In this document: one piece after another, positions 1 to 64,000 of the stretch
How the letters are laid out: every line of letters begins with the position of its first letter
Position numbering within the stretch: position 1 is the stretch's first letter
The notes under the pieces: generated by a model
Told to the model about the DNA's origin: nothing
Databases searched by the model: none
Seen by the model: only the letters and a program-made list of their open reading frames with translations
Program-made: the position numbers and the translations under genes
Virus record (IMG/VR): IMGVR_UViG_3300021962_000028
Span: 32,001-96,000 of that record
From: a virus
DNA length: 64,000 bases
Strand: one strand, 5' to 3'

Positions 1-467
1 CTTGCGGTATAACCAGTAACTTGATGTAATTTTAACCTTCGGTCGAAAGATAATCTATCAAATTTTTGACTGTCAGACAATAAACCCTCAGTTGCGGTGA
101 TTGTCACCCCTGTCATTTGTTCAACTAAACCATTATCAATACCCGTTAACCCTATATCACAAATTGTTTGTGAACTATAACAAGTTAAGTCATTATTGTT
201 TGGATTATAATAATTTGACGATATTAGATTATTGAATGGGTTATAGGCATTATAGTTTAACACAAATAATTCACTATTACTTGGGTTATCTAAATCAAAA
301 CTAAATGGTAACCTATTACCGTCATCTTCAGCAATAAGTTTTGGGGAGAAAACTACCTCCTCCTTATAGTCTCTTTCATCCGAAGATAAGGAAAAATCTT
401 GTATCTCGGACTTATTAAGAAGATACCACTTCTTAAAATTATACTGGTTTATATTTTGATAGGCCAT
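1..467 (-). CDS. Partial ORF running off the left end (MAYQNINQYNFKKWYLL...); probable virion structural protein
   Basis: Manual translation from ATG at 467 stays open to the window edge; late-type GTATTTAT motif just upstream (477-484). Confidence 0.7.
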   Translation of the reverse strand, partial: MAYQNINQYNFKKWYLLNKSEIQDFSLSSDERDYKEEVVFSPKLIAEDDGNRLPFSFDLDNPSNSELFVLNYNAYNPFNNLISSNYYNPNNNDLTCYSSQTICDIGLTGIDNGLVEQMTGVTITATEGLLSDSQKFDRLSFDRRLKLHQVTGYTA

Positions 468-517
468 AATTCTATGATAAATACCTTGTATCGCAGTATT
501 TATATGTAAAAAGTAAA

Positions 518-1375
518 ATGATTCAAACGAATACAGAGTATTTTATTACTCCATATTATTTCTACATTACGGAAAAAAGCGATAAAATATCGTTATACTA
601 TTCTATTGCGGATACTTTGGTAGAGTCCAGAAAGAAAGACGAAAAAATTGACTTCGATAAAAAAGATTTAGAAAAAGTTAAAAAAGGAATTTCATCAATA
701 CTTAAAAACAAAAAAATAAAAACCAAAGGACAAATCAAAAAATATTTTGAACCAATTTCAAAAGAAAAATCTGAGATTGATGAGTTAGTCGATTATGACG
801 GTACTATGAATAATTCAAAATACCCACCGATTAATTGGGGTCTAGCTCAGAAAAATATCACCGATAAAATTGTACCTGCAACAAGAATGCCAGGTAACCC
901 TGTTACTCGAGGTTATAGAAGATACTATGGTGAATCAACAACTGAAGATAGTAATGTCGTTAATGAAGTTGATTATTCTGAAGCGTTTGGATATGAAGAA
1001 ACTAAAGATATGGACGGTAAAGAAACTTTCAATTATTTAGTTAAAAAAATGGGTATGGAACCTGATGATGCGAAAGAAAGAACTAAACAGTTCGGTAAAG
1101 ACCCTTCAGGTAATAGAACAAAAAACGCACCTACAAAGATTAGAAACAAAAAAGGATTTATTGATAGAATGACTTTGGCTGAAATACAAAGACAAAAGAT
1201 GATTAACGCGATTGATGAAATCTTATTGAATAAGAAAAATTCTGATGGAGAATTGGGGGAAAAAGAAGATAAAGCGTCTAAAATTATTAAAAAGAACGTT
1301 GACTCACTTAAGAAAATGGCAGAAAAAGAAGGTTTCACCATAAACCAATTAATTAAAATGTTAAAGAGTGAATAA
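518..1375 (+). CDS. Hypothetical protein, probably late/head-associated
   Basis: 285-aa ORF; TATTTATA motif at 497-504; (L/V/I)xE motifs. Confidence 0.7.
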   Translation: MIQTNTEYFITPYYFYITEKSDKISLYYSIADTLVESRKKDEKIDFDKKDLEKVKKGISSILKNKKIKTKGQIKKYFEPISKEKSEIDELVDYDGTMNNSKYPPINWGLAQKNITDKIVPATRMPGNPVTRGYRRYYGESTTEDSNVVNEVDYSEAFGYEETKDMDGKETFNYLVKKMGMEPDDAKERTKQFGKDPSGNRTKNAPTKIRNKKGFIDRMTLAEIQRQKMINAIDEILLNKKNSDGELGEKEDKASKIIKKNVDSLKKMAEKEGFTINQLIKMLKSE

Positions 1376-1790
1376 AGATTTATATGGGAAAGATTATAAA
1401 ATCCCAACACATATTATAGACCACTTACAAAATCATTCTGGAAATGAAACTATTGATAATTTATTATCCAAAGGTAATATATCATATTCTTTGTTGAAGA
1501 AAATTAAACATAGAATAGAGAATGGTGAGAAAGATTCTTTGGGTGGTGATAAGATGTTAGGATGGGTTAATCAAACTCTAAACTCTGATAGGGGTTCTTT
1601 AGAAAATTCTAAGAAAGCTAGAAAAGAAAGTGGGTTATCAAACTCATATAATCAAAGCCCTAAAGATAACGACCCTAAGGGTTTGTCTAATTTAAATAGA
1701 CCAAGTAAAAGTCATCACACACATAATGATGATATAAAAATAACCGAAAGTTTAAAACGAATAAACGAAATAATTTCAAAAATAATATAA
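1368..1790 (+). CDS. Hypothetical protein
   Basis: 140-aa ORF overlapping the upstream stop. Confidence 0.7.
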   Translation: MNKDLYGKDYKIPTHIIDHLQNHSGNETIDNLLSKGNISYSLLKKIKHRIENGEKDSLGGDKMLGWVNQTLNSDRGSLENSKKARKESGLSNSYNQSPKDNDPKGLSNLNRPSKSHHTHNDDIKITESLKRINEIISKII

Positions 1791-1792
1791 TT

Positions 1793-2083
1793 ATGTCACA
1801 ACAAGAACCTATTGATTTGGCACAAACTGAAAAAAACTCATTAACTGAGATTGCCGAACAGGAAAGAAAAAAACTTTTTCCTAAGAATAACTACAATTCA
1901 ACGAATTCATATTCATCAACTAACCCTGACGCTTTAGCAACAGGTGATGAACAAGGTAAAGGTACGGGTGGAGATTTAGATGTTTACAGTACTTTCGCAG
2001 GTAGTAGTGTTGATAACGTTGAGAGAAAAAGTGAAATTAAAATTAACAAATTTAATTCATCAAAGACTTATCCTGATTTTTAA
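1793..2083 (+). CDS. Hypothetical protein
   Basis: 96-aa ORF in a tightly packed operon. Confidence 0.7.
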   Translation: MSQQEPIDLAQTEKNSLTEIAEQERKKLFPKNNYNSTNSYSSTNPDALATGDEQGKGTGGDLDVYSTFAGSSVDNVERKSEIKINKFNSSKTYPDF

Positions 2084-2490
2084 TGAAACTATTAACTACA
2101 TTTACTAACCTAATTACGGAAACCGCGTCTTACGAGGATTTAATTGATGCGATTAAACAACGAAAGGTTATGATTATATACTATGATGGTGATGAACCAG
2201 GTGGTAGGGGTCTTCGTGAAATTGAACCTGTATGTATTGGTGTTAGTAAAGCAAATAATAAAGTAGTTAGAGCGTGGGATAAAGAAGGGTCTTCTCACAC
2301 GGGTTATAAGGGAGAACAACCTTTACCAGGGTGGAGACTTTTTAGACTCGATAAAATATTATCGTCAAAACCAACGGGAGAAGTTTACAATGAACCAAGA
2401 CCTGGTTATAATTTTAATGGAGATAAAACTATGGCACAAGTTATTCTTAACGCCAAGTTCGATAATCCACCACAAGAAAACGTAGCATAA
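2083..2490 (+). CDS. WYL-domain protein (stand-alone)
   Basis: AIKQRKVMIIYY...GLREIEPVCIG...VRAW...WRLFRLDKI matches the WYL SH3-like pattern. Confidence 0.75.
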   Translation: MKLLTTFTNLITETASYEDLIDAIKQRKVMIIYYDGDEPGGRGLREIEPVCIGVSKANNKVVRAWDKEGSSHTGYKGEQPLPGWRLFRLDKILSSKPTGEVYNEPRPGYNFNGDKTMAQVILNAKFDNPPQENVA

Positions 2491-2491
2491 T

Positions 2492-3064
2492 ATGAGTGAT
2501 TTAATGCAAAAATTGGCAATTTCAAAGGCCATTATGGACAAACATAATAATATTGGTAGAGGTGGAGTACCTCAAACAAATAATTATCAAACCCCTGTGG
2601 TTGAAAATTATGATGCTCCTGCAGCTAATTTTAACATACCTAGTGAATATATTTCAGAATCAAATATACCTACAACTCAATCTGCCGAAACCCCACCAAA
2701 AGACAGAATTTTAAATTCAAAATTACCTGACGAAATTAAACGACTTATGATTGAAAATCCTATTCAATCTGTAAATCCGTTATCTGCGAGTAATACTTCA
2801 GTGTTAAGTGATGAATTAGTTGAAAAAGCGTCTAAACTAATGGGTACTAACAAACCTAAACAACAAACTCAAATACAAGAAACTTCTTCTAAAACACCTA
2901 CTAATACTGATTTAAGAAGGATGATGAAGGAAGTGGTTCAAGAGGTATTAAAGGAGAACGGTTTAATAATTGAGAGTGCTGAGAAGTCAGATGAGATTAT
3001 GATGATTAAGGTGGGTAAACACCTTTTTGAAGGTAAAATATCTAAGGTTAAAAAATTAAAATAA
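2492..3064 (+). CDS. Hypothetical protein
   Basis: 190-aa ORF. Confidence 0.7.
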   Translation: MSDLMQKLAISKAIMDKHNNIGRGGVPQTNNYQTPVVENYDAPAANFNIPSEYISESNIPTTQSAETPPKDRILNSKLPDEIKRLMIENPIQSVNPLSASNTSVLSDELVEKASKLMGTNKPKQQTQIQETSSKTPTNTDLRRMMKEVVQEVLKENGLIIESAEKSDEIMMIKVGKHLFEGKISKVKKLK

Positions 3065-3112
3065 CTTTCTTTATTACCTTTTTTTTGTTATTCTTATGGA
3101 AAACATAATAGA

Positions 3113-4327
3113 ATGACAAAAATTAATGTATTAGTACTACCATCAGATAAAACAGGTGTAGGTAAGTTCAGGTCTGTCGACCCACACATCTTTTTACAAA
3201 AATTATATCCCGAAGATTTTCACGTAGATATTGACTATCAACCTAAAGTTGATGATTTGAATTATTGGAAAAAATATCAAATAGTTCACATCCATAGAAC
3301 CATAGCTCAAAACTATGATAATACCCCTACGATACTTAAAACGTTAAACGATTTAGGAATTGTAACTATTATTGACATTGACGACTATTGGATGCCAGGT
3401 CCTGAACACCCAATCTACGATTTAATTAAAAATCATAAAATTCACGAAAAAATTGTTGCCAACCTAAAAGCTGCAAGATACGTTACAACAACAACAACTT
3501 TATTTGCTAATGAGATTAGAAAAATAAATAAGAATGTTATTGTATTACCAAACGCAATAGACCCGAAAGAACCTCAATTTAATGAACCAACTTTAGAGTC
3601 AGACAAATTAAGATTTGGATGGTTAGGTGGTTCTTCTCACCTACACGATTTAAAATTAATCGAAGGGTCTCTATCCAAATTTAATTCTGAAGACCGAAAA
3701 GATTTACAAATTTATTTATGTGGTTTTGATACTAGAGGTACTATTACTGAAATTAATAGAGATACAGGTGAACAAAAACAAAGACCTATCAAACCTGAGG
3801 AAACTGTTTGGAATAAATATGAACAAATTATGACTTCAAACCGTACAGGTTTAAGTGAAGACTACATTAACTACCTTTTAAGATTTAAAGAAGATGTTTA
3901 TCCTAATGAACTTGAACAACCTTATGTTAGAGTTTGGACAAGACCTGTACAATCTTATGCTAAGAATTATTCAAAATTTGATGTATCTTTGGCACCTATT
4001 AAAAATACAATGTTTAATAGAATGAAATCTCAACTAAAGGTTATTGAAGCGGGATTTTATAAGAAAGCATTAATTGCGTCTGAAATAGGTCCTTATACCT
4101 TAGATTTGAAACACGCGTTAAAAAATGGTGAGTTCTCAGATGGTAATGCTTTGTTAGTTAATGAAAATAGAAACCATAGTGATTGGTATAAGTTCATTAA
4201 AAAACTTAAACAAAATAGAAATTTAGTTACAGACTTAGGAGAAAGATTATATGAGACTGTTAAAGACACTTATGATTTAAATAACGTAACTAAAACAAGA
4301 GCTGAATTTTATAAAAGTATAGTATAA
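3113..4327 (+). CDS. GT-B (GT4-like) glycosyltransferase
   Basis: IDIDDYW, VLPNAID, FGWLGGSSH, DVSLAP...FNRMKSQLKVIEAG motifs. Confidence 0.8.
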   Translation: MTKINVLVLPSDKTGVGKFRSVDPHIFLQKLYPEDFHVDIDYQPKVDDLNYWKKYQIVHIHRTIAQNYDNTPTILKTLNDLGIVTIIDIDDYWMPGPEHPIYDLIKNHKIHEKIVANLKAARYVTTTTTLFANEIRKINKNVIVLPNAIDPKEPQFNEPTLESDKLRFGWLGGSSHLHDLKLIEGSLSKFNSEDRKDLQIYLCGFDTRGTITEINRDTGEQKQRPIKPEETVWNKYEQIMTSNRTGLSEDYINYLLRFKEDVYPNELEQPYVRVWTRPVQSYAKNYSKFDVSLAPIKNTMFNRMKSQLKVIEAGFYKKALIASEIGPYTLDLKHALKNGEFSDGNALLVNENRNHSDWYKFIKKLKQNRNLVTDLGERLYETVKDTYDLNNVTKTRAEFYKSIV

Positions 4328-4328
4328 T

Positions 4329-4781
4329 ATGGACACTACAAAAGGAATTATTGGATTTACTGCGGGTAATTTTGATTTATTACATCCAGGTTACATTTAT
4401 ACGTTTGAGGAAGCAAAGAGACACTGTGATTATTTTATGGTATTTCTTCAAATTGACCCATCTGAAACACGATTTACCAAATATAAGCCAGTTGTACCCG
4501 TATATGAAAGATACAAGACATTAATGGCTATTAAATATATTGATGAGGTTGTAACCTACCAAACTGAAGATGAATTACTTAAATTAATGGAGTTTTTTAA
4601 ACCTGACGTTAGAATTTTAGGTGACGACTATATTGGTAAAAGATTCACGGGAGACCATTTACCAATTAAAGTTGTTTACACGACTAGGTCACATAATTGG
4701 TCTACAACTAAGATTAAAGATTTAATTACAATTCAAACAATCAAACAAAATCCTGATATTATTAACGAAATAAATAAATAA
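4329..4781 (+). CDS. Cytidylyltransferase (TagD/RfaE-like)
   Basis: AGNFDLLHPGY (HIGH-like), GDDY, WSTTKI. Confidence 0.85.
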   Translation: MDTTKGIIGFTAGNFDLLHPGYIYTFEEAKRHCDYFMVFLQIDPSETRFTKYKPVVPVYERYKTLMAIKYIDEVVTYQTEDELLKLMEFFKPDVRILGDDYIGKRFTGDHLPIKVVYTTRSHNWSTTKIKDLITIQTIKQNPDIINEINK

Positions 4782-4784
4782 ACT

Positions 4785-5492
4785 ATGATTAAAATTCCAA
4801 TTACCAAAATATTGTTTCTTGACATTGAAACTGTTGGTGGATGTAAAGACTATGAGACCTGTAAGGTTAGTAATCCTAAAGTTGCCGAACAATTCATTAA
4901 ATATATTGATTGGTTCCATAAAAGATTTCCTGAAGATTCTCAGTTGTCCTTGGATGAGGTTTTTGCAAAACGAACCGCACTTGTTCCTGAATTTGCAAAG
5001 ATTATTTGTGTTAGTGTAGCCTTTGTATTGGATAATGGTGAAATTAAAAGACAAACATTTTCAGGTGATGATGAAAAAGAATTGTTGGAAGGGGTTCAAA
5101 AATTACTTAATAGATGTGGAAAGTTAGACTTCTTCCTATGTGGACATAACCTTAAAAACTTTGATATTCCTATGTTGGCAAAACGTATGATTATCAATGG
5201 GTTAATGCCATCATCGATTCTACCGTCCTATGACACTAAACCTTGGGAAATTAAGGCGATTGATACTAAAGAAATTTGGCAATATGGGGCATATACCGCA
5301 ATTGGTTCATTAGATTTAATGTGTGCTTGTATGGATATTCCATCCCCTAAAAATGGCGAAGTAACGGGAGATAAAGTCCACGATGCGTATTGGAATAAAA
5401 ATATGTTAAAAGAAATTTCAGAATACTGTGAACGAGATGTGGATGTATTAATTGACGCAATAAAAAAATTAAAAGAACTTAAAATAAATTAA
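4785..5492 (+). CDS. DnaQ/PolB-related 3'-5' exonuclease
   Basis: ExoI FLDIET, ExoII GHNLKNFD, ExoIII YCERDV. Confidence 0.85.
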   Translation: MIKIPITKILFLDIETVGGCKDYETCKVSNPKVAEQFIKYIDWFHKRFPEDSQLSLDEVFAKRTALVPEFAKIICVSVAFVLDNGEIKRQTFSGDDEKELLEGVQKLLNRCGKLDFFLCGHNLKNFDIPMLAKRMIINGLMPSSILPSYDTKPWEIKAIDTKEIWQYGAYTAIGSLDLMCACMDIPSPKNGEVTGDKVHDAYWNKNMLKEISEYCERDVDVLIDAIKKLKELKIN

Positions 5493-5494
5493 AT

Positions 5495-6067
5495 ATGAAC
5501 ATAGACGAACTTGAAGACCTATTCACTGACGATGAATCGGAATTAAAAAAAATGTTATTAGATATGGGTGTGGATTTGGACGACCTTGAGAAGGAGTTTG
5601 CCAATTACCATCCAAGAAAACCTTTAAAATATGAGGTAATATCTGATGATGCGGTAGAACCGTCATATAATTACCCCTCAGATTCAGGGTTTGATTTATA
5701 CTCAACGGAAGAGGTTACGTTAGAACCTTTTGGAAGAGCCCTTATCCCAACGGGATTAAAATTTGATATTCCTGATGGGAGTGAAATTCAGGTTAGACCT
5801 AAAAGTGGTTTGGCTCTAAAACAAGGGTTAACTGTGTTAAATACACCAGGGACTGTAGATTCAGGTTATAATGGTGAGATACAGGTAATTGTATTCAATA
5901 CCAATCCAAAACCATTTACAGTTGATAAAGGTATGAAAATCGCTCAAGCGGTTCTTTGTCCTGTAGTTAACGGTAACTGGGTAGAATTAATTAAAGTAGA
6001 TTCTGTGGAAGAAAAGGATAGAGGTGATAATGGGTTTGGTTCAACAGGAATTAATTTTAAAAAATAA
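5495..6067 (+). CDS. dut: dUTP pyrophosphatase
   Basis: SGFDL, RPKSGLA, GTVDSGYNGEI, RGDNGFGSTG motifs. Confidence 0.95.
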   Translation: MNIDELEDLFTDDESELKKMLLDMGVDLDDLEKEFANYHPRKPLKYEVISDDAVEPSYNYPSDSGFDLYSTEEVTLEPFGRALIPTGLKFDIPDGSEIQVRPKSGLALKQGLTVLNTPGTVDSGYNGEIQVIVFNTNPKPFTVDKGMKIAQAVLCPVVNGNWVELIKVDSVEEKDRGDNGFGSTGINFKK

Positions 6068-6074
6068 AAAATAT

Positions 6075-6635
6075 ATGGAAAATTTAAAATATGTTATGAG
6101 ACCTTCAGGGTCTAATTTAGAAATAGAACTAAGAAATTTTTGTAAGGAATTAAGGACAATAGTGGGTGAGTCCCCAACTATAGTTGAATTAGGCTCGTAT
6201 ATGGGAGAAAGTAGTTTAATATTCTCCGAAGAGTTTCCAAACGGGACAATATATTGTATTGATAGCTGGGAGGGGGGATTTGACCATTCAGACACTTGTA
6301 GTAGAGACGATTATAATATGGTTGAAGAACAATTTAATAAAAGATTAGCGTTAACTAAAAATATTACAAAAATTAAAGGTCTCTCAACTAGTGAAAAGAT
6401 TGAATGTGATGTGGTGTACATCGACGCTTGTCATCAATATGAATGTGTTAAGTCCGACATTTTACATTGGCAACCATTGGTTAGGAAAGTAATCTCAGGT
6501 CACGACTATTATACGAATGACGCTTTTATTCGAATTCATCCTCATATTGCAGGAGTTAAATTAGCCGTTGATGAACTATTAGGCACTCCCGACCGATTAT
6601 TTAACGATGGGTCTTGGATTAAAATAAAAAAATAA
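6075..6635 (+). CDS. Class I SAM-dependent methyltransferase (Methyltransf_24-like)
   Basis: VELGSYMGES, IDSW, YIDACHQYE, SGHDY; start placed at ATG 6075 after the dut stop. Confidence 0.8.
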   Translation: MENLKYVMRPSGSNLEIELRNFCKELRTIVGESPTIVELGSYMGESSLIFSEEFPNGTIYCIDSWEGGFDHSDTCSRDDYNMVEEQFNKRLALTKNITKIKGLSTSEKIECDVVYIDACHQYECVKSDILHWQPLVRKVISGHDYYTNDAFIRIHPHIAGVKLAVDELLGTPDRLFNDGSWIKIKK

Positions 6636-6637
6636 AT

Positions 6638-7342
6638 ATGGTTACAGTACATTTGATTACATATAATGAAGAGCTAATGATTGAGTTTTTCGTTAAACAC
6701 TACCGTAAACTTTTTCCTAATTGTGTTATTAAGGTCTACGACAATTACTCAACTGATGAGACTGTAAAAATTGCAGAAAATTTAGGTTGTCAAATCAATT
6801 ACTACGATTCAAACAACAAATTATCCGACTCTAAATTCTTAGAAATTAAAAATAACTGTTGGAAAGATTCTGAAACTGATTGGGTTGTGGTTTGTGATTG
6901 TGATGAATTAATCTCAATAACTGAAGAAGAATTGATTAACGAATCAAATAATGGTGTTACGTTATTTAAATTCGACGGATACAATATGGTTAACACTGAA
7001 GGTCCACTTAATTTGCACGAATTAAGTTTTGGATTTAGAGACACGATTTACGATAAAACATTACTTTTCAATAAATCCAAAATTAACGATATTAATTATC
7101 AACCAGGATGTCACGTATGTGGTCCAAGTGGTGAGGTAAAATATAGTACCAATATTTACAAAATGTTACACTATAAATATTTGGGGGTTGAATACACCGT
7201 AAGTCGTTACAAAATGTTTGCGGATAGATTATCGGATGAAAATAAAAGAATGGGTTGGTCTTATCACTACGCCGAAAACGAAGCGAAACTTCGAAGATAC
7301 TATAGTGAAATGAACTCAAGAGGGTTAATAAAACTTATTTAA
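6638..7342 (+). CDS. GT-A (GT2-like) glycosyltransferase
   Basis: TYNEE, YDNYSTDET, CDCDE DxD motif. Confidence 0.8.
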   Translation: MVTVHLITYNEELMIEFFVKHYRKLFPNCVIKVYDNYSTDETVKIAENLGCQINYYDSNNKLSDSKFLEIKNNCWKDSETDWVVVCDCDELISITEEELINESNNGVTLFKFDGYNMVNTEGPLNLHELSFGFRDTIYDKTLLFNKSKINDINYQPGCHVCGPSGEVKYSTNIYKMLHYKYLGVEYTVSRYKMFADRLSDENKRMGWSYHYAENEAKLRRYYSEMNSRGLIKLI

Positions 7343-7344
7343 TT

Positions 7345-8118
7345 ATGTATTGGTTTTCAGGAGTAAACAATCACGATAAAAACAAATATCAGAGTTACAT
7401 CAAAATGTATACTGTTGCGGTATTATCCGCAAAAAAAACTAACCCAAGTATTAAACCTTATTTAATACTTGATGGAGAGGTTGATGAATATTTGGAAAAT
7501 TTAGAAGATTTAGGGGTGACGATAGTGAACCATAAATCATTATTTTATGATTCTCTATTATCACATTACAAAACAAACACTACCGCATTTGGTGCATTCT
7601 TAAGAATTGACATACCAAAAATTTGTGAAAAATTAAACATAGAAGACGAATATATCTTATACACGGATAATGATGTTTTGTTTATGGATGATGTTTCAAA
7701 ATTAAACGAACTAACACCAAATTATTTTATGGCTTCGGGTGAATTTGATAAAAATTTTGTACCGTCATTAATTAATACGGGGGTAATGTGGATTAATTGG
7801 AAAAATATGAATGAAATTTATAACGAATTTGTTTTCTTCATTAAATTAAACTTAAGTAAATTTCAAACGTATGACCAAGACGCTATTAGAATGTTTTTTA
7901 AAGATAAGATTGAATCTTTAGATTTTAATTACAATTATAAACCATATTGGGGTTATAGTGATGAAGTTAAAATTTTACATTTTCACGGGCCTAAACCTAC
8001 GTTTACTGATAATGAATATAAGAACTTCCCTTACAAACAAATGGTTACACCATACTACCAAACAATGGTAGAAAAATTTAAAGAAATATATGATAACAGT
8101 AATTTATTCGACGCATAA
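7345..8118 (+). CDS. GT8-like glycosyltransferase
   Basis: LYTDNDV, INTGVM, YDQDAI, ILHFHGPKP. Confidence 0.8.
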   Translation: MYWFSGVNNHDKNKYQSYIKMYTVAVLSAKKTNPSIKPYLILDGEVDEYLENLEDLGVTIVNHKSLFYDSLLSHYKTNTTAFGAFLRIDIPKICEKLNIEDEYILYTDNDVLFMDDVSKLNELTPNYFMASGEFDKNFVPSLINTGVMWINWKNMNEIYNEFVFFIKLNLSKFQTYDQDAIRMFFKDKIESLDFNYNYKPYWGYSDEVKILHFHGPKPTFTDNEYKNFPYKQMVTPYYQTMVEKFKEIYDNSNLFDA

Positions 8119-9607
8119 AGACCAAGAATTTAATAACAAATTTAAACAACATTTGTTACAAACTTCGGGTGTTAAAAATATTCAAATTATAGAATATATT
8201 AATAATAATGAGTTTAGTCTATCAAGTCTTTATAATAAAGGTATTCAGGAATCTGAATATAATATTGTAGTTTGTTGTCATAACGATATCAAATTAGAAA
8301 AAAATTGGGGTAAGAAATTATTACAAGACTTTGATAGTAATCCTGATTATGGAATTATTGGTAAAGCTGGTTCTTGTTACTTTCCTGAATCAGGAATTTA
8401 TTGGGAGAGAATGACTCAGACTATGGTTGGTCAAGTTTACCATCACCCTAAAGATAGTAAAAAATGGATTAATCGTTATTCACCTAAACTACCTTTCTTA
8501 ATTCCCGTGGTAACTATTGATGGTCTTTTTATCTCATTTGATAAGACTAAAATTAAACACGGGTTTGACGAGTCTATTGGTAAATTTCACTATTATGACC
8601 ACCCATTCTGTCTTGCAAATTATTTAGACGGAGTTAAGATTGGGGTTACATCTTCTTTTGAAATAACTCACGAATCGATAGGGAAACCAAACGAAGAATT
8701 CTTTACATCTAAAGATATCTTTTTAAAAAAATATGGTGATAAACTACCGTTAGATTTAAAACCTTCAACACCATTCTTTACTGAGATAAAAGAAAAACCA
8801 ATTAAGAATGTAGGTAAAGTTGCGGTAATAATTCCAACAAAAGGAAAAACTAATCTTTTATTACAATGTTTACAATCATTTATCGAATATTCCAACTCTC
8901 AATCTTATCGTATTTTCGTGGCAGACACTGGGTCAAACAACGAAGAAATTTTAGAAATTAAAAAGTTTATTGAAGATAATTCATCATTAATCAACATAAC
9001 ATTACTTCAATATGATTATTATAATTTTGCAAAAATTAATAATGACGTTGTTTTAAATCATATAACTGATGAATATGAATATCTTTTATTTTGTAATAAT
9101 GATATTAAAATATTGAATAATGTGATAAACGATATGTTAAGTGTGTTCAAACAAAATTCAAATGTAGGTACTGTAGGAGCTAGATTACATTACGAAGATG
9201 GTACAGTACAACACGACGGTATTTTAATGTATCTTAAACAAGATAAGTCTTTACACGTATCTCATTTAGGTCTTAGAAATTACTACAATTACACAACAAC
9301 AACTAAAGAGGTTATCGGTAATACTGGTGCGTTATTAATGATTAGAAAAAATGTCTTCATTAAAATGGGAATGTTTAATGAAAAATACACCGCTTGTTTT
9401 GAAGACGTTGAACTTAATCTAAAGTGTCTAGTATCTGGTTTAAAAAACTATTTTACGGGTAACTCGGTGGCTTATCATTATGAATCCCAAACTAGAAATG
9501 AAGACCCTAAGGATATGGAAAAATTAATAAACGATTATAAGGATAACTTATACCCATATATTGTTCAAAACTTTGACAAGATAAAAAGACTCGTGATGGT
9601 CTTATAA
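8090..9607 (+). CDS. Two-domain GT2-like glycosyltransferase
   Basis: N-terminal CCHNDI; C-terminal IIPTK, DTGS, FCNNDI, TGALLM, FEDVEL. Confidence 0.8.
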   Translation: MITVIYSTHKDQEFNNKFKQHLLQTSGVKNIQIIEYINNNEFSLSSLYNKGIQESEYNIVVCCHNDIKLEKNWGKKLLQDFDSNPDYGIIGKAGSCYFPESGIYWERMTQTMVGQVYHHPKDSKKWINRYSPKLPFLIPVVTIDGLFISFDKTKIKHGFDESIGKFHYYDHPFCLANYLDGVKIGVTSSFEITHESIGKPNEEFFTSKDIFLKKYGDKLPLDLKPSTPFFTEIKEKPIKNVGKVAVIIPTKGKTNLLLQCLQSFIEYSNSQSYRIFVADTGSNNEEILEIKKFIEDNSSLINITLLQYDYYNFAKINNDVVLNHITDEYEYLLFCNNDIKILNNVINDMLSVFKQNSNVGTVGARLHYEDGTVQHDGILMYLKQDKSLHVSHLGLRNYYNYTTTTKEVIGNTGALLMIRKNVFIKMGMFNEKYTACFEDVELNLKCLVSGLKNYFTGNSVAYHYESQTRNEDPKDMEKLINDYKDNLYPYIVQNFDKIKRLVMVL

Positions 9608-9668
9608 TAATTACTACACAAATAAAATAATTTGAATATCATTAGTGTATAAATATTAATAAATCAAT

Positions 9669-10412
9669 ATGACTGAAAGAAGAAAAAAAGGTACAACTCA
9701 AACCCCAAAAGAAAGTGAGTATAAACCAACAATGTCTAAAAAAGAACTAATATCACAAATTATTAAGAAAAAGACCAAAGAAAAATTCTTAACAACTAAT
9801 CAGAAAAAATATTACGATACGTTAACGTCAAGTGAAATCACAGTTTGTTCAGGACCCGCTGGAGTTGGTAAAAGTTATATTACGATGAAAGCCGCGATTG
9901 ATTTAATTGCGGACCCTACAACCCCTTACGAAAAAATTATTATTGTTAGACCCGCGGTTGAGGCGGAGGAGAAATTAGGGTCGTTACCAGGGAATGTTGA
10001 AGAGAAACTAGACCCATATATTTTTCCATCTTATTATTTGTTAAATAAAATTATCGGTAAAGAAGCAAGAGAAAAACTTAAAGAGATTGAAGTTATCGAA
10101 GTTTTTGCTTTGGCGTATATGAGAGGTATGAACATCGACAACTCTATATTAATATTTGAAGAAGGACAAAACGCGTCACCAAGTCAAATGAAACTTCTTT
10201 TAACAAGAATTGGATTTAATAGTAAATTTTTTATATCAGGGGATGTTGAACAATCTGACAAATACCGAAATAAAACCCAAAGTGGATTATGGGACGCAAT
10301 TGAGAAATTTAGAGACTCAGGAGGAATTTCAATATTTGAATTTAAAGATAAGAATGATATAGTAAGAAACCCTTTAATTACTAAAATTTTAGAAAAATAC
10401 GAAGAACAATGA
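9669..10412 (+). CDS. phoH: PhoH-like ATPase
   Basis: GPAGVGKS Walker A, RPAVE, LGSLPG, YMRG, GDVEQSD, VRNPLI. Confidence 0.92.
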   Translation: MTERRKKGTTQTPKESEYKPTMSKKELISQIIKKKTKEKFLTTNQKKYYDTLTSSEITVCSGPAGVGKSYITMKAAIDLIADPTTPYEKIIIVRPAVEAEEKLGSLPGNVEEKLDPYIFPSYYLLNKIIGKEAREKLKEIEVIEVFALAYMRGMNIDNSILIFEEGQNASPSQMKLLLTRIGFNSKFFISGDVEQSDKYRNKTQSGLWDAIEKFRDSGGISIFEFKDKNDIVRNPLITKILEKYEEQ

Positions 10413-11020
10413 GAATAGGTATCGAGATTAATGGTGTTTTAAGAGATACGATTGGTAAACTAGAAATGGTTTATAAAAAATATTTAATGGATAAAACTGA
10501 TGGGATGGAAGAAGATGAAAACCCATTTGAGTATGGTATGAATCTTCCTGTTACAAGTTTAAACTTAAGAGACCATTTTACGTTTAGAGATGATGAAGAA
10601 TTCTTCTCATTTCTTTACGATGAATTTCCTATGGAAATCTTTGGTCACGCAGGTTCTACCGAAACAATGACATTCAATGACTTTAACGAATTTTATGTTG
10701 AGTTTAGGAGTAATCACGATATTGTAGTGGTTTCTGATGAAATTGGTAAATCAAAACCTGCATCATTATTTTTTCTATCTAAATTTGGTTGTTTAACTGA
10801 AAAAGTAAAATTTTATAGTAATACCACAATAAATTCAATGTGGGATGAAATAGACCTTTTACTTACATCAAATCCTGACTTATTATTAGACTATCCAAAA
10901 AATAAAATTATTGTTAAATTTAACACAGACTACAATAAAGATATTAAAATGGAACACGAAATATCGTCAATAAAAGAACTAAAAGAAAAAATAAATCAAA
11001 TATATGGGACCAATGCTTAA
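10409..11020 (+). CDS. HAD-superfamily 5'(3')-nucleotidase-like protein (degenerate motif I)
   Basis: MRIGIEINGVLRD resembles DxDGVL with substitutions. Confidence 0.5.
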   Translation: MRIGIEINGVLRDTIGKLEMVYKKYLMDKTDGMEEDENPFEYGMNLPVTSLNLRDHFTFRDDEEFFSFLYDEFPMEIFGHAGSTETMTFNDFNEFYVEFRSNHDIVVVSDEIGKSKPASLFFLSKFGCLTEKVKFYSNTTINSMWDEIDLLLTSNPDLLLDYPKNKIIVKFNTDYNKDIKMEHEISSIKELKEKINQIYGTNA

Positions 11021-11288
11021 GATAATGAACGAACACTATTTCTTAGATATCGACGAAATAGACAAATATATTCAAATTGAACCTAAAGAACCATTATCAG
11101 GTTATACAGGTGAAAATCACATTAGTATCGTAAAATACGAAACAGTTAAATTAATGTTAGAGATATTGATGGATGAGCAGGAGGAAATTGATGAAACTTT
11201 AGGTCACAAAGCTTCTTCCAATTTATCAATACCGTTTAAACTCGCGTTTAACACATTAATCAGTAAAAAAATCTTAAAATCATTTTAA
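11004..11288 (+). CDS. Hypothetical protein
   Basis: 94-aa ORF in operon. Confidence 0.7.
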   Translation: MGPMLKIMNEHYFLDIDEIDKYIQIEPKEPLSGYTGENHISIVKYETVKLMLEILMDEQEEIDETLGHKASSNLSIPFKLAFNTLISKKILKSF

Positions 11289-11291
11289 ATT

Positions 11292-12350
11292 ATGGAACAA
11301 AATAGAATATTAAAACTACAAAAATCAATCGAGAATTTACAAAGTAAATCATCGAGAATTTACCTATTTGTACAGGATACTAAAGGTAATCCTAGAGCTT
11401 CGGTAAGATACATATATCAAATGGGTATGGCGTTAAAAAATAACGGGTTTAACCCAATCATTTTACACGAAAAGCCTGAATATGTCGGAGTTGCTGAGTG
11501 GTTAGGACCTGAATATATGGAACTACCTCATAAACCAATTGAAGGTCAGAATTTAGAGATTTCTCCTGAAGATTTTTTAATTATTCCTGAAATCTTTGGA
11601 TTTATTATGGAACAAGTTAAAGATTTACCTTGTGCTAAAATCGTACTTTGTCAAGCGTATGACCATATGATGGAAACCCTCCAACCTGGATTTGGGTGGA
11701 CAAACTACGGGTTCTACAAATGTATTACAACATCTGAATTCCAAAAAGATTATATCTCTTCAATTATGAGAGGTGTTAGTACTGACGTTCTTCCATTATA
11801 TATTGATGAGAAGTTTAAACCTACAAGCACCACTCAAAAACCAATCGTTGCGGTACATTCAAGAGACCAAAGAAAAACATTAAACTTTATTAAATCATTC
11901 TATTTAAAATTCCCTCAATATAGATGGATTACATTTAGAGATATGAGAGGATTAACTGAGGATGAATTCGCGAATAGTCTACAAGAGTGTTTTTTGAGTG
12001 TTTGGATTGACGAAACTAGCGGATTCGGGACGTTCCCAATGGAATCTATGAAATGTGGTGTACCAGTAATTGGTAAAATACCAAGTTTATTCCCTCATTG
12101 GATTAACGAAGATAACGGTTTGTGGTTATCGGAAGAAACTAAATTAACCGACTTTACCGCTGACTTTATTCAAAATTGGTTAGAGGATAATATCAAACCT
12201 GAACTATATACTGAAATGGAGAAAACTGTTTCATCTCTATCAAGTAAGGAGACTTTCGAAACTAGTGTTACTAAATTTTTCACAGATTATTTAGAGACAA
12301 GATACGAATCATTTAACGAACAATTAACAAAATTAAAAACTGAAGAATAA
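11292..12350 (+). CDS. GT-B glycosyltransferase
   Basis: IIPE motif and SGFGTFPMESMKCGVPVIG (EgFglpxlEAm-like). Confidence 0.75.
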   Translation: MEQNRILKLQKSIENLQSKSSRIYLFVQDTKGNPRASVRYIYQMGMALKNNGFNPIILHEKPEYVGVAEWLGPEYMELPHKPIEGQNLEISPEDFLIIPEIFGFIMEQVKDLPCAKIVLCQAYDHMMETLQPGFGWTNYGFYKCITTSEFQKDYISSIMRGVSTDVLPLYIDEKFKPTSTTQKPIVAVHSRDQRKTLNFIKSFYLKFPQYRWITFRDMRGLTEDEFANSLQECFLSVWIDETSGFGTFPMESMKCGVPVIGKIPSLFPHWINEDNGLWLSEETKLTDFTADFIQNWLEDNIKPELYTEMEKTVSSLSSKETFETSVTKFFTDYLETRYESFNEQLTKLKTEE

Positions 12351-12351
12351 T

Positions 12352-13155
12352 ATGGAAAATACTTTTAACTTATCTGTAATACTACCAATCAAAACGGCAA
12401 CTGCAAAAGATTTTGACGAGTTTTTTGAAAAAGCAATCAAATCTGTATCAGAACAACAAACAAGTGTAAATGAGTTAGTTATTGTTCATACTGATGAAGA
12501 ACTATTAACCAAAAAAATAACTGAATATGATTTTGGAAACTTAAACGTAAAAAAATTAGTTTGGTCTGACGAAGCTAATTTTGCAAACCAAGTTAATTTT
12601 GGTATTTCACAATCAGAATCTGAATGGGTTTCAATTTTAGAATTTGACGATGAATACTCAAGCATTTGGTTTAAAAATGTGAAAAAATATTCTGAAATTT
12701 ATAAAGACGTTTCAGCATTTTTACCCATCGTTATTGATGTAGACGAAAAAGGAACATTCGCTGGTTTCACTAATGAAGCAACTTTCGCTCAAAACTTTTC
12801 ACAAGAGATTGGATTTTTGACTAACGAAACACTACAAGAATATCAAAACTTCCAAACTTCAGGAATGGCGTTTAAGAAAAGTTTAGTTAATGATTTTGGT
12901 GGTATTAAATCTAATTTTAAATTAACCTTTGTTTACGAATTTTTATTAAGACTGACATTTAATTCTGTACGAGTAATGACTATCCCGAAAATCGGGTATA
13001 AACACATTAACCTTAGAGAAGGGTCAATCTTTTGGAATCATAAATATGGTGCTGATAAATTATCCGAAAATGAGGTTAAGTTTTGGATAGACTCGGCTAA
13101 AAAAGAATACTTTTTCGCTGATGAAAGGCCATTAAATTATGAACCACAAGTTTAA
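12352..13155 (+). CDS. GT2-like glycosyltransferase
   Basis: LSVILPI, VNFGI, LEFDDEY. Confidence 0.75.
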   Translation: MENTFNLSVILPIKTATAKDFDEFFEKAIKSVSEQQTSVNELVIVHTDEELLTKKITEYDFGNLNVKKLVWSDEANFANQVNFGISQSESEWVSILEFDDEYSSIWFKNVKKYSEIYKDVSAFLPIVIDVDEKGTFAGFTNEATFAQNFSQEIGFLTNETLQEYQNFQTSGMAFKKSLVNDFGGIKSNFKLTFVYEFLLRLTFNSVRVMTIPKIGYKHINLREGSIFWNHKYGADKLSENEVKFWIDSAKKEYFFADERPLNYEPQV

Positions 13156-13910
13156 TGCAACTCACAACAAATGAATTAAGTGGGAACACAGAAAGTATTG
13201 AATCTAAAAAACGAGGAAGGAAGACAACACAAACGAACTATTTTGACGTACGAGAAGAAAATGCGGTTAGATTGTTTTTGGTTGAGCCTTCTTGGGAAGT
13301 AAGAAATAAGATTTATAATGAATACTTAAGAGACCCTTTAGACAAAATGATATCGTCGATTATTAGACGGTATAAACTCTATCGAAAAGATATGGACTTC
13401 ACAGAAATCCATACAGATACACATTCTTTTTTGATGACTAAAATTGAGAAATTTAAACCGTCAAAAGAAAAGAAAGCGTATTCCTATTTCGGTACTATCT
13501 GTAAAAACTATTTAATGGGTCAAATCATAAAAGACCAAAAAGAATTAAATAGAAAGATTTCATATGAGGACATTTCTTCGTCGTTAGAAGAAAATGTAAA
13601 ATTTTCATACTCTATAGATAATGAAGATGTTGACGCTACAATGGTAATTGAGAAGTTTAAACAGGAATTAAAAACATTTATAGATACCGAAAGTTTAAAT
13701 GATAACGAAACAAAATTAGGATATGCGTTAATTGATTTGTTCGACAACTATGAAGAGATTTTTATGGGGGCCGATAACAATAAGTTCAATAAAAACGTAA
13801 TCCTACTTTCATTACGAGAGATGACTAATTTATCAACGAAAGAAATTAGGAACTCGATGAAAAAATATAAGAAATTATACGGTAGTATTATAGGTATCAT
13901 TCTAAAATAA
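13155..13910 (+). CDS. Putative late-transcription sigma factor (T4 gp55-like)
   Basis: KFKPSKEKKAYSYFGTICKNYL resembles the gp55/sigma region 2 F-x-P-x-K...aYfT-i pattern. Confidence 0.6.
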   Translation: MQLTTNELSGNTESIESKKRGRKTTQTNYFDVREENAVRLFLVEPSWEVRNKIYNEYLRDPLDKMISSIIRRYKLYRKDMDFTEIHTDTHSFLMTKIEKFKPSKEKKAYSYFGTICKNYLMGQIIKDQKELNRKISYEDISSSLEENVKFSYSIDNEDVDATMVIEKFKQELKTFIDTESLNDNETKLGYALIDLFDNYEEIFMGADNNKFNKNVILLSLREMTNLSTKEIRNSMKKYKKLYGSIIGIILK

Positions 13911-13932
13911 ACGTTATAAGGTATTTATAGAT

Positions 13933-14304
13933 ATGAGTAGACCTAAGAAAAAAGAAATAAAATTTACAAAAGACTCTGTTCTAACAATTTTACAAGAAGT
14001 GTATAATGAAATTGTGGAACAGAGAAATACTGCATTAAGAATTCAAAATAAAATGTTGGCATTAATGAAAGATGCTGAGGATATGCAGACAATTGGACCA
14101 ATCATTAAAGAACAACAAAAAATTATTAATGACTGCGTTGAGAAAAAATTATCATTATCTAAATTACAATCTTCAATTTGGGAAAAATCATCAAAAGAGA
14201 CAAGTGATTTCACTATCGATGATTTGGATGATGATTTAATGGAATCTCTAATTAGTAGAGATGTTGAAAAAGTAGACGACTCTTATAAATTAAATAAAAA
14301 ATAA
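13933..14304 (+). CDS. Hypothetical coiled-coil protein
   Basis: 123-aa ORF with TATTTATA immediately upstream. Confidence 0.7.
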   Translation: MSRPKKKEIKFTKDSVLTILQEVYNEIVEQRNTALRIQNKMLALMKDAEDMQTIGPIIKEQQKIINDCVEKKLSLSKLQSSIWEKSSKETSDFTIDDLDDDLMESLISRDVEKVDDSYKLNKK

Positions 14305-14309
14305 TAGTT

Positions 14310-16205
14310 ATGGGATTTGATTTAGAAAGTGGTTACGCCAGTATTGAAAATAAAATGAAGGCATCGAGAACTTATCTTGATACTAAAATGGCGTCTATTG
14401 ATTTAGAAAAAAACTCTGGTGATAATTTAGAACAGGCAAAACAAAAAGTACTTTCAAGTATTGATAAAGTCAAAGACCAAAAGAAGAGATTTCAAAGACA
14501 GATGAAAACTCAAATGGACCAAATGTTAAGTATGGTTCAATTTAATGGAGGGTCTGGTTCATCAACAATGAATTATATTAAAACTAAGTTTATTCAAGCC
14601 GCTTTAAGAGTAGAACCTAAAATATTTGACATACTTAATAAAGAGACTATAAATGCTTTAGGGTGTTCCCAACAACAGGCATATTCCGCACAAACAATTT
14701 ATATCAAAGTTAAAAGTGTTGATTTACAAAGATTATTAACTCGTGACCCTGATGAAGAAGTTGCGGCAGTTGCTTATGAGAAAGTAGCCCCAACACCCAA
14801 TCAAATTCCATATTCAATGAACAGACAAATGTGGGAAAGGTTACAAGATTTAAATGTACCTCAACCATTTTATGGGCGTTCAGGACAGAAACTATTTGAT
14901 ATTAGTTATGTTCAACAAGATGGTAATGGTATTAGTGGTGATTTCTACAAAATAGATTTAGTTAATAAAACTGTGGGAATGAATAAAGTAGCCAATTTTA
15001 TTGTCGATTATTATCGAGCAGTAAAAATAATTGATACGGGTAATTTATTTCAACAACTGATGGACCAAATCTCAGGGGCGGTTTCTTTTGACGCTAAAGT
15101 AGGTTTTGGTCAGTTAGAGGAAGAAAATAAATTTATGTTAATTCTACAAAGAATCTTAGGTTTATGTTTTGACAGTGCTAGAGAGATTGATATTAGTGGT
15201 AATTCTAAAGTTGCCGAGTTAGATGGTATTGATGAATCTTTCTTTGAATTTACTGATATGGATTTGAGGTACATTAACGACACAATTTCTAATATACAAA
15301 ATGGGGTTGTTGAGTTTGAGGATTGTGAGAATGTAAAACTACCTGTAGACAGTCAGTCAATAATGAATTCGTTATTAAAGTTTAATAAATTAACCAAAAT
15401 TGAAGACGAACAAACTTTGGCAGAACAATTAACAGAAACTTTGACAGGTAATGAAAAATGGAAATTTTTAGTCCCTAATTCTGTAGACATTAATTTAAGT
15501 GTTGATTTAAGTTTCTTAACTAATTTACCTAAGGCTATTATGATGGCATTATTATCTCCTAAGGTATTATTACCATTATACATAATGGCAAAAGCTATTG
15601 GTCAGTTAAGTGGATATGCTATCGAAAGTCTAATGGACTTTATGAAGGCATTTAAAAAATATTGTATAAATATTATGTCTAAAATAGGTTCTTTATTTGT
15701 TCAAGAACTTTTTGAAATCATTAAAAAAGATATTATGAATCTTATTTCCCAAATTATTAAAGATTTGGCAAAAGAAAAGGTTCTTAAAAAATACGTTATG
15801 ATTTTAAAACTAATACAACTCATAATGATTATTGCGAAATTTGTCGACGACTGGAGAAAATGTAAGAGTGTTGTCGACGAAATACTTGCGTTACTTACAT
15901 TAGTCACACCTGATTTTGGTGGAGGTATTCCAGCCCCTTTATTAGCCGCCGCTCAATTGTTACAAGGGTCATCACCAACAAGAGCATTTATTAACGGTGT
16001 ATCCGAATGGCAAAAAGTAGGTTTACCTACGGGAGCAATGCCTGACGGAAGTCCTAATTTGGCGTTACAGGCGATGATGGGACAAATTAAAGGTCAAGCT
16101 CAAGAACAAGATGAGAACGGTAAAGTACAAATCTTTATGAAACCATTAACAGTTACTCCAGCTGGTACATTACCATCTGCAGATATATACGGAAAAGCAT
16201 TCTAA
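14310..16205 (+). CDS. Hypothetical large protein, probably virion/baseplate-associated
   Basis: 631-aa ORF upstream of the baseplate hub-like gene. Confidence 0.6.
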   Translation: MGFDLESGYASIENKMKASRTYLDTKMASIDLEKNSGDNLEQAKQKVLSSIDKVKDQKKRFQRQMKTQMDQMLSMVQFNGGSGSSTMNYIKTKFIQAALRVEPKIFDILNKETINALGCSQQQAYSAQTIYIKVKSVDLQRLLTRDPDEEVAAVAYEKVAPTPNQIPYSMNRQMWERLQDLNVPQPFYGRSGQKLFDISYVQQDGNGISGDFYKIDLVNKTVGMNKVANFIVDYYRAVKIIDTGNLFQQLMDQISGAVSFDAKVGFGQLEEENKFMLILQRILGLCFDSAREIDISGNSKVAELDGIDESFFEFTDMDLRYINDTISNIQNGVVEFEDCENVKLPVDSQSIMNSLLKFNKLTKIEDEQTLAEQLTETLTGNEKWKFLVPNSVDINLSVDLSFLTNLPKAIMMALLSPKVLLPLYIMAKAIGQLSGYAIESLMDFMKAFKKYCINIMSKIGSLFVQELFEIIKKDIMNLISQIIKDLAKEKVLKKYVMILKLIQLIMIIAKFVDDWRKCKSVVDEILALLTLVTPDFGGGIPAPLLAAAQLLQGSSPTRAFINGVSEWQKVGLPTGAMPDGSPNLALQAMMGQIKGQAQEQDENGKVQIFMKPLTVTPAGTLPSADIYGKAF

Positions 16206-16206
16206 T

Positions 16207-16416
16207 ATGGACGGTAGAGATAGAGTTAACAATATTGTTAAAGAGATTAAGGATAGTACAAATAATGAATTGTTATTTGCATTAAATTTCCTTAACGAAG
16301 ATTACGAAAAAACAAAAGAAATGATTATAAACTTAACCAAACATTTAGATAGTATTGAAATTGTTTATAATAAAGTATTAAAAGAACACGAAAAGAGACA
16401 CAATGGATTTAAATAA
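16207..16416 (+). CDS. Hypothetical protein
   Basis: 69-aa ORF in operon. Confidence 0.65.
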   Translation: MDGRDRVNNIVKEIKDSTNNELLFALNFLNEDYEKTKEMIINLTKHLDSIEIVYNKVLKEHEKRHNGFK

Positions 16417-17950
16417 AAATAGAATTTTATGGTTTGCGAAAGTTAAAGACGTAAATGACCCGTTAATGCTTAATAGAGTTAGGGTTGATTTTGGTACTAA
16501 AAATAACGAATCAATTTTAAATGCAATACCAAATACTAAAAATGGTAAAGAGACTAAAGAAGGTGGTGATTTAAAACCTGAATTCAAATGGACTGAGATT
16601 GATTCATTCTGTTGTCTACCATTATTACCGTTATATCTAAACGTAACCCCTAAAAAAAATGAATCGGTTAACGTTATCTTCCCTGATAATGAATACCAAT
16701 ATGATGAACAATATTATATTCAAGGGTCTGTTACATCACCATTAACAGTTTATAACGAAAATTTCAACGCTCAAAGAATGTTCGCATCTAAGAACAGACT
16801 TGAGTCTCCAAAATTATTAAAAAATCCATTAAATAACGAATATTATATTACAAAAACTAAGGGTGTATTCATCGAACCTGAAGATATTGGTTTAATGGGT
16901 AGAGGAACTACAGATATTGTAATTAAAGACCGACACGTATTACTTAGAGCGGGTAAAAGTACAACAATGCCCGATAACCCAAATAAAGAAATTAACGCAA
17001 AGACAACTAGAAGTTTTATACAATTATCAGATTTTAATCAAAGAGAAGTTGCGTTACCTAATTCAGAATCAACTAGATTCCAAGAAAGTGTTTCATTTAC
17101 TAAGACACTTATTGAATGGAATGTTACAAACCCTGAAAATGCCGAGAATAAATTTAATTATATTGTTAGTCTTTATCGACTACCTGAAAAAGGTAAGAAA
17201 GAATATAATACTCAAAATATGACAATAGACACTGATGTGTTGAATGATGATAAATCTTTAATTTTTAGAATGCAGTTTTCCGCCGAAGGAGTTTTTGATT
17301 TAACTCAAAAAATTATTAAGTTTATTGGACAATGTAATGACGGTGAAATTAATATAACTCCTTATCCAATAACTAAATTGGAAAATCAATTTCCATTATT
17401 TGTAAGACCTTCTCCTGAAACTTTAAAATATATGGAATCCCCGTCATCAGGTGTTGAATTCTCAAATGTAACTGCAATTGCGTTAGCCATTGACTATAAG
17501 GCGTTAAAAAACGGTACTGGTCTTATCTATTCTAAAGATAAAATAGGACAACAATTTGAACTCGTAAAAGATGTTCAAAAACAAAAAGAGATTAAGAATG
17601 ACGCACCTATCACTTATAATATTACGGGAGCGGATAAATTATTATTTCTATCTCACGAAAGTAGGATTACAGGTAAAGAACAAATTGTTTTAGATGAAAC
17701 AACTATATACGGTATTGAACAAAATTATCTTATCTCTAACGTACTACCAAATACAGATGCTATGGTTAGGGGGGACGAATTAATGAAGTTTATGAACTTA
17801 GTAGTTAGGTTTTTATCCTCTCACGTACACGCATTTCACGGTATGCCACCAGTACCTGTTTCACAGGATGGTACTAACATTTCTGATATCTTTCAAAAAT
17901 TGGCAACCGCCCCTGAGATAATTCTTAATCAAAATATCAGAATTAATTAA
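16403..17950 (+). CDS. Baseplate hub/central spike protein (gp5/VgrG-like)
   Basis: N-terminal OB-fold signature VKDVNDPLMLNRVRV...LPLLP...PKKNESV; C-terminal VRGDEL...SHVH spike-tip HxH. Confidence 0.65.
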   Translation: MDLNKNRILWFAKVKDVNDPLMLNRVRVDFGTKNNESILNAIPNTKNGKETKEGGDLKPEFKWTEIDSFCCLPLLPLYLNVTPKKNESVNVIFPDNEYQYDEQYYIQGSVTSPLTVYNENFNAQRMFASKNRLESPKLLKNPLNNEYYITKTKGVFIEPEDIGLMGRGTTDIVIKDRHVLLRAGKSTTMPDNPNKEINAKTTRSFIQLSDFNQREVALPNSESTRFQESVSFTKTLIEWNVTNPENAENKFNYIVSLYRLPEKGKKEYNTQNMTIDTDVLNDDKSLIFRMQFSAEGVFDLTQKIIKFIGQCNDGEINITPYPITKLENQFPLFVRPSPETLKYMESPSSGVEFSNVTAIALAIDYKALKNGTGLIYSKDKIGQQFELVKDVQKQKEIKNDAPITYNITGADKLLFLSHESRITGKEQIVLDETTIYGIEQNYLISNVLPNTDAMVRGDELMKFMNLVVRFLSSHVHAFHGMPPVPVSQDGTNISDIFQKLATAPEIILNQNIRIN

Positions 17951-17979
17951 TTCTTTGATATTTATAGGTAAAAGAATTA

Positions 17980-19539
17980 ATGTCAACACATAGGTCATAT
18001 TTTAATAAAAACAATACTATCATTAGTGATTCGTACGCTAATACAGGTAGAAACCCCGTAACTGATTTATATTTTGGGTCTGCTAAGGATACATCCGCGC
18101 CTTTTGGGTATACACGATTTATCTTTAACTTAAATTTAGAACCACTTTTAAATAAAATCTTAGATGGGACAATAACGTTGGATTGTGTGGATAATATGTC
18201 ACATAATTTAACTATGACAAATACGATAAGGTTTGATGAGGATTTATTAAACACTTATAACTCTGATGAAAGAAGACGAGCAAGTTCGTTTGATTTAATT
18301 TTATTTAGAATTCCTCAAACTTGTTATAATCACACCCCTACAGGGAATAGTACGTCAACAACTACAACAACTACCACACAACAATGTACACCATATCCCC
18401 AATATTGGGATGAGGGGGTTGGGTATGACTTCAACAATTCAAAATCACCTATTAATACACCAACTGGTGTTGCAATCTATAGTCAACCATTAATCGATAA
18501 CGCCTTTTCAAAAAGACCTTCAAATTGGTTTGAAACAAGTAATTTAGATTATTGGTCAGAACCTGGTATGTATTCCAATACTAATACTTCAACGTATGTT
18601 AATTATAATGATTTAGTAATTGTAGACATACAACATTTTGAAAAAGGTAATGAAGACATTAATTTTGATATGACTAACGAGATTAACGGTATTATTAATG
18701 GTACCATTACTAACGTCACGGGATGGGGAATTGCCTACAGACCTGAATTTGAATTAATCACGGGTTTAACTTCGAATTATTCGGTGTCTTTTTTCACAAG
18801 ACATACTCAAACTTTTTATGAACCATACTTATTAACAACATATAATGATTTAATTCAGGACGATAGAAATTTGTTTGTAGAAAAAATTACAAATAAACTT
18901 TATATGTTCGCTTATGTTGATGGTGACTTAGTAACATTAGATTCAAATCCTACCGTAACAATTTTAGACCCTAATGGGGATGTAATACCTTCATTAATTA
19001 ACTTACCAACTTGTTCAAGAACTAAAGGGGTATATGAAGTAACAATACCACCAATCAGTGGTTATCCAACACCTTGTCAATTTAGTGACGTATGGGGGAA
19101 TATTATATATAATGGTGATTCATTACCTGATATTGAAAATGATTTTGTTTTACAACCTTATAAAAATAGAGTATCAATCGGTGTTCAATCTAAAGAACCT
19201 GATTTATATGGGTTTGATTTTTATGGTATAAAACAGGATGAAAAAATATTGAATACCGATATTAGAAAAGTTGGTGTTGTAATTAAAAAGGCCTACACAA
19301 CCAAACAATTATTACAAAATGTAGACGCAAGTTATCGAGTTTACGTAAGAGAAGGTATGACTGAAGTCCAAGTACAAGATTGGACAAAAATAAATAGAAC
19401 CTCAAATGAATATTATTTCATTTTTGATACAAGAGACAAAATACCTAATGAGTATTATATCGACATTAAAGTTAAAAGTAGTGGAGAGGTAGATACTTAT
19501 AAAAGAACAATAAAATTTTTAATAGTTAATAAAAAATAA
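17980..19539 (+). CDS. Virion structural protein (beta-rich, baseplate/tail-associated)
   Basis: 519 aa, N/T-rich, WDEGVGYD motif, late motif upstream. Confidence 0.55.
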   Translation: MSTHRSYFNKNNTIISDSYANTGRNPVTDLYFGSAKDTSAPFGYTRFIFNLNLEPLLNKILDGTITLDCVDNMSHNLTMTNTIRFDEDLLNTYNSDERRRASSFDLILFRIPQTCYNHTPTGNSTSTTTTTTTQQCTPYPQYWDEGVGYDFNNSKSPINTPTGVAIYSQPLIDNAFSKRPSNWFETSNLDYWSEPGMYSNTNTSTYVNYNDLVIVDIQHFEKGNEDINFDMTNEINGIINGTITNVTGWGIAYRPEFELITGLTSNYSVSFFTRHTQTFYEPYLLTTYNDLIQDDRNLFVEKITNKLYMFAYVDGDLVTLDSNPTVTILDPNGDVIPSLINLPTCSRTKGVYEVTIPPISGYPTPCQFSDVWGNIIYNGDSLPDIENDFVLQPYKNRVSIGVQSKEPDLYGFDFYGIKQDEKILNTDIRKVGVVIKKAYTTKQLLQNVDASYRVYVREGMTEVQVQDWTKINRTSNEYYFIFDTRDKIPNEYYIDIKVKSSGEVDTYKRTIKFLIVNKK

Positions 19540-19540
19540 T

Positions 19541-20041
19541 ATGAGTAAAGTAGTAAAACTAACCGAAAAAGATTTACATAGACTAATCCAAAAAGTTATT
19601 AAAGAGGATGAAGAACAACATTCTCAAAGATATATGTTTTTCAGTAATATTGAACAAATCCAAAGACAAATGGGTTTATTATTAGACCTTAATCACGACC
19701 AAGTTGAGGAAATCCTTGAAAATGGTCACGATTGGGCTCAAGACCATATAGCAACCGCCAAGGAATCAATTGACCAAGTTTTTGATTTCTTAATGAACGA
19801 AACTAAGAGTTTTCATAAGATGGGGGATGAATTAGGTACCGCACCAAAAAACGATATATTAGTTATGGGTGAAGGTAAAAAGAAATCAGGTACTAAATTA
19901 TGTGCACGTGGTAAAGCCGCCGCTAAAGCTAAGTTTGATGTTTATCCATCAGCATATGCTAACGGATATGCGGTTCAAGTTTGTAAAGGTAAACAACCTG
20001 ATGCTTCAGGGAATAAAAGATGTTCCTCACCATATTGTTAA
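19541..20041 (+). CDS. Hypothetical protein, possible internal head protein
   Basis: N-terminal MSKVVKLTEKDLHRLIQKVIKE leader; C-terminal CARGKAAAKAKFDVYPSAYANG. Confidence 0.65.
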   Translation: MSKVVKLTEKDLHRLIQKVIKEDEEQHSQRYMFFSNIEQIQRQMGLLLDLNHDQVEEILENGHDWAQDHIATAKESIDQVFDFLMNETKSFHKMGDELGTAPKNDILVMGEGKKKSGTKLCARGKAAAKAKFDVYPSAYANGYAVQVCKGKQPDASGNKRCSSPYC

Positions 20042-20045
20042 AAAT

Positions 20046-20074
20046 AAAAAAACCCTCAGTGATGAGGGTTTTTT
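20046..20074. terminator. Bidirectional intrinsic terminator
   Basis: AAAAAAACCCTCA-GTGA-TGAGGGTTTTTT between convergent genes. Confidence 0.85.
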
Positions 20075-20076
20075 GT

Positions 20077-20526
20077 TTAGTTAGATTCGGTTTCTGTTGA
20101 AGGTTCAATACCTACAACTTCTAAATCAAAGATTAATTTTTTTCCTGCCAATGGATGATTTCCATCAATTACAACAGTATCTTCTTTAATCTCAACGACT
20201 TTTACATTGACAGGACCCATAGGACCGCTACCTTGTAACATATGACCAACCTCAATGTTTTCAGGAACTTGGTTTTTGGCAACTTCGATAATCATTTCTT
20301 TAATAACTTCTCCGTATGCTTCAGTATGTTCAATTTCAACAGTCTTAGTTTCACCTACCGACATATCAATTAATCCTTTTTCAAAACCAGGGATTAACTG
20401 ACCTTGACCTAATTTGGCATTTAATGGTTGTCTCCCTTCAGCTAATGAAGTATCGAATACGGTACCATCTTCTAATTTCCCTGTATAGTTTACACTAACA
20501 GTGTCTCCGTTTTTAATTTTTTGCAT
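20077..20526 (-). CDS. FKBP-type peptidyl-prolyl isomerase (SlyD/FkpB-like)
   Basis: YTGKLEDGTVFD, LIPGFEKGL, DGNHPLAGKKLIFDLEV. Confidence 0.93.
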   Translation of the reverse strand: MQKIKNGDTVSVNYTGKLEDGTVFDTSLAEGRQPLNAKLGQGQLIPGFEKGLIDMSVGETKTVEIEHTEAYGEVIKEMIIEVAKNQVPENIEVGHMLQGSGPMGPVNVKVVEIKEDTVVIDGNHPLAGKKLIFDLEVVGIEPSTETESN

Positions 20527-20663
20527 AGTATGTTTTTTATTTAGTTAAGTATACGAACATATTTTAGGTTAATCAACGTTTTCAAAATATATTTTTTAAA
20601 ATATTGTTTTATCGGAAAAAAAGTCATATACTTCAATTATCAAATACAAATACACATAATGAA

Positions 20664-21101
20664 ATGTTACTGCTGACAAAAAGAGAAAGAAGAAGATTTA
20701 GAGTATTTCTTAGAAAAATTTTTAAAAAAATTTCAGGAAATTTAGAGGACGCTAACTATAAAGGTCTTGACGAGATTCAAATACGAACAATATTTAATGT
20801 TCGTCAAATGATAACAAAAAAAGACGCGACATTATTAATTGCACCCATTTCAAGTATATGTTATATTGAATGGAGGCATTATTTTATTAGGTTTGGGGAC
20901 TCGGCGGTTACAATCACAAACGGTAAATACTCCTATTATGTATGGTTACCTAGTAGTCATATTGACAAACTTAAGGATATCTTTTACCGTAATGTTGAGG
21001 TTCGTAGAAAACAAATGGAAGAAAAATACGATAAAAGGACATTAGATAATTTAAATTTGATTAGTGAAGATTTAAAAAATGACAAAAGCGGAGATATATA
21101 A
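20664..21101 (+). CDS. Hypothetical protein
   Basis: ORF track 20604..21101; first ATG at 20664 preferred. Confidence 0.65.
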   Translation: MLLLTKRERRRFRVFLRKIFKKISGNLEDANYKGLDEIQIRTIFNVRQMITKKDATLLIAPISSICYIEWRHYFIRFGDSAVTITNGKYSYYVWLPSSHIDKLKDIFYRNVEVRRKQMEEKYDKRTLDNLNLISEDLKNDKSGDI

Positions 21102-21528
21102 AGAAGTTTTAAATAGGTTACCAGATGATAAAGATTGGTATTCTCCATCTGAAGGTATATTATGTAATGATTTTTGGTGTTATAAATGTACTGACGAAGT
21201 CATATCAATATCAAACATAGAACCTAAGAAACGTAAATTATTTTGGACCGATAAACAAAATCGTATGAGAGAGGAAATTAAGTCCTCAGGGTATGATTAT
21301 AATAAAGGTCATATTGTATTAACCAATGACGGTGATATCGTCGATGGTTATCATAGATTCATATCATTATCTGAAAATTACCATCCAGAAAGTAAAATAA
21401 TGGTTAAAAGATTAACTAACTTATACAGTGATGAGATGTTAGTTAGTCTATATTTTTATTTACTATATATAGTACCTCTTAAATTTATAAACTTATTGTT
21501 TAAATCATTAATTAATGTCTTTAAGTAA
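21079..21528 (+). CDS. ParB/Sulfiredoxin-like protein with C-terminal hydrophobic helix
   Basis: IVLTNDGDIVDGYHRF motif. Confidence 0.6.
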   Translation: MTKAEIYKEVLNRLPDDKDWYSPSEGILCNDFWCYKCTDEVISISNIEPKKRKLFWTDKQNRMREEIKSSGYDYNKGHIVLTNDGDIVDGYHRFISLSENYHPESKIMVKRLTNLYSDEMLVSLYFYLLYIVPLKFINLLFKSLINVFK

Positions 21529-21988
21529 TATTGACATACTTAAAATTGTTTTAAAAAATAAAAGAGACTTATCAACCCCTATGGTTATTGATGAGGATTA
21601 TTATAACTATTATGAAACAATCTCTGGAATGTCTTGTTTTAATTTATGGTGTTATAAAGTTAGTGAGGAAACTATTAAATTATCCGATTTAAAACTACAA
21701 CGAAATACTACTACAATGACTAAAAGACATAAAAGAATAGAGGTGGATATTTTAGAAAATGGTTTTGATTATACTAAAGGAATGATAACAGTAACATCAG
21801 ATAACCTTATCGGTGATGGTCATCATAGATACTTAATATTAAAAAAACACTTTGGTGGTGATTATGAAATTAAAGTTAGAAAAATATTAAACGTTAAACA
21901 CCCATTCACTCATCTTTTATTTATAACGTTAATGGTAAGACCATTAAAATTAATATCTAGGTTAAATCCCTTTCAATTTTTTAGATAA
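21515..21988 (+). CDS. ParB/Sulfiredoxin-like protein, tandem paralog
   Basis: ITVTSDNLIGDGHHRY; shares CxxxWCYK and GxDYxKG with the upstream gene. Confidence 0.6.
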   Translation: MSLSNIDILKIVLKNKRDLSTPMVIDEDYYNYYETISGMSCFNLWCYKVSEETIKLSDLKLQRNTTTMTKRHKRIEVDILENGFDYTKGMITVTSDNLIGDGHHRYLILKKHFGGDYEIKVRKILNVKHPFTHLLFITLMVRPLKLISRLNPFQFFR

Positions 21989-22681
21989 TCTAATATATAA
22001 ATCTTCATATAATTGTTGGTTCTTATTGGAATACCCTAAATCCTTCATAGTTGTCGATTCGGTAATTTCAACCCATTCATTAACAGTATGAACATCATAT
22101 CCATCCATCTCATAACCGTCCTTAGGATTTTTCTCCCAAACGCCAACAGTACGTTTAATGTTATTTTTTAAAGTTTTTTGTTTTTTCTTGTGATTAAATT
22201 CGGTGTCAACAAATTCTTCAAACGGTCCTAAGTGTTCCTTTTTCCATTTTTTTAAACCAAGTTCTATAGGTCCATTATATATACCCGCAGTAACTGAAGT
22301 ATCCCCTTCTTTAATCGGAACAGTTTTTAATTTTAGACCAGGTGTTGGATTAATGTTATTACCGTCTTCATCACTTGTAGTTAGATTGGGGTGTTTTTTC
22401 AGATAATTTGAAATTCTGTTTGAAAGAGATTCAATTTTCTTAATTTTGTTTTTTGGTTCGTCCATAGACCCATCATAACTATCGTACTCTAACATTGCAT
22501 TGTTATATTTTGAAACAGGTGTTGTAAAAGGTTCTAAGGAAGTCTTATCGAATTTTCTAACACCAGGTACTAAAGGACCAATATACGACCCTCTACTCCC
22601 ACTAGAATCACCCGTGGCTTCACTAATTGGTTTCTTATAATACCAATCTCTAACATTTTCCTCTAATCTGTCTCTATACAT
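21962..22681 (-). CDS. Hypothetical protein with internal duplication
   Basis: 239 aa; two PIxE...YxGP...G..K..K..L.PF modules. Confidence 0.7.
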   Translation of the reverse strand: MYRDRLEENVRDWYYKKPISEATGDSSGSRGSYIGPLVPGVRKFDKTSLEPFTTPVSKYNNAMLEYDSYDGSMDEPKNKIKKIESLSNRISNYLKKHPNLTTSDEDGNNINPTPGLKLKTVPIKEGDTSVTAGIYNGPIELGLKKWKKEHLGPFEEFVDTEFNHKKKQKTLKNNIKRTVGVWEKNPKDGYEMDGYDVHTVNEWVEITESTTMKDLGYSNKNQQLYEDLYIRLSKKLKGI

Positions 22682-22723
22682 TTACAATTTTTTTTATTAC
22701 TATTATCAATAAATATCAATCAA

Positions 22724-22984
22724 ATGGAAAACGTTGAGTTAAATCAAAATCAACCTATAGGTTCTTTATTCAATACTATTAATTATTACAGTATTGAGGA
22801 TTTAGAGAAGTTCATATCGGGTATTAATCACGAACAAGCTTTATATTGTATTGTTCAGGGGGTGCAAGCCGCGTACCAAAGAAACGCCTTTACAATCGCA
22901 GAAGCCGAGGTTATTTCAAGGTCTATTAGAAAAATTTCAAAATTAAATAAAACTGAAAATGCAACTACTGAAGAAAACAATTAA
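22724..22984 (+). CDS. Hypothetical protein
   Basis: 86-aa ORF. Confidence 0.7.
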   Translation: MENVELNQNQPIGSLFNTINYYSIEDLEKFISGINHEQALYCIVQGVQAAYQRNAFTIAEAEVISRSIRKISKLNKTENATTEENN

Positions 22985-23369
22985 AATCGCGATGATTGCC
23001 CACGATGGTAAGAAGGCGGATATGGTTTCTTTTGCAATGAAACGTCTTGAGTTCTTCAAGTCAAATAATGTCGATGTCATTGCTACGGGAACTACAGGTA
23101 AACATTTAATCCACGCAGGATTAACTAATGTACATACAATGTTAAGTGGACCTATGGGTGGTGACGCTCAAATAGCCTCAATGATTACTAAAAATCAAAT
23201 AGATGCCGTCATATTCTTTATTGACCCATTAGAAGCACACCCACATCAAGTAGATGTTAATATGTTACTAAGAATCTGTAACGTTCACGACGTACCATTA
23301 GCAACAAATTACAAAACAGGTAAAATGGTTATTGACTCATTGGATAACCAAATTAAGGGACTAGTTTAA
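22959..23369 (+). CDS. mgsA: Methylglyoxal synthase
   Basis: IAHDGKK, ATGTTG, SGPMGGDAQI, FFIDPL..HPHQVDV, PLATN. Confidence 0.93.
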   Translation: MQLLKKTIKIAMIAHDGKKADMVSFAMKRLEFFKSNNVDVIATGTTGKHLIHAGLTNVHTMLSGPMGGDAQIASMITKNQIDAVIFFIDPLEAHPHQVDVNMLLRICNVHDVPLATNYKTGKMVIDSLDNQIKGLV

Positions 23370-24957
23370 TAAACTGACCAACATTATACGATTTAGTATT
23401 AGTAATTAACTGTTTTATTATTTTATACACGTCAGGGGTTGTAGTTAATACCGCATTTTTATTATCGACGATTCTTTTACCATACGCAGCTACAGTATCA
23501 CCTTTATCAACTTTAACTGTGATTGGTGTTGTACCTGTTGGTACCACAACTTTAGTTGTAGTAGTTGTAGATTTCGCAACTTTTTGGTTAAATGTAATGT
23601 TACTACCTTTTTTAATTTGTTGAGTACCGTCCTTACCTGATTTAAAATCTAATAATACCGCGTATGACTTTTTATCTGCGTTTAATTGTATTGTTTTACT
23701 CTTAATCAAAGCATTTGCATAATCCTGTGATGAACCTGTATATACTGTTGGTACGTCAACTGCCGTAATAGTTGTTTTATCTCCTGTTCCTGACGAGGAA
23801 CCTCCTCCACCTCTAAGTAATTTACCACACTTATCTAAAACACATATTTCACCTTCAGAAACGTTTGGGAAAAAAGGTTCTACAACCACTTGTCCATCAC
23901 TATTTAAAACACTAACGTGAGGTACTGAGGTATGACATTTACCTGGACCCCAATCTCTATCTTCACCAGGAGGTGTTAAACATCTTAACCTTATTGAAAT
24001 CTCTTTTTTTGGACTTGCGGCAATTATCTTATCGATAGTTGGTTTGTCTTTTAAAATTAATGTATTGTATCTAAAACCACCAATTTTTTTGTCATCTGCA
24101 TACCCTATAGGGTCTAACGTTTTATTTCCCCCTTTATTATTCATATTACAATCCCCACCAGCTTGTGTTGTTATTCGAGTACCATTCGCGGTAACTTCAA
24201 ATAACGCAGCATTACAAGTGTGTTTGGCATCCATATCATAATTAATTTTAATTTTTAAATTAAATAAACATTGATTTTCACCTAAATCAGGTTCAATAAT
24301 AAAACGTACCTTAGTGAATTGGTCTGCATCGTAACCCGCTTTTAGTTTCGCATATTCAGGATTTACCGCTGGGTCTGCACCCGCTTTAACCCATTTTTGA
24401 TAATCCGCCCATCCACCTGAAGGTTCTGTTTTTTGAGTTTTACCAATAATTGTTGTAACCTTAACTTCATCAGGTTTTCTTGATATAAATTTACCATCAA
24501 TTAAGTCCTGTATTTGTTTTGTGAAATAAGCTTGTATATTTTTTGCTCTTGCGTTAGATAACTCTTCCTCTTTTAATGAACTTCCTGTTAACTTACCTTC
24601 ATTATCAAAGTTAGGTATTATGGATTCACCTGCATCTATATAAATTCTAGGTATCAAACCTTTATTAGTTTTTAAATATTCTTTTGCGGCTATTATATAA
24701 GGGTCTAATTTAGGTTTATTTGAATATGTTTTACCTCTCCATTCGTGGTCATTAAGGGTATACCACCCTGGTGCATATAAGTTAGTGATAAATGGACTAA
24801 CAAATCTACCATTAGAGTCCTCAGTAAATCCTTTTGGGACTGTTACTTGTTCAAATAAATTATTTTTTTCCTGTTCCTGAATTAAACTATATTGACGTAA
24901 TATGTTTAATCTTTCTTCTTCAGTTATTATTGTATTTTTTTTACACGAGTTACACAT
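23353..24957 (-). CDS. Hypothetical protein, possible virion/internal protein
   Basis: 534 aa directly downstream of the capsid gene; IITEEERLNIL...LIQE leader. Confidence 0.65.
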   Translation of the reverse strand: MCNSCKKNTIITEEERLNILRQYSLIQEQEKNNLFEQVTVPKGFTEDSNGRFVSPFITNLYAPGWYTLNDHEWRGKTYSNKPKLDPYIIAAKEYLKTNKGLIPRIYIDAGESIIPNFDNEGKLTGSSLKEEELSNARAKNIQAYFTKQIQDLIDGKFISRKPDEVKVTTIIGKTQKTEPSGGWADYQKWVKAGADPAVNPEYAKLKAGYDADQFTKVRFIIEPDLGENQCLFNLKIKINYDMDAKHTCNAALFEVTANGTRITTQAGGDCNMNNKGGNKTLDPIGYADDKKIGGFRYNTLILKDKPTIDKIIAASPKKEISIRLRCLTPPGEDRDWGPGKCHTSVPHVSVLNSDGQVVVEPFFPNVSEGEICVLDKCGKLLRGGGGSSSGTGDKTTITAVDVPTVYTGSSQDYANALIKSKTIQLNADKKSYAVLLDFKSGKDGTQQIKKGSNITFNQKVAKSTTTTTKVVVPTGTTPITVKVDKGDTVAAYGKRIVDNKNAVLTTTPDVYKIIKQLITNTKSYNVGQFIKLVP

Positions 24958-24989
24958 ATGTTTTTTTTATTAATAAATAGTTTAAAAAT

Positions 24990-25019
24990 AAAAAAAGGGA
25001 ACCATTATGGTTCCCTTTT
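24990..25019 (-). terminator. Intrinsic terminator after the major capsid gene
   Basis: GGGAACCA-TTA-TGGTTCCC hairpin with flanking A/T runs. Confidence 0.85.
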
Positions 25020-25040
25020 CAGTATTAATCAAGATAATGA

Positions 25041-26852
25041 TTATCTTAACTCTTGTAAGTCAAATGTTCTAACTCCATCGACAGTGATTTTACCATAGAA
25101 ACGGTTGTTAACCATTTTCTTAGCGTATCTTGTCATAATACCTTTGATAGGTGTGAAGTTAAATGGATTGTACATTGTAGGAGTTAATTGTAGAGGTACG
25201 TACGGTGCGTAGATGTAACCTGTGTCTAACAATGATGTTCCTTTGTGTCCCATTAACACTGTGTTAGCTGGGAAGTAAGGGTCACGGTAAACTTGGTAAC
25301 GACCTGCTAAAGTACCAACTCTTTCAATACCCATATTGTATTGGTCTTGGTCTGGAGCCGCGTTAGATACGTGGAAGTATTCTAAGTCGTCGAAGATAGC
25401 TGAAATCTCAGAAGAAACAACAATCCAGTTAGCCCCACCTCTTAATGTTGATTTGTGGATTTGAGCCGAAACTTGGTTGATTGCAGTAATCAAAGTTTGG
25501 TTCCAATCTTTTTGTGTGTAAGATGTAGTTTGAGATAATCTCTTCCATCCGTTGTAGTCCCAACGTAAAGACCAAGCAGCACCTTTACGTAAGTCACGTA
25601 AAATTTCACGGTCAATCTCAGCCGCAACTTGTTCAGATAATAAAGCCGTTAATTCAGCTTCAGCATCGATGTTGTGGAAAGCCGCAACGTCTTGAGCTAA
25701 CTCAGGAGACCATTGTGCTCTTAATTTTCTTTCAGTGACAGAAACTGTAACAGATTCTAAGTCGAAAGAAACCTCACCGATTTTATCTTCAAATTCTAAT
25801 TCTTCATAACGTCTGAAAACAGCGATGAATGAAGTACCAGCAACTGCTTCAGTAATTGTAGTACCTGTATAACCATCTAAAGAGTCAGCTCCACAAGTAG
25901 CACATACTGGACATTGTAAGTCAACTTCTAAATAGATACATCCGTCTTGAGAACAGATACTATCGTAAGTTCCACCGTTTCCGTTAGGGAATACTGTTGG
26001 AGTTGCAGTTGATGTTGGTGCAACGATACCTTTACCATATTGTTGAGTAACAACTCTGAAAGGTAAAGCCGATGCCGTTGTATCAGTACATCCTGATACC
26101 GCAGTTAAACCTGTACCTGCAATGATATGTAAGTCAGATAAGAAAGTTTCAGTATCAACTTCAGACCCGTCAGGACCCATTAATTTACCTACACCATTAT
26201 CGTAGAAACCACACATTTTAACAATCATTTTTCTAACGTTTTTACCGTCAAATTGAGTTGTAGCGTCAACTAATGCTCCGTCAGACCATACTTGTACAGT
26301 TGTTGTAGCAGTGATTGCTGACCATTGACCTTTTGAATAATCAAAAAGACCTGCAGGATTTAAAGTTGGTTCTGCACCTTCGTAGAATAAATCGTAAAGG
26401 TTTTTAGCATAAGCCCCTGAACCTGTGTAACCAGCGTTTTGATTACCTGGGTAGTTTCCTGGAGAACCAATTGGAGCGTAGTGCTCACCTGATTGATTCG
26501 CAGTTCCACCTGTGTAACCTTGAATTTTAGGTACGAAGTAGAATAATTTACCGATTGGTAAGTTCATCGCTTGTACAGAAACGATATCATTCGCTAATAA
26601 TTTAGAGAATACACGTCTAACGATTGGGAATACAACAGTTTCGAAAGAACCTGATGAATCCGTTGAAGACGCTTCGTTGATTAAGAAAGAAGCTTGGTTT
26701 TCATATAACTGAGCTACGTTCTCTTTTAGGTGACCTTTAAGGCCTTCTAGGAATCCTAATTTATCCCATTTGTTGATTGTATCTTCTTTGATAACTTTTA
26801 GGTGTTTTAACCCAATGTTACCAACAAGACCTGATTCTAATAATGCTCCCAT
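25041..26852 (-). CDS. Major capsid protein (T4 gp23-like)
   Basis: RKLRAQWSPELAQDVAAFHNIDAEAEL, YAPYVPLQ, FTPIKGIMTRYA. Confidence 0.95.
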   Translation of the reverse strand: MGALLESGLVGNIGLKHLKVIKEDTINKWDKLGFLEGLKGHLKENVAQLYENQASFLINEASSTDSSGSFETVVFPIVRRVFSKLLANDIVSVQAMNLPIGKLFYFVPKIQGYTGGTANQSGEHYAPIGSPGNYPGNQNAGYTGSGAYAKNLYDLFYEGAEPTLNPAGLFDYSKGQWSAITATTTVQVWSDGALVDATTQFDGKNVRKMIVKMCGFYDNGVGKLMGPDGSEVDTETFLSDLHIIAGTGLTAVSGCTDTTASALPFRVVTQQYGKGIVAPTSTATPTVFPNGNGGTYDSICSQDGCIYLEVDLQCPVCATCGADSLDGYTGTTITEAVAGTSFIAVFRRYEELEFEDKIGEVSFDLESVTVSVTERKLRAQWSPELAQDVAAFHNIDAEAELTALLSEQVAAEIDREILRDLRKGAAWSLRWDYNGWKRLSQTTSYTQKDWNQTLITAINQVSAQIHKSTLRGGANWIVVSSEISAIFDDLEYFHVSNAAPDQDQYNMGIERVGTLAGRYQVYRDPYFPANTVLMGHKGTSLLDTGYIYAPYVPLQLTPTMYNPFNFTPIKGIMTRYAKKMVNNRFYGKITVDGVRTFDLQELR

Positions 26853-26883
26853 TTTAGTATTTGTTTTTTAATTTTTATTTTAT

Positions 26884-28404
26884 TTATTTAACGACGTTCA
26901 TTTTCGTCATCAAATCCTTCATTCTTAAGAATTGAGGATTTTCGTATGTTTTAGATTCCATTAAGTTAACTGCTGAACCTGAAGCTGGACTTCTTTCGAT
27001 TTTCTCTTGTAAAGACTCTTTTACTACAGTTGCAGAACCTTGGTTACCTAATTCATCTTTTATTGTTTTATAAAGAGATTTTGACTCTTTTAAAGATTCA
27101 ACAGAATCAAATCTTCTTAAGATGTTGATTTTTTCCTGTTTAGTCGTTGAATGTTCTGTGAACAATCTAGTAGCGTATGCTAAGTTTGAGTTGAATACCG
27201 CAACCTCATTTAATTTAGTTCTGAAAACATTTAAAGCTTTTCTGTACTCTTCGTTTCTTTCTCTAAGTACTTGTAATTCTTTATTGTTTACAGATTCTAC
27301 TCTTAAGTGTTGTGGTGCTGCTTTTGGTTTTGGTAGACCTTTCTTACCGAAATATTTACCTGTACCTAAAGTTCTTGAAGCCTCTCCTGTTTCACCACCC
27401 ATTTTGGTTGGTTCCATTCCGTCTTCTTCTTTAAATTCAAACTTAGGTTTACCTGTTCCTTTTGTAGGATTACCGTGTTTCATATTATCTTTGAAACCAC
27501 CAGTAGTCTTTTTGTATCCGAACTTAGGTTTACCCATTCCTACTCCTTTAGCTTTGAATCCTTCTTTTGTTTCCATTTTTTCAATGTCAGCTTCTTCTGA
27601 CCATTCTTCATCAACCGAAACGATTTCTTCTTTATCGTCCATTTCGATTTCATAAACAATTTCTTCTTCTTCACCATCACCTTCTTCTTCGAAGTCGTTA
27701 AATGATGATAAGAAATCGTCATCAGAATCATCGTCAAGATTAAAATCGAATTCATCCGAATTCATATCGTCTTCGTCTTCGTCTTCATCTGAAAAATTCA
27801 TATCAATTTCTGACCAATCATCCATATCATCTTCTTCATCTAATGATATCTCATACATCATACCTTCTTCATCAACAGGAACTCCTGACTTATCGTCAAA
27901 TGGGTTCATTTCTTCTCCTAATGAAATTTTATAATGTACGTCGTCGTTTGAATCTTCTAAATCGATTGTGTCACCGTCTTTCTTTACAATGATACCGTCT
28001 TCATCACCCATAGCTTTAAAAACTTTAAGGATTTCCTCGTCGCTAGCATTTGTTAAGTCAACTAATGAATCATCATCAGAACCAAACTCGAACTCATCAT
28101 CTGAATCAAATTCATCTGTGTCGTCCATTGACATATTATCATCCATATCCTCGTCATCTTCAATGTCATCCATATCGTCAAACTCTAAGTCGTCATCATC
28201 TGCTTCCTCAAGGTCTTGACCATAAGACATATCTAAATCTAGGTTGGAATCTTCTTCAGTCTCAGTTAAAGACTCTTTTACTAATTCGCTGATTTCTTCC
28301 TTCATTGTTGAAGCAAGTATTCCTTTTGCATTTTCAGCAACTACATTCTCCAAACTTTTCATTTGGATAAGTGCCTCTTCTACAAGATTTTGTTTTTCTG
28401 CCAT
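26884..28404 (-). CDS. Prohead core/scaffold protein (gp22-like)
   Basis: Very acidic; lies between protease and MCP; C-terminal coiled coil LNEVAVFNSNLAY. Confidence 0.75.
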   Translation of the reverse strand: MAEKQNLVEEALIQMKSLENVVAENAKGILASTMKEEISELVKESLTETEEDSNLDLDMSYGQDLEEADDDDLEFDDMDDIEDDEDMDDNMSMDDTDEFDSDDEFEFGSDDDSLVDLTNASDEEILKVFKAMGDEDGIIVKKDGDTIDLEDSNDDVHYKISLGEEMNPFDDKSGVPVDEEGMMYEISLDEEDDMDDWSEIDMNFSDEDEDEDDMNSDEFDFNLDDDSDDDFLSSFNDFEEEGDGEEEEIVYEIEMDDKEEIVSVDEEWSEEADIEKMETKEGFKAKGVGMGKPKFGYKKTTGGFKDNMKHGNPTKGTGKPKFEFKEEDGMEPTKMGGETGEASRTLGTGKYFGKKGLPKPKAAPQHLRVESVNNKELQVLRERNEEYRKALNVFRTKLNEVAVFNSNLAYATRLFTEHSTTKQEKINILRRFDSVESLKESKSLYKTIKDELGNQGSATVVKESLQEKIERSPASGSAVNLMESKTYENPQFLRMKDLMTKMNVVK

Positions 28405-28545
28405 TATTCTTTTTTATTTGTATATAAATATTTCCAAATCATTAAAAAACTTAACTTTAATGATTGTTAAATTAAATTTTTTTTGATTCGGGGTTTATTT
28501 GTTGAAAAAAGTATATTTTAATACAACTAATAAATATTACCAAAA

Positions 28546-28576
28546 ACAAAAAAAGGAGGACTATTGTCCTCCTTTT
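28546..28576 (-). terminator. Intrinsic terminator
   Basis: AAAGGAGGAC-TATT-GTCCTCCTTT hairpin. Confidence 0.8.
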
Positions 28577-28595
28577 AAATAATTTTTTCTAATGA

Positions 28596-28814
28596 TTAAT
28601 CTTCAATTACCTCGTCGATTTTACTTTCAGAAACCGATGTGATTCTCCATTCTTGAGAGAATGACTCATATCGTTTAGTAACTTTGGCTTCTACGTCTGT
28701 CACGGAAAAACCTTTTACTAATTTTTCTTCTCTGATTTTTTTAATCTTACCAGTGTTCTCATCAGGTAAATCATACTGAATTTTTGCTACAAAATACTTT
28801 TCGTCCATTTCCAT
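28596..28814 (-). CDS. DUF4494-like small protein
   Basis: YFVAKIQY...GKIKKIREEKLVKGFSVTDVEAKV resembles Bacteroidota DUF4494. Confidence 0.55.
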   Translation of the reverse strand: MEMDEKYFVAKIQYDLPDENTGKIKKIREEKLVKGFSVTDVEAKVTKRYESFSQEWRITSVSESKIDEVIED

Positions 28815-28820
28815 AAATTT

Positions 28821-29549
28821 TTATTTACCCAAATAATCGGATAATTTTTTCATTAAGTCAAGCGATTTGTTTCCTGAATCTGTACTCATACCTGTCGCTC
28901 TTGACATTTGCATTTGTTTTTCTTCGTCAAGATTCTCATCATACTTACTTCTATCATCTGCATTTAAGAAAAGATACGCCCCTGGTGTTGAGGGTGAAGA
29001 CACTAAGTCAAAACAGATTAATTCAAAATCGTCTTGTACTTCGTTTTGTTCCCCCTTCTTAGCCAATGACCCTACACCTCTCGATGAGATACCTAAAGTA
29101 ACTCCTTGTCTTAAGTAGTTAGCCGCCATATCACCTTTAGTTGATACAATACCTCTTTCGTGAAAACCAGGTGAAGTTAATAGTTTTAATTTACCCATTA
29201 GTACATTTCCCTCCCACCACACTTCTGTGATAATGTGTGAAACTCTATCTAAGTCAATTAAAGAAGATTCAGGGTGATTTAATTCTGATAACGAAGTTCC
29301 TTTAGCAATTGCTTTTTTATAGTTCTCCGCCTCTCTTTTTAATATTCGTTCAGGATATACTCTACCATTTCTATTAGGGGTATTATATTTTTGTAATACT
29401 GCGTAGAACTCAAATGGTTTTGAGTGGTCTAATGTATTCTTAGATTCCTTAATAATCTCAGCGTTATGAGTATCCGATGGTGACACATACCCTGCGTCGT
29501 ATTCAATCAGAATTCCCTTACCTGATTCATTTGGTGCTAATACTTTCAT
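28821..29549 (-). CDS. Prohead protease (T4 gp21-like)
   Basis: NRNGRVYP, ELNHP, VSHII, GISSRGVGS, FDLVSSPS. Confidence 0.93.
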   Translation of the reverse strand: MKVLAPNESGKGILIEYDAGYVSPSDTHNAEIIKESKNTLDHSKPFEFYAVLQKYNTPNRNGRVYPERILKREAENYKKAIAKGTSLSELNHPESSLIDLDRVSHIITEVWWEGNVLMGKLKLLTSPGFHERGIVSTKGDMAANYLRQGVTLGISSRGVGSLAKKGEQNEVQDDFELICFDLVSSPSTPGAYLFLNADDRSKYDENLDEEKQMQMSRATGMSTDSGNKSLDLMKKLSDYLGK

Positions 29550-29599
29550 CTTTTTTGTTTACAAATAAATATACCGATAATATAGTATTGGTTCGTATT

Positions 29600-30043
29600 T
29601 TATAAAACCGATTGTTTTTTTGTTAATGAGAACTTGAATGTATCATTATCTCTGAAGTTATTTTTGATGATTGAATCTGTTACTTTTTTAATTGAATTTT
29701 TAATTTCCTTACTTTTAAAGTCTATTCCTACCTCATTTAGGTAAAAGTAACATTCTAAATTTAAAAATGATTTTTTGTTTTTTTGAATCCCACTACACCT
29801 TAAGTCTAAGTCAACAATAAATTTATCGTCATAAATTTCTTTGTCAATATATTCTAATACTGTGTGTTTAATTGACCTTGATAGATTATTCACTTCTCTA
29901 TTTGGGGATTCGATTTCGTCTTTTGGTTCTGCCCAAGTTTGGATGTTTAGATAAATTGATTTTAGGTTTTTCGCATCGACAGTACCGTAATTAACTTTGT
30001 AGGAACGATAACCTGATAGCTTCGCACTTTTCCCTTTTTTCAT
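29600..30043 (-). CDS. Hypothetical protein
   Basis: 147-aa ORF in the head module. Confidence 0.7.
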   Translation of the reverse strand: MKKGKSAKLSGYRSYKVNYGTVDAKNLKSIYLNIQTWAEPKDEIESPNREVNNLSRSIKHTVLEYIDKEIYDDKFIVDLDLRCSGIQKNKKSFLNLECYFYLNEVGIDFKSKEIKNSIKKVTDSIIKNNFRDNDTFKFSLTKKQSVL

Positions 30044-30093
30044 TCTGTTTCATATTGTTCAAGTTTATTTTTTATAAAAATAAGTAATAAATC

Positions 30094-30123
30094 TTGTCTT
30101 GTCAAAAACTTTCTGTAACTTTG
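30094..30123 (+). promoter_or_regulatory. Bacteroidota housekeeping-sigma promoter for rpsU
   Basis: TTG-N19-TAACTTTG. Confidence 0.65.
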
Positions 30124-30138
30124 GAATATTTGTATTAT

Positions 30139-30327
30139 ATGTTAATTGTAGAGATAAATAACCGACAACCATTAGAGAAAGCCCTTAAAATTCTAAAGGG
30201 AAAAGTAATTCGTACTAAACAAACTGAAAACCTAAAAAATAGGAAGGAGTTTACTAAAAAATCAGTTGAGCTTAGAGAACAAAGAATAAAAGCGATTTAT
30301 AAAGAAAAATTTAGAGAATCTCGTTAA
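30139..30327 (+). CDS. rpsU: Ribosomal protein bS21, Bacteroidota type
   Basis: MLIVEI...LEKALK..K.K...T.....L..RKEFTKKSV..R....KA.Y; 62 aa, basic. Confidence 0.85.
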   Translation: MLIVEINNRQPLEKALKILKGKVIRTKQTENLKNRKEFTKKSVELREQRIKAIYKEKFRESR

Positions 30328-31015
30328 GAGACTTTAATTTAAATAATGAAACAGAATCAACTTTTTCATTTTTAATTTTCTCAATAGTTTCTGTTATTTT
30401 AGTCTTAGTTACTGAATCAGATTTTGTAGACAAATTTTCTAATTTTTCAATAACCATTTCACTAACAACATCATATCTTTTATCTAATTCAGACTGAGAT
30501 AGTGTAGAATATTTTTTAATTTCTTTTAACTCAGATTCGCTAATATTATTTAAATAATTTTTTAAAGTACTATTAGCAACCTCAACCATAGTATCGTAAG
30601 ATACATTGATTACGTTAGTTTGGTTCTTTTTAGTGATAAGATGATTAATAATAGTATTTTTACTATTAATAATATTTTCAACAACTACAGTATTTTTATT
30701 AACTACAGTGTCAATGTCTTTATAGTGGTTTTCAGTTTTAACGTCTTTAACCCAAGACTCTAATAATGACATAGTTTTCTTATTAATTGAAATCTTTTCA
30801 ATTAAACCAATACACTCATTTAGATAGTCGTCCGCAAAACTTTTTTCAAATCCTTTCTCTTTACTTAATTCATCGTAAAGATAAAACATTTTACTAACCT
30901 CTTTATTCTCTAATACTAATTTCTTGAATACTTTAATATCAGTATTAAACGAATCTTTTTTGTAAGACTCGACAAGTTTTGTTTCTATTTTTGATTTTAA
31001 TAATCCGAATTCCAT
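30311..31015 (-). CDS. Hypothetical head-module protein
   Basis: 234-aa ORF downstream of portal; late motif upstream. Confidence 0.7.
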   Translation of the reverse strand: MEFGLLKSKIETKLVESYKKDSFNTDIKVFKKLVLENKEVSKMFYLYDELSKEKGFEKSFADDYLNECIGLIEKISINKKTMSLLESWVKDVKTENHYKDIDTVVNKNTVVVENIINSKNTIINHLITKKNQTNVINVSYDTMVEVANSTLKNYLNNISESELKEIKKYSTLSQSELDKRYDVVSEMVIEKLENLSTKSDSVTKTKITETIEKIKNEKVDSVSLFKLKSLNEIL

Positions 31016-31028
31016 ATCTTATTTTATC

Positions 31029-32882
31029 TTATAAATATCTCTTATTTAAGAGTTTGTCTAATTCTTCAGAAATATCTCCTAAAGAATCTTGTCCTTTAGA
31101 TAAATCAATATAACTATCTTCAGTTAACATATCCTGAGATTCTAATAAAATATTAAGATTTTCTCTTTTAACTGATTCAGGAGTTATCTCAGATTCCCCT
31201 CCTGCTGGTGGGGCTTCTCCTCCTGTATCACCGCCAATTGGAGACTCTCCTCCACCTCCTAAACCTGCTGGTGGGGTAAATCCACTTTCTTCACCACCCG
31301 CAGTTTCACCTCCCGCACTTGCGGTGGTACCTGATGGACTTCCATATAATTTATCTATATTGTCGAAAATACCTGTTTTAGTTATAACTGTAGGAGTATT
31401 TTCAAGTTCTTTAGCAACCGCCTTTTCAAGTCTTTGTTGTTGTAAATCTAATCTAATATCTTCATCTGAAAAACCTAATACGTGTTTCTTAGCCCAAGAT
31501 ACTGACACAGGGGCGATACCTTCAATAGCAGTAACCGCATCTTTGTAAAGTAATATTTTTTCTTTCCACACGTCAATTTTTAACAAATCAGCTTGTGTCG
31601 ATGGATTTGATAATGTTAGAGTAAAGTTAGATAACTCGTCCTCAAATCCCAATAAGAATAAATGTATAATAGCAACTTTATTAAGTTCCGCTAACATACT
31701 TTTTTGTATTCTATTAATAGTTCGTGCAAAACGGATATCTTGTAATGATAAGTTTTTACCATCACCAACAACTTCCTCAAAACCTAAAAATGCTTTAGGT
31801 ACACGAAGTGCCGTTAATAATTTCTTTTGGATATATTCGATATCTGCAATCTCAGAAAGGTTTTGCGCTCCTGGTAATGTATCAATAGGGTTTGGTGCCG
31901 CAGGGTCACGAACAGGTACGAAGTAATCTTGGTCTACCGCCATTTGATTAAACCTCATATCAACATTACCCGTTTTATGGTCAACAACTTGGTCTCTTTT
32001 AAATTTATTTGCAACACGTTGTACATAAGCTTCAACATCCTTATCGTCCATATTACCAACAAATACCTTAAAGATTCTTCTTTCAGGTGCTCTTGATGTA
32101 CGATAGATTAACATTGCGTCTTCCGATAATAATAACTGTTTCCAAATACGTCTTGCTTTTTCTAACATAGAAGTACCATAAGGAAGTTTTCTATCATCAC
32201 CCAATAATCTAAAGTGGGCAATTTCCCAAGTATTGAATGACATATCTTTATTCTTCCAATTGAATGCAAGTGCTTTTTGCTCACCTTCGCCACTGTCTAA
32301 ATTAGATTTACCTTTCATACCTCTTTCAACCCTTTCAATCTCAATGTTAGGTAATTGCATACATCCAACAATTCCTTTCTCAGGGTCTAATTTAAGATAA
32401 ACAAAATTATCACCGTACTTACAAGTGTTTCTAGTCCACATTGCAAGGTTAGTGTTAATATCTAACACATTGTTAAATAAATCAGCCAATACTGATTTAA
32501 TACGTTTTGATTCTGAGTATATTTGTAGGATGTAACCGTTTTGGTCGGCAGTTGTAGATTCTTCGGCATAAATGTCTAACGCTGCGGAAATCTCAGGAGT
32601 ATACTCCATAGATTCGTAGTCGTAATACGACGCCAATCTTGTTGGTTCAAAATAAACTCCTTGACTGTAGAGGTTATTTTCTATTTTAGTCCACTGATTT
32701 GCAAGATAGAATGTTTGTTGGGCTTGTAATTTAGCCTTCTCATATTCTTGTGCATTTGTTGTTTTTAATAACTCTTTCTTATCGTATTTAAAAACGGGGT
32801 AATCCTGATTCATTAAAGAATTAGGACCAAAGGTCTGTGATAACCTTTGCCAAACCGTTAAATCTCTATTTTCATTACTCAT
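31029..32882 (-). CDS. Portal protein (T4 gp20-like)
   Basis: EDAMLIYRTSRAPERRIF, DTLPGAQNL, DIEY...ALRVP, DIRFARTINRIQ. Confidence 0.95.
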   Translation of the reverse strand: MSNENRDLTVWQRLSQTFGPNSLMNQDYPVFKYDKKELLKTTNAQEYEKAKLQAQQTFYLANQWTKIENNLYSQGVYFEPTRLASYYDYESMEYTPEISAALDIYAEESTTADQNGYILQIYSESKRIKSVLADLFNNVLDINTNLAMWTRNTCKYGDNFVYLKLDPEKGIVGCMQLPNIEIERVERGMKGKSNLDSGEGEQKALAFNWKNKDMSFNTWEIAHFRLLGDDRKLPYGTSMLEKARRIWKQLLLSEDAMLIYRTSRAPERRIFKVFVGNMDDKDVEAYVQRVANKFKRDQVVDHKTGNVDMRFNQMAVDQDYFVPVRDPAAPNPIDTLPGAQNLSEIADIEYIQKKLLTALRVPKAFLGFEEVVGDGKNLSLQDIRFARTINRIQKSMLAELNKVAIIHLFLLGFEDELSNFTLTLSNPSTQADLLKIDVWKEKILLYKDAVTAIEGIAPVSVSWAKKHVLGFSDEDIRLDLQQQRLEKAVAKELENTPTVITKTGIFDNIDKLYGSPSGTTASAGGETAGGEESGFTPPAGLGGGGESPIGGDTGGEAPPAGGESEITPESVKRENLNILLESQDMLTEDSYIDLSKGQDSLGDISEELDKLLNKRYL

Positions 32883-32918
32883 AATTAAAATTTAGTATAA
32901 TTTAAAAATATATAAACA

Positions 32919-34685
32919 TTATCTCGACCTACCGAACAACCATAAATATTTTTGATAGTCATTTTTAGTCGCCTCGTTAGAATAATTCTGATGGTTAGGC
33001 ATTCCTGCAGGAATTACAGGATTAAACGACACCTGTCTACCAATTTCCTCATTATTATTTACCGTCCAAGAACTTAACATTGCTTTAGTCTGTTCTGTTA
33101 CTTTGGTCAGCTGATTAAATGAATTCTCACCAACATATGTTGCCATAGCAATTGCCATAATCAAATCATCGTGATGACCTTTTTGGTGGTCTGGTCTTCC
33201 GTTTATATATACAAAGGTATTCATCTCATTAAAGAGTCTATTACTATAGATTTTAAATCCGTGTCTCATAGATTCTTCAAATGAAGAAATTATTTGAACC
33301 CTCTTGTTATTAAAGTTTAACCCTGGAATCTTATCTAAAGCTTTAGGGTCGTATTTCCATTTATTACCCATTTCAACTCCATCAATATACAAGTTCTTAT
33401 AATTCATCTCCTGTAATTTTCGAGCAGTTGAAACCCCCATACCTCCTGTGATATCAATAACCACAAACGCACTATACATCATCGCCCATTTATAAGCAAT
33501 CTCTGCAGCTACGTCAGGTGGGATTTTACCTATGTATTCTAATACTTGTTCTCTTTCGTCAAAATCAATAATAATCATTGAAGTAAAGTCTTCAGAATCT
33601 CCTCTTGATACGTCAACACCCATAATATATTTATGACCTTCAACAGGTTCTTTCCACATCCATAATGCACCTCCCATCATTCTATTGGTAGGTTCTTTTA
33701 ACATATTTTGATGAATATCTTGTAATTGTTTTGAATCAAATACGTTATCACCAGAACCTAAGAAGTTACACTCTAACTCCTGAGACACTTTACGTTTATC
33801 GTATTTTAATTTTTTAACCATACCCTCAAACCAACTTGATGTAGGTTTATATCCGTCGGCAAGTTTTTGTTTGATTTCTTCAAAATCTCTTAATCTAGGG
33901 TCTATGGATGAATAATCGATAGTATCAATCTCCTTATATTCATCTCGATTTAAATAAAAGTGAATTAAGTCTTCAACTTTTAGTAATTTTAAATCTTTAG
34001 TGTATCTTGGGTCTTTAAACCAATACATCTCTGAGATTTTGAATTCATTCATACCTCGTAATGCTTGGTCATATATTTCATAGTAGATTGGGTCATAACC
34101 GTTAGGTGTTGATACCACAATCACTTTACCCCCTGTTGAAAGGGATGCCATACAAGCCGCCCAAAAATCTCCATCGGCTTCAATATATGCAGCTTCGTCA
34201 AATACAAGAATTGTTGGAGTATAACCCCTTAACGCATCTCGTGATGTTGCAACCGCCTTAACTTCACATCCGTTAGTTAACTTATAGTGTCTTTGTGAAT
34301 TTTTTTCACTTGAAAACCCTACACCTGTCCAATTAGGCCATTGTTCAGTAAAACCTCTAATCTTATTTGCCATCTCAACCGCAGTATCCAATTTGTTGGC
34401 GATGATTAGAATTTTTTCAGGTTTTTTCTTAGACGCAAATACTAAACGTTTTGACGCCCAAGCTGCGGTAACTGTAGATACTCCAGCTTGTCGGTATTTT
34501 AACGCAATATTTTCATTGTAATTCTCGTAATCCTCCAATAAGGTTACTTGGTCAGGAAATAATTCCAAAGGGACATACTGAGATACAGTATTGTCATAGG
34601 TCTGTAAATAAGTTTTAAGTGCGTAAGGAGTATTCTTTACGCACTTAGTATATTCTAATATTAATTGTTCTTTAGTAAAAGCCAT
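32919..34685 (-). CDS. Terminase large subunit (T4 gp17-like)
   Basis: KYRQAGVST, LVFDEAAY, VSTPNG, GVDVSRG, HDDLIMA. Confidence 0.95.
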   Translation of the reverse strand: MAFTKEQLILEYTKCVKNTPYALKTYLQTYDNTVSQYVPLELFPDQVTLLEDYENYNENIALKYRQAGVSTVTAAWASKRLVFASKKKPEKILIIANKLDTAVEMANKIRGFTEQWPNWTGVGFSSEKNSQRHYKLTNGCEVKAVATSRDALRGYTPTILVFDEAAYIEADGDFWAACMASLSTGGKVIVVSTPNGYDPIYYEIYDQALRGMNEFKISEMYWFKDPRYTKDLKLLKVEDLIHFYLNRDEYKEIDTIDYSSIDPRLRDFEEIKQKLADGYKPTSSWFEGMVKKLKYDKRKVSQELECNFLGSGDNVFDSKQLQDIHQNMLKEPTNRMMGGALWMWKEPVEGHKYIMGVDVSRGDSEDFTSMIIIDFDEREQVLEYIGKIPPDVAAEIAYKWAMMYSAFVVIDITGGMGVSTARKLQEMNYKNLYIDGVEMGNKWKYDPKALDKIPGLNFNNKRVQIISSFEESMRHGFKIYSNRLFNEMNTFVYINGRPDHQKGHHDDLIMAIAMATYVGENSFNQLTKVTEQTKAMLSSWTVNNNEEIGRQVSFNPVIPAGMPNHQNYSNEATKNDYQKYLWLFGRSR

Positions 34686-34688
34686 AAA

Positions 34689-35975
34689 TTACTTAGGTCT
34701 TGAGATACCCAAGCCACCTAAGAAATCATCTAAACCGTCATCGTCATCGTCATCATCGTAGTCATCTTCATAACTTCCTAATGAATCTTCTAAATCACGT
34801 TTTTTCAAATCAGTAATAATATCTTTAACCATATCTTGTAAGAATTTCTCACCTTTAGGGTCTCCAGATAATATTTGTTTCGCAACTTCAAAAAACTGTT
34901 TTGTGTCTAACGCTGAAAATCTAGCGAACAGGTAGTGTTGGATATGTTTTTTATCTTCATCAAAGACTTCCATAGGATATGATTGAGAGAATTTCTCCCA
35001 AATAACAGGTCCCAATCTTAAGTCCCAAATCTCGTTAGGTAGAGTATCTGTACTTCCCATAATCATTTGTTGTGATTTAGGGTCATCTGGTAATCCGTGA
35101 GTACCAAAAACCTCCATAACTCCTTTAATAAGTTCGTGAATTAAAACAGGGAAAAATAATCCTCTCGCTTTAATTGTTGGTGGGTCAGTAGTATCGTCAA
35201 CTTCTTCTTTACCAGCCATACTTGACGGATTACCCGCCATCATTTGTACGGCTTCGTCAGGCATTAACCAATAAACTAAATCATTAATCGACATCAATAC
35301 CCCGTATAAGTTTAATAATTGAGGGTCAATTCTATTTAACTCAGCTCTAACCAATTCAAACATATAATGTCCTTTTTTAGAAGAACCTTGAATTAACGCA
35401 TTAATGAATCTACGTTTAGCCTTTTCTAAGTCAAACTTTTCCATTGCAGTCATAAAATCGTCTAAATCTTCTTCAGCATCTTGACTACCAAATTGTTGTT
35501 CAATCTCTTCTTCTTCTGGTTCCTCACCTTGTTGTTGGAATCTACTTTGGTCAATACCCCCCATACCAACTAGTTTGGCGTCAAATTGGAAAGACCCGTC
35601 AGGAATTCCCATTTCTTTGATAACTAAATCGACCGCTAATTTCTCAAGATATTCTTTATTTTGAGACTCAATTTGCATAACTCTTTGAACCGCACCCATT
35701 AGGGCTCTTTGTAGTTGCATAAAAGCGTTTTGTCCTGATATGTCTTCCATACCCGTATAACGTTTTACTCGTTCAACAACATCTTTAAATCTTTTAGATG
35801 CAACCAATTCTTCAAAGTTATCAGGAACACCGTTCTTATCCACATCAGGGAACGCGGGGTTTTTTGATAAACTTGTTGTTTGAGTTCTAAGTTTATTCTC
35901 CAAGTCAGGATTCATTCTTTCTCGTCCTTGACCGTAATCTATAGCTTCTTTAGCGTCTAATTTAAACTTTGCCAT
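34689..35975 (-). CDS. Hypothetical protein
   Basis: 428-aa ORF containing an HELIKG motif. Confidence 0.75.
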   Translation of the reverse strand: MAKFKLDAKEAIDYGQGRERMNPDLENKLRTQTTSLSKNPAFPDVDKNGVPDNFEELVASKRFKDVVERVKRYTGMEDISGQNAFMQLQRALMGAVQRVMQIESQNKEYLEKLAVDLVIKEMGIPDGSFQFDAKLVGMGGIDQSRFQQQGEEPEEEEIEQQFGSQDAEEDLDDFMTAMEKFDLEKAKRRFINALIQGSSKKGHYMFELVRAELNRIDPQLLNLYGVLMSINDLVYWLMPDEAVQMMAGNPSSMAGKEEVDDTTDPPTIKARGLFFPVLIHELIKGVMEVFGTHGLPDDPKSQQMIMGSTDTLPNEIWDLRLGPVIWEKFSQSYPMEVFDEDKKHIQHYLFARFSALDTKQFFEVAKQILSGDPKGEKFLQDMVKDIITDLKKRDLEDSLGSYEDDYDDDDDDDGLDDFLGGLGISRPK

Positions 35976-36880
35976 TATTTTTTTAATTTAATTCCGATAG
36001 TATCAAATGACATCCAAGACGGTAACTCTTTGTTAGTTCTCGCCTTAGGAGCTGGTGATGTTTTTGGTTTATAAGGACTATCCTTATCTGGTTTTGGTGG
36101 AGTTTTAATTCCAGGTTTTGTTGTTGGTTTAGTCGGAGCGGGAGCGTTCGCAACCATTGATTCTTTAGTCTCCGATTTTCTTGCTTTAGGAGCTGGTGAT
36201 GTTTTTGGTTTGTAAGGACTATCCTTATCAGGTTTTGACGGGGTTTTAACAGGAGTCTTCACAGGAGCCTCTTTAGTATTATTTTCCGTAACATCAATAG
36301 ACCCTAAAGTACCAATTGGTTTGTTAAGTGTTTTTTTTGTAATTAGATTCATTAAATCTCCTTTTTTCATTTTTGCATTTGAGTGTTTCTCAAGCAAATA
36401 TAGGATTTTATTTTCTAAAATCACAGAAGTAATATCTTTTCCCTCATTCATAGATTGTTTGATGGCTTTAACACATCTTTCATATTTGTTATTCTGTTTT
36501 GAATTCCACATATGTCTTTCAGTTGTACCAAATTCATTACCTAATTGAGAAGTACAAATTGCGAATGGATTAATCTTTTTAGTTTTTTTCTTTTTACCTT
36601 CAGACATTTCACCTTCATTGGTAACATCCATACTACCATCAGCATTCATTTTAACCGCTCTACCTCCTGGTAATGCCTTACCTTTACTCTTAGCATCTTG
36701 AACTTCGCTAGCCGAATATTTAGTGATACTAGTTTGTATTGTTTGAGCTTCTTTAGTTTCTTTCTTTTTACCTTCTACAAGGTTTCTATGTAATGTGTCA
36801 ATTTCTGACTCACTTAAAGTCATTAAGGTTTTTGGACTAAAACCAAAATCTACTAATTTTGAGTATTTGTTAGTTTTCAT
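35975..36880 (-). CDS. Hypothetical Pro/Lys-rich protein
   Basis: 301 aa with duplicated KPDKDSPYKPKTSPAPKAR. Confidence 0.75.
   Translation of the reverse strand: MKTNKYSKLVDFGFSPKTLMTLSESEIDTLHRNLVEGKKKETKEAQTIQTSITKYSASEVQDAKSKGKALPGGRAVKMNADGSMDVTNEGEMSEGKKKKTKKINPFAICTSQLGNEFGTTERHMWNSKQNNKYERCVKAIKQSMNEGKDITSVILENKILYLLEKHSNAKMKKGDLMNLITKKTLNKPIGTLGSIDVTENNTKEAPVKTPVKTPSKPDKDSPYKPKTSPAPKARKSETKESMVANAPAPTKPTTKPGIKTPPKPDKDSPYKPKTSPAPKARTNKELPSWMSFDTIGIKLKK
36039..36237 (-). repeat. Two-copy intragenic direct repeat (~57 nt)
   Basis: ggagctggtgatgtttttggttt(a/g)taaggactatccttatc occurs twice. Confidence 0.85.
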
Positions 36881-37280
36881 ATACTACTTTTTTTTCAAAT
36901 TCAAGAACGACATCTCGTTCGTATAATTTATTTTTAACCTCTTGTTCGGTTTCACCAAAATTAAATACTAATCGTTTAGTAACTGTAAAATCAGTATTTT
37001 CATTTTCTTTCTCCCAACCTAAGGCAATCACCCCATCCATACAATCCATAAAACTAAAAAAATCAGAGTTCTGTATTAATTCTAACTCTATTGAGGTATT
37101 TTTCAGTACTCCGACTTTTTTTATATAATCAAGTTCAGGTGGTTTAGGGTAACCGTTGGAAGGTTTTGCCTCCCAACTTTCATCCCAAATATCAGTTTTA
37201 TCTTCAGAAAAAATAAACTCATACATATTATCCCCTTTATAGTTAGGACCTAACCCATTTATAAAGACTAAATAACTCAT
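36870..37280 (-). CDS. Hypothetical protein
   Basis: 136-aa ORF. Confidence 0.75.
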   Translation of the reverse strand: MSYLVFINGLGPNYKGDNMYEFIFSEDKTDIWDESWEAKPSNGYPKPPELDYIKKVGVLKNTSIELELIQNSDFFSFMDCMDGVIALGWEKENENTDFTVTKRLVFNFGETEQEVKNKLYERDVVLEFEKKVVYEN

Positions 37281-38662
37281 ATAAGACTACCTTTAGGTGA
37301 TATTTTATATTGTTTATAACCTAATTCAAATACTAAGTTTTTCTTATTTGTTTTACCAACAAGTTTAGCGTTAACATTTTCTTTTAGGAATTTTTTAGCA
37401 CTAACCTCTTGTTGTATTGATTCAGATAGTCTTTTGATTTCACCATTTAATTCAGACAAAGTAATTTTAGTTTTTACTTTTCTTTCTTCATTAATTGTTT
37501 TGTTAAATTTCTTTTCACTTTCAGTTATAGTAAAATATTTCATTAACGTATCTTCAATTTTAGATTCGAACATTGAACTAGCGATACTATCTAAATGTTT
37601 AGAATCTTCACTCATCTCACCACCGTCAGAACCAAATCTTGCACCTGTTGCTTTTAATGCCGTTGTTTGTGCAATATCATTACCTAAGTCAGCCCAAGCG
37701 TTTTCTTCACTCATTTCTCCAAAACCAATAGGTTCTTCATCACCAGGAATTGGTTGTTCCTCGTCAAAATTATCTTCGTCATTTTCTTCGTCATCATTAC
37801 CAAATTTTTCTTCAGGATTGAATTCTTCTTCCGCACCTTCTAATTTGTTAACAATATCTTCCATATCGTCTTCATCTAATTTTTCCAAATCTAACGCAGA
37901 CAATATTGAATTAATAACGTACTTAATGTCTTTTGATGACATAGATTCTTCTTCATCTTCAGAAGAATTTAACGTTCTTAATTTTTGACCTAATTTACCT
38001 GTAAGTTTTTGTATTGTTTTGAATGTTACAACCTCGTCATTTTCTTCATTACCTTCCATATCATCCGTTCCCATATCGTCAGTTCCCATATCGTCAGTTC
38101 CCATATCATCCGTTCCCATATCACCTGTTGGTGATGGGGGTGGTGGTGGAACATCTCCCATATCATCTGTTGGAGCAGGAGGTGGAGGTGGGACATCCCC
38201 TAAAGGAGCCGCGGGTGGAGCTGGTGGTGGAGGTGGTACATTTTCTACCTCGTCGGTAGGGTTAGAATTTTTTTTTTCTGATTTCGGAGTTTTTAATGTA
38301 AATCTTTTTTGTTCCGAAAACAATGATGTACCTTCATCATTACCATATAATTCATTCATTTCTTTAGCCATTAAATTTAATCTTTTTAACGCTTGAGAAT
38401 ATGAATCATAATATTTTCTTTCTCTCATAGGTGCGATATAATCGACCTCTGATTCTGAAATAGTTTGTTTAATAATATAACCTGTCTTTTCTCTAACAAT
38501 TTGGTATTCATTACCGTCAGCAAGTTGAAGGCTATATTCGTTTTTAGACGTTTCATTAATTCGGGATGGGGTACTCTCGTTAAATCTTGCGATTTCAAGA
38601 ATCCTTTGTATTTTTTCCATACCTTGAAGTTTTTCACTTCCTATTGGTTTTAAATCTGCCAT
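37277..38662 (-). CDS. Acidic/Pro-rich protein, probable prohead core or internal protein
   Basis: 461 aa, poly-Pro, GTDDM repeats, many (I/L)xE sites. Confidence 0.7.
   Translation of the reverse strand: MADLKPIGSEKLQGMEKIQRILEIARFNESTPSRINETSKNEYSLQLADGNEYQIVREKTGYIIKQTISESEVDYIAPMRERKYYDSYSQALKRLNLMAKEMNELYGNDEGTSLFSEQKRFTLKTPKSEKKNSNPTDEVENVPPPPPAPPAAPLGDVPPPPPAPTDDMGDVPPPPPSPTGDMGTDDMGTDDMGTDDMGTDDMEGNEENDEVVTFKTIQKLTGKLGQKLRTLNSSEDEEESMSSKDIKYVINSILSALDLEKLDEDDMEDIVNKLEGAEEEFNPEEKFGNDDEENDEDNFDEEQPIPGDEEPIGFGEMSEENAWADLGNDIAQTTALKATGARFGSDGGEMSEDSKHLDSIASSMFESKIEDTLMKYFTITESEKKFNKTINEERKVKTKITLSELNGEIKRLSESIQQEVSAKKFLKENVNAKLVGKTNKKNLVFELGYKQYKISPKGSLI
38056..38122 (-). repeat. Coding 15-nt tandem repeat (GTDDM x4)
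   Basis: ccatatc(a/g)tc(c/a)gttc repeated four times. Confidence 0.9.
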
Positions 38663-38692
38663 TTTATTTTTATTTTAACTTTTTTTAATTTA

Positions 38693-38875
38693 TTAACTGT
38701 TTAACCCATTAGGTCCTCCTAATGTAACCATTTGTAATTGTACAACCGCATCACCAGCACCATTAGTGTATGTTGGATGTGGGGTGTCAACGTAAGTTGC
38801 AGTAGTCCCTTGGTCAGTGTCGCACACTACACAAATTTCGGACGTAAATGTTCCAGCGCTATATGTTGTTGCCAT
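38693..38875 (-). CDS. Small hypothetical (virion?) protein
   Basis: 60-aa ORF with TATTTATA upstream (38890-38897). Confidence 0.65.
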   Translation of the reverse strand: MATTYSAGTFTSEICVVCDTDQGTTATYVDTPHPTYTNGAGDAVVQLQMVTLGGPNGLNS

Positions 38876-38911
38876 AGTATTTTTTTATCTATAAATATAT
38901 CAAACTAACCA

Positions 38912-39697
38912 TTATTTCAAAGATTTGTTAATCTTCTCTTGTAATGATAGTCTTTCATCTGTTAGTTTATTTTCAAAATCATAAAGTTTTTCAATATACC
39001 CATTTCGTCTTAGTACCTTAAATACCAAGTTTTCGTTAGAATATTCTCCACCCTTTTCTAAACCACACTGTCTAAATTTCTTTATTTTTTCTTTATATTT
39101 TTTGATTAATTCTTTAGCATCCTCTAGTTCTTCATCTCCAGCGTTTTCAATTACACCGTCAATTATTTCCATCCATTGTTCTGATTTATGTTTAATCTCA
39201 TCAATGTTAATACTAACGTCTTCTTTTTTTGGTTTCTTAATCCACTCATCGAATAATACAGAATAAACCCCCGTACTTTCGTGAGGTTCCTTTTCATCTT
39301 GAGCATACAACTCAACTTCATATTTTTTTATAGTAATGTCGTGAGTGTTGTTGAACAACATTTTTTTAAGATTAAAAAGTTTTTGATATAACTCAACTGA
39401 TTCTTTTGGGAATTGGTCAAAGTCGATTAATAAGTGTAAATCAAAGTCTGAAAATTTTGACCAATTATAATTTGATAGTGACCCTGTTAGAATTATATCA
39501 CCAACAAATACTGGAACGTCTAAGAACTCTATAAATTCATAAGCTATCTCAAGTAGTCTTTCTCTAATTTCAGGTTTCATAGTTTCAACCTGTCCTTTAG
39601 GGTCGGACATAAATCTTTCGTTGGGTAATACCCAAACATCAGGATTTAATTCATCCTGCAATAAAAAACTTTTTAAAATTTCAGATTGTTGTCCCAT
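38912..39697 (-). CDS. Pol-beta superfamily nucleotidyltransferase
   Basis: LTGSLSNYNWSKFSDFDLH (GS...DxD) and VELY. Confidence 0.75.
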   Translation of the reverse strand: MGQQSEILKSFLLQDELNPDVWVLPNERFMSDPKGQVETMKPEIRERLLEIAYEFIEFLDVPVFVGDIILTGSLSNYNWSKFSDFDLHLLIDFDQFPKESVELYQKLFNLKKMLFNNTHDITIKKYEVELYAQDEKEPHESTGVYSVLFDEWIKKPKKEDVSINIDEIKHKSEQWMEIIDGVIENAGDEELEDAKELIKKYKEKIKKFRQCGLEKGGEYSNENLVFKVLRRNGYIEKLYDFENKLTDERLSLQEKINKSLK

Positions 39698-39727
39698 TAT
39701 ACATAAATACTTAAAAAGTTAACTTTG

Positions 39728-39982
39728 TTAAACCTTTTTGTATTTATGTACCTTAGAAATGTTTGTATTGAAAAACTTACCCTGTGATTCAGCCATTCTA
39801 AACTGAGTATAAGTTTTATGAGTAACGTCATCGTACTCATATTTAGTTCCATTTTTAAACTCAACAACAAGTTTACTTGTTTCAGTATCATACTCGGTTT
39901 TAACCAAATTTGTTGAGTCTATTTCGTTAATAATTTTAGTACCTAATATCGTTTCTTTTTTGATTCCCATATCATTAATCAT
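39728..39982 (-). CDS. KTSC-domain protein
   Basis: STNLVKTEYD...LVVEFKNGTKYEYDDV...AESQGKFFNTNI. Confidence 0.9.
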   Translation of the reverse strand: MINDMGIKKETILGTKIINEIDSTNLVKTEYDTETSKLVVEFKNGTKYEYDDVTHKTYTQFRMAESQGKFFNTNISKVHKYKKV

Positions 39983-40280
39983 TTGGATTATTTAGTGGAG
40001 TTTCTTCATCAATGTGTTTCATCTCTTTCTTAAGATAATCAATAAACTCATTATGGTCAATATCAAAATACATCCTAACCTCATTAAATAACCTTTTATG
40101 TTCACTACTAAAGTCTTGATAATATTTCATAATATCTTGTGGATAATATGGAGGTTTAACTAAGTCTTCTTCGGACCATCCTTCTCGTTTAAAACAATGA
40201 CGTAATTTACGATAAATTTTTTGTAACTGACTATCAGCGTCAAGTTGTTTTATATATTTCTCAAAAGGTCTCATAGACAT
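39975..40280 (-). CDS. Hypothetical protein
   Basis: 101-aa ORF. Confidence 0.65.
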   Translation of the reverse strand: MSMRPFEKYIKQLDADSQLQKIYRKLRHCFKREGWSEEDLVKPPYYPQDIMKYYQDFSSEHKRLFNEVRMYFDIDHNEFIDYLKKEMKHIDEETPLNNPND

Positions 40281-40295
40281 AAATATATTAAAAAT

Positions 40296-40326
40296 AAAAA
40301 ACCCCCATTGATTGGGGGTTTGTTTT
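40296..40326 (-). terminator. Intrinsic terminator
   Basis: AAACCCCCA-TTGAT-TGGGGGTTT hairpin. Confidence 0.75.
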
Positions 40327-40771
40327 ATGACTTTAGTTTTTTCAACATATCTCTCAATTCAATCGACTTTTCAAAATCTTGGTCGTTTATAGATTTTTTA
40401 AGTTCTAGTTCTAATTTAGAAATCTCTTCTTGATTAGACTCGTATTTTTTAATTTGGTCTCTAAGTTTAACCGCTTCTTCAAATTTTTCAGATTCAACTG
40501 CAGATTTAAGTTTTCTTTTTAAATCATTAATTACTGAATCGTCGTTTGATTTTACATTTCTACTACCACCCGTTCTAATAAAACTTGTGACGTGTACAGA
40601 ACCATCATCAGAAATAAAAGTCTCTTTTGTCCAATTACCTAATTCGTCGGTTCCCTTCTCAACCTCACTTTTATTTGGTAGACCACCAAAAATTGAATCG
40701 AATTGACTAAACATTGAGTCGAATTCGTTAAATAAGTCATTAAAATTGTTTTTTCTTCTTCCGAAAATCAT
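40325..40771 (-). CDS. Tandem UvrB/UvrC (UVR) motif protein, candidate ClpC adaptor
   Basis: LKSAVESEKFEEAVKLRDQI and LKKSINDQDFEKSIELRDML. Confidence 0.8.
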   Translation of the reverse strand: MIFGRRKNNFNDLFNEFDSMFSQFDSIFGGLPNKSEVEKGTDELGNWTKETFISDDGSVHVTSFIRTGGSRNVKSNDDSVINDLKRKLKSAVESEKFEEAVKLRDQIKKYESNQEEISKLELELKKSINDQDFEKSIELRDMLKKLKS

Positions 40772-40878
40772 AGTTTTAAAATTTTGTTTTAAATTTATTT
40801 TTTATTTTCAATTATTCTATCTAAATTTGTACCGTAACAATAATAAAAGAAATATTGTCATAAGTCAATACCCTTATG

Positions 40879-40922
40879 TGACACAATGTCATATATAAAT
40901 ATTATCACCTGACATTATGTCA
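40879..40922. promoter_or_regulatory. Two palindromic TGACA-N3-TGTCA sites (putative operators)
   Basis: TGACACAATGTCA at 40879-40891 and TGACATTATGTCA at 40910-40922, next to a TACCTTTG -7 box. Confidence 0.6.
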
Positions 40923-40973
40923 ATATTGGATTTTTAGAATAATTTTTGTACCTTTGTAAAAAAATAAAATAAT

Positions 40974-42998
40974 ATGATAGAATCAATGGACAATGACAAC
41001 AGAAAAGAGAACAAACGACCTTCTGACTCATCAACACCCGCTTTAGACAATTTTAGTCGTGATTTGATTAAACTTGCCGAACAAGGTAAATTAGACCCTG
41101 TAGTAGGTAGAGAGAAAGAAATCTTACGTATTGCTCAAATACTTTCCCGTAGAAAGAAAAATAACCCAATTATCATTGGAGAACCTGGTTGTGGTAAAAC
41201 CGCAATTGTTGAAGGTTTGGCAATGAAAATCTATGAAGGGGATTGTCCAAGAAATCTAGCCGACAAAAGAATTCTTTCATTAGATATGACTTCGATTGTT
41301 GCTGGTACAAAATACCGTGGTCAATTTGAAGAAAGAATGAAAGTTCTTATTGAAGAACTTCAGGCCAACCCTGACATTATCATCTTTATTGATGAAATTC
41401 ATACAATAGTTGGTGCAGGTAATTCTTCAGGGTCGTTAGATGCTTCAAATATCTTTAAACCCGCACTCGCTCGTGGAGAAATCCAATGTATCGGAGCGAC
41501 AACATTAGACGAATATCGTAAAAACTTTGAAAAAGATGGGGCGTTAGAGCGTCGTTTTCAAAAGGTTATTGTTGATGGGGCAACTAAAGAAGAAACTTTG
41601 GTCATCCTTAAAAATCTTAAAGACAAGTATGAGGGGTTTCATAAGGTATCCTTCAGTGATGAAGTTCTTGAGACTTGTGTAACTTTGGCGGAACGTTATA
41701 TCACAGATAGAGAATTCCCTGATAAAGCAATTGATATTCTTGATGAGGTTGGGGCACGTAGTCAGGTTGATATGAAACTTCCTGAAATTATTGAAGAGTT
41801 AAAAACCAAAGCACTTGATATTAAGAACCAAAAGGTTGAGGTTGTTAAAAATCAACGTTATGAGGAGGCCGCAGAACTTAGAGATAAGGAGAGAAAGATT
41901 TTGTCAAAACTTGATGAGGAGAAGAAAAAATTCGAGCAAGATTTGACTACAAAACGTAAAGAAGTTTCTTTAGAATTAGTTTACGATGTTGTTTCTAATA
42001 TGACTAAAATCCCTGTTAGTAAATTGAATGCGGATGATACTAAGGCTTTAGTCGATTTAGATAAAACTTTAAATACCAAAGTTATTGGTCAAGAAGAGGC
42101 GGTTAAACGTATTGCAAAATCAATTAAAAGAAATCGTTTAGGTATTAAAGACCCAAATCGACCAATCGGTTCATTTATTTTCTTAGGGTCCACAGGTGTT
42201 GGTAAAACTTATTTAGCGAAACAATTAGCTAAAGAAGTGTTTGGTAGTGAAGATTCGTTAATCCGTGTGGATATGTCTGAGTACCAAGAGAAACATACCG
42301 TATCTCGTTTAATCGGAGCACCTCCAGGATATGTTGGTTATGATGAGGGAGGTCAATTAACTGAACAAGTTAAAAATAAACCTTATTCGGTAATCTTATT
42401 TGACGAGATTGAGAAGGCAAATAAAGATATTTTCTCATCTTTACTTCAAATGTTGGATGATGGACATATGACGGATGGTTTAGGTCGTAAAATTAACTTT
42501 AAGAATTGTATCATCATTATGACATCAAACTTAGGGGTTAAAAAATTACAAGACTTTGGTAATGGTGTTGGGTTCTCAAATTCTAATAACGCTTTTGTTA
42601 ACGAAGAATTAAGAAAACAAACACTACAGAAAGAATTGAAAAAATTCTTTTCACCTGAATTCTTAAACCGTATTGATGATACTATTATCTTTAATAGTTT
42701 AGGTCAAAACGACGTTGATAAAATTGTCGCTATCGAATTAGATAAGTTAAAAGTTCGTTTAGATAGTATGAAATATCAAATCACGTTTGATAAGTCAATT
42801 TCTGAAATGATTTCGAAAGTAGGTTTTGATGAAATGTACGGAGCACGTCCTCTAAAAAGAGCAATCCAAGATAAGGTTGAGGATTACATCTCGGAAGAAG
42901 TTCTTAGAAATAACATTAAAGAGGGTGTTAAATACGTTTTAACTACCGAAGATGGTGAGACTGTATCAATTCAGTCTAAAAAGAAAAAAGGGGTTTAA
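40974..42998 (+). CDS. clpC: ClpC-like AAA+ unfoldase lacking the N-terminal Clp_N domain
   Basis: [18 protein letters not shown]-domain [32 protein letters not shown] ClpP loop, GARPLKR. Confidence 0.92.
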
Positions 42999-43213
42999 TA
43001 CCCCTTTTTTTTATCATTAATTTTGTCTTTTTTATAATCTAAAAAATCAAGAAAAAACCCAACACCTACAATAATATTCATTCCCACAGACATTAGTATT
43101 TCATAAATGTCTTCATAGACATTCATAGTTAAGTGAATATGACCAACAATCCAAAAAGGTATTGATAGGTTTTGTGATATCCAAGAAAGAGAGTATCTTA
43201 TAAAATATTTCAT
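42995..43213 (-). CDS. Small membrane protein
   Basis: 72 aa, hydrophobic segments, late motif directly upstream. Confidence 0.6.
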   Translation of the reverse strand: MKYFIRYSLSWISQNLSIPFWIVGHIHLTMNVYEDIYEILMSVGMNIIVGVGFFLDFLDYKKDKINDKKKGY

Positions 43214-43233
43214 ACTATAAATACCCTTTAATT

Positions 43234-43268
43234 AAAAAACCCCTCCGTTTCCGAAGGGGTTTTATTTT
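43234..43268 (-). terminator. Intrinsic terminator
   Basis: AAAAACCCCT...AGGGGTTTTT hairpin. Confidence 0.7.
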
Positions 43269-44098
43269 TACCAATATCTAAAGGTTGATGATTTTTGTCT
43301 TTCGTGTGTATATTTTTGATACCCTAATGACTCTATCATTTGTTTACCCATATCAACACCATTAAACGTATCTTCAACCACAACATACTCTTGGTTAGTG
43401 TGGTATCGGTAATATCCGATTGAGAAGTTAATACAGGAGAAATCAAACTTAGTCTTCAATGCGTATACATCTGTGTATGGGTGTACCATATACTGACGTT
43501 TCTCATTCATACTTTCGGTTATTACCTTATCACATTTTTCAAAGAATTCCCCTTCTTTATCAAATAATCTAGCACCATAACAAGTTTCAGTTACCATCCA
43601 ATTTTCGGGAGCGTCGAATTGAATTGCATATCCAACGTTAGTAAAGAAACTTGGGTCTGCCATTTTTGAACCGTGACAACCTGTTTCTTCAGATACAAAA
43701 AATGCGGCTTTAAGGTTTGGAAGTTCTTTTAGTAATTCAAAACAGGCAAATACCCCGCATTTATCATCACCACCAATTCCTGTTGGTAGTCCGTTATCGT
43801 TGTACGCTTTTAGTGAAAGTTTTAAATCACCGTTAGAATTAGGCAACATTTCTTCTCTAACATTAATAGTATCTAATTTGTGAACCGTATCAGTATGTGC
43901 GACGACACAAGGAAAAACAAAGTCTTCAGGAAGTTCTCCTGTTTGTTTTATAGCGTAAACATTTAAATGTTCGTCAACGTAGTGTTCAATATTATTAGAC
44001 TTTAACCAGTCAACAATAAACTGAACCATTAAATCTTCTTGATATGTGTAAGTAGGCACTGAAAGTACTTCCTTAAGTAACTGCAAATCTCTTGCCAT
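43268..44098 (-). CDS. M20/M28-clan zinc peptidase
   Basis: AHTDTV, GGDDKCG, SEETGCHGS, GYYRYHT. Confidence 0.85.
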   Translation of the reverse strand: MARDLQLLKEVLSVPTYTYQEDLMVQFIVDWLKSNNIEHYVDEHLNVYAIKQTGELPEDFVFPCVVAHTDTVHKLDTINVREEMLPNSNGDLKLSLKAYNDNGLPTGIGGDDKCGVFACFELLKELPNLKAAFFVSEETGCHGSKMADPSFFTNVGYAIQFDAPENWMVTETCYGARLFDKEGEFFEKCDKVITESMNEKRQYMVHPYTDVYALKTKFDFSCINFSIGYYRYHTNQEYVVVEDTFNGVDMGKQMIESLGYQKYTHERQKSSTFRYW

Positions 44099-44136
44099 AA
44101 TTTTAGTATATTAGACACAAAGATAAGTAAAATAAT

Positions 44137-45165
44137 TTAATCAAACAACTCTGGGTGGTATAAAAAATTATTAAATTGTTCTAAATCATAATCACCACGT
44201 TTAAAATCCATAGTACCCTTTTTCTTATATTCTAGTTCTATTTTATTGGTTTCAGGATTTATTCTTATGACTTTAAACATCATTTTATTTTCATCCTTAG
44301 GTCTACCATACCAAACATTGTATTTAAATTTTTTGGTAACGTAAGTTACTAATTTTTTGTATTCATCCAAATCTGCAAACTTATCACCATCCTCCATATC
44401 TGAGATGATGTTCTCCAACTGGTATTTTACTGACCTATTAAATGATTCGGAATCAAATTCATTAGACCCCATATATTCATACATATTACTCCAATAATCG
44501 CCATCAACTGATTTGTCGTGACCAACAGTTTTTAATAACGTTAATAAATCACTATTTTTATTACCGTACTTATCGTATAACTTAATTAATGAATCTACGG
44601 TTGTCATATATTTGTAAAAACAACCTTGGGTATTGTGAATACCGTTTTCTAAAAAAATATCACATAATTCTTTAGTAATTTCTTTCTCCATTGAGTTTTT
44701 CATCCCTGAGTCCATCTCAGATTCGTAATCACCAATAATATAATCAACACGATTATTAAACAACTCCTCAAGTAATCTACAAAATTCAACCGCTTGAGCA
44801 TCATCCTGTAAGTTTAAATTTGGGGCAATTAATCTTTTAATTTCCTCCATTAATTCTTTATTCTCATCATTAAAGTATGGAAAAACATAACCTTCTCTCC
44901 AATCTTCTTCCGCTCTATAACTGTCAAAAACTTCTAAATTACCGTAAGACGAATATAGATTATTTAAAAACCAAACATCATCATCGGATAAGTCAAATAA
45001 TTTAAAATACTGTTCGTCGTTTTCAAATTTCAAAGTAATAATACCGTTATCTCTAACATTAAATATTAATTCGTCATTTATCCCTTTACCATCAACTAAT
45101 CCTCTCTTAAACATATGCAATTGCATATATAACCAATCGGGATTTGATTCTTTTAGTATTTTCAT
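44137..45165 (-). CDS. Hypothetical protein
   Basis: 342-aa ORF. Confidence 0.75.
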   Translation of the reverse strand: MKILKESNPDWLYMQLHMFKRGLVDGKGINDELIFNVRDNGIITLKFENDEQYFKLFDLSDDDVWFLNNLYSSYGNLEVFDSYRAEEDWREGYVFPYFNDENKELMEEIKRLIAPNLNLQDDAQAVEFCRLLEELFNNRVDYIIGDYESEMDSGMKNSMEKEITKELCDIFLENGIHNTQGCFYKYMTTVDSLIKLYDKYGNKNSDLLTLLKTVGHDKSVDGDYWSNMYEYMGSNEFDSESFNRSVKYQLENIISDMEDGDKFADLDEYKKLVTYVTKKFKYNVWYGRPKDENKMMFKVIRINPETNKIELEYKKKGTMDFKRGDYDLEQFNNFLYHPELFD

Positions 45166-45198
45166 CTATATTTACTTTAACAATAAATACAACAAACA

Positions 45199-45244
45199 TT
45201 TGGATATTTAAAAAACAAATTGTATCTTTGTAATGTTCTTTGAA
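45199..45244 (+). promoter_or_regulatory. Bacteroidota promoter plus boxA-like motif for tmRNA
   Basis: TTTG-N20-TATCTTTG followed by GTTCTTTGAA (45235-45244). Confidence 0.7.
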
Positions 45245-45249
45245 AATAT

Positions 45250-45635
45250 GGGGATGAATGGAATCGATTGGCATTGTTGCGTATCGGTGGCACGTCGGAA
45301 CTGAATTAATTCCGTAAAAACTGATTCAAAACTGTAAACGGCAACGTTTTAGACAAAATGGCTCTATTAGGTCTTGTTAAACAAGATGAGCTTGTTTCTG
45401 TAGCGTAAGCACAAAAACATTCGGGTCGGCGGACTTATAACCTAGGAACAGAAGTCTTTATAGGTGTGGTTTCTATCTTAAAAGGAACAAGTGGAGGATT
45501 AGTTCTCAGTAAACCGAACCACTATAAAATAAGGGAATTGTGAATTTCGGAACATTAGAAAATGTTGACCTAAACGTGTAGTCACTTATATGTGAAGTGA
45601 ACAAGACGAGAGTTCGAATCTCTCCATCTCCACCA
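45250..45635 (+). ncRNA. ssrA: tmRNA; tag frame 45340-45408 (A)GNVLDKMALLGLVKQDELVSVA*
   Basis: 5' GGGGATG pairs with 3' CATCTCC-ACCA including G3:U70; T-arm GAGAG-TTCGAAT-CTCTC; resume context TAAAC-GGC. Confidence 0.93.
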
Positions 45636-45638
45636 TTA

Positions 45639-45673
45639 GAAATAAGGGATTTAATTATCCCTTATTTTTTTTT
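45639..45673 (+). terminator. Terminator after tmRNA
   Basis: AAATAAGGGAT-TTAATT-ATCCCTTATTTTTTTTT. Confidence 0.85.
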
Positions 45674-45756
45674 ACTTATTGACAAATAATAATTGACTAA
45701 CTATATTTATAATCTAATCTAAACAATAAAACTTAACTAAAAACAAAAATCAAACA

Positions 45757-45921
45757 ATGAAAAAAGTATTTTTTGCAATCGGGGTAGTGGCTTTTTTATC
45801 ATCTTGTGGTGGTAATGCGTCTAAAACAGAAGGAACAAACGTTGATTCAACTACAGTTTCAACTGACACTACTAAAATGGTTGTAGATTCAACAAAAGTT
45901 GACACTACGTCAGTAAAATAA
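45757..45921 (+). CDS. Small lipoprotein (54 aa, not in ORF track) MKKVFFAIGVVAFLSS-CGGNASKTEGTNVDSTTVSTDTTKMVVDSTKVDTTSVK
   Basis: Signal peptide with LSSC lipobox; A-rich leader; TATTTATA at 45704; terminator at 45942-45968. Confidence 0.85.
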   Translation: MKKVFFAIGVVAFLSSCGGNASKTEGTNVDSTTVSTDTTKMVVDSTKVDTTSVK

Positions 45922-45941
45922 TTATTACTGAGCCTAAATAA

Positions 45942-45968
45942 TAAACCCTCCAATCGGAGGGTTTTTTT
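45942..45968. terminator. Bidirectional terminator
   Basis: AAAACCCTCC-AATC-GGAGGGTTTTTTT. Confidence 0.85.
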
Positions 45969-45969
45969 A

Positions 45970-46557
45970 TTATACTAATTTTGAAAAGAAATCTTTAATA
46001 CCTGTTGAGGCGTTTGACACTAAGTCCTTGAGTTTTGTATTTCCAACTTTATAATCCATTATTTTAGATAACAGATTTTCATCATCATCTGTTTTATAAT
46101 CAATTTTATAATTACCGTTGGCGTACTCCTCCTCAATCCACATAATTAATTCCACTATTTTTTCCTCATCGCCGCTAATATCAACACCAGCACCTACTTC
46201 AGGTTCTCCTGGAAATGTTTTATAATGGAAACTACCTACGGCGTGTACATTATCAACCTTACCATTTGGGTCTTTTTTAGCGTAAGGATTTTCGGTAGTT
46301 CTTAAACCCATACTATCCGCCTTATCAATTACCTTTATTGCAACATCTCTATCGGTAAATCCAAGGTGTAAATGGTCTTCGTGACCTGACCAAGTAATTC
46401 CGTTAATTCGAGTCCCGTGGTCATATCCGTGGCCAATTTCCCCTCCTGTCTTTGTCGCAGGATTATAAACTAACTCATCAACCCCCTCAATGTCTGATTC
46501 ATTGATGTTCATTAATTCTCTATTTCTTTTAATTTCTTCTATTAAATTCTGTCTCAT
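45970..46557 (-). CDS. Possible LAS/M15-like Zn peptidase domain protein
   Basis: GHEDHLHLGF and HAVGSFHYK...GVDIS motifs. Confidence 0.45.
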   Translation of the reverse strand: MRQNLIEEIKRNRELMNINESDIEGVDELVYNPATKTGGEIGHGYDHGTRINGITWSGHEDHLHLGFTDRDVAIKVIDKADSMGLRTTENPYAKKDPNGKVDNVHAVGSFHYKTFPGEPEVGAGVDISGDEEKIVELIMWIEEEYANGNYKIDYKTDDDENLLSKIMDYKVGNTKLKDLVSNASTGIKDFFSKLV

Positions 46558-46574
46558 AATATTAAATATTTGTA

Positions 46575-47288
46575 TTAAACTAATCCTATTGATATTCTAA
46601 AAACTTCTTCCATCCAATAAGGTAAGTCAATACCTGCATCGTCAAAATAAAAGTTTCTTGGCCATTTATCGAAGGTATTAGATAGGGCTTCTTTTATATT
46701 TTTATATTCGGGGAAATTTTCTTGAATAAATTCTTCGTCAACATCTCCCTCTAATTGTTGTAAATCATATTCAATCTTAGGTTCAGTACCTTTAACTCTG
46801 AACGTTAAATCTAAAAATAATTCATCTCTAAAATCACTAACCCCTATTCTTGGAATAAATTTACCGAATATCTTAAGGTGTTCTTGTTTTCCGTGATGAT
46901 GGTTAACATTTAAAGTTGTAATATCTTGTAAGTTATGAAGTAACTCAGATTTAAATGAATTTGTTATATAAAATATTTCACTAAACGGGACCTCAGAACC
47001 CAGTATATGAAAAACGTCTTGAATTCCTTTTTGTTGGCCAACATAACTAACATATATATGGTTTGGTTCAAATGAAATATACTCTGAAAGTTTTTCAACT
47101 TCAGTTCTTAAATTAACCCCAATTATTAATAAGTTATATGGGACATCACCAACATTTTCAATATCAAATACGACTCTAATGTTATCATACATATCTGATT
47201 CAACGCTAAGAATATTAACTATTAGTCCTGGAGAAAATTCTTTCCCATTAATAAAGTGTTTAAGTATTTTTTCTAAACCTGTTACCAT
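46575..47288 (-). CDS. Hypothetical protein
   Basis: 237-aa ORF. Confidence 0.7.
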   Translation of the reverse strand: MVTGLEKILKHFINGKEFSPGLIVNILSVESDMYDNIRVVFDIENVGDVPYNLLIIGVNLRTEVEKLSEYISFEPNHIYVSYVGQQKGIQDVFHILGSEVPFSEIFYITNSFKSELLHNLQDITTLNVNHHHGKQEHLKIFGKFIPRIGVSDFRDELFLDLTFRVKGTEPKIEYDLQQLEGDVDEEFIQENFPEYKNIKEALSNTFDKWPRNFYFDDAGIDLPYWMEEVFRISIGLV

Positions 47289-47291
47289 ATG

Positions 47292-47313
47292 TTATAAATA
47301 CTGGTATTTATAA
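47292..47313. promoter_or_regulatory. Back-to-back late-type motifs serving divergent genes
   Basis: TTATAAATAC-TG-GTATTTATAA perfect inverted repeat between the 47288(-) and 47330(+) starts. Confidence 0.65.
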
Positions 47314-47329
47314 TTAAATTAAAACTATA

Positions 47330-48109
47330 ATGAAACTATTAACCTTAGCGAAAGCCGTTCAGCCTTTTATTCAAAAAAATATCACATTAGAAGGGATATA
47401 TAAAGAAATTTTAACTAATAAATCATTACCTTTCACAACAATGTTAAAACCTATCGATTTGATTAAATTAGTTTTTTTAGCCAAAAAAGTATCAAACGGT
47501 GAAGACCCAAGAGAAATAATGACACAATTAGATAATAATATTTTTCTTTTCTCAACTGTAGAATTTGGAGATAATAACCAAACAATAGATTGTGAAGAAT
47601 GCCAAGGAGACCCTAGTGTTGAATGTACTTGGTGTGATGGTACTGGTGAAACCGATTGTGATGAATGTGATGGTTCAGGTGAGGATGAGGAAGGAAACTC
47701 GTGTGATGAATGTCAAGGAGGGGGTAAAGTTGAGTGTAATAACTGTGACGGTGAAGGGACTCAAGAGTGCGGATATTGTGATGGTCAAGGATATAATGAG
47801 ACTGAGGATTATACCCCATATGATATTGGGTACTATGTATCATATGATGAAACTCTTAAAAACTCATTACAACAAAGATTATTAAGAAATAACACTGAAG
47901 ACCCAATTTTTAATTCCAAAAAAACATTCTTACTGTCAGTTAATCAAATAGGTGTTGATGAGGGTGATAGTGAAAGTATTAAAGATAATTTCGCAAATAC
48001 AACACACTTATTAGAGATAAATGATGAAGAAGTAAGTGAAAGTCTAATTTATGGAAACGGTAGAATACTACCTACAGGGTTTTTTGATAGTTTAAGTGAA
48101 TTTATGTAA
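47330..48109 (+). CDS. Protein with DnaJ-type CxxCxGxG zinc-finger repeats
   Basis: Six CxxCxG(xG) repeats; no J-domain HPD motif. Confidence 0.8.
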   Translation: MKLLTLAKAVQPFIQKNITLEGIYKEILTNKSLPFTTMLKPIDLIKLVFLAKKVSNGEDPREIMTQLDNNIFLFSTVEFGDNNQTIDCEECQGDPSVECTWCDGTGETDCDECDGSGEDEEGNSCDECQGGGKVECNNCDGEGTQECGYCDGQGYNETEDYTPYDIGYYVSYDETLKNSLQQRLLRNNTEDPIFNSKKTFLLSVNQIGVDEGDSESIKDNFANTTHLLEINDEEVSESLIYGNGRILPTGFFDSLSEFM

Positions 48110-48715
48110 TTACTTCTCTAAATGACCCATCAAAACACCACCTATTGCGGTTGCGTGAACTTGTAAGTGATTTACAGATTCCATATCAAGTTTGGTCTTT
48201 CTTTTGGTAAAATCCAATCCTAAAGTACCAATAAATTTATCATCAATAGTTTTTATTGAAAATAAGAATCCTGATTTACATCCTGTATCTTCGGCAATAT
48301 ATTTTAAACCGTAGGTTGGGATTGTTTCATCTTTAAAATCAGGGATTTCAATCACATCGTTTTCGTATAATTGATTAATAGACTTGCTAAATAAATTAAC
48401 AGGGATATTTTGAAAATTTAATTGTATTGAATTTACGGAAGGTGATACCGTCTCATAGATAATACTAAATTTAGCCATCGATTTACCTGTTGGGTAAAAG
48501 TGTCCACCATTGTGAAATTGCATTATCCAAACTCTATCCGCTTTAAATTCTTCCTTAATATGTTCAATTTTTGAGGTAATTAATTCACTAACTTGTAGTG
48601 CCTCTTTAACCATATCAGGTTTTTCTTTTTTCTTTTCTAACTTACTCTTTAAGTATAAAAGAACCACAGGACCTAATACCCCCGTTATAAATGCTACAAT
48701 TACTTCACTTGACAT
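48110..48715 (-). CDS. N-terminal TM plus GAF-like domain protein (T4 holin T-like architecture)
   Basis: Hydrophobic N-terminus; ADRVWIMQFHNG...FIGTLGLDF GAF-like pattern. Confidence 0.5.
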   Translation of the reverse strand: MSSEVIVAFITGVLGPVVLLYLKSKLEKKKEKPDMVKEALQVSELITSKIEHIKEEFKADRVWIMQFHNGGHFYPTGKSMAKFSIIYETVSPSVNSIQLNFQNIPVNLFSKSINQLYENDVIEIPDFKDETIPTYGLKYIAEDTGCKSGFLFSIKTIDDKFIGTLGLDFTKRKTKLDMESVNHLQVHATAIGGVLMGHLEK

Positions 48716-48756
48716 TAACTAATCTTTTGTTTTATGTTTTATAAATATCCTATTAT

Positions 48757-48786
48757 AAAAAAAAATACGACATTATGTCGTATTTT
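48757..48786 (-). terminator. Intrinsic terminator
   Basis: AAAATACGACA-TTA-TGTCGTATTTT. Confidence 0.75.
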
Positions 48787-49867
48787 AAAGTTTTTCAAAT
48801 TTAGGTTTTAGATATTTCCATATCATATGGTCATATGGTTTTCTATCCCACATTGCAAAACATAGTGATTTAACCTTAGGGTGTACCTTATTAAGTTCTA
48901 AATGTTCCGCAAATTCTTTTTTAGTCGGCTCAACTTCTTTATCCCCATATTTACCATATCTAAAATAATCGTGCATCTTACCTGCGTATTCTGAGTAACG
49001 ATAATGGTTATAATTCAAAGTTGAAACATACTGTTTTACTTTTTTGTAAAATTCGTCAGGAACGTCTTTAAGATAGTCCTCCATTTTACCTCCAGAACTT
49101 AAAACTTCCCAAACACCAGTTGTAGATAGATTAGTCATTATTTTATGAAGACGAAGATATTCTTCACCTTTTATCTTCATTCTATCTCCATTAGAGAATC
49201 TAACGACAAACCCTTCTTTATTATCCGCAATGGCGTGTTTCAAGTAAGTGTAGTCAGAAATTCCATCGTATTTTCTAACAATATTAAATCCTAAGTTGTT
49301 CAGAAGGTTTTTAAACCTAACATCCTCATTATTACCTGAATGGATGTTAACCTCATCACCATCTTTAGTGTGTATCATCCCTAATAATACCAAATCTTCA
49401 AAATCGTAAGAACAAACTATTCTATTTTCAGGATAGATTATCTCAAACAAATAAGTATAGTCAGGGTTTAATCTGTTATAATCGTATTTCTGAAGTAACT
49501 TAGTACCTTTAACCGCTTGGTCAGAAGTAAAAGAACCACGAGTAGCAAGAACCCACTCACCTTTATAGTTGAACAGTATCCCTAAAGAACCATCCATTTT
49601 TTCATAAACATCAAACTCTTCAGTTGGGGTGTGTTGGTTTTCTTCTATGTTAAAAAACTTCTTAAATGGTCTTGCAACGACATTACCTTCATTATCAGTA
49701 ACCAAACCACGGCATTGTTTAGTAACGTCATCCCAAAATTTATATTGGTTGTTACCTTCACCGTATTGAACCTTTGGAGTGTAGTTCCATATAGTCAAAG
49801 GAAGGGTAGGATGCACTTGTTTTTGCACCAACTCTTTCTCATAATATTTGTTCAATTGTTCTAACAT
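48785..49867 (-). CDS. RNA ligase (T4 Rnl1/RnlA-like)
   Basis: CRGLV, RPFKKFFN, EKMDGSLG (motif I), TRGSF, FEII, EGFVV, KIKGEEY. Confidence 0.92.
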   Translation of the reverse strand: MLEQLNKYYEKELVQKQVHPTLPLTIWNYTPKVQYGEGNNQYKFWDDVTKQCRGLVTDNEGNVVARPFKKFFNIEENQHTPTEEFDVYEKMDGSLGILFNYKGEWVLATRGSFTSDQAVKGTKLLQKYDYNRLNPDYTYLFEIIYPENRIVCSYDFEDLVLLGMIHTKDGDEVNIHSGNNEDVRFKNLLNNLGFNIVRKYDGISDYTYLKHAIADNKEGFVVRFSNGDRMKIKGEEYLRLHKIMTNLSTTGVWEVLSSGGKMEDYLKDVPDEFYKKVKQYVSTLNYNHYRYSEYAGKMHDYFRYGKYGDKEVEPTKKEFAEHLELNKVHPKVKSLCFAMWDRKPYDHMIWKYLKPKFEKL

Positions 49868-49894
49868 ACTACAAAGATAATATTTTTTATTTAA

Positions 49895-50131
49895 TTACCA
49901 ACTATCAACGTCGGTTAAATCTAATTCTGTTCTTGTTTTGTGGCTATACACCGCAATTCCACTACCAATACCTGTTGGTGTTATTTTCCAAGTGAATGTA
50001 CCATATTCACCATAAATCGCTTTAATGTGTGATAACCACTCATCATACATTTTCTGTTGTTTCTCGCTGAGCTCCTCGTGTATCACGGTTTTTCTCGTAT
50101 TCTTTCCTCCCATCGCATTTAGTTTTTTCAT
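49895..50131 (-). CDS. Hypothetical protein
   Basis: 78-aa ORF; start uncertain. Confidence 0.6.
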   Translation of the reverse strand: MKKLNAMGGKNTRKTVIHEELSEKQQKMYDEWLSHIKAIYGEYGTFTWKITPTGIGSGIAVYSHKTRTELDLTDVDSW

Positions 50132-50261
50132 TTATATTCCAAAGTTCTTTTCCTCCATTTTTCATATGACAGTTATGGGGTTTATCCATTCGTTTGGAGA
50201 ACCCAACAATCATATCATTATGTTTATTCCTTACAACCCAAGGACATTCTTTACAACTCAT
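50043..50261 (-). CDS. Small Cys/His protein
   Basis: CKECPW...HNCH...C possible Zn site. Confidence 0.55.
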   Translation of the reverse strand: MSCKECPWVVRNKHNDMIVGFSKRMDKPHNCHMKNGGKELWNINEKTKCDGRKEYEKNRDTRGAQRETTENV

Positions 50262-50920
50262 TACCCTACAACCCCCGTTAATTCATCTAAGTGATGGTCG
50301 TTACCAATTTCAGACACTTTGTCTCTGTGACGTAATAATGGAACTACTTCTCTCATAACGTTGTACGGTCTGAACTCAGGGTGTCCATCCATCCCCACAT
50401 CCATACGTTGACCTTTACCAAATCTCAAACTAGTCGGTAGGTGACAATGTCCGTGAAGGTGCATAACACCCTTGTTTAATCCGTCCCAAGAGCTAATTGG
50501 GTAGTGCATCAAACGGAATGTGTGTTCTGCAATTTTCAAAGTGTTATAATGTGAAACACTTTTGAAATAACCTTGGCATCCTTGTCGGTTGTTTTCAATG
50601 TGGTGGTCGTGATTACCAAGAATAAGGTGAATGTTTTTACAAACAATTCGGTCCCAAAATTCTTTAATAGATTCAAACCCACCAAATGACCAGTCTCCAA
50701 GACAGATTAAGATGTCGTCTTGCATAACATTTTCATTAATGTTATTTACGATTGACGCATTCATTTTATCTAACGATTCAAAATCACGAGTCTGTGAAAT
50801 TGGAATCGACCCGTCAGGCATACGCCAATTTGTAGTGCCACGACATATGTTTTTGTGATTGTAATGTGGGTCTGAAAAAATCCACACATTACCTTTAAAA
50901 TCTTTATCTATTTTAATCAT
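50261..50920 (-). CDS. Calcineurin-like metallophosphoesterase
   Basis: SDPH, LGD, GNHD, HYP, HGHCH. Confidence 0.92.
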   Translation of the reverse strand: MIKIDKDFKGNVWIFSDPHYNHKNICRGTTNWRMPDGSIPISQTRDFESLDKMNASIVNNINENVMQDDILICLGDWSFGGFESIKEFWDRIVCKNIHLILGNHDHHIENNRQGCQGYFKSVSHYNTLKIAEHTFRLMHYPISSWDGLNKGVMHLHGHCHLPTSLRFGKGQRMDVGMDGHPEFRPYNVMREVVPLLRHRDKVSEIGNDHHLDELTGVVG

Positions 50921-50921
50921 C

Positions 50922-51383
50922 TTATTCCGCTAATTTCTTATTACTAAATTCTTTAATACCTGTAACCTCATATAATATTTCCTTCTCAATATATCTTGGA
51001 AAACTGATTTTATCGTTTAGGTCTTTTAATTCGACCTCTAAGATTATTATGTTAATTCCGTTATACTTGTCAATCTCAAATTTATGTCCCTTATATTTAA
51101 TTACGGTTCTTGTTTTATTTATATGTAACGAATTACTTAAATTTAATTCATTAAACTCTTCTTGAGTCAATGTTATCTCCTCCTCCTGATTAACACCTTT
51201 AGAGATATTTGTTTTTTTTGTTTTGAATATCTGTACGTCACCTGTAGGGGTCTCAACTTGATATCTATAACGATACCCATCTGAATGATACCACTGTTCA
51301 ATTTGATAAACAGTGTTAATTCTTTCTAATCTTGGGAATCTTTTTAACAAAAATTTTCGTTCTATCTCTTTAAATGTTTTCAT
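50922..51383 (-). CDS. CYTH-domain (triphosphate tunnel) protein
   Basis: EIERKFL, KTR, FEID, LEVE, EVTG. Confidence 0.85.
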   Translation of the reverse strand: MKTFKEIERKFLLKRFPRLERINTVYQIEQWYHSDGYRYRYQVETPTGDVQIFKTKKTNISKGVNQEEEITLTQEEFNELNLSNSLHINKTRTVIKYKGHKFEIDKYNGINIIILEVELKDLNDKISFPRYIEKEILYEVTGIKEFSNKKLAE

Positions 51384-51868
51384 ACTAATTCCATTTCTTT
51401 TTTAAACCATTTAGGTGTTTCTCGATTTTTCCATACCGCGAATCCTGATTTTGCACCAATATAATAATTTCGATACGATTCAACAACGGATTTAACTTTA
51501 TACTCGTCAGGCATTGCTTTTGGTGGTTCAGTAAATCCTTTGTCACAAATGTTTGGTTTATTTGTTACACACCACTCAATCACATCCTGTGATTTATGTC
51601 GTTTTTCATATCGGTAAGTATACTCTTTACACAACTCTAAACCCAGTTCACAAAGATACAAATAATTTGTCAAACTTTCACGAGTCCATATCGCACAAGG
51701 ATGATTTTTATGTGATAATTTGTAAGGAACTTGTGGGGTAACTTGTGGGGTTAAATGGTGAACACCACACAATAATTGAGCGGTTTCAAGTATCATTTTA
51801 ACTACGTGTTTATCACAATGATATTCCGCACATTTTTTTAAATCAAAATCAAGAAAAAATATATTCAT
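51380..51868 (-). CDS. Pyrimidine-dimer DNA glycosylase/DenV-family protein
   Basis: MNIFFLD...HCDKHVVKMILETAQLL, HKNHPC, EYTYRY, YRNYY. Confidence 0.75.
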   Translation of the reverse strand: MNIFFLDFDLKKCAEYHCDKHVVKMILETAQLLCGVHHLTPQVTPQVPYKLSHKNHPCAIWTRESLTNYLYLCELGLELCKEYTYRYEKRHKSQDVIEWCVTNKPNICDKGFTEPPKAMPDEYKVKSVVESYRNYYIGAKSGFAVWKNRETPKWFKKEMELV

Positions 51869-52101
51869 TATGTATTAAATTGTTCCCACCAAGTAGGAAT
51901 GTTAACTAATATGGCAACCTCAACAATTACCATTAAAACTCTACCGAAAGTTGTTGTAAACGCCCACCAATGAAATGGATTAAAGTCCCAAGCTATAAAA
52001 CTACCAAGTAGGTAAAAAATCCCGTTAGCTATTACTAACGGGAGTGTTATCATCCAAATCACTTCTAAAAATGCGTTTATTTTATACTTCAACTTTTCCA
52101 T
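51868..52101 (-). CDS. Small membrane protein
   Basis: Two hydrophobic helices. Confidence 0.7.
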   Translation of the reverse strand: MEKLKYKINAFLEVIWMITLPLVIANGIFYLLGSFIAWDFNPFHWWAFTTTFGRVLMVIVEVAILVNIPTWWEQFNT

Positions 52102-52102
52102 A

Positions 52103-52543
52103 TTATACTGTGTGTTCTATTTGTACTCTAATACAATCTTGAGGTAATCGATTGATATGTCGGTAGTTATTAATATACCCCATCATATTTGCACTGCCAA
52201 TAGCATTCGCAGAGTGGACTACAACGTTCACAACAGGTTTACCGTCCATCCATTGTTCCACTAACCATTTAGTACAATCCATACCTGTTTTTTCGGTGAT
52301 GTTATCGTAGTTCAATTCGTAGTTATGGTAAACATTTTTATGCCACTCCGCCATTGCAGTGTCACCTAAATCGTGGTCCAAAGAAATCAAACTAATATTT
52401 TCCAATCCAATCTCGGTCACTTTTTCTACAAATTCATCGTAAGAACGAACAACAACCCATTGGTCTTTTTCAACAGGAGTTCTTACATCATCCAAATATA
52501 TTCTTTGTTTCATACTATAATTTTTTTTACTAATTTTCTTCAT
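52103..52543 (-). CDS. Cyclic-phosphate-processing receiver-fold (cREC) domain protein
   Basis: IYLDDVR, SLDHDLG, TGMDC, VHSAN..G motifs. Confidence 0.8.
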   Translation of the reverse strand: MKKISKKNYSMKQRIYLDDVRTPVEKDQWVVVRSYDEFVEKVTEIGLENISLISLDHDLGDTAMAEWHKNVYHNYELNYDNITEKTGMDCTKWLVEQWMDGKPVVNVVVHSANAIGSANMMGYINNYRHINRLPQDCIRVQIEHTV

Positions 52544-52559
52544 TTGACAAATATATGGA

Positions 52560-53060
52560 TTAACTACCAACTTTCCAAGCGAAGTTTACAATCTTTCTTT
52601 TTTTAACTGCGTCTTCAGTATTACCAATAACAACACCATCTTTAATTGTAAACGCGTGTCTACTAACACACATAACATAAGTTCCTTTTGGGTATTTTTT
52701 AATAAAAGTACCTACGGTCATTTTACGATTAACTTTCTTACCTTTTACTGTAACAGTATACTCAAGAGTGTTGAAAGACGAATGTTCAATAGGTTTCCCC
52801 ATTTCTTTACAACATTTACGACCAATACGAACACGGTCTTTAGCGAATTTATTCATTCCAGGAATGAATCCAAAAGTACCTTGTCTTGGTTTACGTCCAA
52901 ATTTATCAGCAACAAATTTATGAGCCTTATCATATTCAATATCAAATGCCGATGCTATCGCACGAACAACACAGTCATTAGTTTCAGATTTTGCGATAGA
53001 AGAATTATCATAACCTTTAATCGCTTCGGATGTCTTACAGTATGGTAGTTGATTTTTCAT
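52560..53060 (-). CDS. Hypothetical phage protein (DCVVRA motif)
   Basis: NDCVVRAI...HAFTIKDG; possible Cys-His papain-like fold. Confidence 0.7.
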   Translation of the reverse strand: MKNQLPYCKTSEAIKGYDNSSIAKSETNDCVVRAIASAFDIEYDKAHKFVADKFGRKPRQGTFGFIPGMNKFAKDRVRIGRKCCKEMGKPIEHSSFNTLEYTVTVKGKKVNRKMTVGTFIKKYPKGTYVMCVSRHAFTIKDGVVIGNTEDAVKKRKIVNFAWKVGS

Positions 53061-53105
53061 AAGACAAAGATATGAAGAATATTTTAATTGGCAAAGAAAA
53101 ATATG

Positions 53106-53191
53106 CGGAAGATGAGGGGCTCGAACCCTCGCGACTTTAACATCCTACCTGTTTAGCAAACAGGCCCCTTCACCAACTTGGGTAATCTTCC
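53106..53191 (-). tRNA. tRNA-Ser(GCT)
   Basis: Cloverleaf; CCTGT-TTGCTAA-ACAGG; long variable arm. Confidence 0.92.
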
Positions 53192-53196
53192 AATAG

Positions 53197-53268
53197 TAGT
53201 CCCTGAGGGATTCGAACCCCCACTAAAACATCCGTAGTGTTTCGTGCTCTCCGTTACACCAAGAGACT
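53197..53268 (-). tRNA. tRNA-Arg(ACG)
   Basis: AAACA-CTACGGA-TGTTT; GGTTCGAATCC. Confidence 0.9.
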
Positions 53269-53274
53269 GTACAT

Positions 53275-53478
53275 CTAATTAAAGGTATATTTCATATCTT
53301 CATTAAAGATAAAAACATTACCTTCTTGAGTTATACCTAACTTACTCAAAACAATATTAAATTCTTCTTGAGTGAAAAATTTAGATTGTACCAACCTGTA
53401 ATACGAGTTTAATAAATCAACTATCTCAGGTTCTGAAATTTGATGGGTGTTTAATAATTCATTTAATTTGTCTGTCAT
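53275..53478 (-). CDS. Hypothetical protein (67 aa, MTDKLNELL...)
   Basis: AT-rich 3' part of ORF 53275..53628; start reassigned to 53478. Confidence 0.6.
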   Translation of the reverse strand: MTDKLNELLNTHQISEPEIVDLLNSYYRLVQSKFFTQEEFNIVLSKLGITQEGNVFIFNEDMKYTFN

Positions 53479-53504
53479 ATATTTTAGGATTTTAAGTGTC
53501 AGAA

Positions 53505-53913
53505 TAAAAAGGTCCTGAATCATCCCTCCGCCTTCTGAGGAGAACCTTTTAGTTTTTAGTATAGTTTGGCGTTCATAGTATCCCACACCGATATGACTAA
53601 GATTCGTTAGCCCATAGTAACCATCCACGGTGGGTCTGTACTCTCACCCATATTTCAGGGTTACCCTCAGAACATCTTCACCCTACCCCCAAAGTTACGT
53701 GGCGAGTCTCACTCGGAAGACAGAGTGTGTATTGTAAGATTGTTCAGTGTTCTTACAACTTGTGGATTGTATTACGACTAATTAAAGCCCCTCACCCCCT
53801 TAATCCATAATGGGGAATCCTTGTTTGTTTGTGTAGCCTCCCCCATAGCCTTGAAGCCTTCAAGTCAGGTTCACACTCCATAACGGTAGGATATTTCCGT
53901 TAATCGTGGGGTC
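53505..53913 (-). ncRNA. Unidentified structured RNA(s), ~410 nt
   Basis: GC-enriched non-coding region with many hand-identified helices between tRNA-Ser and the next ORF. Confidence 0.55.
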
Positions 53914-53918
53914 TTTTG

Positions 53919-54003
53919 CGGAGGAAGTAGGATTCGAACCTACGGTACCTTGCGGTACGCTAGTTTTCAAGACTAGTGCAATCGACCACTCTGCCATTCC
54001 TCC
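53919..54003 (-). tRNA. tRNA-Ser(TGA)
   Basis: CTAGT-CTTGAAA-ACTAG; long variable arm. Confidence 0.93.
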
Positions 54004-54005
54004 AA

Positions 54006-54099
54006 TTTAGGTCGTCACGAACCCATCTGTGACTTATTACTAGATACTTGTAGTTTACTTACTATAGTTTAATCCGTTACTACAAGGGAACCCAACCTA
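54006..54099 (-). ncRNA. Unidentified ~93-nt structured RNA
   Basis: Closing stem TAGGTTG/CGACCTA; internal stems CTTGTAGT/ACTACAAG and GTCAC/GTGAC. Confidence 0.55.
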
Positions 54100-54102
54100 T
54101 CG

Positions 54103-54176
54103 GGTGACTAACGGGAATCGAACCCGTGACAACTTGAACCACAATCAAGTGCTCTGCCTACTGAGCTATAGCCACC
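54103..54176 (-). tRNA. tRNA-His(GTG) with G-1
   Basis: CTTGA-TTGTGGT-TCAAG. Confidence 0.93.
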
Positions 54177-54182
54177 ATATTA

Positions 54183-54388
54183 ATCGTTCAATCATTTTTG
54201 ACTGTCCCCAATACCGAATTTCAGCGGCAACTCACTTTTGTGAGGGGTTAGAACTTGTGTGTTAACTTACTCCTGTTACTGGTACACTAACCAACCGACT
54301 TAGACTCAAGTAATCGGCTCAGGTCCCTATGGTTGTAACACCACTTCTCATCATTCGGGAGCAAACTAGTCGTGTACTACTCGACTCG
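54183..54388 (-). ncRNA. Unidentified ~200-nt structured RNA
   Basis: Non-coding and GC-enriched; helices AGTCG/CGACT, TTGCTCC/GGAGTAA, GCCGATT/AGTCGGT, CTCAC/GTGAG. Confidence 0.5.
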
Positions 54389-54390
54389 TG

Positions 54391-54492
54391 TAGTCAGGAC
54401 AGGATTCGAACCTATTCCGTCTTTGCCATAAAGAGTCATCCGTACTGTTACTCAACCTTGGGGAGGTGACACCAACCAATGGTCTCCTGACT
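54391..54492 (-). ncRNA. tRNA-like RNA A (canonical acceptor and T arm, expanded non-canonical anticodon/variable region)
   Basis: AGTCAGG/CCTGACT-A acceptor; ATAGG-TTCGAAT-CCTGT; ~102 nt. Confidence 0.7.
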
Positions 54493-54497
54493 ATTTG

Positions 54498-54631
54498 TAA
54501 TCAAGGTCGGACTCGAACCGAATACCGTTCAAGACGGATTAGACAACCTTACGACTCCATAGACCCCACAAGTGTCTGGGACTATTGGTCTTGGGGACTC
54601 GGGCACCGTCCCTCATTACGCCCACTTGATT
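54498..54631 (-). ncRNA. tRNA-like RNA B (~134 nt with large insertion)
   Basis: AATCAAG/CTTGATT-A acceptor; TCGG-TTCGAGT-CCGA T arm; ~80-nt structured middle. Confidence 0.7.
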
Positions 54632-54706
54632 ATTTACCCCACTTCACCAGGTTAACGGACTGGCTGCCATATGGGAGTGGGGGTTTCCCGTTAATTCGGG
54701 ACTCCG

Positions 54707-54779
54707 TGGAACGGGGCGGAATCGAACCGCCGACACCTTGCTCTTCAGGCAAGTGCTCTACCAACTGAGCTACCGTTCC
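54707..54779 (-). tRNA. tRNA-Phe(GAA)
   Basis: CTTGC-CTGAAGA-GCAAG. Confidence 0.93.
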
Positions 54780-54784
54780 AAGTA

Positions 54785-54921
54785 TGATAATGATGGAGTA
54801 CCCGTCTCGCTCCAATCTTAACTGCTTTCCTGAGTTTTAGGAGGCCTCGGCAGAAAGGGTGATGAACTATTTTTCCATTCGGAATTGTCGACATTCCATT
54901 GAATGGTAAGAACCATTATCA
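54785..54921 (-). ncRNA. Unidentified ~137-nt structured RNA
   Basis: Closing stem TGATAATG/CATTATCA enclosing three hairpins. Confidence 0.55.
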
Positions 54922-54933
54922 ATATTTTAAAAA

Positions 54934-55159
54934 TTGGTGAGACCTTAAGATTTACTCATTCGTGGGTCACCCCATCCGTTCTACCTAGACCTCGCCTTTA
55001 ACATCCGTTCTACCCAAACCATCGTTTTTACCTGTTAACCTTTCGGAAAACTTTGAGTACCTCCTCAATGAGTTAATCTGATAGGGGCTCCATCTTGCTC
55101 GTCATTTCTGACTCCCTATGGGGTTCTGCTGATATAGGTCTATCTGCTATCTTACCAAT
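54934..55159 (-). ncRNA. Unidentified ~226-nt structured RNA
   Basis: Closing stem ATTGGTAAGA/TCTCACCAAT; long helix AGATTAACTCATT/AATGAGTAAATCT; repeated GGTAGAACGGATG. Confidence 0.6.
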
Positions 55160-55166
55160 CTAATTA

Positions 55167-55269
55167 TTCAAAGAACTCTTTTGACAGGGGAGTAGGTCAC
55201 CAACTTACCAACTACCTACCCCCCTTCAACCACATTACAAATGTACGGCAAATTATTTAATTCTCCAAA
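55167..55269 (-). promoter_or_regulatory. Internal promoter, leader hairpin and boxA-like motif
   Basis: TTTG-N20-TACATTTG (55269-55238), GGGGGGTAGGT/ACCTACTCCCC hairpin, GTTCTTTGAA (55176-55167). Confidence 0.6.
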
Positions 55270-55278
55270 CATTTTTTG

Positions 55279-55350
55279 TAGTTCCTGTAGGATTCGAACC
55301 TACGACAACTTGTATGTAAAACAAGGGCTCTTCCACTGAGCTAAGGAACT
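55279..55350 (-). tRNA. tRNA-Val(TAC)
   Basis: CTTGT-TTTACAT-ACAAG. Confidence 0.92.
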
Positions 55351-55356
55351 GTTAAG

Positions 55357-55428
55357 TACCGATGGGAAGAATTGAACTTCCGACACCTTCCGTATGAAAG
55401 AAGTGCTCTACCACTGAGCTACATCGGT
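55357..55428 (-). tRNA. tRNA-Met(CAT), probably elongator
   Basis: CTTCT-TTCATAC-GGAAG; paired 1:72. Confidence 0.85.
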
Positions 55429-55482
55429 ATTTTGGTGGACGTAGACTCATCACCTACTCTTGGGTTTCCACCGAACCCCTTG

Positions 55483-55553
55483 TTGTCCCTGAAGGATTCG
55501 AACCTCCACCGCGTGGACCAAAACCACGTGTCCTGCCATTAGACCAAAGGACA
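55483..55553 (-). tRNA. tRNA-Gln(TTG)
   Basis: CGTGG-TTTTGGT-CCACG. Confidence 0.93.
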
Positions 55554-55609
55554 GTTTGACTGTTTTTCCGATATTTATAGACTGGCATAAACCTTTAATC
55601 AAATTTATA

Positions 55610-55774
55610 ATGACTAAAGAACAAATCCAAGGTATCGTTAGACACGCACTTACTTTTGTGGGTGGTATCCTGATTATGAAAGGTCTTGCAACTGATTCAA
55701 CAGTTCAAGAACTTATCGGAGCTGCAGTTACATTAGTTGGTGGTGTATGGTCAATTATTGCTAAACAGAAATAA
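55610..55774 (+). CDS. Small two-TM holin-like protein
   Basis: MTKEQIQGIVRHALTFVGG...GGVWSIIAK; TATTTATA at 55572; terminator downstream. Confidence 0.7.
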   Translation: MTKEQIQGIVRHALTFVGGILIMKGLATDSTVQELIGAAVTLVGGVWSIIAKQK

Positions 55775-55793
55775 TTGATAACGACCTAATCGA

Positions 55794-55821
55794 AAAAGAG
55801 GGGATTTATATCCCCTTTTTT
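55794..55821 (+). terminator. Intrinsic terminator (possibly bidirectional)
   Basis: AGGGGAT-TTAT-ATCCCCTTTTTT. Confidence 0.8.
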
Positions 55822-55827
55822 ATTTTG

Positions 55828-55908
55828 TGGGAGTGGAGGGATTCGAACCCCCAATGTCGTAAGACCACTGATTTACAGTCAGCTAAGCAACCGTTGCTCA
55901 ACACTCCC
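55828..55908 (-). tRNA. tRNA-Tyr(GTA)
   Basis: GCTGA-CTGTAAA-TCAGT; variable arm. Confidence 0.92.
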
Positions 55909-55911
55909 AAT

Positions 55912-56040
55912 TTAGGAAAACAGAAGATGGTTCAGTGGACATCTGTTTTTACGATTAGCGTTACTCGGGTGAATACCTGCAAACTCCGATTATATTAGTC
56001 AGTATTCACTCTCGAACTATCAATACAATCATTCCCTAAT
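55912..56040 (-). ncRNA. Unidentified ~128-nt structured RNA
   Basis: TTAGGGAA/TTTCCTAA closing stem; GTGAATAC/GTATTCAC; AAACAG/CTGTTT. Confidence 0.5.
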
Positions 56041-56056
56041 CAACCTAATTTTTTTG

Positions 56057-56128
56057 CGGCCAGGGAGAATTACGATATCTCGACCTATCGCTTAACAGGC
56101 GATTGCTCTTCCTCTGAGCTACCTGGCC
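56057..56128 (-). tRNA. tRNA-Asn(GTT), atypical T loop
   Basis: ATCGC-CTGTTAA-GCGAT; T loop ATCGTAA. Confidence 0.85.
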
Positions 56129-56133
56129 ATTTG

Positions 56134-56206
56134 CACGCCTACCAAGATTCGAACTTGGAACAACAGTTTTGGAGACTGTGATGATAAACCGTTTCACCAT
56201 AGACGT
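56134..56206 (-). tRNA. tRNA-Trp(CCA)
   Basis: ACAGT-CTCCAAA-ACTGT. Confidence 0.9.
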
Positions 56207-56211
56207 ATTTG

Positions 56212-56283
56212 AGGTCGGTACAGGAATCGAACCTGTGTAGATAGTTTTGCAGACTATCGCCTAAACCACTCGGCCAACCGACC
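56212..56283 (-). tRNA. tRNA-Cys(GCA)
   Basis: ATAGT-CTGCAAA-ACTAT; U73. Confidence 0.92.
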
Positions 56284-56289
56284 CTATTG

Positions 56290-56364
56290 TGTCCCCGACA
56301 GGACTCGAACCTGTGACTCCCTCATTAAAAGTGAGGTGCTCTAAACCAACTGAGCTACGAAGAC
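56290..56364 (-). tRNA. tRNA-Lys(TTT)
   Basis: CCTCA-CTTTTAA-TGAGG. Confidence 0.93.
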
Positions 56365-56370
56365 ATTAAG

Positions 56371-56444
56371 TTGTCACAGATGGGCTCGAACCATCGACCT
56401 TTCGCGTATCAGGCGAACGCTCTAACCAACTGAGCTATGTGACA
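56371..56444 (-). tRNA. tRNA-Ile(GAT)
   Basis: TTCGC-CTGATAC-GCGAA. Confidence 0.92.
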
Positions 56445-56450
56445 ATGTTG

Positions 56451-56522
56451 TCGGGGTGGCGGGAGTCGAACCCGCCGCCTCGTGTTCCCAAAACACGCGT
56501 CTCTCCTCGAGACTACACCCCG
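56451..56522 (-). tRNA. tRNA-Pro(TGG)
   Basis: CGTGT-TTTGGGA-ACACG; C1:G72, A73. Confidence 0.92.
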
Positions 56523-56562
56523 TTTACTTTTCTTACCAATATGTCAAAGAACACTTTATTAC

Positions 56563-56595
56563 AAAAAAAAATCCTGAACTTTTTGAGTTCAGGAC
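56563..56595 (-). terminator. Attenuator terminator 2
   Basis: TCCTGAACT-CAAAA-AGTTCAGGA-T9 between leader 2 and tRNA-Pro. Confidence 0.9.
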
Positions 56596-56631
56596 TTTGA
56601 TATATTTGTTGTATGTTTTTCTAAAATTACA

Positions 56632-56742
56632 TTACACTAAATCATCATTAACTGAACTTGTATGCGAAATACGCGGATACGAACAATTACTAAATTGTTG
56701 TTTCCAAATCACGACGTTCATATGTTTATTAGTGTTTTTCAT
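56632..56742 (-). CDS. Leader peptide 2, MKNTNKHMNVVIWKQQFSNCSYPRISHTSSVNDDLV (not in ORF track)
   Basis: Manual translation; lies between a consensus promoter and the terminator; codons match the downstream tRNA set. Confidence 0.8.
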   Translation of the reverse strand: MKNTNKHMNVVIWKQQFSNCSYPRISHTSSVNDDLV

Positions 56743-56787
56743 TTTTTCTATTTGTTGTGGTATCTCTACCTGTTTCTATAATTACTA

Positions 56788-56818
56788 CAAAGTTACGAAA
56801 AATTACGTAATTGTCAAA
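56788..56818 (-). promoter_or_regulatory. Bacteroidota promoter for leader 2/tRNA block 2
   Basis: TTTG-N19-TAACTTTG. Confidence 0.8.
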
Positions 56819-56829
56819 TATTTTTTATT

Positions 56830-57414
56830 TTATTTTAAAAAAGATAATACTTTTTCTTTAATACCAGATTGTTTTAACCCTTCATTACCTCTTGGAGTCA
56901 ATACAAAATTTTCTAAACCCCAATCGTGAACCCATTTAATCGAATACGACATCCCTTCTTTACCCATATCAAGGTCGTCGATAGCTACCCACTCAGTAAC
57001 CTCAGGATGATTCTTTAAGTATTGGTTGATTTCCAATGTACGAGTCTGTTCTAAATCCCAATCTCTATTCCAAGGGAACGAACCATCGTAGTTATTACAT
57101 TCACTTAAGTTAGGTGTAAAGGCGATTGGTTTTTTATTAATTCCTTGGGACTCGTAATACTCTCCCATTTCCTCAACGGTACACCATCTTTTCCAATCTG
57201 ATGATACCACAATTTCCGCACCAGTTTTTTCCAAGATTTCGTTAAGAACTTTAATAGCTTTCTTATTGAAATTATCAAAACGGTATTCTAATGGCATTTC
57301 CTTTGGGGTCATTGATAACTTTTGACCGTCCCATTTATTTCGTTTCTTATAACGACCACCCCACTCTGTGGATAAACAGATTACTCCGTCGTGGTCTAAA
57401 AATATAACTTTCAT
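56830..57414 (-). CDS. HAD phosphatase of the Swiss-Army-Knife RNA-repair type
   Basis: MKVIFLDHDGV, IVVSSDWK, RTLEI, WVAIDDLD. Confidence 0.8.
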   Translation of the reverse strand: MKVIFLDHDGVICLSTEWGGRYKKRNKWDGQKLSMTPKEMPLEYRFDNFNKKAIKVLNEILEKTGAEIVVSSDWKRWCTVEEMGEYYESQGINKKPIAFTPNLSECNNYDGSFPWNRDWDLEQTRTLEINQYLKNHPEVTEWVAIDDLDMGKEGMSYSIKWVHDWGLENFVLTPRGNEGLKQSGIKEKVLSFLK

Positions 57415-57686
57415 TTTTTTTCTATTTTTTTTAAAACCATAGACGACCATTTTTGTCTTGGCCCGTTTTTCATTAACACCTCGTTGATAAAAGTCTCAGC
57501 ATCAGGAAGATTGTTGAATTTTAGAACGGTGTTGTAAGACCCACTCTCATAACATTCTTTATACTTTACGTACGACCACCATTTAAACCATAAAAATTTT
57601 TTAGATTCTTTTATACAGAAATGAACTTGGTTACTAATACCATTCTCATTAAAATAATCTTCTCTAATAATCAGGTAACTTTTCAT
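57411..57686 (-). CDS. Hypothetical protein
   Basis: 91-aa ORF; -7 box 4 nt before the ATG. Confidence 0.65.
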   Translation of the reverse strand: MKSYLIIREDYFNENGISNQVHFCIKESKKFLWFKWWSYVKYKECYESGSYNTVLKFNNLPDAETFINEVLMKNGPRQKWSSMVLKKIEKK

Positions 57687-57701
57687 AGTACAAATATACG
57701 A

Positions 57702-57869
57702 CTATTTTTTAATAATATAACCATATTGGTTTAAAATTAGAATAATCCCTAAAATGGATAAACCAAGACAAATTATTTTAACAATAACGTCAATGAATGT
57801 TTTCTTACTCCATATAACCCCAAAGATTAGGAATATAATTGTCGCAATAATATTGAATATAAGTTGCAT
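57702..57869 (-). CDS. Small membrane protein
   Basis: MQLIFNII...; two TM helices; start reassigned so it does not overlap the tRNA. Confidence 0.6.
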   Translation of the reverse strand: MQLIFNIIATIIFLIFGVIWSKKTFIDVIVKIICLGLSILGIILILNQYGYIIKK

Positions 57870-57890
57870 ATTTGTTTTTTTAGATATTTG

Positions 57891-57964
57891 TGGTCCATAC
57901 AGGACTTGAACCTGTGACCTTCTCATTATGAGTGAGCTGCTCTAACCAACTGAGCTAAAGGACC
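57891..57964 (-). tRNA. tRNA-Ile2(CAT, lysidine-type, reads ATA)
   Basis: CTCATAA loop; GGTCCTTTAGCTCAGTTGGTTAGAGCAG body and TTCAAGT T loop resemble ileX-type tRNAs. Confidence 0.75.
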
Positions 57965-57970
57965 TATTTG

Positions 57971-58043
57971 AGCCTCCTGTAGGATTCGAACCTACGACCC
58001 CTTCATTACAAGTGAAGTGCTCTACCAGCTGAGCTAAGGAGGC
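57971..58043 (-). tRNA. tRNA-Thr(TGT)
   Basis: CTTCA-CTTGTAA-TGAAG. Confidence 0.93.
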
Positions 58044-58328
58044 CTATTTAATTTTCTTATATACGTAAGTTATTGTGTCCCCTATTTTGTAGATATCGTC
58101 CCTATCTGTTGAGAATGCTTGTCCGCACTCTGTTTTGTAGTAATATTTTGGAGTTAATTCATTAATTGCCACAGGTTGTTTAACCCAAGAACTATCTATA
58201 ACGCATTTAACAACTTTGTCCCCTGGTTCAATTTTATTTCTATTTTCACACCCTGTTAATACAAAGGCAATAATACCAATTAATAAAAACCAAATAATGG
58301 CAAATACGTACGGTGCGAACTTTTTCAT
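58044..58328 (-). CDS. Putative lipoprotein
   Basis: Hydrophobic signal with LTGC lipobox; VIDSS motif. Confidence 0.7.
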   Translation of the reverse strand: MKKFAPYVFAIIWFLLIGIIAFVLTGCENRNKIEPGDKVVKCVIDSSWVKQPVAINELTPKYYYKTECGQAFSTDRDDIYKIGDTITYVYKKIK

Positions 58329-58347
58329 ATATTATTTTTTTTGTAAT

Positions 58348-58602
58348 TTAAACAACCAAATACTTTATAGAATTTTTTTTAATCCATTCTGAATCATATT
58401 TAAACTCCTTCCAATTGTCGAAGTCCTTAAGTTCTTCTAATACCTCATTAGGTACTAATGTAAACCCTTCAGGTGCAATACCATCAAATTTATGATATGC
58501 AGAATGTTCTATTTTTTCTTTCATCATTTGACAGAATAACTCACTTTTGATAAACTCATTATGTTCTTCTTCAAATACAATATCTTGATTAATATCAACC
58601 AT
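58348..58602 (-). CDS. Hypothetical protein
   Basis: 84-aa ORF. Confidence 0.65.
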   Translation of the reverse strand: MVDINQDIVFEEEHNEFIKSELFCQMMKEKIEHSAYHKFDGIAPEGFTLVPNEVLEELKDFDNWKEFKYDSEWIKKNSIKYLVV

Positions 58603-58617
58603 AATTTCTTAATTTAG

Positions 58618-58689
58618 TAGCCCCACCAAGAATCGAACTTGGAACTAATCTTTAGAAGAGATTCGTTATATCCATTTAACTATGGAGCC
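58618..58689 (-). tRNA. tRNA-Arg(TCT)
   Basis: AATCT-CTTCTAA-AGATT. Confidence 0.92.
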
Positions 58690-58694
58690 ATTTG

Positions 58695-58871
58695 TTAGAC
58701 TTTTTTAACTAAGTAAACGTGACCTGAGTCTGAGTTTTTAGAAAAAATATCTCTCATTTTAATTGCTTCTTCCTCGGTTTCAAATTCCCATATTTCAGAG
58801 TGACCATCTAATATGATAACAGGAACTTTAACTCCGTTAAGACTTTCCATTAATTTTACAATTACCCACAT
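58695..58871 (-). CDS. Small hypothetical protein (58 aa, MWVIVKLMESL...)
   Basis: Manual translation; TAAATTTG -7 box upstream. Confidence 0.6.
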   Translation of the reverse strand: MWVIVKLMESLNGVKVPVIILDGHSEIWEFETEEEAIKMRDIFSKNSDSGHVYLVKKV

Positions 58872-58914
58872 AATATTTTATTTACACTACAAATTTAGTA
58901 AAAATTATCCGAAT

Positions 58915-59076
58915 TTACAAATTAAAACAACTTTTAAGTGAAAATAATATAAAAAAAATTATTACTAACAGAATTGAGTAACCGAAAACTTTATTATTTC
59001 TTTCAACCTTTTCTTTTGAACGACCTTGCCATTCATCAGAATCCCATACTTCAGAATCCCATTCTTCATTTTCCAT
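58915..59076 (-). CDS. Small membrane protein (53 aa, MENEEWDSEVWDSDEWQGR...)
   Basis: Manual translation; C-terminal TM helix. Confidence 0.55.
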   Translation of the reverse strand: MENEEWDSEVWDSDEWQGRSKEKVERNNKVFGYSILLVIIFFILFSLKSCFNL

Positions 59077-59106
59077 ACTTAATAAGTATTACTAAATTTA
59101 TTTGTG

Positions 59107-59178
59107 CGGTCTATGAGGGAATCGAACCCTCCTCACTACCGTGACAGGGTAGCATCCTAGCCGATGAACGAATAGACC
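59107..59178 (-). tRNA. tRNA-Asp(GTC)
   Basis: CTACC-CTGTCAC-GGTAG. Confidence 0.92.
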
Positions 59179-59186
59179 AATTTTTG

Positions 59187-59259
59187 CGGTCCCGACGGGA
59201 TTCGAACCCGTACCTCGCACCGTGACAGGGTGGAATTGTAACCATTCAACCACGGGACC
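59187..59259 (-). tRNA. tRNA-Asp(GTC), second divergent copy
   Basis: CCACC-CTGTCAC-GGTGC. Confidence 0.9.
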
Positions 59260-59265
59260 TTTTTG

Positions 59266-59338
59266 AGCGGAAGACGGGACTCGAACCCGCAACCCCCGAC
59301 TTGGAAGGACGGTGCTCTACCAATTGAGCTACTTCCGC
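59266..59338 (-). tRNA. tRNA-Gly(TCC)
   Basis: CCGTC-CTTCCAA-GTCGG; U73. Confidence 0.93.
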
Positions 59339-59418
59339 ATTTTTGGGTAGAATCAGACGCGTTCTGTCTACCGAGACCTCGTCGTTAACTTTCGTCAGAG
59401 CGGACCGAGACACTTTTG

Positions 59419-59492
59419 TTGCGGGTGAGGGACTCGAACCCCCGTCTTTGGCTTATGAGACCAAGCTGGAACCACCTCCAGTCTAACCCACG
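59419..59492 (-). tRNA. tRNA-Met(CAT), initiator-like (C1:A72)
   Basis: TTGGT-CTCATAA-GCCAA; C1xA72 mismatch. Confidence 0.8.
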
Positions 59493-59503
59493 ATATATTA
59501 TTT

Positions 59504-59593
59504 GTTATCACTTCAGCCACATCGTGAAAGCCGCCCCTCACGCGTTGTTTAAAGGAATCCGATTGCGGCCTCATCCTACTGAGTTATGATAAC
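59504..59593 (-). ncRNA. Unidentified ~90-nt structured RNA
   Basis: GTTATCA/TGATAAC closing stem with two internal hairpins. Confidence 0.55.
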
Positions 59594-59597
59594 TTTG

Positions 59598-59669
59598 TTG
59601 CGGGAGGAGGATTCGAACCTCCGACCTCAAGGTTATGAGCCTTGCGAGCTACCACTGCTCTATCCCGCG
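59598..59669 (-). tRNA. tRNA-fMet(CAT)
   Basis: CGCGGGA...; C1xA72; CAAGG-CTCATAA-CCTTG. Confidence 0.9.
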
Positions 59670-59675
59670 ATGTTG

Positions 59676-59749
59676 TGGAGATGGTGAGAATCGAACTCAC
59701 CCCAGATTGATTGCAAATCATTCTCGTCGGCCTTGAGACATACACCCCC
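59676..59749 (-). tRNA. tRNA-Ala(TGC), atypical D arm
   Basis: G3:U70 acceptor GGGGGTG/CATCTCC-A; loop TTTGCAA. Confidence 0.8.
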
Positions 59750-59756
59750 ATTTTTA

Positions 59757-60020
59757 TTATGAATACTTTTTAGCGATATTCATAATAGTATCTTCATCTT
59801 CTTTACTCATTCTATGATAAGAATTTGCTAAAACATCACAATAATCCCTATGAGTTTCCTCAATTAGTGTATATTGATTTGGTTTACCAGGACCCTTACT
59901 ATTTTTAGTTAAGTGACCTCTTTCGATTAATTCATCAATTAATTCATTAATTTCACTTTTAGAGCATTCATCAATAAATTCATAAACCTCTAAATCAATG
60001 TAAGTGCTAAATTCAGGCAT
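59757..60020 (-). CDS. Hypothetical protein
   Basis: 87-aa ORF. Confidence 0.65.
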   Translation of the reverse strand: MPEFSTYIDLEVYEFIDECSKSEINELIDELIERGHLTKNSKGPGKPNQYTLIEETHRDYCDVLANSYHRMSKEDEDTIMNIAKKYS

Positions 60021-60040
60021 AATAGTTATTTTTAAGTTTG

Positions 60041-60112
60041 TAGTCCCTACGGGAATCGAACCCGTCTTTTATCCGTGAAAGGGATATGTCCTAACCGATA
60101 GACGAAGGGACC
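60041..60112 (-). tRNA. tRNA-Glu(TTC)
   Basis: TATCC-CTTTCAC-GGATA. Confidence 0.93.
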
Positions 60113-60170
60113 ATTTTTAAATCTTTTACAAAGATACAACCAATATTTCAAAGAACAAAATTTTACAAAT

Positions 60171-60200
60171 AAAAAAACCCATCTCTTTTGGAGATGGGTT
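60171..60200 (-). terminator. Attenuator terminator 1
   Basis: AACCCATCTC-CAAAA-GAGATGGG-T7. Confidence 0.9.
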
Positions 60201-60224
60201 CAGTGAATTCATAGTATAGGAATA

Positions 60225-60299
60225 TCACACCATCTCCATTGGAGTAGTCGCTTCAGTTCTATCTGTCCCGCCTATTAGTATGATATGTATTGTTTTCAT
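60225..60299 (-). CDS. Leader peptide 1, MKTIHIILIGGTDRTEATTPMEMV (not in ORF track)
   Basis: Manual translation; 3' end complementary to the terminator 5' arm; codons match the downstream tRNA set. Confidence 0.8.
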   Translation of the reverse strand: MKTIHIILIGGTDRTEATTPMEMV

Positions 60300-60322
60300 T
60301 TGCAGTTTTACTTGTTTTTTAT

Positions 60323-60353
60323 TAAATATACGTATGTAACGTAAAAAGTCAAA
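60323..60353 (-). promoter_or_regulatory. Promoter for leader 1/tRNA block 1
   Basis: TTTG-N19-TATATTTA (one mismatch to TAnnTTTG). Confidence 0.6.
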
Positions 60354-60361
60354 TTTTATTT

Positions 60362-62152
60362 TTAAAAATTAAATCCTCCCCCTCTTTTTGTGTTAATTCC
60401 ACTTGTTCTACCCGTCTTTTTACCAGATGGGACGGTATATGGTATTACAACATCTCTACTATTCTGTCTTTTTTGGTCAATTAAATCCTTGTCAATTTTT
60501 TTAACAACTTTTTTATCGGACAATAATGATAAAATATTCTTACGAATATCTTCTACCGTACTATTATCTGACTTTTCAATTGATTTAGATGTAGCTTCAT
60601 TATTAGTATTGACTAACTTACTATCGGTATCTACAAACGTATTTTTAGAATAAACTTGTTTTAACGTATCAATAGTACTGTGTTGGGGGGTATCAATTAC
60701 GGGTTTAGTGGCCGTATTATAATAATAATTGATTTTACCGATGTCAGTTTTAGGGTAAATTCTAATAAAGGTAGAAGTCTTTAATTCATCTAATGGTCCA
60801 AAATTTGTTTTTGAATTTGTTAACTCAATATAATGTTTTCGTAATTTAGAACCATAGTTAGTTTCAGGATTAGTCGTTAATCCATTTTCGTGAATTCTTC
60901 GATAAAATAATGTTTCCTCAATTCGTTTAAAGGTCACACCATTTTTTTGGGTTCTAACCATAAAATCCGAATCTGCCGCACATCTCCAACCCTCAAAACC
61001 ATTAAAATGGTGAAAAATATGTTTTCTAATTCCAAAAACCCCTTCACCAAATAAATTAGAATATGTTTTATATTTTGGGTCATCGTAATTAATTTCTTCT
61101 TTAAAGTCGTGATACATAGGTTTAACACATTCATAATCAGTAAGGGTATTAATTATCTTGAAAACCATATCATCCGACATAACATCGTCAGAATCAAAAA
61201 ATATTAAATTTTCTGTTTTAGAAATTTTTGACAATGTATTCTTAATAACATAAGGACCAACATTTTCTTCAAAGTAAAATAACTTAATTCTAAAATCGAA
61301 TATGTTTTCTCGCACAAACTTTAAAGTTTTTTCACATTTATCAATTCCAACTAAGATTTCAAAGTTTTGTAATTGATTACAAGAATTAACTACAGAATCT
61401 AAACATTCTTTTAAAAAGTCCACATTATTAAATGTTGGTATAATAACCGAAACTTCTTTATCCAAATAGGATTCGTTAGTAAGGGTTGTTTGAATAAAAT
61501 CGGAACGTAAATCTTTTTCATAGATAGACCCTTCAAAATTTTGTTGGGTAACGTATCCGCTATTATGTTTTGCACATATAATATCAATGTTATTTTCTTT
61601 AGCATATTTACCAATCCATACATCCGCCATATTTGGTCTATCAAAATATTCTATTGGAACTTTAAATAAATCAGTATGGAAACACATAACACCTGTCCCA
61701 CCAAATTGAACTTTAGTATCTTGAGATAAAAGTTGTTTAAAGTGGTATACTGAAGTATTACGTCCATAAAAACTATTAATAGGAAATGAGTTAAATGTTC
61801 GAGCGTGTAAAGTAATAATCGACTTCCTTTTATATTGATTAACCTTATCAATCATATATTCAGTGTAGTTTTCAGGGTAAATTAAGTCGTCATCTATGGT
61901 GAAAAAATACCCGTCGGAATTCATTAAATTATAAAATTTATAAGCATCCCCTCTATCATTATCCGAAATAAATAAATTTATTTTTTTATCATACAGTTCA
62001 GGTGGAATCTCGGTATAATCATTTAATGCTACATTTATAATGTCAGATTGATTATAAATCGATTCAATAGTTTTAATCAGAGTATCCCCTCTTTTATAAC
62101 TGGCGACATTATATATTACTTTATCCATACTTTTTTTAAAATTATATTGCAA
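60362..62152 (-). CDS. Two-domain GT-A/GT2 glycosyltransferase
   Basis: FTIDDDLIYP; VSVIIPTFN, FFDSDD, AADSDF. Confidence 0.85.
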   Translation of the reverse strand: MQYNFKKSMDKVIYNVASYKRGDTLIKTIESIYNQSDIINVALNDYTEIPPELYDKKINLFISDNDRGDAYKFYNLMNSDGYFFTIDDDLIYPENYTEYMIDKVNQYKRKSIITLHARTFNSFPINSFYGRNTSVYHFKQLLSQDTKVQFGGTGVMCFHTDLFKVPIEYFDRPNMADVWIGKYAKENNIDIICAKHNSGYVTQQNFEGSIYEKDLRSDFIQTTLTNESYLDKEVSVIIPTFNNVDFLKECLDSVVNSCNQLQNFEILVGIDKCEKTLKFVRENIFDFRIKLFYFEENVGPYVIKNTLSKISKTENLIFFDSDDVMSDDMVFKIINTLTDYECVKPMYHDFKEEINYDDPKYKTYSNLFGEGVFGIRKHIFHHFNGFEGWRCAADSDFMVRTQKNGVTFKRIEETLFYRRIHENGLTTNPETNYGSKLRKHYIELTNSKTNFGPLDELKTSTFIRIYPKTDIGKINYYYNTATKPVIDTPQHSTIDTLKQVYSKNTFVDTDSKLVNTNNEATSKSIEKSDNSTVEDIRKNILSLLSDKKVVKKIDKDLIDQKRQNSRDVVIPYTVPSGKKTGRTSGINTKRGGGFNF

Positions 62153-62846
62153 TTAGTTTTTCTTGTTTTCTTAATTCAGGTAAAAACATTGATTCGTGGT
62201 CTCCGTGAGTTGTTAATGAATCAATTACGTGATACATATTCAAACCTTTGGAGAATAGTCTATTACTTATTTGGTCCCCAACTCCGCAACTAAGATTTGG
62301 GTTATTATCCCACCTATTTGGACTTATTGGATTTATATTAAAATCTAATGATTCAAAAAAGTTATACTTACATATGAATACTAATTCACACCACTGAGTT
62401 TTATAATATTCGTTATATTCTATCGGTAAAACTCCCGTCCATTTTGGTTGATTTCTTTGTGATTCTATCATAAGAGTACCCAAAGTCATTTTATTATCAT
62501 CAGGAATACTTTCAAAAATCCTAACACTTTCTTCAAAGAAATTATCTTTTAACCTTAAATCATCTTGTAAATAAACAAAATAATCTGAATTAATATTTTT
62601 ACAATATTTGAATGTGTCAGTAATGACTTTCCAAACATTTTTTAACCCATTATTTTTAATATACTTAATATATTTAACATCATAATCCTCAAGATTATAA
62701 GGTTCTTTACTTCCATCATCAAATACGGTCACCAATATATTATATTGGGTATTTTTGAATATATCATCTAAAAGATTTTTTAACATCTCCTCCCGATTAT
62801 AAGTTGTAATAATCACACAAAAATCGTATTTCTCTTTATCTTTCAT
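62142..62846 (-). CDS. GT2-like glycosyltransferase
   Basis: IITTYNR, FDDGS, YLQDD. Confidence 0.8.
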   Translation of the reverse strand: MKDKEKYDFCVIITTYNREEMLKNLLDDIFKNTQYNILVTVFDDGSKEPYNLEDYDVKYIKYIKNNGLKNVWKVITDTFKYCKNINSDYFVYLQDDLRLKDNFFEESVRIFESIPDDNKMTLGTLMIESQRNQPKWTGVLPIEYNEYYKTQWCELVFICKYNFFESLDFNINPISPNRWDNNPNLSCGVGDQISNRLFSKGLNMYHVIDSLTTHGDHESMFLPELRKQEKLIAI

Positions 62847-63394
62847 TAATGTAATATTGTAAATGTTTTTTTATCTTCACAAATTATAGATGAAGTTATG
62901 TTTTTATTTAGTTTTTCTGATAAAAATATAGACATATTCTTATCATTTTCTCTATTAGTATCATCAATAATTATTGGTATGTCTGTTTTAAACATTTCAT
63001 AATTATTAATAATATTAACTCTGTTTTCCCCTATTGGACCGTCAATAAGTAATAAATTGTAATTGGTGGGTAATTCAGTTTTTAAAATTTCAACGTCGTA
63101 CCATCCATCTACTAAAGGTGCGTAGATATATTTTGAATCAGGTACTAAATCAACCCATTCAATATCGTGTTCAACACTATAAACATTATAAAATTTAACT
63201 AATTCTTTGGTACCATTACCACTACCTAATTCAAGAATAGTACTTCCTTTGGGTATGTTTTTAAAAATCCAATCAAACAGTTCTTTTGATATTGCCCAAC
63301 CGCCAAATGAATCATAATTAACCTCACGTTTTAAGTCAGTGTTAGTAACTACTCTTTTTGTACCTACAACTCTTTTGTTGTTTATTCTATTCAT
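62846..63394 (-). CDS. SAM-dependent methyltransferase-like protein
   Basis: ILELGSGNGT, SVEHD, LIDGP, IDD. Confidence 0.75.
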   Translation of the reverse strand: MNRINNKRVVGTKRVVTNTDLKREVNYDSFGGWAISKELFDWIFKNIPKGSTILELGSGNGTKELVKFYNVYSVEHDIEWVDLVPDSKYIYAPLVDGWYDVEILKTELPTNYNLLLIDGPIGENRVNIINNYEMFKTDIPIIIDDTNRENDKNMSIFLSEKLNKNITSSIICEDKKTFTILH

Positions 63395-63447
63395 TTAATA
63401 ACATTTCTATTTATAATTATAAGTATAATTATTTTTAAATCTATAAT

Positions 63448-64000
63448 ATGGTAAAAACAGTAGGAGTAGTTGGTAATGGTTTTGTTGGGGAAACTATTGC
63501 GTTTGCATTTAGCCCAACATCTAACGTAAAAATCTATGACGTTAACCCATTGAAAACAACCCATACATTAGAAGAGGTTATGGGACAAGAATTTATTTTT
63601 GTATGTCTACCAACCCCAATGTTAAGTGATGGGTCTCAAGACATTTCATTTATTGAAGACTTCTTCGGTAGTGTAATTTATAATGAAAATACTGTTTTTA
63701 TTATAAAATCAACTATACTACCAGGCACTACGGAGTCTTTAATTAAGAAGTACGGTCATAATATTGTTTTTTCACCTGAGTTTTTAACCGAGAGAACTGC
63801 TAAGTTAGATATGTTAACACAATCAAGAATTATTTTAGGAGGTGAACCATCTTTAACTAAACGAGTTGAAGAATTATTCAATGACCGATTTATGAATAGA
63901 CACATTATTCATACCGATTCTAAAACTGCTGAGTTTGTGAAATATATGAACAACACATTCTTTGCGGCAAAAGTTAGTTTGATGAACGAATATTATCGAC
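63448..64000 (+). CDS. UDP-glucose/GDP-mannose dehydrogenase family (partial, runs off the right end)
   Basis: VGVVGNGFVG, CLPTP, IKSTILPGTT, SPEFL, AEFVKYMNNTF. Confidence 0.9.
   Translation, partial: MVKTVGVVGNGFVGETIAFAFSPTSNVKIYDVNPLKTTHTLEEVMGQEFIFVCLPTPMLSDGSQDISFIEDFFGSVIYNENTVFIIKSTILPGTTESLIKKYGHNIVFSPEFLTERTAKLDMLTQSRIILGGEPSLTKRVEELFNDRFMNRHIIHTDSKTAEFVKYMNNTFFAAKVSLMNEYYR

Follow-up and report, generated by a model that had tools for sequence, protein, structure and literature searches.

Leader ORFs whose codons match the downstream tRNA genes suggest ribosome-controlled attenuation of phage tRNA blocks

Two minus-strand tRNA blocks of this phage are each headed by a short leader ORF and an intrinsic terminator, and we are largely confident that each such unit is a ribosome-controlled transcription attenuator exerting negative feedback on the phage's own tRNA supply, a conclusion reached by sequence analysis and without data from expression, ribosome profiling or reporters. 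A given tRNA set is probably made in larger amounts when its codons are read slowly. Ribosome-mediated attenuation is known, and its use on phage tRNA blocks appears to be new; a literature search, with subscription journals mostly outside its coverage, found no paper describing such control of tRNA genes, and the initial annotation likewise knew of no description of attenuators on phage tRNA arrays. Why phages carry tRNAs has been unresolved for more than 50 years (PMC10264068). Should slow reading of its own codons turn each block on, the blocks would constitute a demand-driven repair kit and not a fixed codon supplement, and attenuation would reach beyond one to three amino acids, to a sensor with up to about 20 inputs, and beyond enzymes, to tRNA genes.

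Leader ORFs and tRNA blocks of the phage

The window analysed here is the whole 64,000-nucleotide stretch of IMGVR_UViG_3300021962_000028 (positions 32,001 to 96,000 of that record), in which ARAGORN identified 25 minus-strand tRNAs in the order proposed earlier. Block 1 (57890..60112, minus strand) carries Glu, Ala, two Met (initiator-like), Gly-TCC, two Asp, Arg-TCT, Thr and an Ile2-like CAT tRNA, with small ORFs interspersed among them, and block 2 (53105..56522, minus strand) carries Pro, Ile-GAT, Lys, Cys, Trp, Asn, Tyr, Gln, Met, Val, Phe, His, Ser-TGA, Arg-ACG and Ser-GCT. Leader ORF 1 (60225..60299, minus strand) is 24 codons long and leader ORF 2 (56632..56742, minus strand) 36 codons, with predicted sensing windows at codons 3-17 and 2-25, respectively. 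Each leader is followed by an intrinsic terminator with a CAAAA loop and a U tract (terminator 1, 60170..60201, also delimited as 60201-60175; terminator 2, 56563..56598, also delimited as 56598-56568; both minus strand) and then by a boxA-like element (60139..60156 and 56535..56552, minus strand), with the first base of the GTTCTTTGA box at 60156 and 56552, respectively. The positions of both leaders, both terminators, the tRNAs and the post-terminator box agree with those first proposed. A third leader in the same genome lies ahead of two Leu tRNAs, and only 3 of the roughly 19 codons in its sensing window are for Leu. Close relatives have a Gly-GCC tRNA that is absent here, yet leader 1 retains a GGC codon.

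The codon match was assessed by comparing the leaders with segments drawn from coding sequence of the same phage. Leader 1 covered 7 of 7 block classes, with 14 of its 21 codons in-block (joint P=3.5e-5), and leader 2 covered 14 of 14, with 29 of 34 codons in-block, a result reached by chance in 0 of 400,000 trials; all 14 non-Met classes of block 2 were present within codons 2-25. Exchanging leaders and blocks gave a table of 14:5 versus 4:29 (p=1.2e-5). The initial claim that each leader holds a codon for every class of its own block was thereby confirmed beyond chance, and the claimed absences (W, C, Y, F, Q, N and S from leader 1; G, E and A from leader 2) also held, with one Trp codon in leader 2 and zero in leader 1. 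The same is true at the level of isoacceptors, as Arg-AGA and three Ile-ATA codons occur only in leader 1, and Arg-CGT, Ile-ATT and both Ser AGT and TCN only in leader 2. As an inventory of its block, each leader is complete but not exclusive: leader 1 also holds non-matching K, H, Ile-ATC, Leu-CTA, Gly-GGC, P and V codons, and leader 2 holds T, D and L codons.

Codon and tRNA content in related loci

An ORF of 15-60 codons ending 18-45 nt upstream was found at 217 of 253 pre-tRNA terminators of related loci, versus 6 of 40 other terminators of this genome. Among 148 distinct leaders, 93% of the block tRNA classes had a leader codon compared to about 71% after permutation (0.70-0.72 at 40-50% clustering); about 8% of block classes were without any leader codon. 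Every one of 22 loci showed a better match for its own leader-block pairing than for the swapped one, and homologous pairs followed tRNA rearrangement with 16:2 concordant (33:2 at a looser threshold), including one pair in which an exchange of Pro and Glu codons tracks the exchange of these tRNAs. Isoacceptors matched at 51:18 versus 6:49 in 70% clusters and at 24:8 versus 6:34 in 50% clusters, and those of Arg and Leu matched without exception (6:0/0:7 and 12:0/0:15, respectively). In-block codons made up 79-81% of the sensing window compared to 39-45% of the leader tail. The expectation that leader codons co-vary with tRNA content in related phages was therefore met by permutation, within-locus swaps, homologous pairs and isoacceptors alike.

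The synonymous share of single-base codon changes was 81 of 159, compared to 24% expected, and changes in the leaders were in excess at the third position (134 versus 72 and 76). Among gaps in the leader window, 8 of 12 were not multiples of three, and the net frame was preserved in 6 of 8 pairs. Across the leader family, A is present at -3 in 72% and at -12 in 74% (PMC6847099); position -3 of the leader 1 start is C. Judged from sequence, the leaders are under coding selection and have a usable start context, and that they are translated is an inference. Block classes were represented by one codon in 354 of 642 cases and by two in 139 of 642, and because most tRNA classes have a single leader codon, a long stall would be needed. 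Tandem runs of control codons in the style of trpL, hisL and pheL were not present.

Units of this type are carried by the cultured Cellulophaga phage phi17:2 and Tenacibaculum phage Gundel_1, phage-host pairs that make the system experimentally accessible. Five phages of other hosts, namely Vibrio KIT04, Bacillus Bc431v3 (about 300 nt upstream only), Gordonia Phendrix, Caulobacter J4 and Salmonella SP-058, showed no such unit in their tRNA regions, and none was detected in Flavobacterium immuto, Bacteroides DAC22 or crAss cr116_1. A search of 185,579 prokaryotic genomes for the terminator tail plus boxA gave 22 matches, none of them before a leader-tRNA unit; this search used one exact pattern, and absence from host chromosomes remains unproven.

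The predicted switch and its possible signal

Both leaders end in a strand able to pair with the 5' arm of their own terminator. In leader 1, this putative antiterminator strand, GGAGAUGG (60230..60237, minus strand; codons 21-23), is matched by CCAUCUCC in terminator 1, its pairing partner, and co-varies with this terminator arm in homologs. In leader 2, the corresponding strand is AGUUCAG (56652..56658, minus strand; codons 29-31), with CUGAACU in terminator 2 as its partner. In folding models that assume a ribosome footprint of 10 nt beyond the A-site codon, the antiterminator forms only as long as the ribosome has not moved beyond codon 17 in leader 1 or codon 25 in leader 2; the final required codon is number 17 in the former and number 24 in the latter. 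With ribosome constraints imposed on the folding, the terminator 5' arm was sequestered in 140 of 148 leaders with a stalled ribosome versus 3 of 148 with the ribosome at the stop codon. The units have an intrinsic terminator between leader and genes and product-related control codons upstream of the antiterminator, as expected of an attenuator; a mutually exclusive antiterminator, masked by a ribosome at the leader end, is supported as a prediction by constrained folding, arm swaps and co-variation. The initial attenuator reading, from which this switch element was missing, gains support, and the geometry fits a switch set by ribosome position.

In the absence of a ribosome, the antiterminator was predicted to form in both window leaders and in 121 of the 148 units, which did not show a 1:2 protector or pause hairpin giving termination of an untranslated leader. 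Equilibrium folding of the full transcript gave no discrimination, with the terminator always winning in both window leaders (P≥0.99), and terminator stability exceeded that of the antiterminator in 114 of 146 units. Because the terminator wins at equilibrium and is more stable in most units, the switch must be kinetic and co-transcriptional, which was not modelled.

In the proposed mechanism, a host ribosome would translate the leader while trailing RNA polymerase. With fast decoding, the ribosome would clear the sensing window and cover the antiterminator strand at the leader end, so that the terminator would form and transcription would halt before the tRNAs. A delay within the sensing window, with mostly one codon per block tRNA, or the lack of a ribosome would instead allow the antiterminator to capture the terminator 5' arm first, and the polymerase would then read into the block, probably with the help of boxA/Nus antitermination, supplying the tRNAs for the slow codons. 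Such switching in vivo is inferred, as is its trigger.

It is improbable, in our judgment, that the units are instead a general gauge of translation or ribosome coupling, in which any slowdown or lost trailing ribosome turns the tRNAs on and single tRNAs matter little. The ribosome-free antiterminator, with usually no protective 1:2 hairpin and hence an ON default, speaks for such a gauge, and the single codon for most tRNA classes and the coverage of nearly all amino acids by some leaders also favour it, but it requires neither codons that track the gain, loss and relocation of tRNAs between blocks nor an exceptionless match of Arg and Leu isoacceptors. For an attenuator that responds to its listed codons, the reading we prefer, loss of a functional tRNA is the likelier signal, because the match extends to isoacceptors and extra tRNA is no cure for amino-acid starvation. 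A more specific form of this reading is isoacceptor-resolved surveillance of the host tRNA pool by Bacteroidota phages, in which the removal of any single listed tRNA, for instance through a host anticodon nuclease, would stall the ribosome at one codon and switch on the block with the replacement; we take this possibility seriously but hold it only tentatively. In the portions of the literature available, phage tRNAs are described as a counter-defence against host anticodon nucleases (PMC10264068; PMC11464382, PMC11555353), which offers a plausible reason for replacing lost tRNAs and concerns, as far as those portions extend, the tRNAs themselves and not a transcription sensor. If the surveillance reading is true, the phages would possess an inducible counter-defence made of nothing but RNA and a mini-gene, and the leaders would list the tRNAs that become limiting during infection.

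Leader-peptide attenuators of amino-acid operons include E. coli trpL, hisL and leuL and the multivalent thrL and ilvGMEDA leaders. The E. coli pheM attenuator of pheST, an aminoacyl-tRNA synthetase operon, provides feedback on a component of the decoding machinery, but, unlike the phage units, it concerns a single amino acid and controls a host gene with a protein product. T-box riboswitches also link tRNA status to termination, by binding uncharged tRNA directly, with no ORF needed; this mechanism was rejected for lack of its motifs (the stem I specifier loop and the T-box antiterminator bulge), with no Rfam match at E<=0.5 in positions 44000-64000. The phage units resemble the amino-acid operon attenuators in their short leader with control codons, competing antiterminator and terminator, and ribosome-position switch; in pheL, a translated leader with control codons sets read-through by ribosome position, through an antiterminator and an intrinsic terminator (PMC3082878). 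They differ in that tRNA genes are the output and not biosynthetic enzymes, in having as many as 14-20 inputs, most of them represented by a single codon, where the operon leaders have codon runs for one to three amino acids, in the isoacceptor match, in usually lacking a 1:2 protector hairpin and in being phage-encoded. The Bacteroid-trp leader (Rfam RF01692) shares with them the host lineage, an A-rich start, a stop codon 32-49 nt before the terminator and, in most examples, a stall-dependent alternative helix, but it carries consecutive Trp codons and belongs to host trp genes. The phage leaders gave no RF01692 match in Rfam and have no curated family there; a Phe-leader match at 45906 was rejected as below threshold and at an unrelated terminator.

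Promoters and boxA-like elements

Eight kilobases contained 7 full motifs of the Bacteroidota promoter consensus TTTG-19-TAnnTTTG (PMC7366714), compared to 0.09 in crude shuffles. One precedes leader 2 (56788..56818), one lies directly after terminator 1 (60129..60159), one is upstream of Arg-TCT, Thr and Ile2 (58890..58921), and one, at 55269-55238, is combined with a third boxA-like element (boxA at 55176; together 55168..55269) upstream of Phe, His, Ser, Arg and Ser, all on the minus strand. The TAnnTTTG motif is found downstream of the terminator in 45 of 148 units, including unit 1 of the window. Between tRNA-Tyr and tRNA-Gln, block 2 also contains a small antisense gene (55570..55821, plus strand) equipped with a separate promoter-like motif and a two-way terminator. 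This insertion is missing in relatives L114 and L115 and may reduce read-through in block 2. Two blocks each headed by promoter, leader and terminator, as in the initial annotation, are thus present, but they are not clean single transcription units. With host-type promoters inside both blocks, the attenuators can be bypassed, and their probable contribution is a demand-driven supplement to internal-promoter transcription.

These internal promoters might make most of the tRNA, leaving real but minor, partly vestigial attenuators that trim upstream read-through; we consider this quite unlikely. The full promoter motifs at 60159, 58921 and 55269, the terminator inserted within block 2, the GGC codon kept in leader 1 despite the missing Gly-GCC tRNA and the weak match of the third leader are consistent with such a role, but in many units no promoter motif separates the terminator from the first tRNA, which lies 13-50 nt further on, the only promoter motif for the first seven block 2 tRNAs is that of the leader, and leader 1 is almost invariant among relatives, with coding selection in the family. 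That the ORFs represent small proteins, small RNAs or mere chance frames before ordinary terminators, their codon match owed to coincidence or shared ancestry, is very hard to sustain: AT-rich DNA abounds in short ORFs, and leaders and tRNA order are both common to related phages, but the match survives 40% identity clustering, within-locus swaps and non-overlapping homologous pairs, is restricted to the leader part upstream of the antiterminator, recurs in cultured phages of other genera, and rejects coincidence in the chance, swap, window-tail and homologous-pair tests. A function of the leader peptides was likewise rejected, since their composition follows the tRNA block.

The promoter-like element of leader 1, TTGAC ... 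TATATTTAA (60322..60352, minus strand), belongs to a motif class that also precedes the portal gene and other head-cluster genes, and for this reason it is probably a late phage promoter, by inference. A boxA-like element is present in 120 of 148 units, a count that is not evidential, as most loci were retrieved by that motif; its role, including Nus binding, is inferred. The GTTCTTTGACAT core is also found in the 16S-23S spacers of two Bacteroidota genomes only (L420 and L440), 61-72 nt before the 23S rRNA, and is identical in sequence to the boxA position of these host rRNA operons. The core is thus shared with boxA/Nus antitermination of rRNA operons (PMC10931766), while the phage copy follows an attenuator and precedes phage tRNAs.

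Codon match between the leaders and their tRNA blocks

The 25 tRNA genes, the two leader ORFs (leader 1, 60225..60299, 24 codons; leader 2, 56632..56742, 36 codons), the two terminators and the two GTTCTTTGA boxes were all located as described in the initial annotation, which had also claimed that each leader carries codons for the tRNAs of the block behind it. Using decoding classes (Arg AGR/CGN, Ser AGY/TCN, Leu TTR/CTN, Ile ATA/ATY and Gly GGR/GGY, with Met excluded), leader 1 was found to cover every class of block 1 (7/7) and leader 2 every class of block 2 (14/14), in agreement with that claim. With the phage's own genes as background, sampled at equal length, leader 1 had a joint probability of 3.5e-5 and leader 2 one of <1 in 400,000, and the leader-block swap table gave p=1.2e-5. 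The match is not exclusive, as a few codons per leader have their tRNA elsewhere or absent. Most non-matching codons lie in the antiterminator-forming tail or at the leader start, and K, N, T and I are also found at the start of host trp leaders.

Related loci (441) were collected via the boxA motif, the terminator-plus-boxA pattern and the neighbouring protein, with no query selecting leader codons. An ATG-initiated ORF of 15-60 codons, with its end 18-45 nt upstream, was present at 217 of the 253 terminators lying <=200 nt before a tRNA (148 distinct leaders), compared to only 6 of 40 other terminators of this genome. With one representative per cluster, the own leader held a codon for 93% of block tRNA classes, whereas permuted blocks reached 70-72% (5,000 permutations, reaching at most 79% with 50% clusters and 83% with 40% clusters), and the own leader-block pairing exceeded the swapped pairing in 22/22 two-unit loci. 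The proposal that leader codons co-vary with tRNA content in related phages was likewise borne out: among non-overlapping homologous leader pairs with differing blocks, codon presence followed tRNA presence 16:2 at >=45% identity, or 33:2 with the threshold at >=35%, with many other differences being ties, partly from missed block ends. In the leader 2 family, one position is Pro where the block has tRNA-Pro and Glu where tRNA-Glu replaced it, the sole exception being locus L151, with both tRNAs and the Glu codon only. In single-isoacceptor blocks, codons of the sensing window (those upstream of the ribosome-position boundary) followed the isoacceptor for Arg (6:0 and 0:7), Leu (12:0 and 0:15) and Ile (10:7 and 4:22), while the match for Ser or Gly alone was not significant in such blocks. 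Coding selection was also seen on the leaders of the related-leader family.

Folding models of a proposed ribosome-position switch

The leader 3' ends are complementary to the terminator 5' arm (GGAGAUGG with CCAUCUCC; AGUUCAG with CUGAACU). Folding was performed on the transcript before synthesis of the 3' arm, with the ribosome assumed to mask 10 nt past the A-site codon. Under this assumed footprint, the ribosome could be as far as codon 17 of leader 1 or codon 25 of leader 2 with the arm still captured, at a probability of 0.75-0.88 in both (codon 18 of leader 1 gave 0.74); two codons beyond, the arm was largely free. Leader 1 completes its set of block classes with Ala at codon 17, and leader 2 does so with Arg-CGT at codon 24. 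Across the 148 leaders, the modelled arm was captured in 140 on an early stall and in 3 with the ribosome at the stop, and codon-shuffled leaders averaged 0.47 versus 0.85 in the same test; within this model, the predicted switch geometry is general among them. Host Bacteroid-trp leaders showed a similar geometry, providing a partial positive control for the folding test. In related leaders, 79-81% of sensing-window codons matched the block compared to 39-45% in the tail. In the leader 1 family, antiterminator and arm co-vary, with pairing in 93.7% of cells and two-sided changes in 8 cells, a level reached by no shuffle; these counts are inflated by relatedness. In 114/146 units, the folded terminator was more stable than the antiterminator, which means that switching must be kinetic. 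With no ribosome present, 121/148 units still formed the antiterminator, indicating that the default is ON and that induction would also follow a general loss of translation.

The working is that of classical leader-peptide attenuation, whose core criteria testable from sequence are met; in contrast to it, the phage units have neither codon runs nor a protector hairpin, and their output is tRNA. In the absence of expression data, we regard it as very probable that the units are codon-matched attenuators of tRNA blocks, a description of which was not found in literature searches. That they act as a single-tRNA, nuclease-responsive counter-defence is possible, with our judgement leaning slightly against it. 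The gene between the blocks (56830-57450, minus strand) probably encodes a HAD_SAK_2 (RNA-repair-associated) protein, and the window also encodes RNA ligases (families were not mapped to ORFs); both would fit a tRNA-repair theme.

Promoters, boxA-like elements and inferred host

Promoter motifs also occur internally (60159, 58921 and 55269), and an antisense gene with a two-way terminator has been inserted behind tRNA-Tyr; gating of the blocks therefore does not rest solely with the leaders. The leader 1 promoter motif differs and is also found before 32 of 147 long ORFs, among them the portal gene, versus a 1.8% background; leader 1 may therefore, by inference, control a late top-up of tRNAs also made early.

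Two genomes, one from Chitinophagaceae and one from Bacteroidales, carry GTTCTTTGACAT in their 16S-23S spacer, 61-72 nt upstream of the 23S gene, which we take to be the expected boxA position. In this phage, the boxA-like element, which follows each terminator (starting at 60156 and 56552), also lies without an adjacent terminator ahead of tRNA-Leu and of a tmRNA gene, so that what it marks is stable-RNA transcripts, not the attenuator (for boxA function, see PMC10931766). The tmRNA gene (45235-45635, plus strand; Rfam 101.8 bits), missed by ARAGORN, is also preceded by a Bacteroidota -7 promoter motif. A boxA plus TAnnTTTG segment appears to move with tRNA-Glu between blocks (loci L014, L073 and L123 versus 60129-60159).

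The full virus record (158,622 bases, 32.5% G+C), of which the window is part, carries T4-like capsid, portal, terminase and prohead protease genes, and its closest capsid proteins among cultured phages have only 42% identity (Flavobacterium Immutovirus; Microcystis phage Mel-JY01). A Bacteroidota host is inferred from sequence because the phage has promoters of the TTTG-(19-20)-TAnnTTTG type, for which PMC7366714 gives the Bacteroidota consensus, and A-rich starts without Shine-Dalgarno sequences, a Bacteroidota trait (PMC6847099).

Further units and other elements of the arrays

Beyond the window end, a third leader-antiterminator-terminator unit lies on the plus strand at genome G000:C1:96305-97423 (window-equivalent 64305-65423; leader at genome 96305-96409), in the order leader, HNH-like gene, tRNA-Leu(TAA), tRNA-Leu(TAG) and ClpP-like gene. 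This leader switches in the folding model, and its peptide is identical in locus L112. Both Leu classes are covered, but with only 3 Leu codons in the sensing window the codon match is weak.

Units were also found in cultured phages, and none was detected in the examined stretches of five phages infecting other hosts and of three further Bacteroidota phages. Of the three units in Cellulophaga phage phi17:2_18 (KT962247.1), the first has all its codons 4-14 (11/11) read by its seven tRNAs, with the boundary at codon 14, the second requires an assumed GTG start, and the third folds less cleanly. In this phage, the annotated 39-aa hypothetical protein Phi17218_077 (L482:5283-5402) probably represents the leader of the second tRNA block. 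Two units are present in Tenacibaculum phage Gundel_1 (NC_062747.1), and the Gundel_1 and phi17:2 leaders begin ~4 nt past the -7 promoter motif, so that these mRNAs may be leaderless. At the head of the Gundel_1 array, unannotated tRNA-Tyr-like and tRNA-Trp genes were noted (L474:3093-3240 and 3414-3487), and its undetermined tRNA resembles Cys.

Within the array studied here, non-tRNA segments were observed on the minus strand at 59495-59595, 59340-59417, 55910-56055, 54780-55230, 54180-54700 and 53520-53915. They are conserved in 14-79 related loci (best matches 85-100% identity), gave no Rfam match above threshold, and are candidates for unknown structured RNAs. Two initiator-like Met tRNAs lie at 59418-59492 and 59597-59669 (minus strand), the former being atypical with a low Rfam score (38 bits).

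Follow-up and report, generated by a model that had tools for sequence, protein, structure and literature searches.

The classical leader-peptide attenuators are those of E. coli and Salmonella: trpL, hisL, pheL and leuL, and the multivalent thrL and ilv leaders, which cover two to three amino acids. The phage locus described here, attenuator 2, is built like them in having a promoter, a short ORF and a terminator whose 5' arm can alternatively pair with a segment near the end of the ORF; as in the classical cases, ribosome position would decide the outcome and the regulatory codons name the limiting substrates. It departs from them in its target, which is a set of tRNAs and not of enzymes, and in its input: its codons cover 14 amino acids (15 tRNA species), most of them with a single codon, whereas the classical leaders use runs of codons for one to three. 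Further contrasts with the classical attenuators are that the sampled set changes in evolution along with the genes that the operon contains, that no 1:2 protector hairpin can be made out clearly, that the terminator is followed by a boxA-like element, and that no Rfam leader matches.

Attenuation of the decoding apparatus itself has a precedent in the aminoacyl-tRNA synthetase operon pheST of E. coli, with its pheM leader. The likeness to attenuator 2 lies in leader-peptide attenuation of a decoding-apparatus gene with feedback on charged tRNA; the differences are that pheST involves one amino acid, a protein-coding target and a bacterial rather than viral operon. T-box riboswitches also couple read-through to the state of a specific tRNA, but they bind uncharged tRNA directly, without translation, and each element serves one tRNA. 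The link to boxA antitermination of rrn operons (NusB/NusE) is a 17-mer that recurs unchanged in the 16S-23S spacer of Bacteroidota rRNA operons, although the phage copy lies ahead of tRNA arrays and just past a regulated terminator. Finally, the Bacteroid-trp motif (RF01692) is presumably a Trp-codon leader attenuator. Described as a candidate cis-regulatory leader in Bacteroidota (PMC2864571), it differs from attenuator 2 in concerning a single amino acid and a biosynthetic, bacterial operon, and has no match in the window, by which we mean the whole 64,000-nt stretch of viral DNA analysed.

A literature search found no report of leader-peptide or ribosome-mediated attenuation of tRNA genes. 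The reason that phages carry tRNA genes at all has been debated for fifty years. The main ideas are codon compensation and escape from tRNA-cutting defences (PMC10264068, PMC11464382).

Genomic context of the tRNA arrays

The window is part of a virus record of 158,622 bp with 32.5% G+C. The genome encodes a T4-type capsid protein, portal and terminase, and the promoters in the window are of the Bacteroidota type; the phage is a T4-like phage of Bacteroidota. The closest isolated relative, Flavobacterium phage immuto, shares 42% identity in the capsid protein; it carries three tRNAs and lacks a leader module.

On the minus strand, 25 tRNA genes are split into two blocks; two Leu tRNAs and a second Phe tRNA are located elsewhere in the genome. 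Block 2 starts with tRNA-Pro at 56522 and ends at 53105, and its 15 tRNAs, representing 14 amino acids, are Pro, Ile, Lys, Cys, Trp, Asn, Tyr, Gln, Met, Val, Phe, His, Ser(tga), Arg(acg) and Ser(gct). The identities of the four CAT tRNAs are our inferences: we take the one at 57890-57964 to be Ile2-like and those at 59597-59669 and 59418-59492 to be initiator-like, judged by comparison with relatives and with E. coli ileX, which by elimination presumably makes the one at 55356-55428 the elongator Met.

An Rnl1-type RNA ligase (48785-49867, minus strand) flanks the arrays, and a HAD domain of the Swiss-Army-Knife RNA-repair type (56830-57450, minus strand) is encoded between the two blocks. Their position beside the arrays fits a phage equipped against tRNA damage; phage tRNAs have been found to counter tRNA-cutting defences (PMC10264068, PMC11464382).

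Three inter-tRNA stretches are richer in G+C (53270-53900, 54180-54700 and 54800-55240, minus strand), and neither a plausible ORF nor an Rfam match was found in them. Similar stretches in three related loci (L043, L057, L072) end in sequences that resemble the T-arm and acceptor of a tRNA but are not called by ARAGORN. A 72-codon ORF also lies inside block 2 on the opposite strand (55556-55774, plus strand), between tRNA-Tyr and tRNA-Gln. It is accompanied by a two-way hairpin at 55794-55821, whose T-run on the minus strand is weak; on that strand the hairpin could be a partial stop for array transcripts.

Architecture of attenuator 2

Upstream of tRNA-Pro, the module is composed as follows:

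56788-56818, minus strand: promoter P1, a pattern match of the Bacteroidota type, TTTG-N19-TAACTTTG
56759-56770, minus strand: predicted 12-nt hairpin in the 5' UTR, GGTA-GAGA-TACC
56632-56742, minus strand: leader ORF, 36 codons and a TAA stop, with an ATG start and an A-rich stretch upstream
56662-56724, minus strand: putative sensing core, codons 7-27, with block 2 amino acids only
56652-56659, minus strand: putative antiterminator 5' strand AAGTTCAG, codons 28-31, pairing with 56592-56586
56598-56647, minus strand: predicted imperfect hairpin nested between the antiterminator strands, with the stop codon inside it
56563-56598, minus strand: intrinsic terminator, 13 pairs, loop CAAAA, nine T
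56536-56552, minus strand: boxA-like 17-mer beginning GTTCTTTGA, 14 nt before tRNA-Pro
53105-56522, minus strand: block 2, the putatively regulated 15 tRNA genes with intervening structured stretches

Structurally, an attenuator calls for a promoter with an ORF, codons that match the target, a terminator and an antiterminator that can be masked, and all four are present here.

An earlier reading of the DNA made without database searches (the sequence-only reading) had proposed a TTTG-N19 consensus promoter. It is present on the minus strand, with the -33 TTTG at 56818-56815, a spacer of 19 nt and the -7 element at 56795-56788. The pattern TTTG-N18-20-TAnnTTTG is enriched in the window (11 matches against 2.19 expected; 0/100 shuffles reach 11), and P1 is kept in 21/25 orthologues with enough upstream sequence. 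The internal promoter suggested at 55269-55238, ahead of the last five tRNAs of block 2, is also a real match to the pattern. The 12-nt hairpin in the 5' UTR recurs in nearly all orthologues with its variation confined to the loop, and might be a 5'-end stabiliser or a pause.

The leader samples every tRNA of its block

The 36-codon leader ORF that had been proposed at 56742-56632 opens with ATG and is intact in 25/25 orthologues. As claimed, residues 7-27 use only the 14 amino acids of the block 2 tRNAs, and every one of the 15 tRNA species finds a cognate codon there, both Ser isoacceptors being sampled (AGT and TCG). All 14 amino acids already occur within codons 7-24 (56724-56671). Trp, Cys, Tyr, Phe, Pro and Arg (CGT) appear once each in the core, and Thr, Asp and Leu, which were said to be kept out of it, are confined to positions 4, 28 and 33-35.

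Given the genome's own amino-acid frequencies, the probability that a 21-residue stretch holds only these 14 amino acids and all of them is about 3e-8; for an 18-residue stretch it is about 2e-8. In the six-frame translation of the 158.6 kb genome the core is unique among about 100,000 stop-free stretches, the next best reaching 12/14. One might object that the residue range was picked after the sequence had been seen and that the resemblance is a coincidence without function. We find this hardly credible: besides the low probability per stretch and the uniqueness in the genome, the same design recurs at attenuator 1 and in 28 distinct modules, backed by permutation tests, and the comparative data, including the intact ORF in all 25 orthologues, contradict it. 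The correspondence between leader and tRNAs is far beyond chance.

As a whole ORF the leader is less exceptional: among 622 small ATG ORFs it ties for the highest share of in-set residues, and six of the 622 hold all 14 amino acids. Whole-ORF content is thus not very rare, so that the argument leans on the compact core and on the comparative results given below. The six ORFs lend some support to a simpler view, that the leader is an ordinary small gene with its own terminator, that an unrecognised promoter in or near the boxA-like element drives the tRNAs, and that the composition reflects shared codon bias.

A cmscan search of 52500-60500 with E up to 0.1 gave no Rfam match in 56523-56830; the leader matched none of the His, Trp, Thr and Leu leaders, the Bacteroid-trp motif or the T-box. 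Beyond tRNAs, the search returned only sub-threshold chance matches elsewhere in that interval.

A second probable attenuator samples the complementary block

A module of the same kind precedes block 1:

About 60353-60147, minus strand: attenuator 1, with its ORF at about 60298-60224 and its terminator at 60201-60175

Its 24-codon ORF presents all seven block 1 amino acids within 14 residues; the set is Glu, Ala, Met, Gly, Asp, Arg-tct and Thr, with an additional ATA for the likely Ile2 tRNA. The two leaders choose different Arg codons, AGA in leader 1 for tRNA-Arg(tct) and CGT in leader 2 for tRNA-Arg(acg). At its end leader 1, too, repeats the 3' arm of the terminator that follows it. Attenuator 1 and the modules in related IMG/VR phages resemble attenuator 2 in the order of their parts, the CAAAA loop, the 17-mer box and an N-terminal leader signature. 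Attenuator 1 differs in covering the other, complementary set of tRNAs, in having an antiterminator that overlaps its stop codon, and in a predicted 1:2-like hairpin where attenuator 2 has none that is clear. Shared codon bias fails to account for two leaders that match different, complementary blocks.

Leader content tracks tRNA content in related phages

Megablast of the whole tRNA region gave matches to single tRNAs only, and blastn of the leader region against GenBank phages gave nothing useful. Relatives were found in IMG/VR, where the neighbouring HAD protein as query returned 80 loci and the nucleotide pattern of the core returned 25 leader-2 orthologues; a scan of all loci for a small ORF with terminator and tRNAs yielded 28 distinct modules.

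All 14 amino acids are kept by 25/25 leader-2 orthologues. A broken ORF in a relative that retains the tRNAs would have spoken against the sequence-only reading; none was seen, all 25 ORFs being intact. That reading also anticipated homologous leaders with conserved amino-acid content in shuffled order, and this is what L003/L211 present: the first half of the leader is rearranged and Trp stands at position 21 instead of 13, with the same content, which indicates selection on content rather than on the sequence of the peptide. Behind leader 2, the tRNA genes themselves are arranged very differently from one orthologue to another.

In the 21 distinct modules with at least 7 tRNAs, only 10/245 tRNA amino acids are absent from the leader. 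Leader and block content are associated with a Mantel-Haenszel odds ratio of about 14 (within-amino-acid permutation z = 8.7), and the mean Jaccard index is 0.69 versus 0.55 for permuted pairings, a value that 0/20,000 permutations reach. Codons without a matching block tRNA make up 91 of 326 leader-positive cells. The relation is asymmetric: the codon of a carried tRNA is almost never missing, while codons of absent tRNAs are often retained. At the level of codon boxes, the leader's choice follows the block's anticodons in the case of Arg (p = 0.014) and of Leu (p = 0.0045), with no tracking for Ser (p = 1). Neither the content tracking in 28 modules nor the Arg and Leu codon-box matches are explained by codon bias. 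The parts and their order, the match of leader to tRNAs, their co-evolution and the conserved alternative pairing described below are direct observations.

Several individual modules deserve description. L222 has the two blocks in reverse order, leader 2 and its block first, each behind its own leader; it carries a leader-1 variant with four Leu (L222:10678-10811), and the corresponding block includes Leu tRNAs, which relatives of the L222 clade keep in the leader-1 block. In L107 (L107:1258-1326; also in L159) a 22-codon leader with eight Leu (TTA and CTN) and four AGA codons, a classical-looking run, heads a Leu(taa)-Arg(tct)-Leu(tag) block, directly followed by a second leader for the next 13 tRNAs. 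Nearly all leaders, whatever their tRNA content, start with Met, Lys/Arg, Thr/Asn and have a His at position 5-8, and several end in Asp-Thr-Asp-Val/Leu-Gly; these shared ends suggest, as far as sequence comparison goes, common descent together with constraints beyond tRNA sampling at both ends.

A possibly analogous layout occurs in Caulobacter phage phiCbK (L344, 49540-50937), where gp083, of 45 codons and rich in Ser, Leu, Pro and Lys, and an annotated terminator lie ahead of genes for Pro, Pro, Lys, Lys, three Leu and two Ser tRNAs. Two further annotated terminators are placed directly ahead of other tRNA blocks of this phage. The analogy is suggestive only.

Alternative pairing between leader and terminator

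The terminator consists of the 5' arm TCCTGAACT (56594-56586), the 3' arm AGTTCAGGA (56580-56572) and nine T (56571-56563), and 99.3% of its cells are paired across orthologues. The stem begins 33 nt after the stop codon here; among the 37 modules analysed this gap nearly always measures about 20-36 nt.

The ORF was said to carry a copy of a terminator arm, and it does: AAGTTCAG (56659-56652) repeats the 3' arm, and its last seven bases are complementary to CTGAACT. The resulting antiterminator helix has 7 bp, formed by AGTTCAG (codons 29-31) with CTGAACT (56592-56586); the chance of finding AGTTCAG within the 110-nt stretch is P about 0.007. In an alignment of 17 distinct orthologues 119/119 cells of this helix pair. 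Three of its seven pairs have changed on both sides in two lineages, giving GATTCAG/CTGAATC in L206 and GGTTCGG/CCGAACC in L211, an outcome that 0/500 shuffles reach; these compensatory changes back the pairing that had been claimed. In L206 the ORF arm and the terminator 5' arm are changed with the terminator 3' arm unchanged, and the peptide is altered, so the antiterminator is preserved there at the expense of the terminator top.

Across the 28 modules the ORF segment that pairs with the terminator arm sits near the ORF end, and pairing with the module's own arm beats cross pairings (Wilcoxon p = 5e-7). The energy of the focal helix alone is unremarkable (-8.5 kcal/mol, ranking 12th of 28 against unrelated leaders).

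A further imperfect pairing had been proposed to run through the stop codon. The corresponding nested hairpin is predicted in all 17 distinct orthologues, but it is no more stable than shuffled sequence (mean z -0.76), so that this part of the proposal has weak support only. Folds of the attenuator 2 transcript contain no convincing anti-antiterminator (1:2) hairpin; a GAACG/GUUC pairing occurs in the full-transcript fold only, and the nascent transcript prefers the antiterminator.

Equilibrium folding of the full transcript with ribosome masks was rejected as a test of the switch: the terminator wins at every ribosome position (P about 0.9), and the calculation does not discriminate. Nascent folding was used instead, in which the transcript was folded before the terminator 3' arm is made, with the ribosome placed codon by codon. 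The predicted probability of the antiterminator is about 0.97 when the leader is free of ribosomes or when one sits at codons 1-24, and it falls to 0 for a ribosome at codons 26-35; a ribosome at the stop codon still permits it (P = 0.86). Family-wide, in-set residues make up 81% of the sensing part of the leader versus 67.5% of its tail (p = 1.6e-4).

From this geometry we infer that fast translation would lead to termination and a stall to read-through. The finished terminator is favoured regardless of the ribosome, and the switch must therefore be kinetic. In this model a kinetic switch must depend on coupling between ribosome and polymerase, which is assumed here for Bacteroidota phage infection. 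The leader presents single codons rather than runs as in classical attenuators, and each stall may accordingly be weak or short.

A boxA-like element and a variable second promoter follow the terminator

The 17-mer between the terminator and tRNA-Pro is found again after the attenuator 1 terminator (60140-60156, minus strand). In rRNA operons of Pedobacter, Flavihumibacter and Niabella, the spacer between 16S and 23S contains an identical 17-mer, which is found in many Bacteroidota genomes; in 4/4 loci checked (L226, L227, L229, L252) it lies between the spacer tRNAs and the 23S rRNA, 80-200 nt before the latter. This placing is that of a spacer boxA and marks the 17-mer as an rrn-type boxA-like element, which seems, on motif identity, to have been borrowed from the host's antitermination signal for stable RNA. 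That it would render polymerase past the gate resistant to later stops is an inference, without NusB/NusE binding data. Such resistance would be useful because block 2 holds a reverse-strand hairpin (55816-55799) and long structured stretches.

In most leader-2 orthologues (L198-L222) a consensus promoter P2, TTTG-N19-TACCTTTG, lies between terminator and box, about 10-60 nt past the T-run of the terminator. P2 is absent from the focal window and from L001/L209 and L003/L211, and no promoter-like site was found between terminator and tRNA-Pro in the focal genome. Judged by these pattern matches, the gate exists in tandem-promoter and single-promoter versions.

We also considered the box itself as a promoter and ruled this out, as it lies downstream of P2 in orthologues and inside the transcribed rRNA spacer. 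A promoter-like match does overlap the box of attenuator 1 (60159-60129), as would suit an ordinary small gene followed by a separate tRNA promoter, but the same two observations on the box tell against a promoter at that place. With codon bias also failing, as described above, we consider the small-gene view very improbable.

P2 bears on another possibility, namely that the leader is a translation-dependent sensor whose output is not tRNA transcription, the tRNAs being made mainly from other promoters. The terminated RNA or the peptide might then act in trans, or translation might control processing or stability of the precursor. With P2 past the terminator in most orthologues, read-through cannot be the sole source of tRNA transcripts in those phages, where the gate can only add to a basal supply; block 2 has its internal promoter as well, the N-terminal part of the leader (Met, Lys/Arg, Thr/Asn, His at 5-8) is conserved regardless of the tRNAs, and trans roles are known for RNAs and peptides derived from attenuators (PMC6614838, PMC7298713). 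Against this stand the window, L001/L209 and L003/L211, which have no P2, and the compensatory changes that keep the antiterminator helix, which is relevant only if read-through matters. Moreover, leaders travel with their blocks when block order reverses, and content is conserved without a conserved peptide order. On balance we judge a sensor with some other output to be unlikely, though it keeps more substance than the small-gene view.

Discussion

We conclude that attenuator 2 is probably a ribosome-mediated (leader-peptide) attenuator that gates a phage tRNA operon and reports tRNA availability, a conclusion reached without expression data. The attenuator proposed by the sequence-only reading has gained support from intact orthologues, from the content tracking in 28 modules and from compensatory changes in the antiterminator. 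What remains inferred is which way the switch works, that ribosome and polymerase are coupled, what the boxA-like element does and which physiological signal is read.

In the mechanism that we propose, host RNA polymerase would start at P1 and a ribosome would begin the 36-codon leader. If decoding is quick, the ribosome at codons 25-36 would cover AAGTTCAG while the terminator is made; with AAGTTCAG covered, the terminator hairpin would form and transcription would stop before tRNA-Pro. A ribosome held in codons 1-24, for want of one of the 15 sampled tRNA species that is scarce, uncharged or cut, would leave AGTTCAG free to pair with CTGAACT once that arm emerges. The terminator 5' arm would then be occupied and polymerase would read on, the boxA-like element probably conferring resistance to later stops along the 3.4 kb array. 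New phage tRNAs would restore fast decoding and shut the gate, a negative feedback.

As the signal, the overall availability of usable charged tRNA, which tRNA damage would also lower, is more likely than amino-acid starvation by itself. We lean, with somewhat less assurance than for the attenuator itself, towards a broader interpretation: that these modules form a widespread attenuator family acting as a multiplexed gauge of tRNA supply, with every leader serving as an evolving inventory of its own tRNA genes. If any of up to 19 tRNA types were lost, cut or poorly charged, for example through host anticodon nucleases, the replacement set would be turned on, and the new tRNAs would then turn it off again.

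The finding carries leader-peptide attenuation beyond biosynthetic enzymes to stable RNA genes, raises the number of sensed amino acids from between one and three to fourteen or more, and brings viruses of Bacteroidota within its range. The content of a leader can be read as an annotation of its transcription unit, and the modules offer compact parts for synthetic sensors of translation stress. With the sensor of the gate written in the codons of the gated tRNAs, the phage would measure decoding capacity directly and supply tRNAs on demand, and the question of why phages carry tRNA genes becomes testable by asking which stresses open the gate. If the gauge interpretation is true, control of tRNA genes by a leader peptide would be seen here for the first time, and the viral counter-defence against tRNA-targeting immunity would exist in a regulated form.

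Follow-up and report, generated by a model that had tools for sequence, protein, structure and literature searches.

A leader region lying 5′ of a tRNA array on the minus strand of the window—that is, the whole 64,000-nucleotide stretch of viral DNA analyzed—is very likely a ribosome-mediated transcription attenuator, acting as multi-input (OR-gate) feedback on phage tRNA supply. Its anatomy, its mutually exclusive helices and their covariation, and a matching of leader codons to the downstream tRNA block, together with the position of this matching within the leader, were all observed. A preliminary description of this DNA did not mention the correspondence between the leader codons and the anticodons of the downstream block, and it is this match that makes the attenuator unusual.

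The virus record is 158.6 kb long and contains, over its whole length, 28 tRNA genes and a tmRNA gene, with 25 of the tRNA genes forming the array (window 53105-60112, minus strand). Its capsid protein is T4-like, the best cultured-phage matches being Microcystis phage Mel-JY01 and Flavobacterium phage immuto (42%). The promoter pattern TTTG-N19-TAnnTTTG has 15 matches in the window versus 4.6 ± 2.1 by chance, an enrichment that, taken with the known sigma-A consensus, points by inference to a Bacteroidota host. RNA-repair-type genes (T4 RNA ligase family, metallophosphoesterase, cREC_REC, and HAD_SAK_2) are found around and within the array on the same strand. The gene 5′ of the leader promoter ends at 60362, in a neighborhood of glycosyltransferase genes. 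The minus strand, read 5′ to 3′, presents the promoter P1, the leader ORF, the antiterminator strand, the terminator, the boxA-like element with P2, and then tRNA-Glu (60112), as follows:

60323..60353, minus strand: predicted leader promoter P1, of the Bacteroidota sigma-A type (TTTG at 60353-50, N19, then TATATTTA at 60330-23)
60225..60299, minus strand: leader ORF, 24 codons and TGA, with an A-rich initiation region lacking a Shine-Dalgarno sequence
60276..60286, minus strand: possible segment 1 (protector or pause hairpin), pairing with 60232-60222 in the minimum-energy fold; weak
60230..60238, minus strand: antiterminator strand (segment 2) in leader codons 21-24, assigned from pairing and covariation
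60167..60201, minus strand: intrinsic terminator (segments 3:4 and U-tract), an 11-pair hairpin (60201-60175) followed by a U-run
60140..60156, minus strand: boxA-like element, a 17-mer identical to one in Bacteroidota rRNA spacers
60129..60159, minus strand: probable downstream promoter P2 (TTTG-N19-TATCTTTG), a consensus site
57890..60112, minus strand: tRNA block 1, 10 tRNAs with small ORFs in between
48785-52570 and 56830-57450, array strand (minus): RNA-repair-type genes, assigned from family matches

Block 1, counted as far as the next leader at 56742, encodes Glu(TTC), Ala(TGC), two fMet-type CAT tRNAs, Gly(TCC), Asp(GTC) twice, Arg(TCT), Thr(TGT), and an Ile2-type CAT tRNA. Assignment of the CAT tRNAs rests on sequence heuristics alone, but the counterpart of this block in relatives includes an explicit Ile(TAT) tRNA. 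A further promoter lies inside the block at 58921-58890. The first of the two initiator-type CAT tRNAs (59418-59492 and 59597-59669) has an unusual D-arm and scores only 38 bits in Rfam. Elsewhere in the array, the minus-strand tRNA spacers at 53500-55240 and 59340-59410 are GC-rich and apparently structured, without an Rfam match, and some have ends resembling a T-arm (near 54520 and 54410) without a tRNA call; they are possibly stable RNAs or decayed tRNAs. A 72-aa hydrophobic ORF (55556-55774, plus strand) runs antisense within tRNA block 2 and has its own terminator near 55816.

P1 consists of a -7 box and an upstream -33-like element, can alternatively be scored as TTGACT-16-TATATT, and has a layout that recurs 5′ of every family member. 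The leader ORF reads exactly as the 24 codons and TGA listed in the preliminary description, all of whose coordinates held on re-checking, and the ORF and its promoter are kept in 23 aligned relatives. No match for the ORF was found in NCBIfam, and Rfam searches over the leader region gave nothing at the gathering score and only chance-level matches at E up to 10. Contigs assembled from public runs of mixed samples were excluded from the evidence for termination or read-through: one from a lake metatranscriptome (a small share) covers 60266-60172 and ends at the U-tract but cannot show an RNA end, and another, whose library type is unknown, extends over 60319-60097 but cannot show read-through.

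The last leader codons had been described as exactly complementary to the terminator 5′ arm and loop, and TGGAGATGG (60238-60230) and CCATCTCCA (60197-60189) do form nine perfect pairs, the latter segment being both terminator arm and loop and antiterminator partner. The further extension of this helix (60228-60220/60210-60203) was likewise confirmed and forms part of the minimum-energy nascent-RNA fold, but it is restricted to the closest relatives (L001 and L132) and does not overlap the terminator. The 161-nt region folds with z = -5.1 relative to shuffles. Across the 23 aligned family members, pairing in the 8-bp antiterminator core is 95.7%, and 4/8 pairs show compensatory change; none of 500 shuffles was as good, and slid controls were 43-65% paired. 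Compensatory change was also seen in 4/10 terminator pairs. These compensatory changes stem from few lineages. In L098, the stop codon is shifted upstream and the antiterminator strand is retained after it, that is, outside the ORF; the constraint thus acts on the RNA. The leader/terminator complementarity is general over 43 families, with a duplex energy of -12.0 kcal/mol for a leader's own terminator versus -7.1 kcal/mol for swapped ones. The segment 1:2 pairing forms a -12 kcal/mol duplex that is 85% paired in the family, with covariation not above shuffles. In L121, L123, L126, and L128, what precedes a near-identical terminator is the end of a long gene, not a short leader, and a promoter and tRNA-Phe come after it; the cases of L121 and L128 were counted against the attenuator reading.

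Predicted folding indicates when the two helices would form. For nascent RNA cut at 60188-60182, the minimum-energy fold is the antiterminator, and from 60179 on it is the terminator. With the ribosome footprint masked, the antiterminator has a probability of about 1.0 in nascent RNA for A-site positions at codons 2-18/19, and cannot form for those from codon 19/20 to the stop. This footprint model agrees with the logic originally suggested—a ribosome at the stop giving OFF, and stalling in the ATA...GCG core giving ON—for a helix that covaries in relatives. The switching is, however, confined to nascent RNA: the full-length RNA at equilibrium has no ON state at any ribosome position (-12.3 kcal/mol for the 9-bp antiterminator versus -16.4 kcal/mol for the terminator), and the switch can therefore only be kinetic. 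Kinetic trapping, with the antiterminator forming first and surviving until the polymerase has passed the U-tract, is plausible but not shown. Naked nascent RNA also forms the antiterminator at equilibrium, such that the OFF state needs timely arrival of the ribosome; a polymerase pause has not been shown.

In the proposed mechanism, host RNA polymerase would initiate at P1, and a ribosome would translate the leader on the nascent RNA. When the tRNAs for ATA, GGN, GAY, AGR, GAR, GCN, and ACN are all plentiful and charged, the ribosome would reach codons 20-25 and cover 60238-30, upon which the terminator would fold and the RNA would end near 60170 (OFF, save for basal transcription from P2 and the internal promoter). 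When any one of these tRNAs is scarce, the ribosome would lag at codons up to 18 and leave the antiterminator strand free; this strand would capture the terminator 5′ arm ahead of synthesis of the 3′ arm, permitting read-through via the boxA-like element into block 1 (ON). Synthesis of the block 1 tRNAs would then restore decoding and close the loop, one leader serving as an OR gate over seven tRNA types. Leader translation, its coupling to transcription, the kinetics, the function of the boxA-like element, and the trigger are inferred, without any experiment.

Each of the seven elongator tRNA types of block 1 has a cognate codon among leader codons 2-18, 5′ of the antiterminator strand, and a random gene segment of equal length would match the block as well with P = 7e-5. 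This sensing zone contains Ile-ATA three times, Gly twice, Thr four times, and Asp, Arg-AGA, Glu, and Ala-GCG, in addition to Lys, His, Ile-ATC, and Leu-CTA; the last four, out of 17 codons, have no tRNA in block 1, which counts against the attenuator reading. Two further units were found in the same genome:

56544..56818, minus strand: attenuator 2 (sister unit), with promoter, 36-codon leader (56742-56632), terminator, and boxA-like element
G000 96305-96465, plus strand, about 300 bases past the window end: third unit, with a 34-codon leader containing five Leu codons

Attenuator 2 lies at the end of block 1 and at the head of the 15-tRNA block 2, lacks a downstream promoter, and has a leader with a codon for 15/15 tRNA classes of that block. 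It uses CGT and ATT, and the block 1 leader uses AGA and ATA, not CGN. The third unit has a strand complementary to the terminator arm and is followed by an HNH-like gene, tRNA-Leu(TAA), and tRNA-Leu(TAG); taken by itself, its codon match falls short of significance (P about 0.08). The leader at 60299-60225 has no TTA/TTG codon, whereas several such codons occur in the leaders of those relatives in which this block retains tRNA-Leu(TAA).

Relatives were collected from viral contigs by neighboring proteins, the boxA-like motif, and terminator patterns, and units, defined as a short ORF and a terminator 5′ of tRNA genes, were extracted without regard to tRNA identity, giving 75 distinct leaders in 43 families. 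Doubtful units (L016) were left in the statistics, and the start-site filter was relaxed, its stricter form excluding the leader at 60299-60225. The families are mutually related, so that the P values below overstate independence, and their arrangements differ in at least five ways. For seven neighboring block pairs, tRNA classes exclusive to one block were represented in its own leader in 122/123 cases and in the other leader in 19/123. Recall was 0.935 with the true leaders and 0.77 ± 0.02 after swapping leaders over families, precision being 0.78 and 0.54 ± 0.03, respectively; 0/20,000 permutations reached the observed value. Matching extends to isoacceptors, codon choice following the tRNA in the block for Arg (AGR/CGN, p = 0.024) and Ile (ATA/ATY, p = 0.013). 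It is also concentrated where a stalled ribosome would matter, at 311/388 (80%) 5′ of the antiterminator strand versus 119/209 (57%) within and after it (p = 4e-9). Glu, Asn, Pro, Leu, and Thr tRNAs occupy different blocks among phages, and the leaders change accordingly. A search with a strict leader DNA pattern gave no matches, and one with the first ten leader codons only gave 24 loci, 23 of them family members; a terminator was present in these 23 wherever DNA was available, and those with enough DNA led into a Leu/Ile/Gly/Glu/Asp-type tRNA block. In Flavobacterium phage immuto, no such unit was found directly 5′ of the three tRNAs examined, DNA further upstream being outside the scope.

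Exact Watson-Crick codon/anticodon matches are not enriched in the leaders (217 versus 251 expected). Wobble-read NNG codons make up 124/250 versus 21%, and NNC codons are not clearly enriched (37 families). The preferred NNG codons, namely Pro CCG, Thr ACG, Ser TCG, Val GTG, and Ala GCG, are read by the U34 tRNAs of the arrays via wobble. This preference may sensitize the sensor or report U34 modification. A His codon occurs at codons 3-8 in 26/43 families and at codons 9-14 in none, including where the block has no tRNA-His, and remains unexplained; that of the leader at 60299-60225 is at window 60287-60285.

Two codon-matched leader/terminator units, each behind a near-identical promoter stretch, were also found in Cellulophaga phage phi4:1 (NC_021788; L350:4172-4298 and L350:5132-5270). 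A 22-codon leader and terminator precede tRNAs for Pro, Glu, Gln, His, Leu, Leu, and Arg(ACG), with a codon for all seven. A 27-codon leader with a GTG start, again with a terminator, precedes Ala, Lys, Ile, Gly, Asp, Thr, Val, Arg(TCT), Ile2-type, and Tyr. Each of these 10 has a codon in the leader, and the four tRNAs at the end of the block, Ser, Asn, Trp, and Phe, have none. Since phi4:1 is cultured and has two such units, the system is testable.

As to what the switch senses, the most likely trigger, by inference, is loss of usable host tRNA during infection, which fits with the isoacceptor match, the NNG enrichment, the neighboring repair genes, and the view that phage tRNAs counter tRNA-depleting host systems such as PrrC, VapC, and retron Ec78 (PMC10264068). 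Whether the leaders constitute a widespread counter-defense circuit—a wobble-biased codon inventory per block that detects the loss of any host isoacceptor, for instance to an anticodon nuclease, induces replacement tRNAs, and is rewritten as tRNAs change block—is a proposition for which the chances are about even. It is possible, if rather unlikely, that the same RNA switch answers to another signal, either amino-acid starvation or generally slow or uncoupled translation due to ribosome shortage, antibiotics, or late infection. Any stall at codons up to 18 would give the ON state, as would untranslated nascent RNA at equilibrium; classical attenuators are established to sense aminoacylation; and non-block codons, including the recurrent early His, occur in the sensing window. 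A long tRNA array in Anabaena is likewise induced by general translational stress (PMC10272220). A general sensor, however, would not require its leader to match its own block, yet the leaders have been rewritten as tRNAs changed block and track the Arg and Ile isoacceptors, and the NNG bias is what a sensor of U34 tRNA supply should show. As for amino-acid starvation, extra tRNA would presumably be no cure for a missing amino acid.

A different doubt concerns how much the attenuator contributes at the studied locus. Of 122 matches to the 17-mer of the boxA-like element, 52 lie, as judged by rRNA motifs, in the rRNA spacer of Bacteroidota genomes, with about 17 more just after tRNA-Ala. The rRNA spacer is the usual place of boxA in rrn operons. 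The interpretation of the 17-mer as an rrn-type antitermination signal rests on this match in position, with NusB-S10 binding and processivity being inferred. The tmRNA gene (45199-45635, plus strand) has no leader; 5′ of it lies a Bacteroidota promoter, followed by this same boxA-like motif. P2 is, judging from its sequence, probably real, and would give basal, attenuator-independent expression, as the preliminary description cautioned. That caution is fair: P2 matches the promoter consensus and recurs in L034, L084, L106, L122, and others, and P2 and the promoter at 58921-58890 could supply block 1 without read-through, which counts against the attenuator reading. These promoters might then make most of the block 1 tRNA, and the terminator, which is thermodynamically dominant and is the only one predicted near the end of the upstream gene, might mainly insulate the array from the glycosyltransferase genes. 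This explanation is improbable, since this locus has kept its leader, its antiterminator, and its codon match alike. Nor does P2 render the attenuator redundant: in L091 and L347, the first tRNA has no P2 ahead of it, a -7 box between terminator and first tRNA is present in 19/43 families and absent in 24/43, and the boxA-like element lies 5′ of the P2 -7 box and start (in the studied genome, L001, and L132), so that only read-through RNA from P1 carries it. That the ORF merely encodes a functional small peptide or arose by chance, with the complementarity a by-product of a local repeat of the terminator 3′ arm, can hardly be maintained: short AT-rich ORFs are common and the strand at 60237-30 necessarily resembles that arm, but this reading is largely refuted by the three-way compensatory change, by the strand kept outside the ORF in L098, and by the block-matching statistics over 43 families, in which unrelated peptides share the same layout and block-matched content.

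The leader region meets the criteria for an attenuator, namely a short ORF between promoter and genes, an upstream intrinsic terminator, a conserved and mutually exclusive antiterminator, and suitably placed control codons; it satisfies every testable feature of the trp/his/thr/ilv mechanism except a proven pause hairpin. Classical and multivalent attenuators include E. coli trpL, hisL, and pheL, thrL (Thr and Ile), the ilvGMEDA leader (Ile/Leu/Val), and pheM before pheST. The pheL leader-peptide attenuator has been described (PMC3082878). The phage system shares with them a promoter, a short leader ORF, exclusive antiterminator and terminator helices, control by ribosome position, and several inputs per leader. 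Unlike them, it controls tRNA genes rather than biosynthesis or synthetase genes, allots roughly a single codon to each of 7-20 tRNA types where they have runs for 1-3 amino acids, matches at the isoacceptor level, and has a boxA-like element 3′ of the terminator. An amino-acid biosynthesis attenuator in the narrow sense was rejected on the grounds that the downstream genes are tRNAs, that the seven classes are mostly represented by single codons, and that no Rfam or NCBIfam leader matched. T-box riboswitches bind uncharged tRNA directly, without translation. They resemble the phage switch in their tRNA-specific terminator/antiterminator control and differ in that the latter relies on translation; a T-box was rejected, there being no Rfam match at the gathering score or at E up to 10. 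The trn operon of Anabaena PCC 7120, a 26-gene tRNA array on a plasmid repressed by TrcR (PMC8421152, PMC10272220), is also a long accessory array kept low and induced under translational stress, but its DNA-binding repressor acts at initiation without tRNA specificity, and it is not of a phage. The words "attenuat" and "leader" are absent from the text of PMC8421152. Counter-defense against tRNA-depleting host systems is the likely purpose of the phage switch, RNA-repair-type genes occurring at the array studied here; the study of such phage tRNAs describes no regulation by attenuation ("attenuat" having 0 occurrences in PMC10264068). No paper on attenuation of tRNA genes was found, most subscription papers being outside the scope, and novelty is thus unproven.

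Overall, the finding bears on the long-standing question of why phages carry tRNA arrays, whether for codon compensation or for replacing host-destroyed tRNAs. Ribosome-mediated attenuation would be extended from enzyme operons to tRNA genes, with 7-20 inputs per leader, and the attenuator provides a compact genetic means of reporting tRNA depletion. Feedback switching of this inducible, tRNA-specific kind favors on-demand replacement, and the question becomes directly testable, as each leader predicts which tRNA losses would induce which block.
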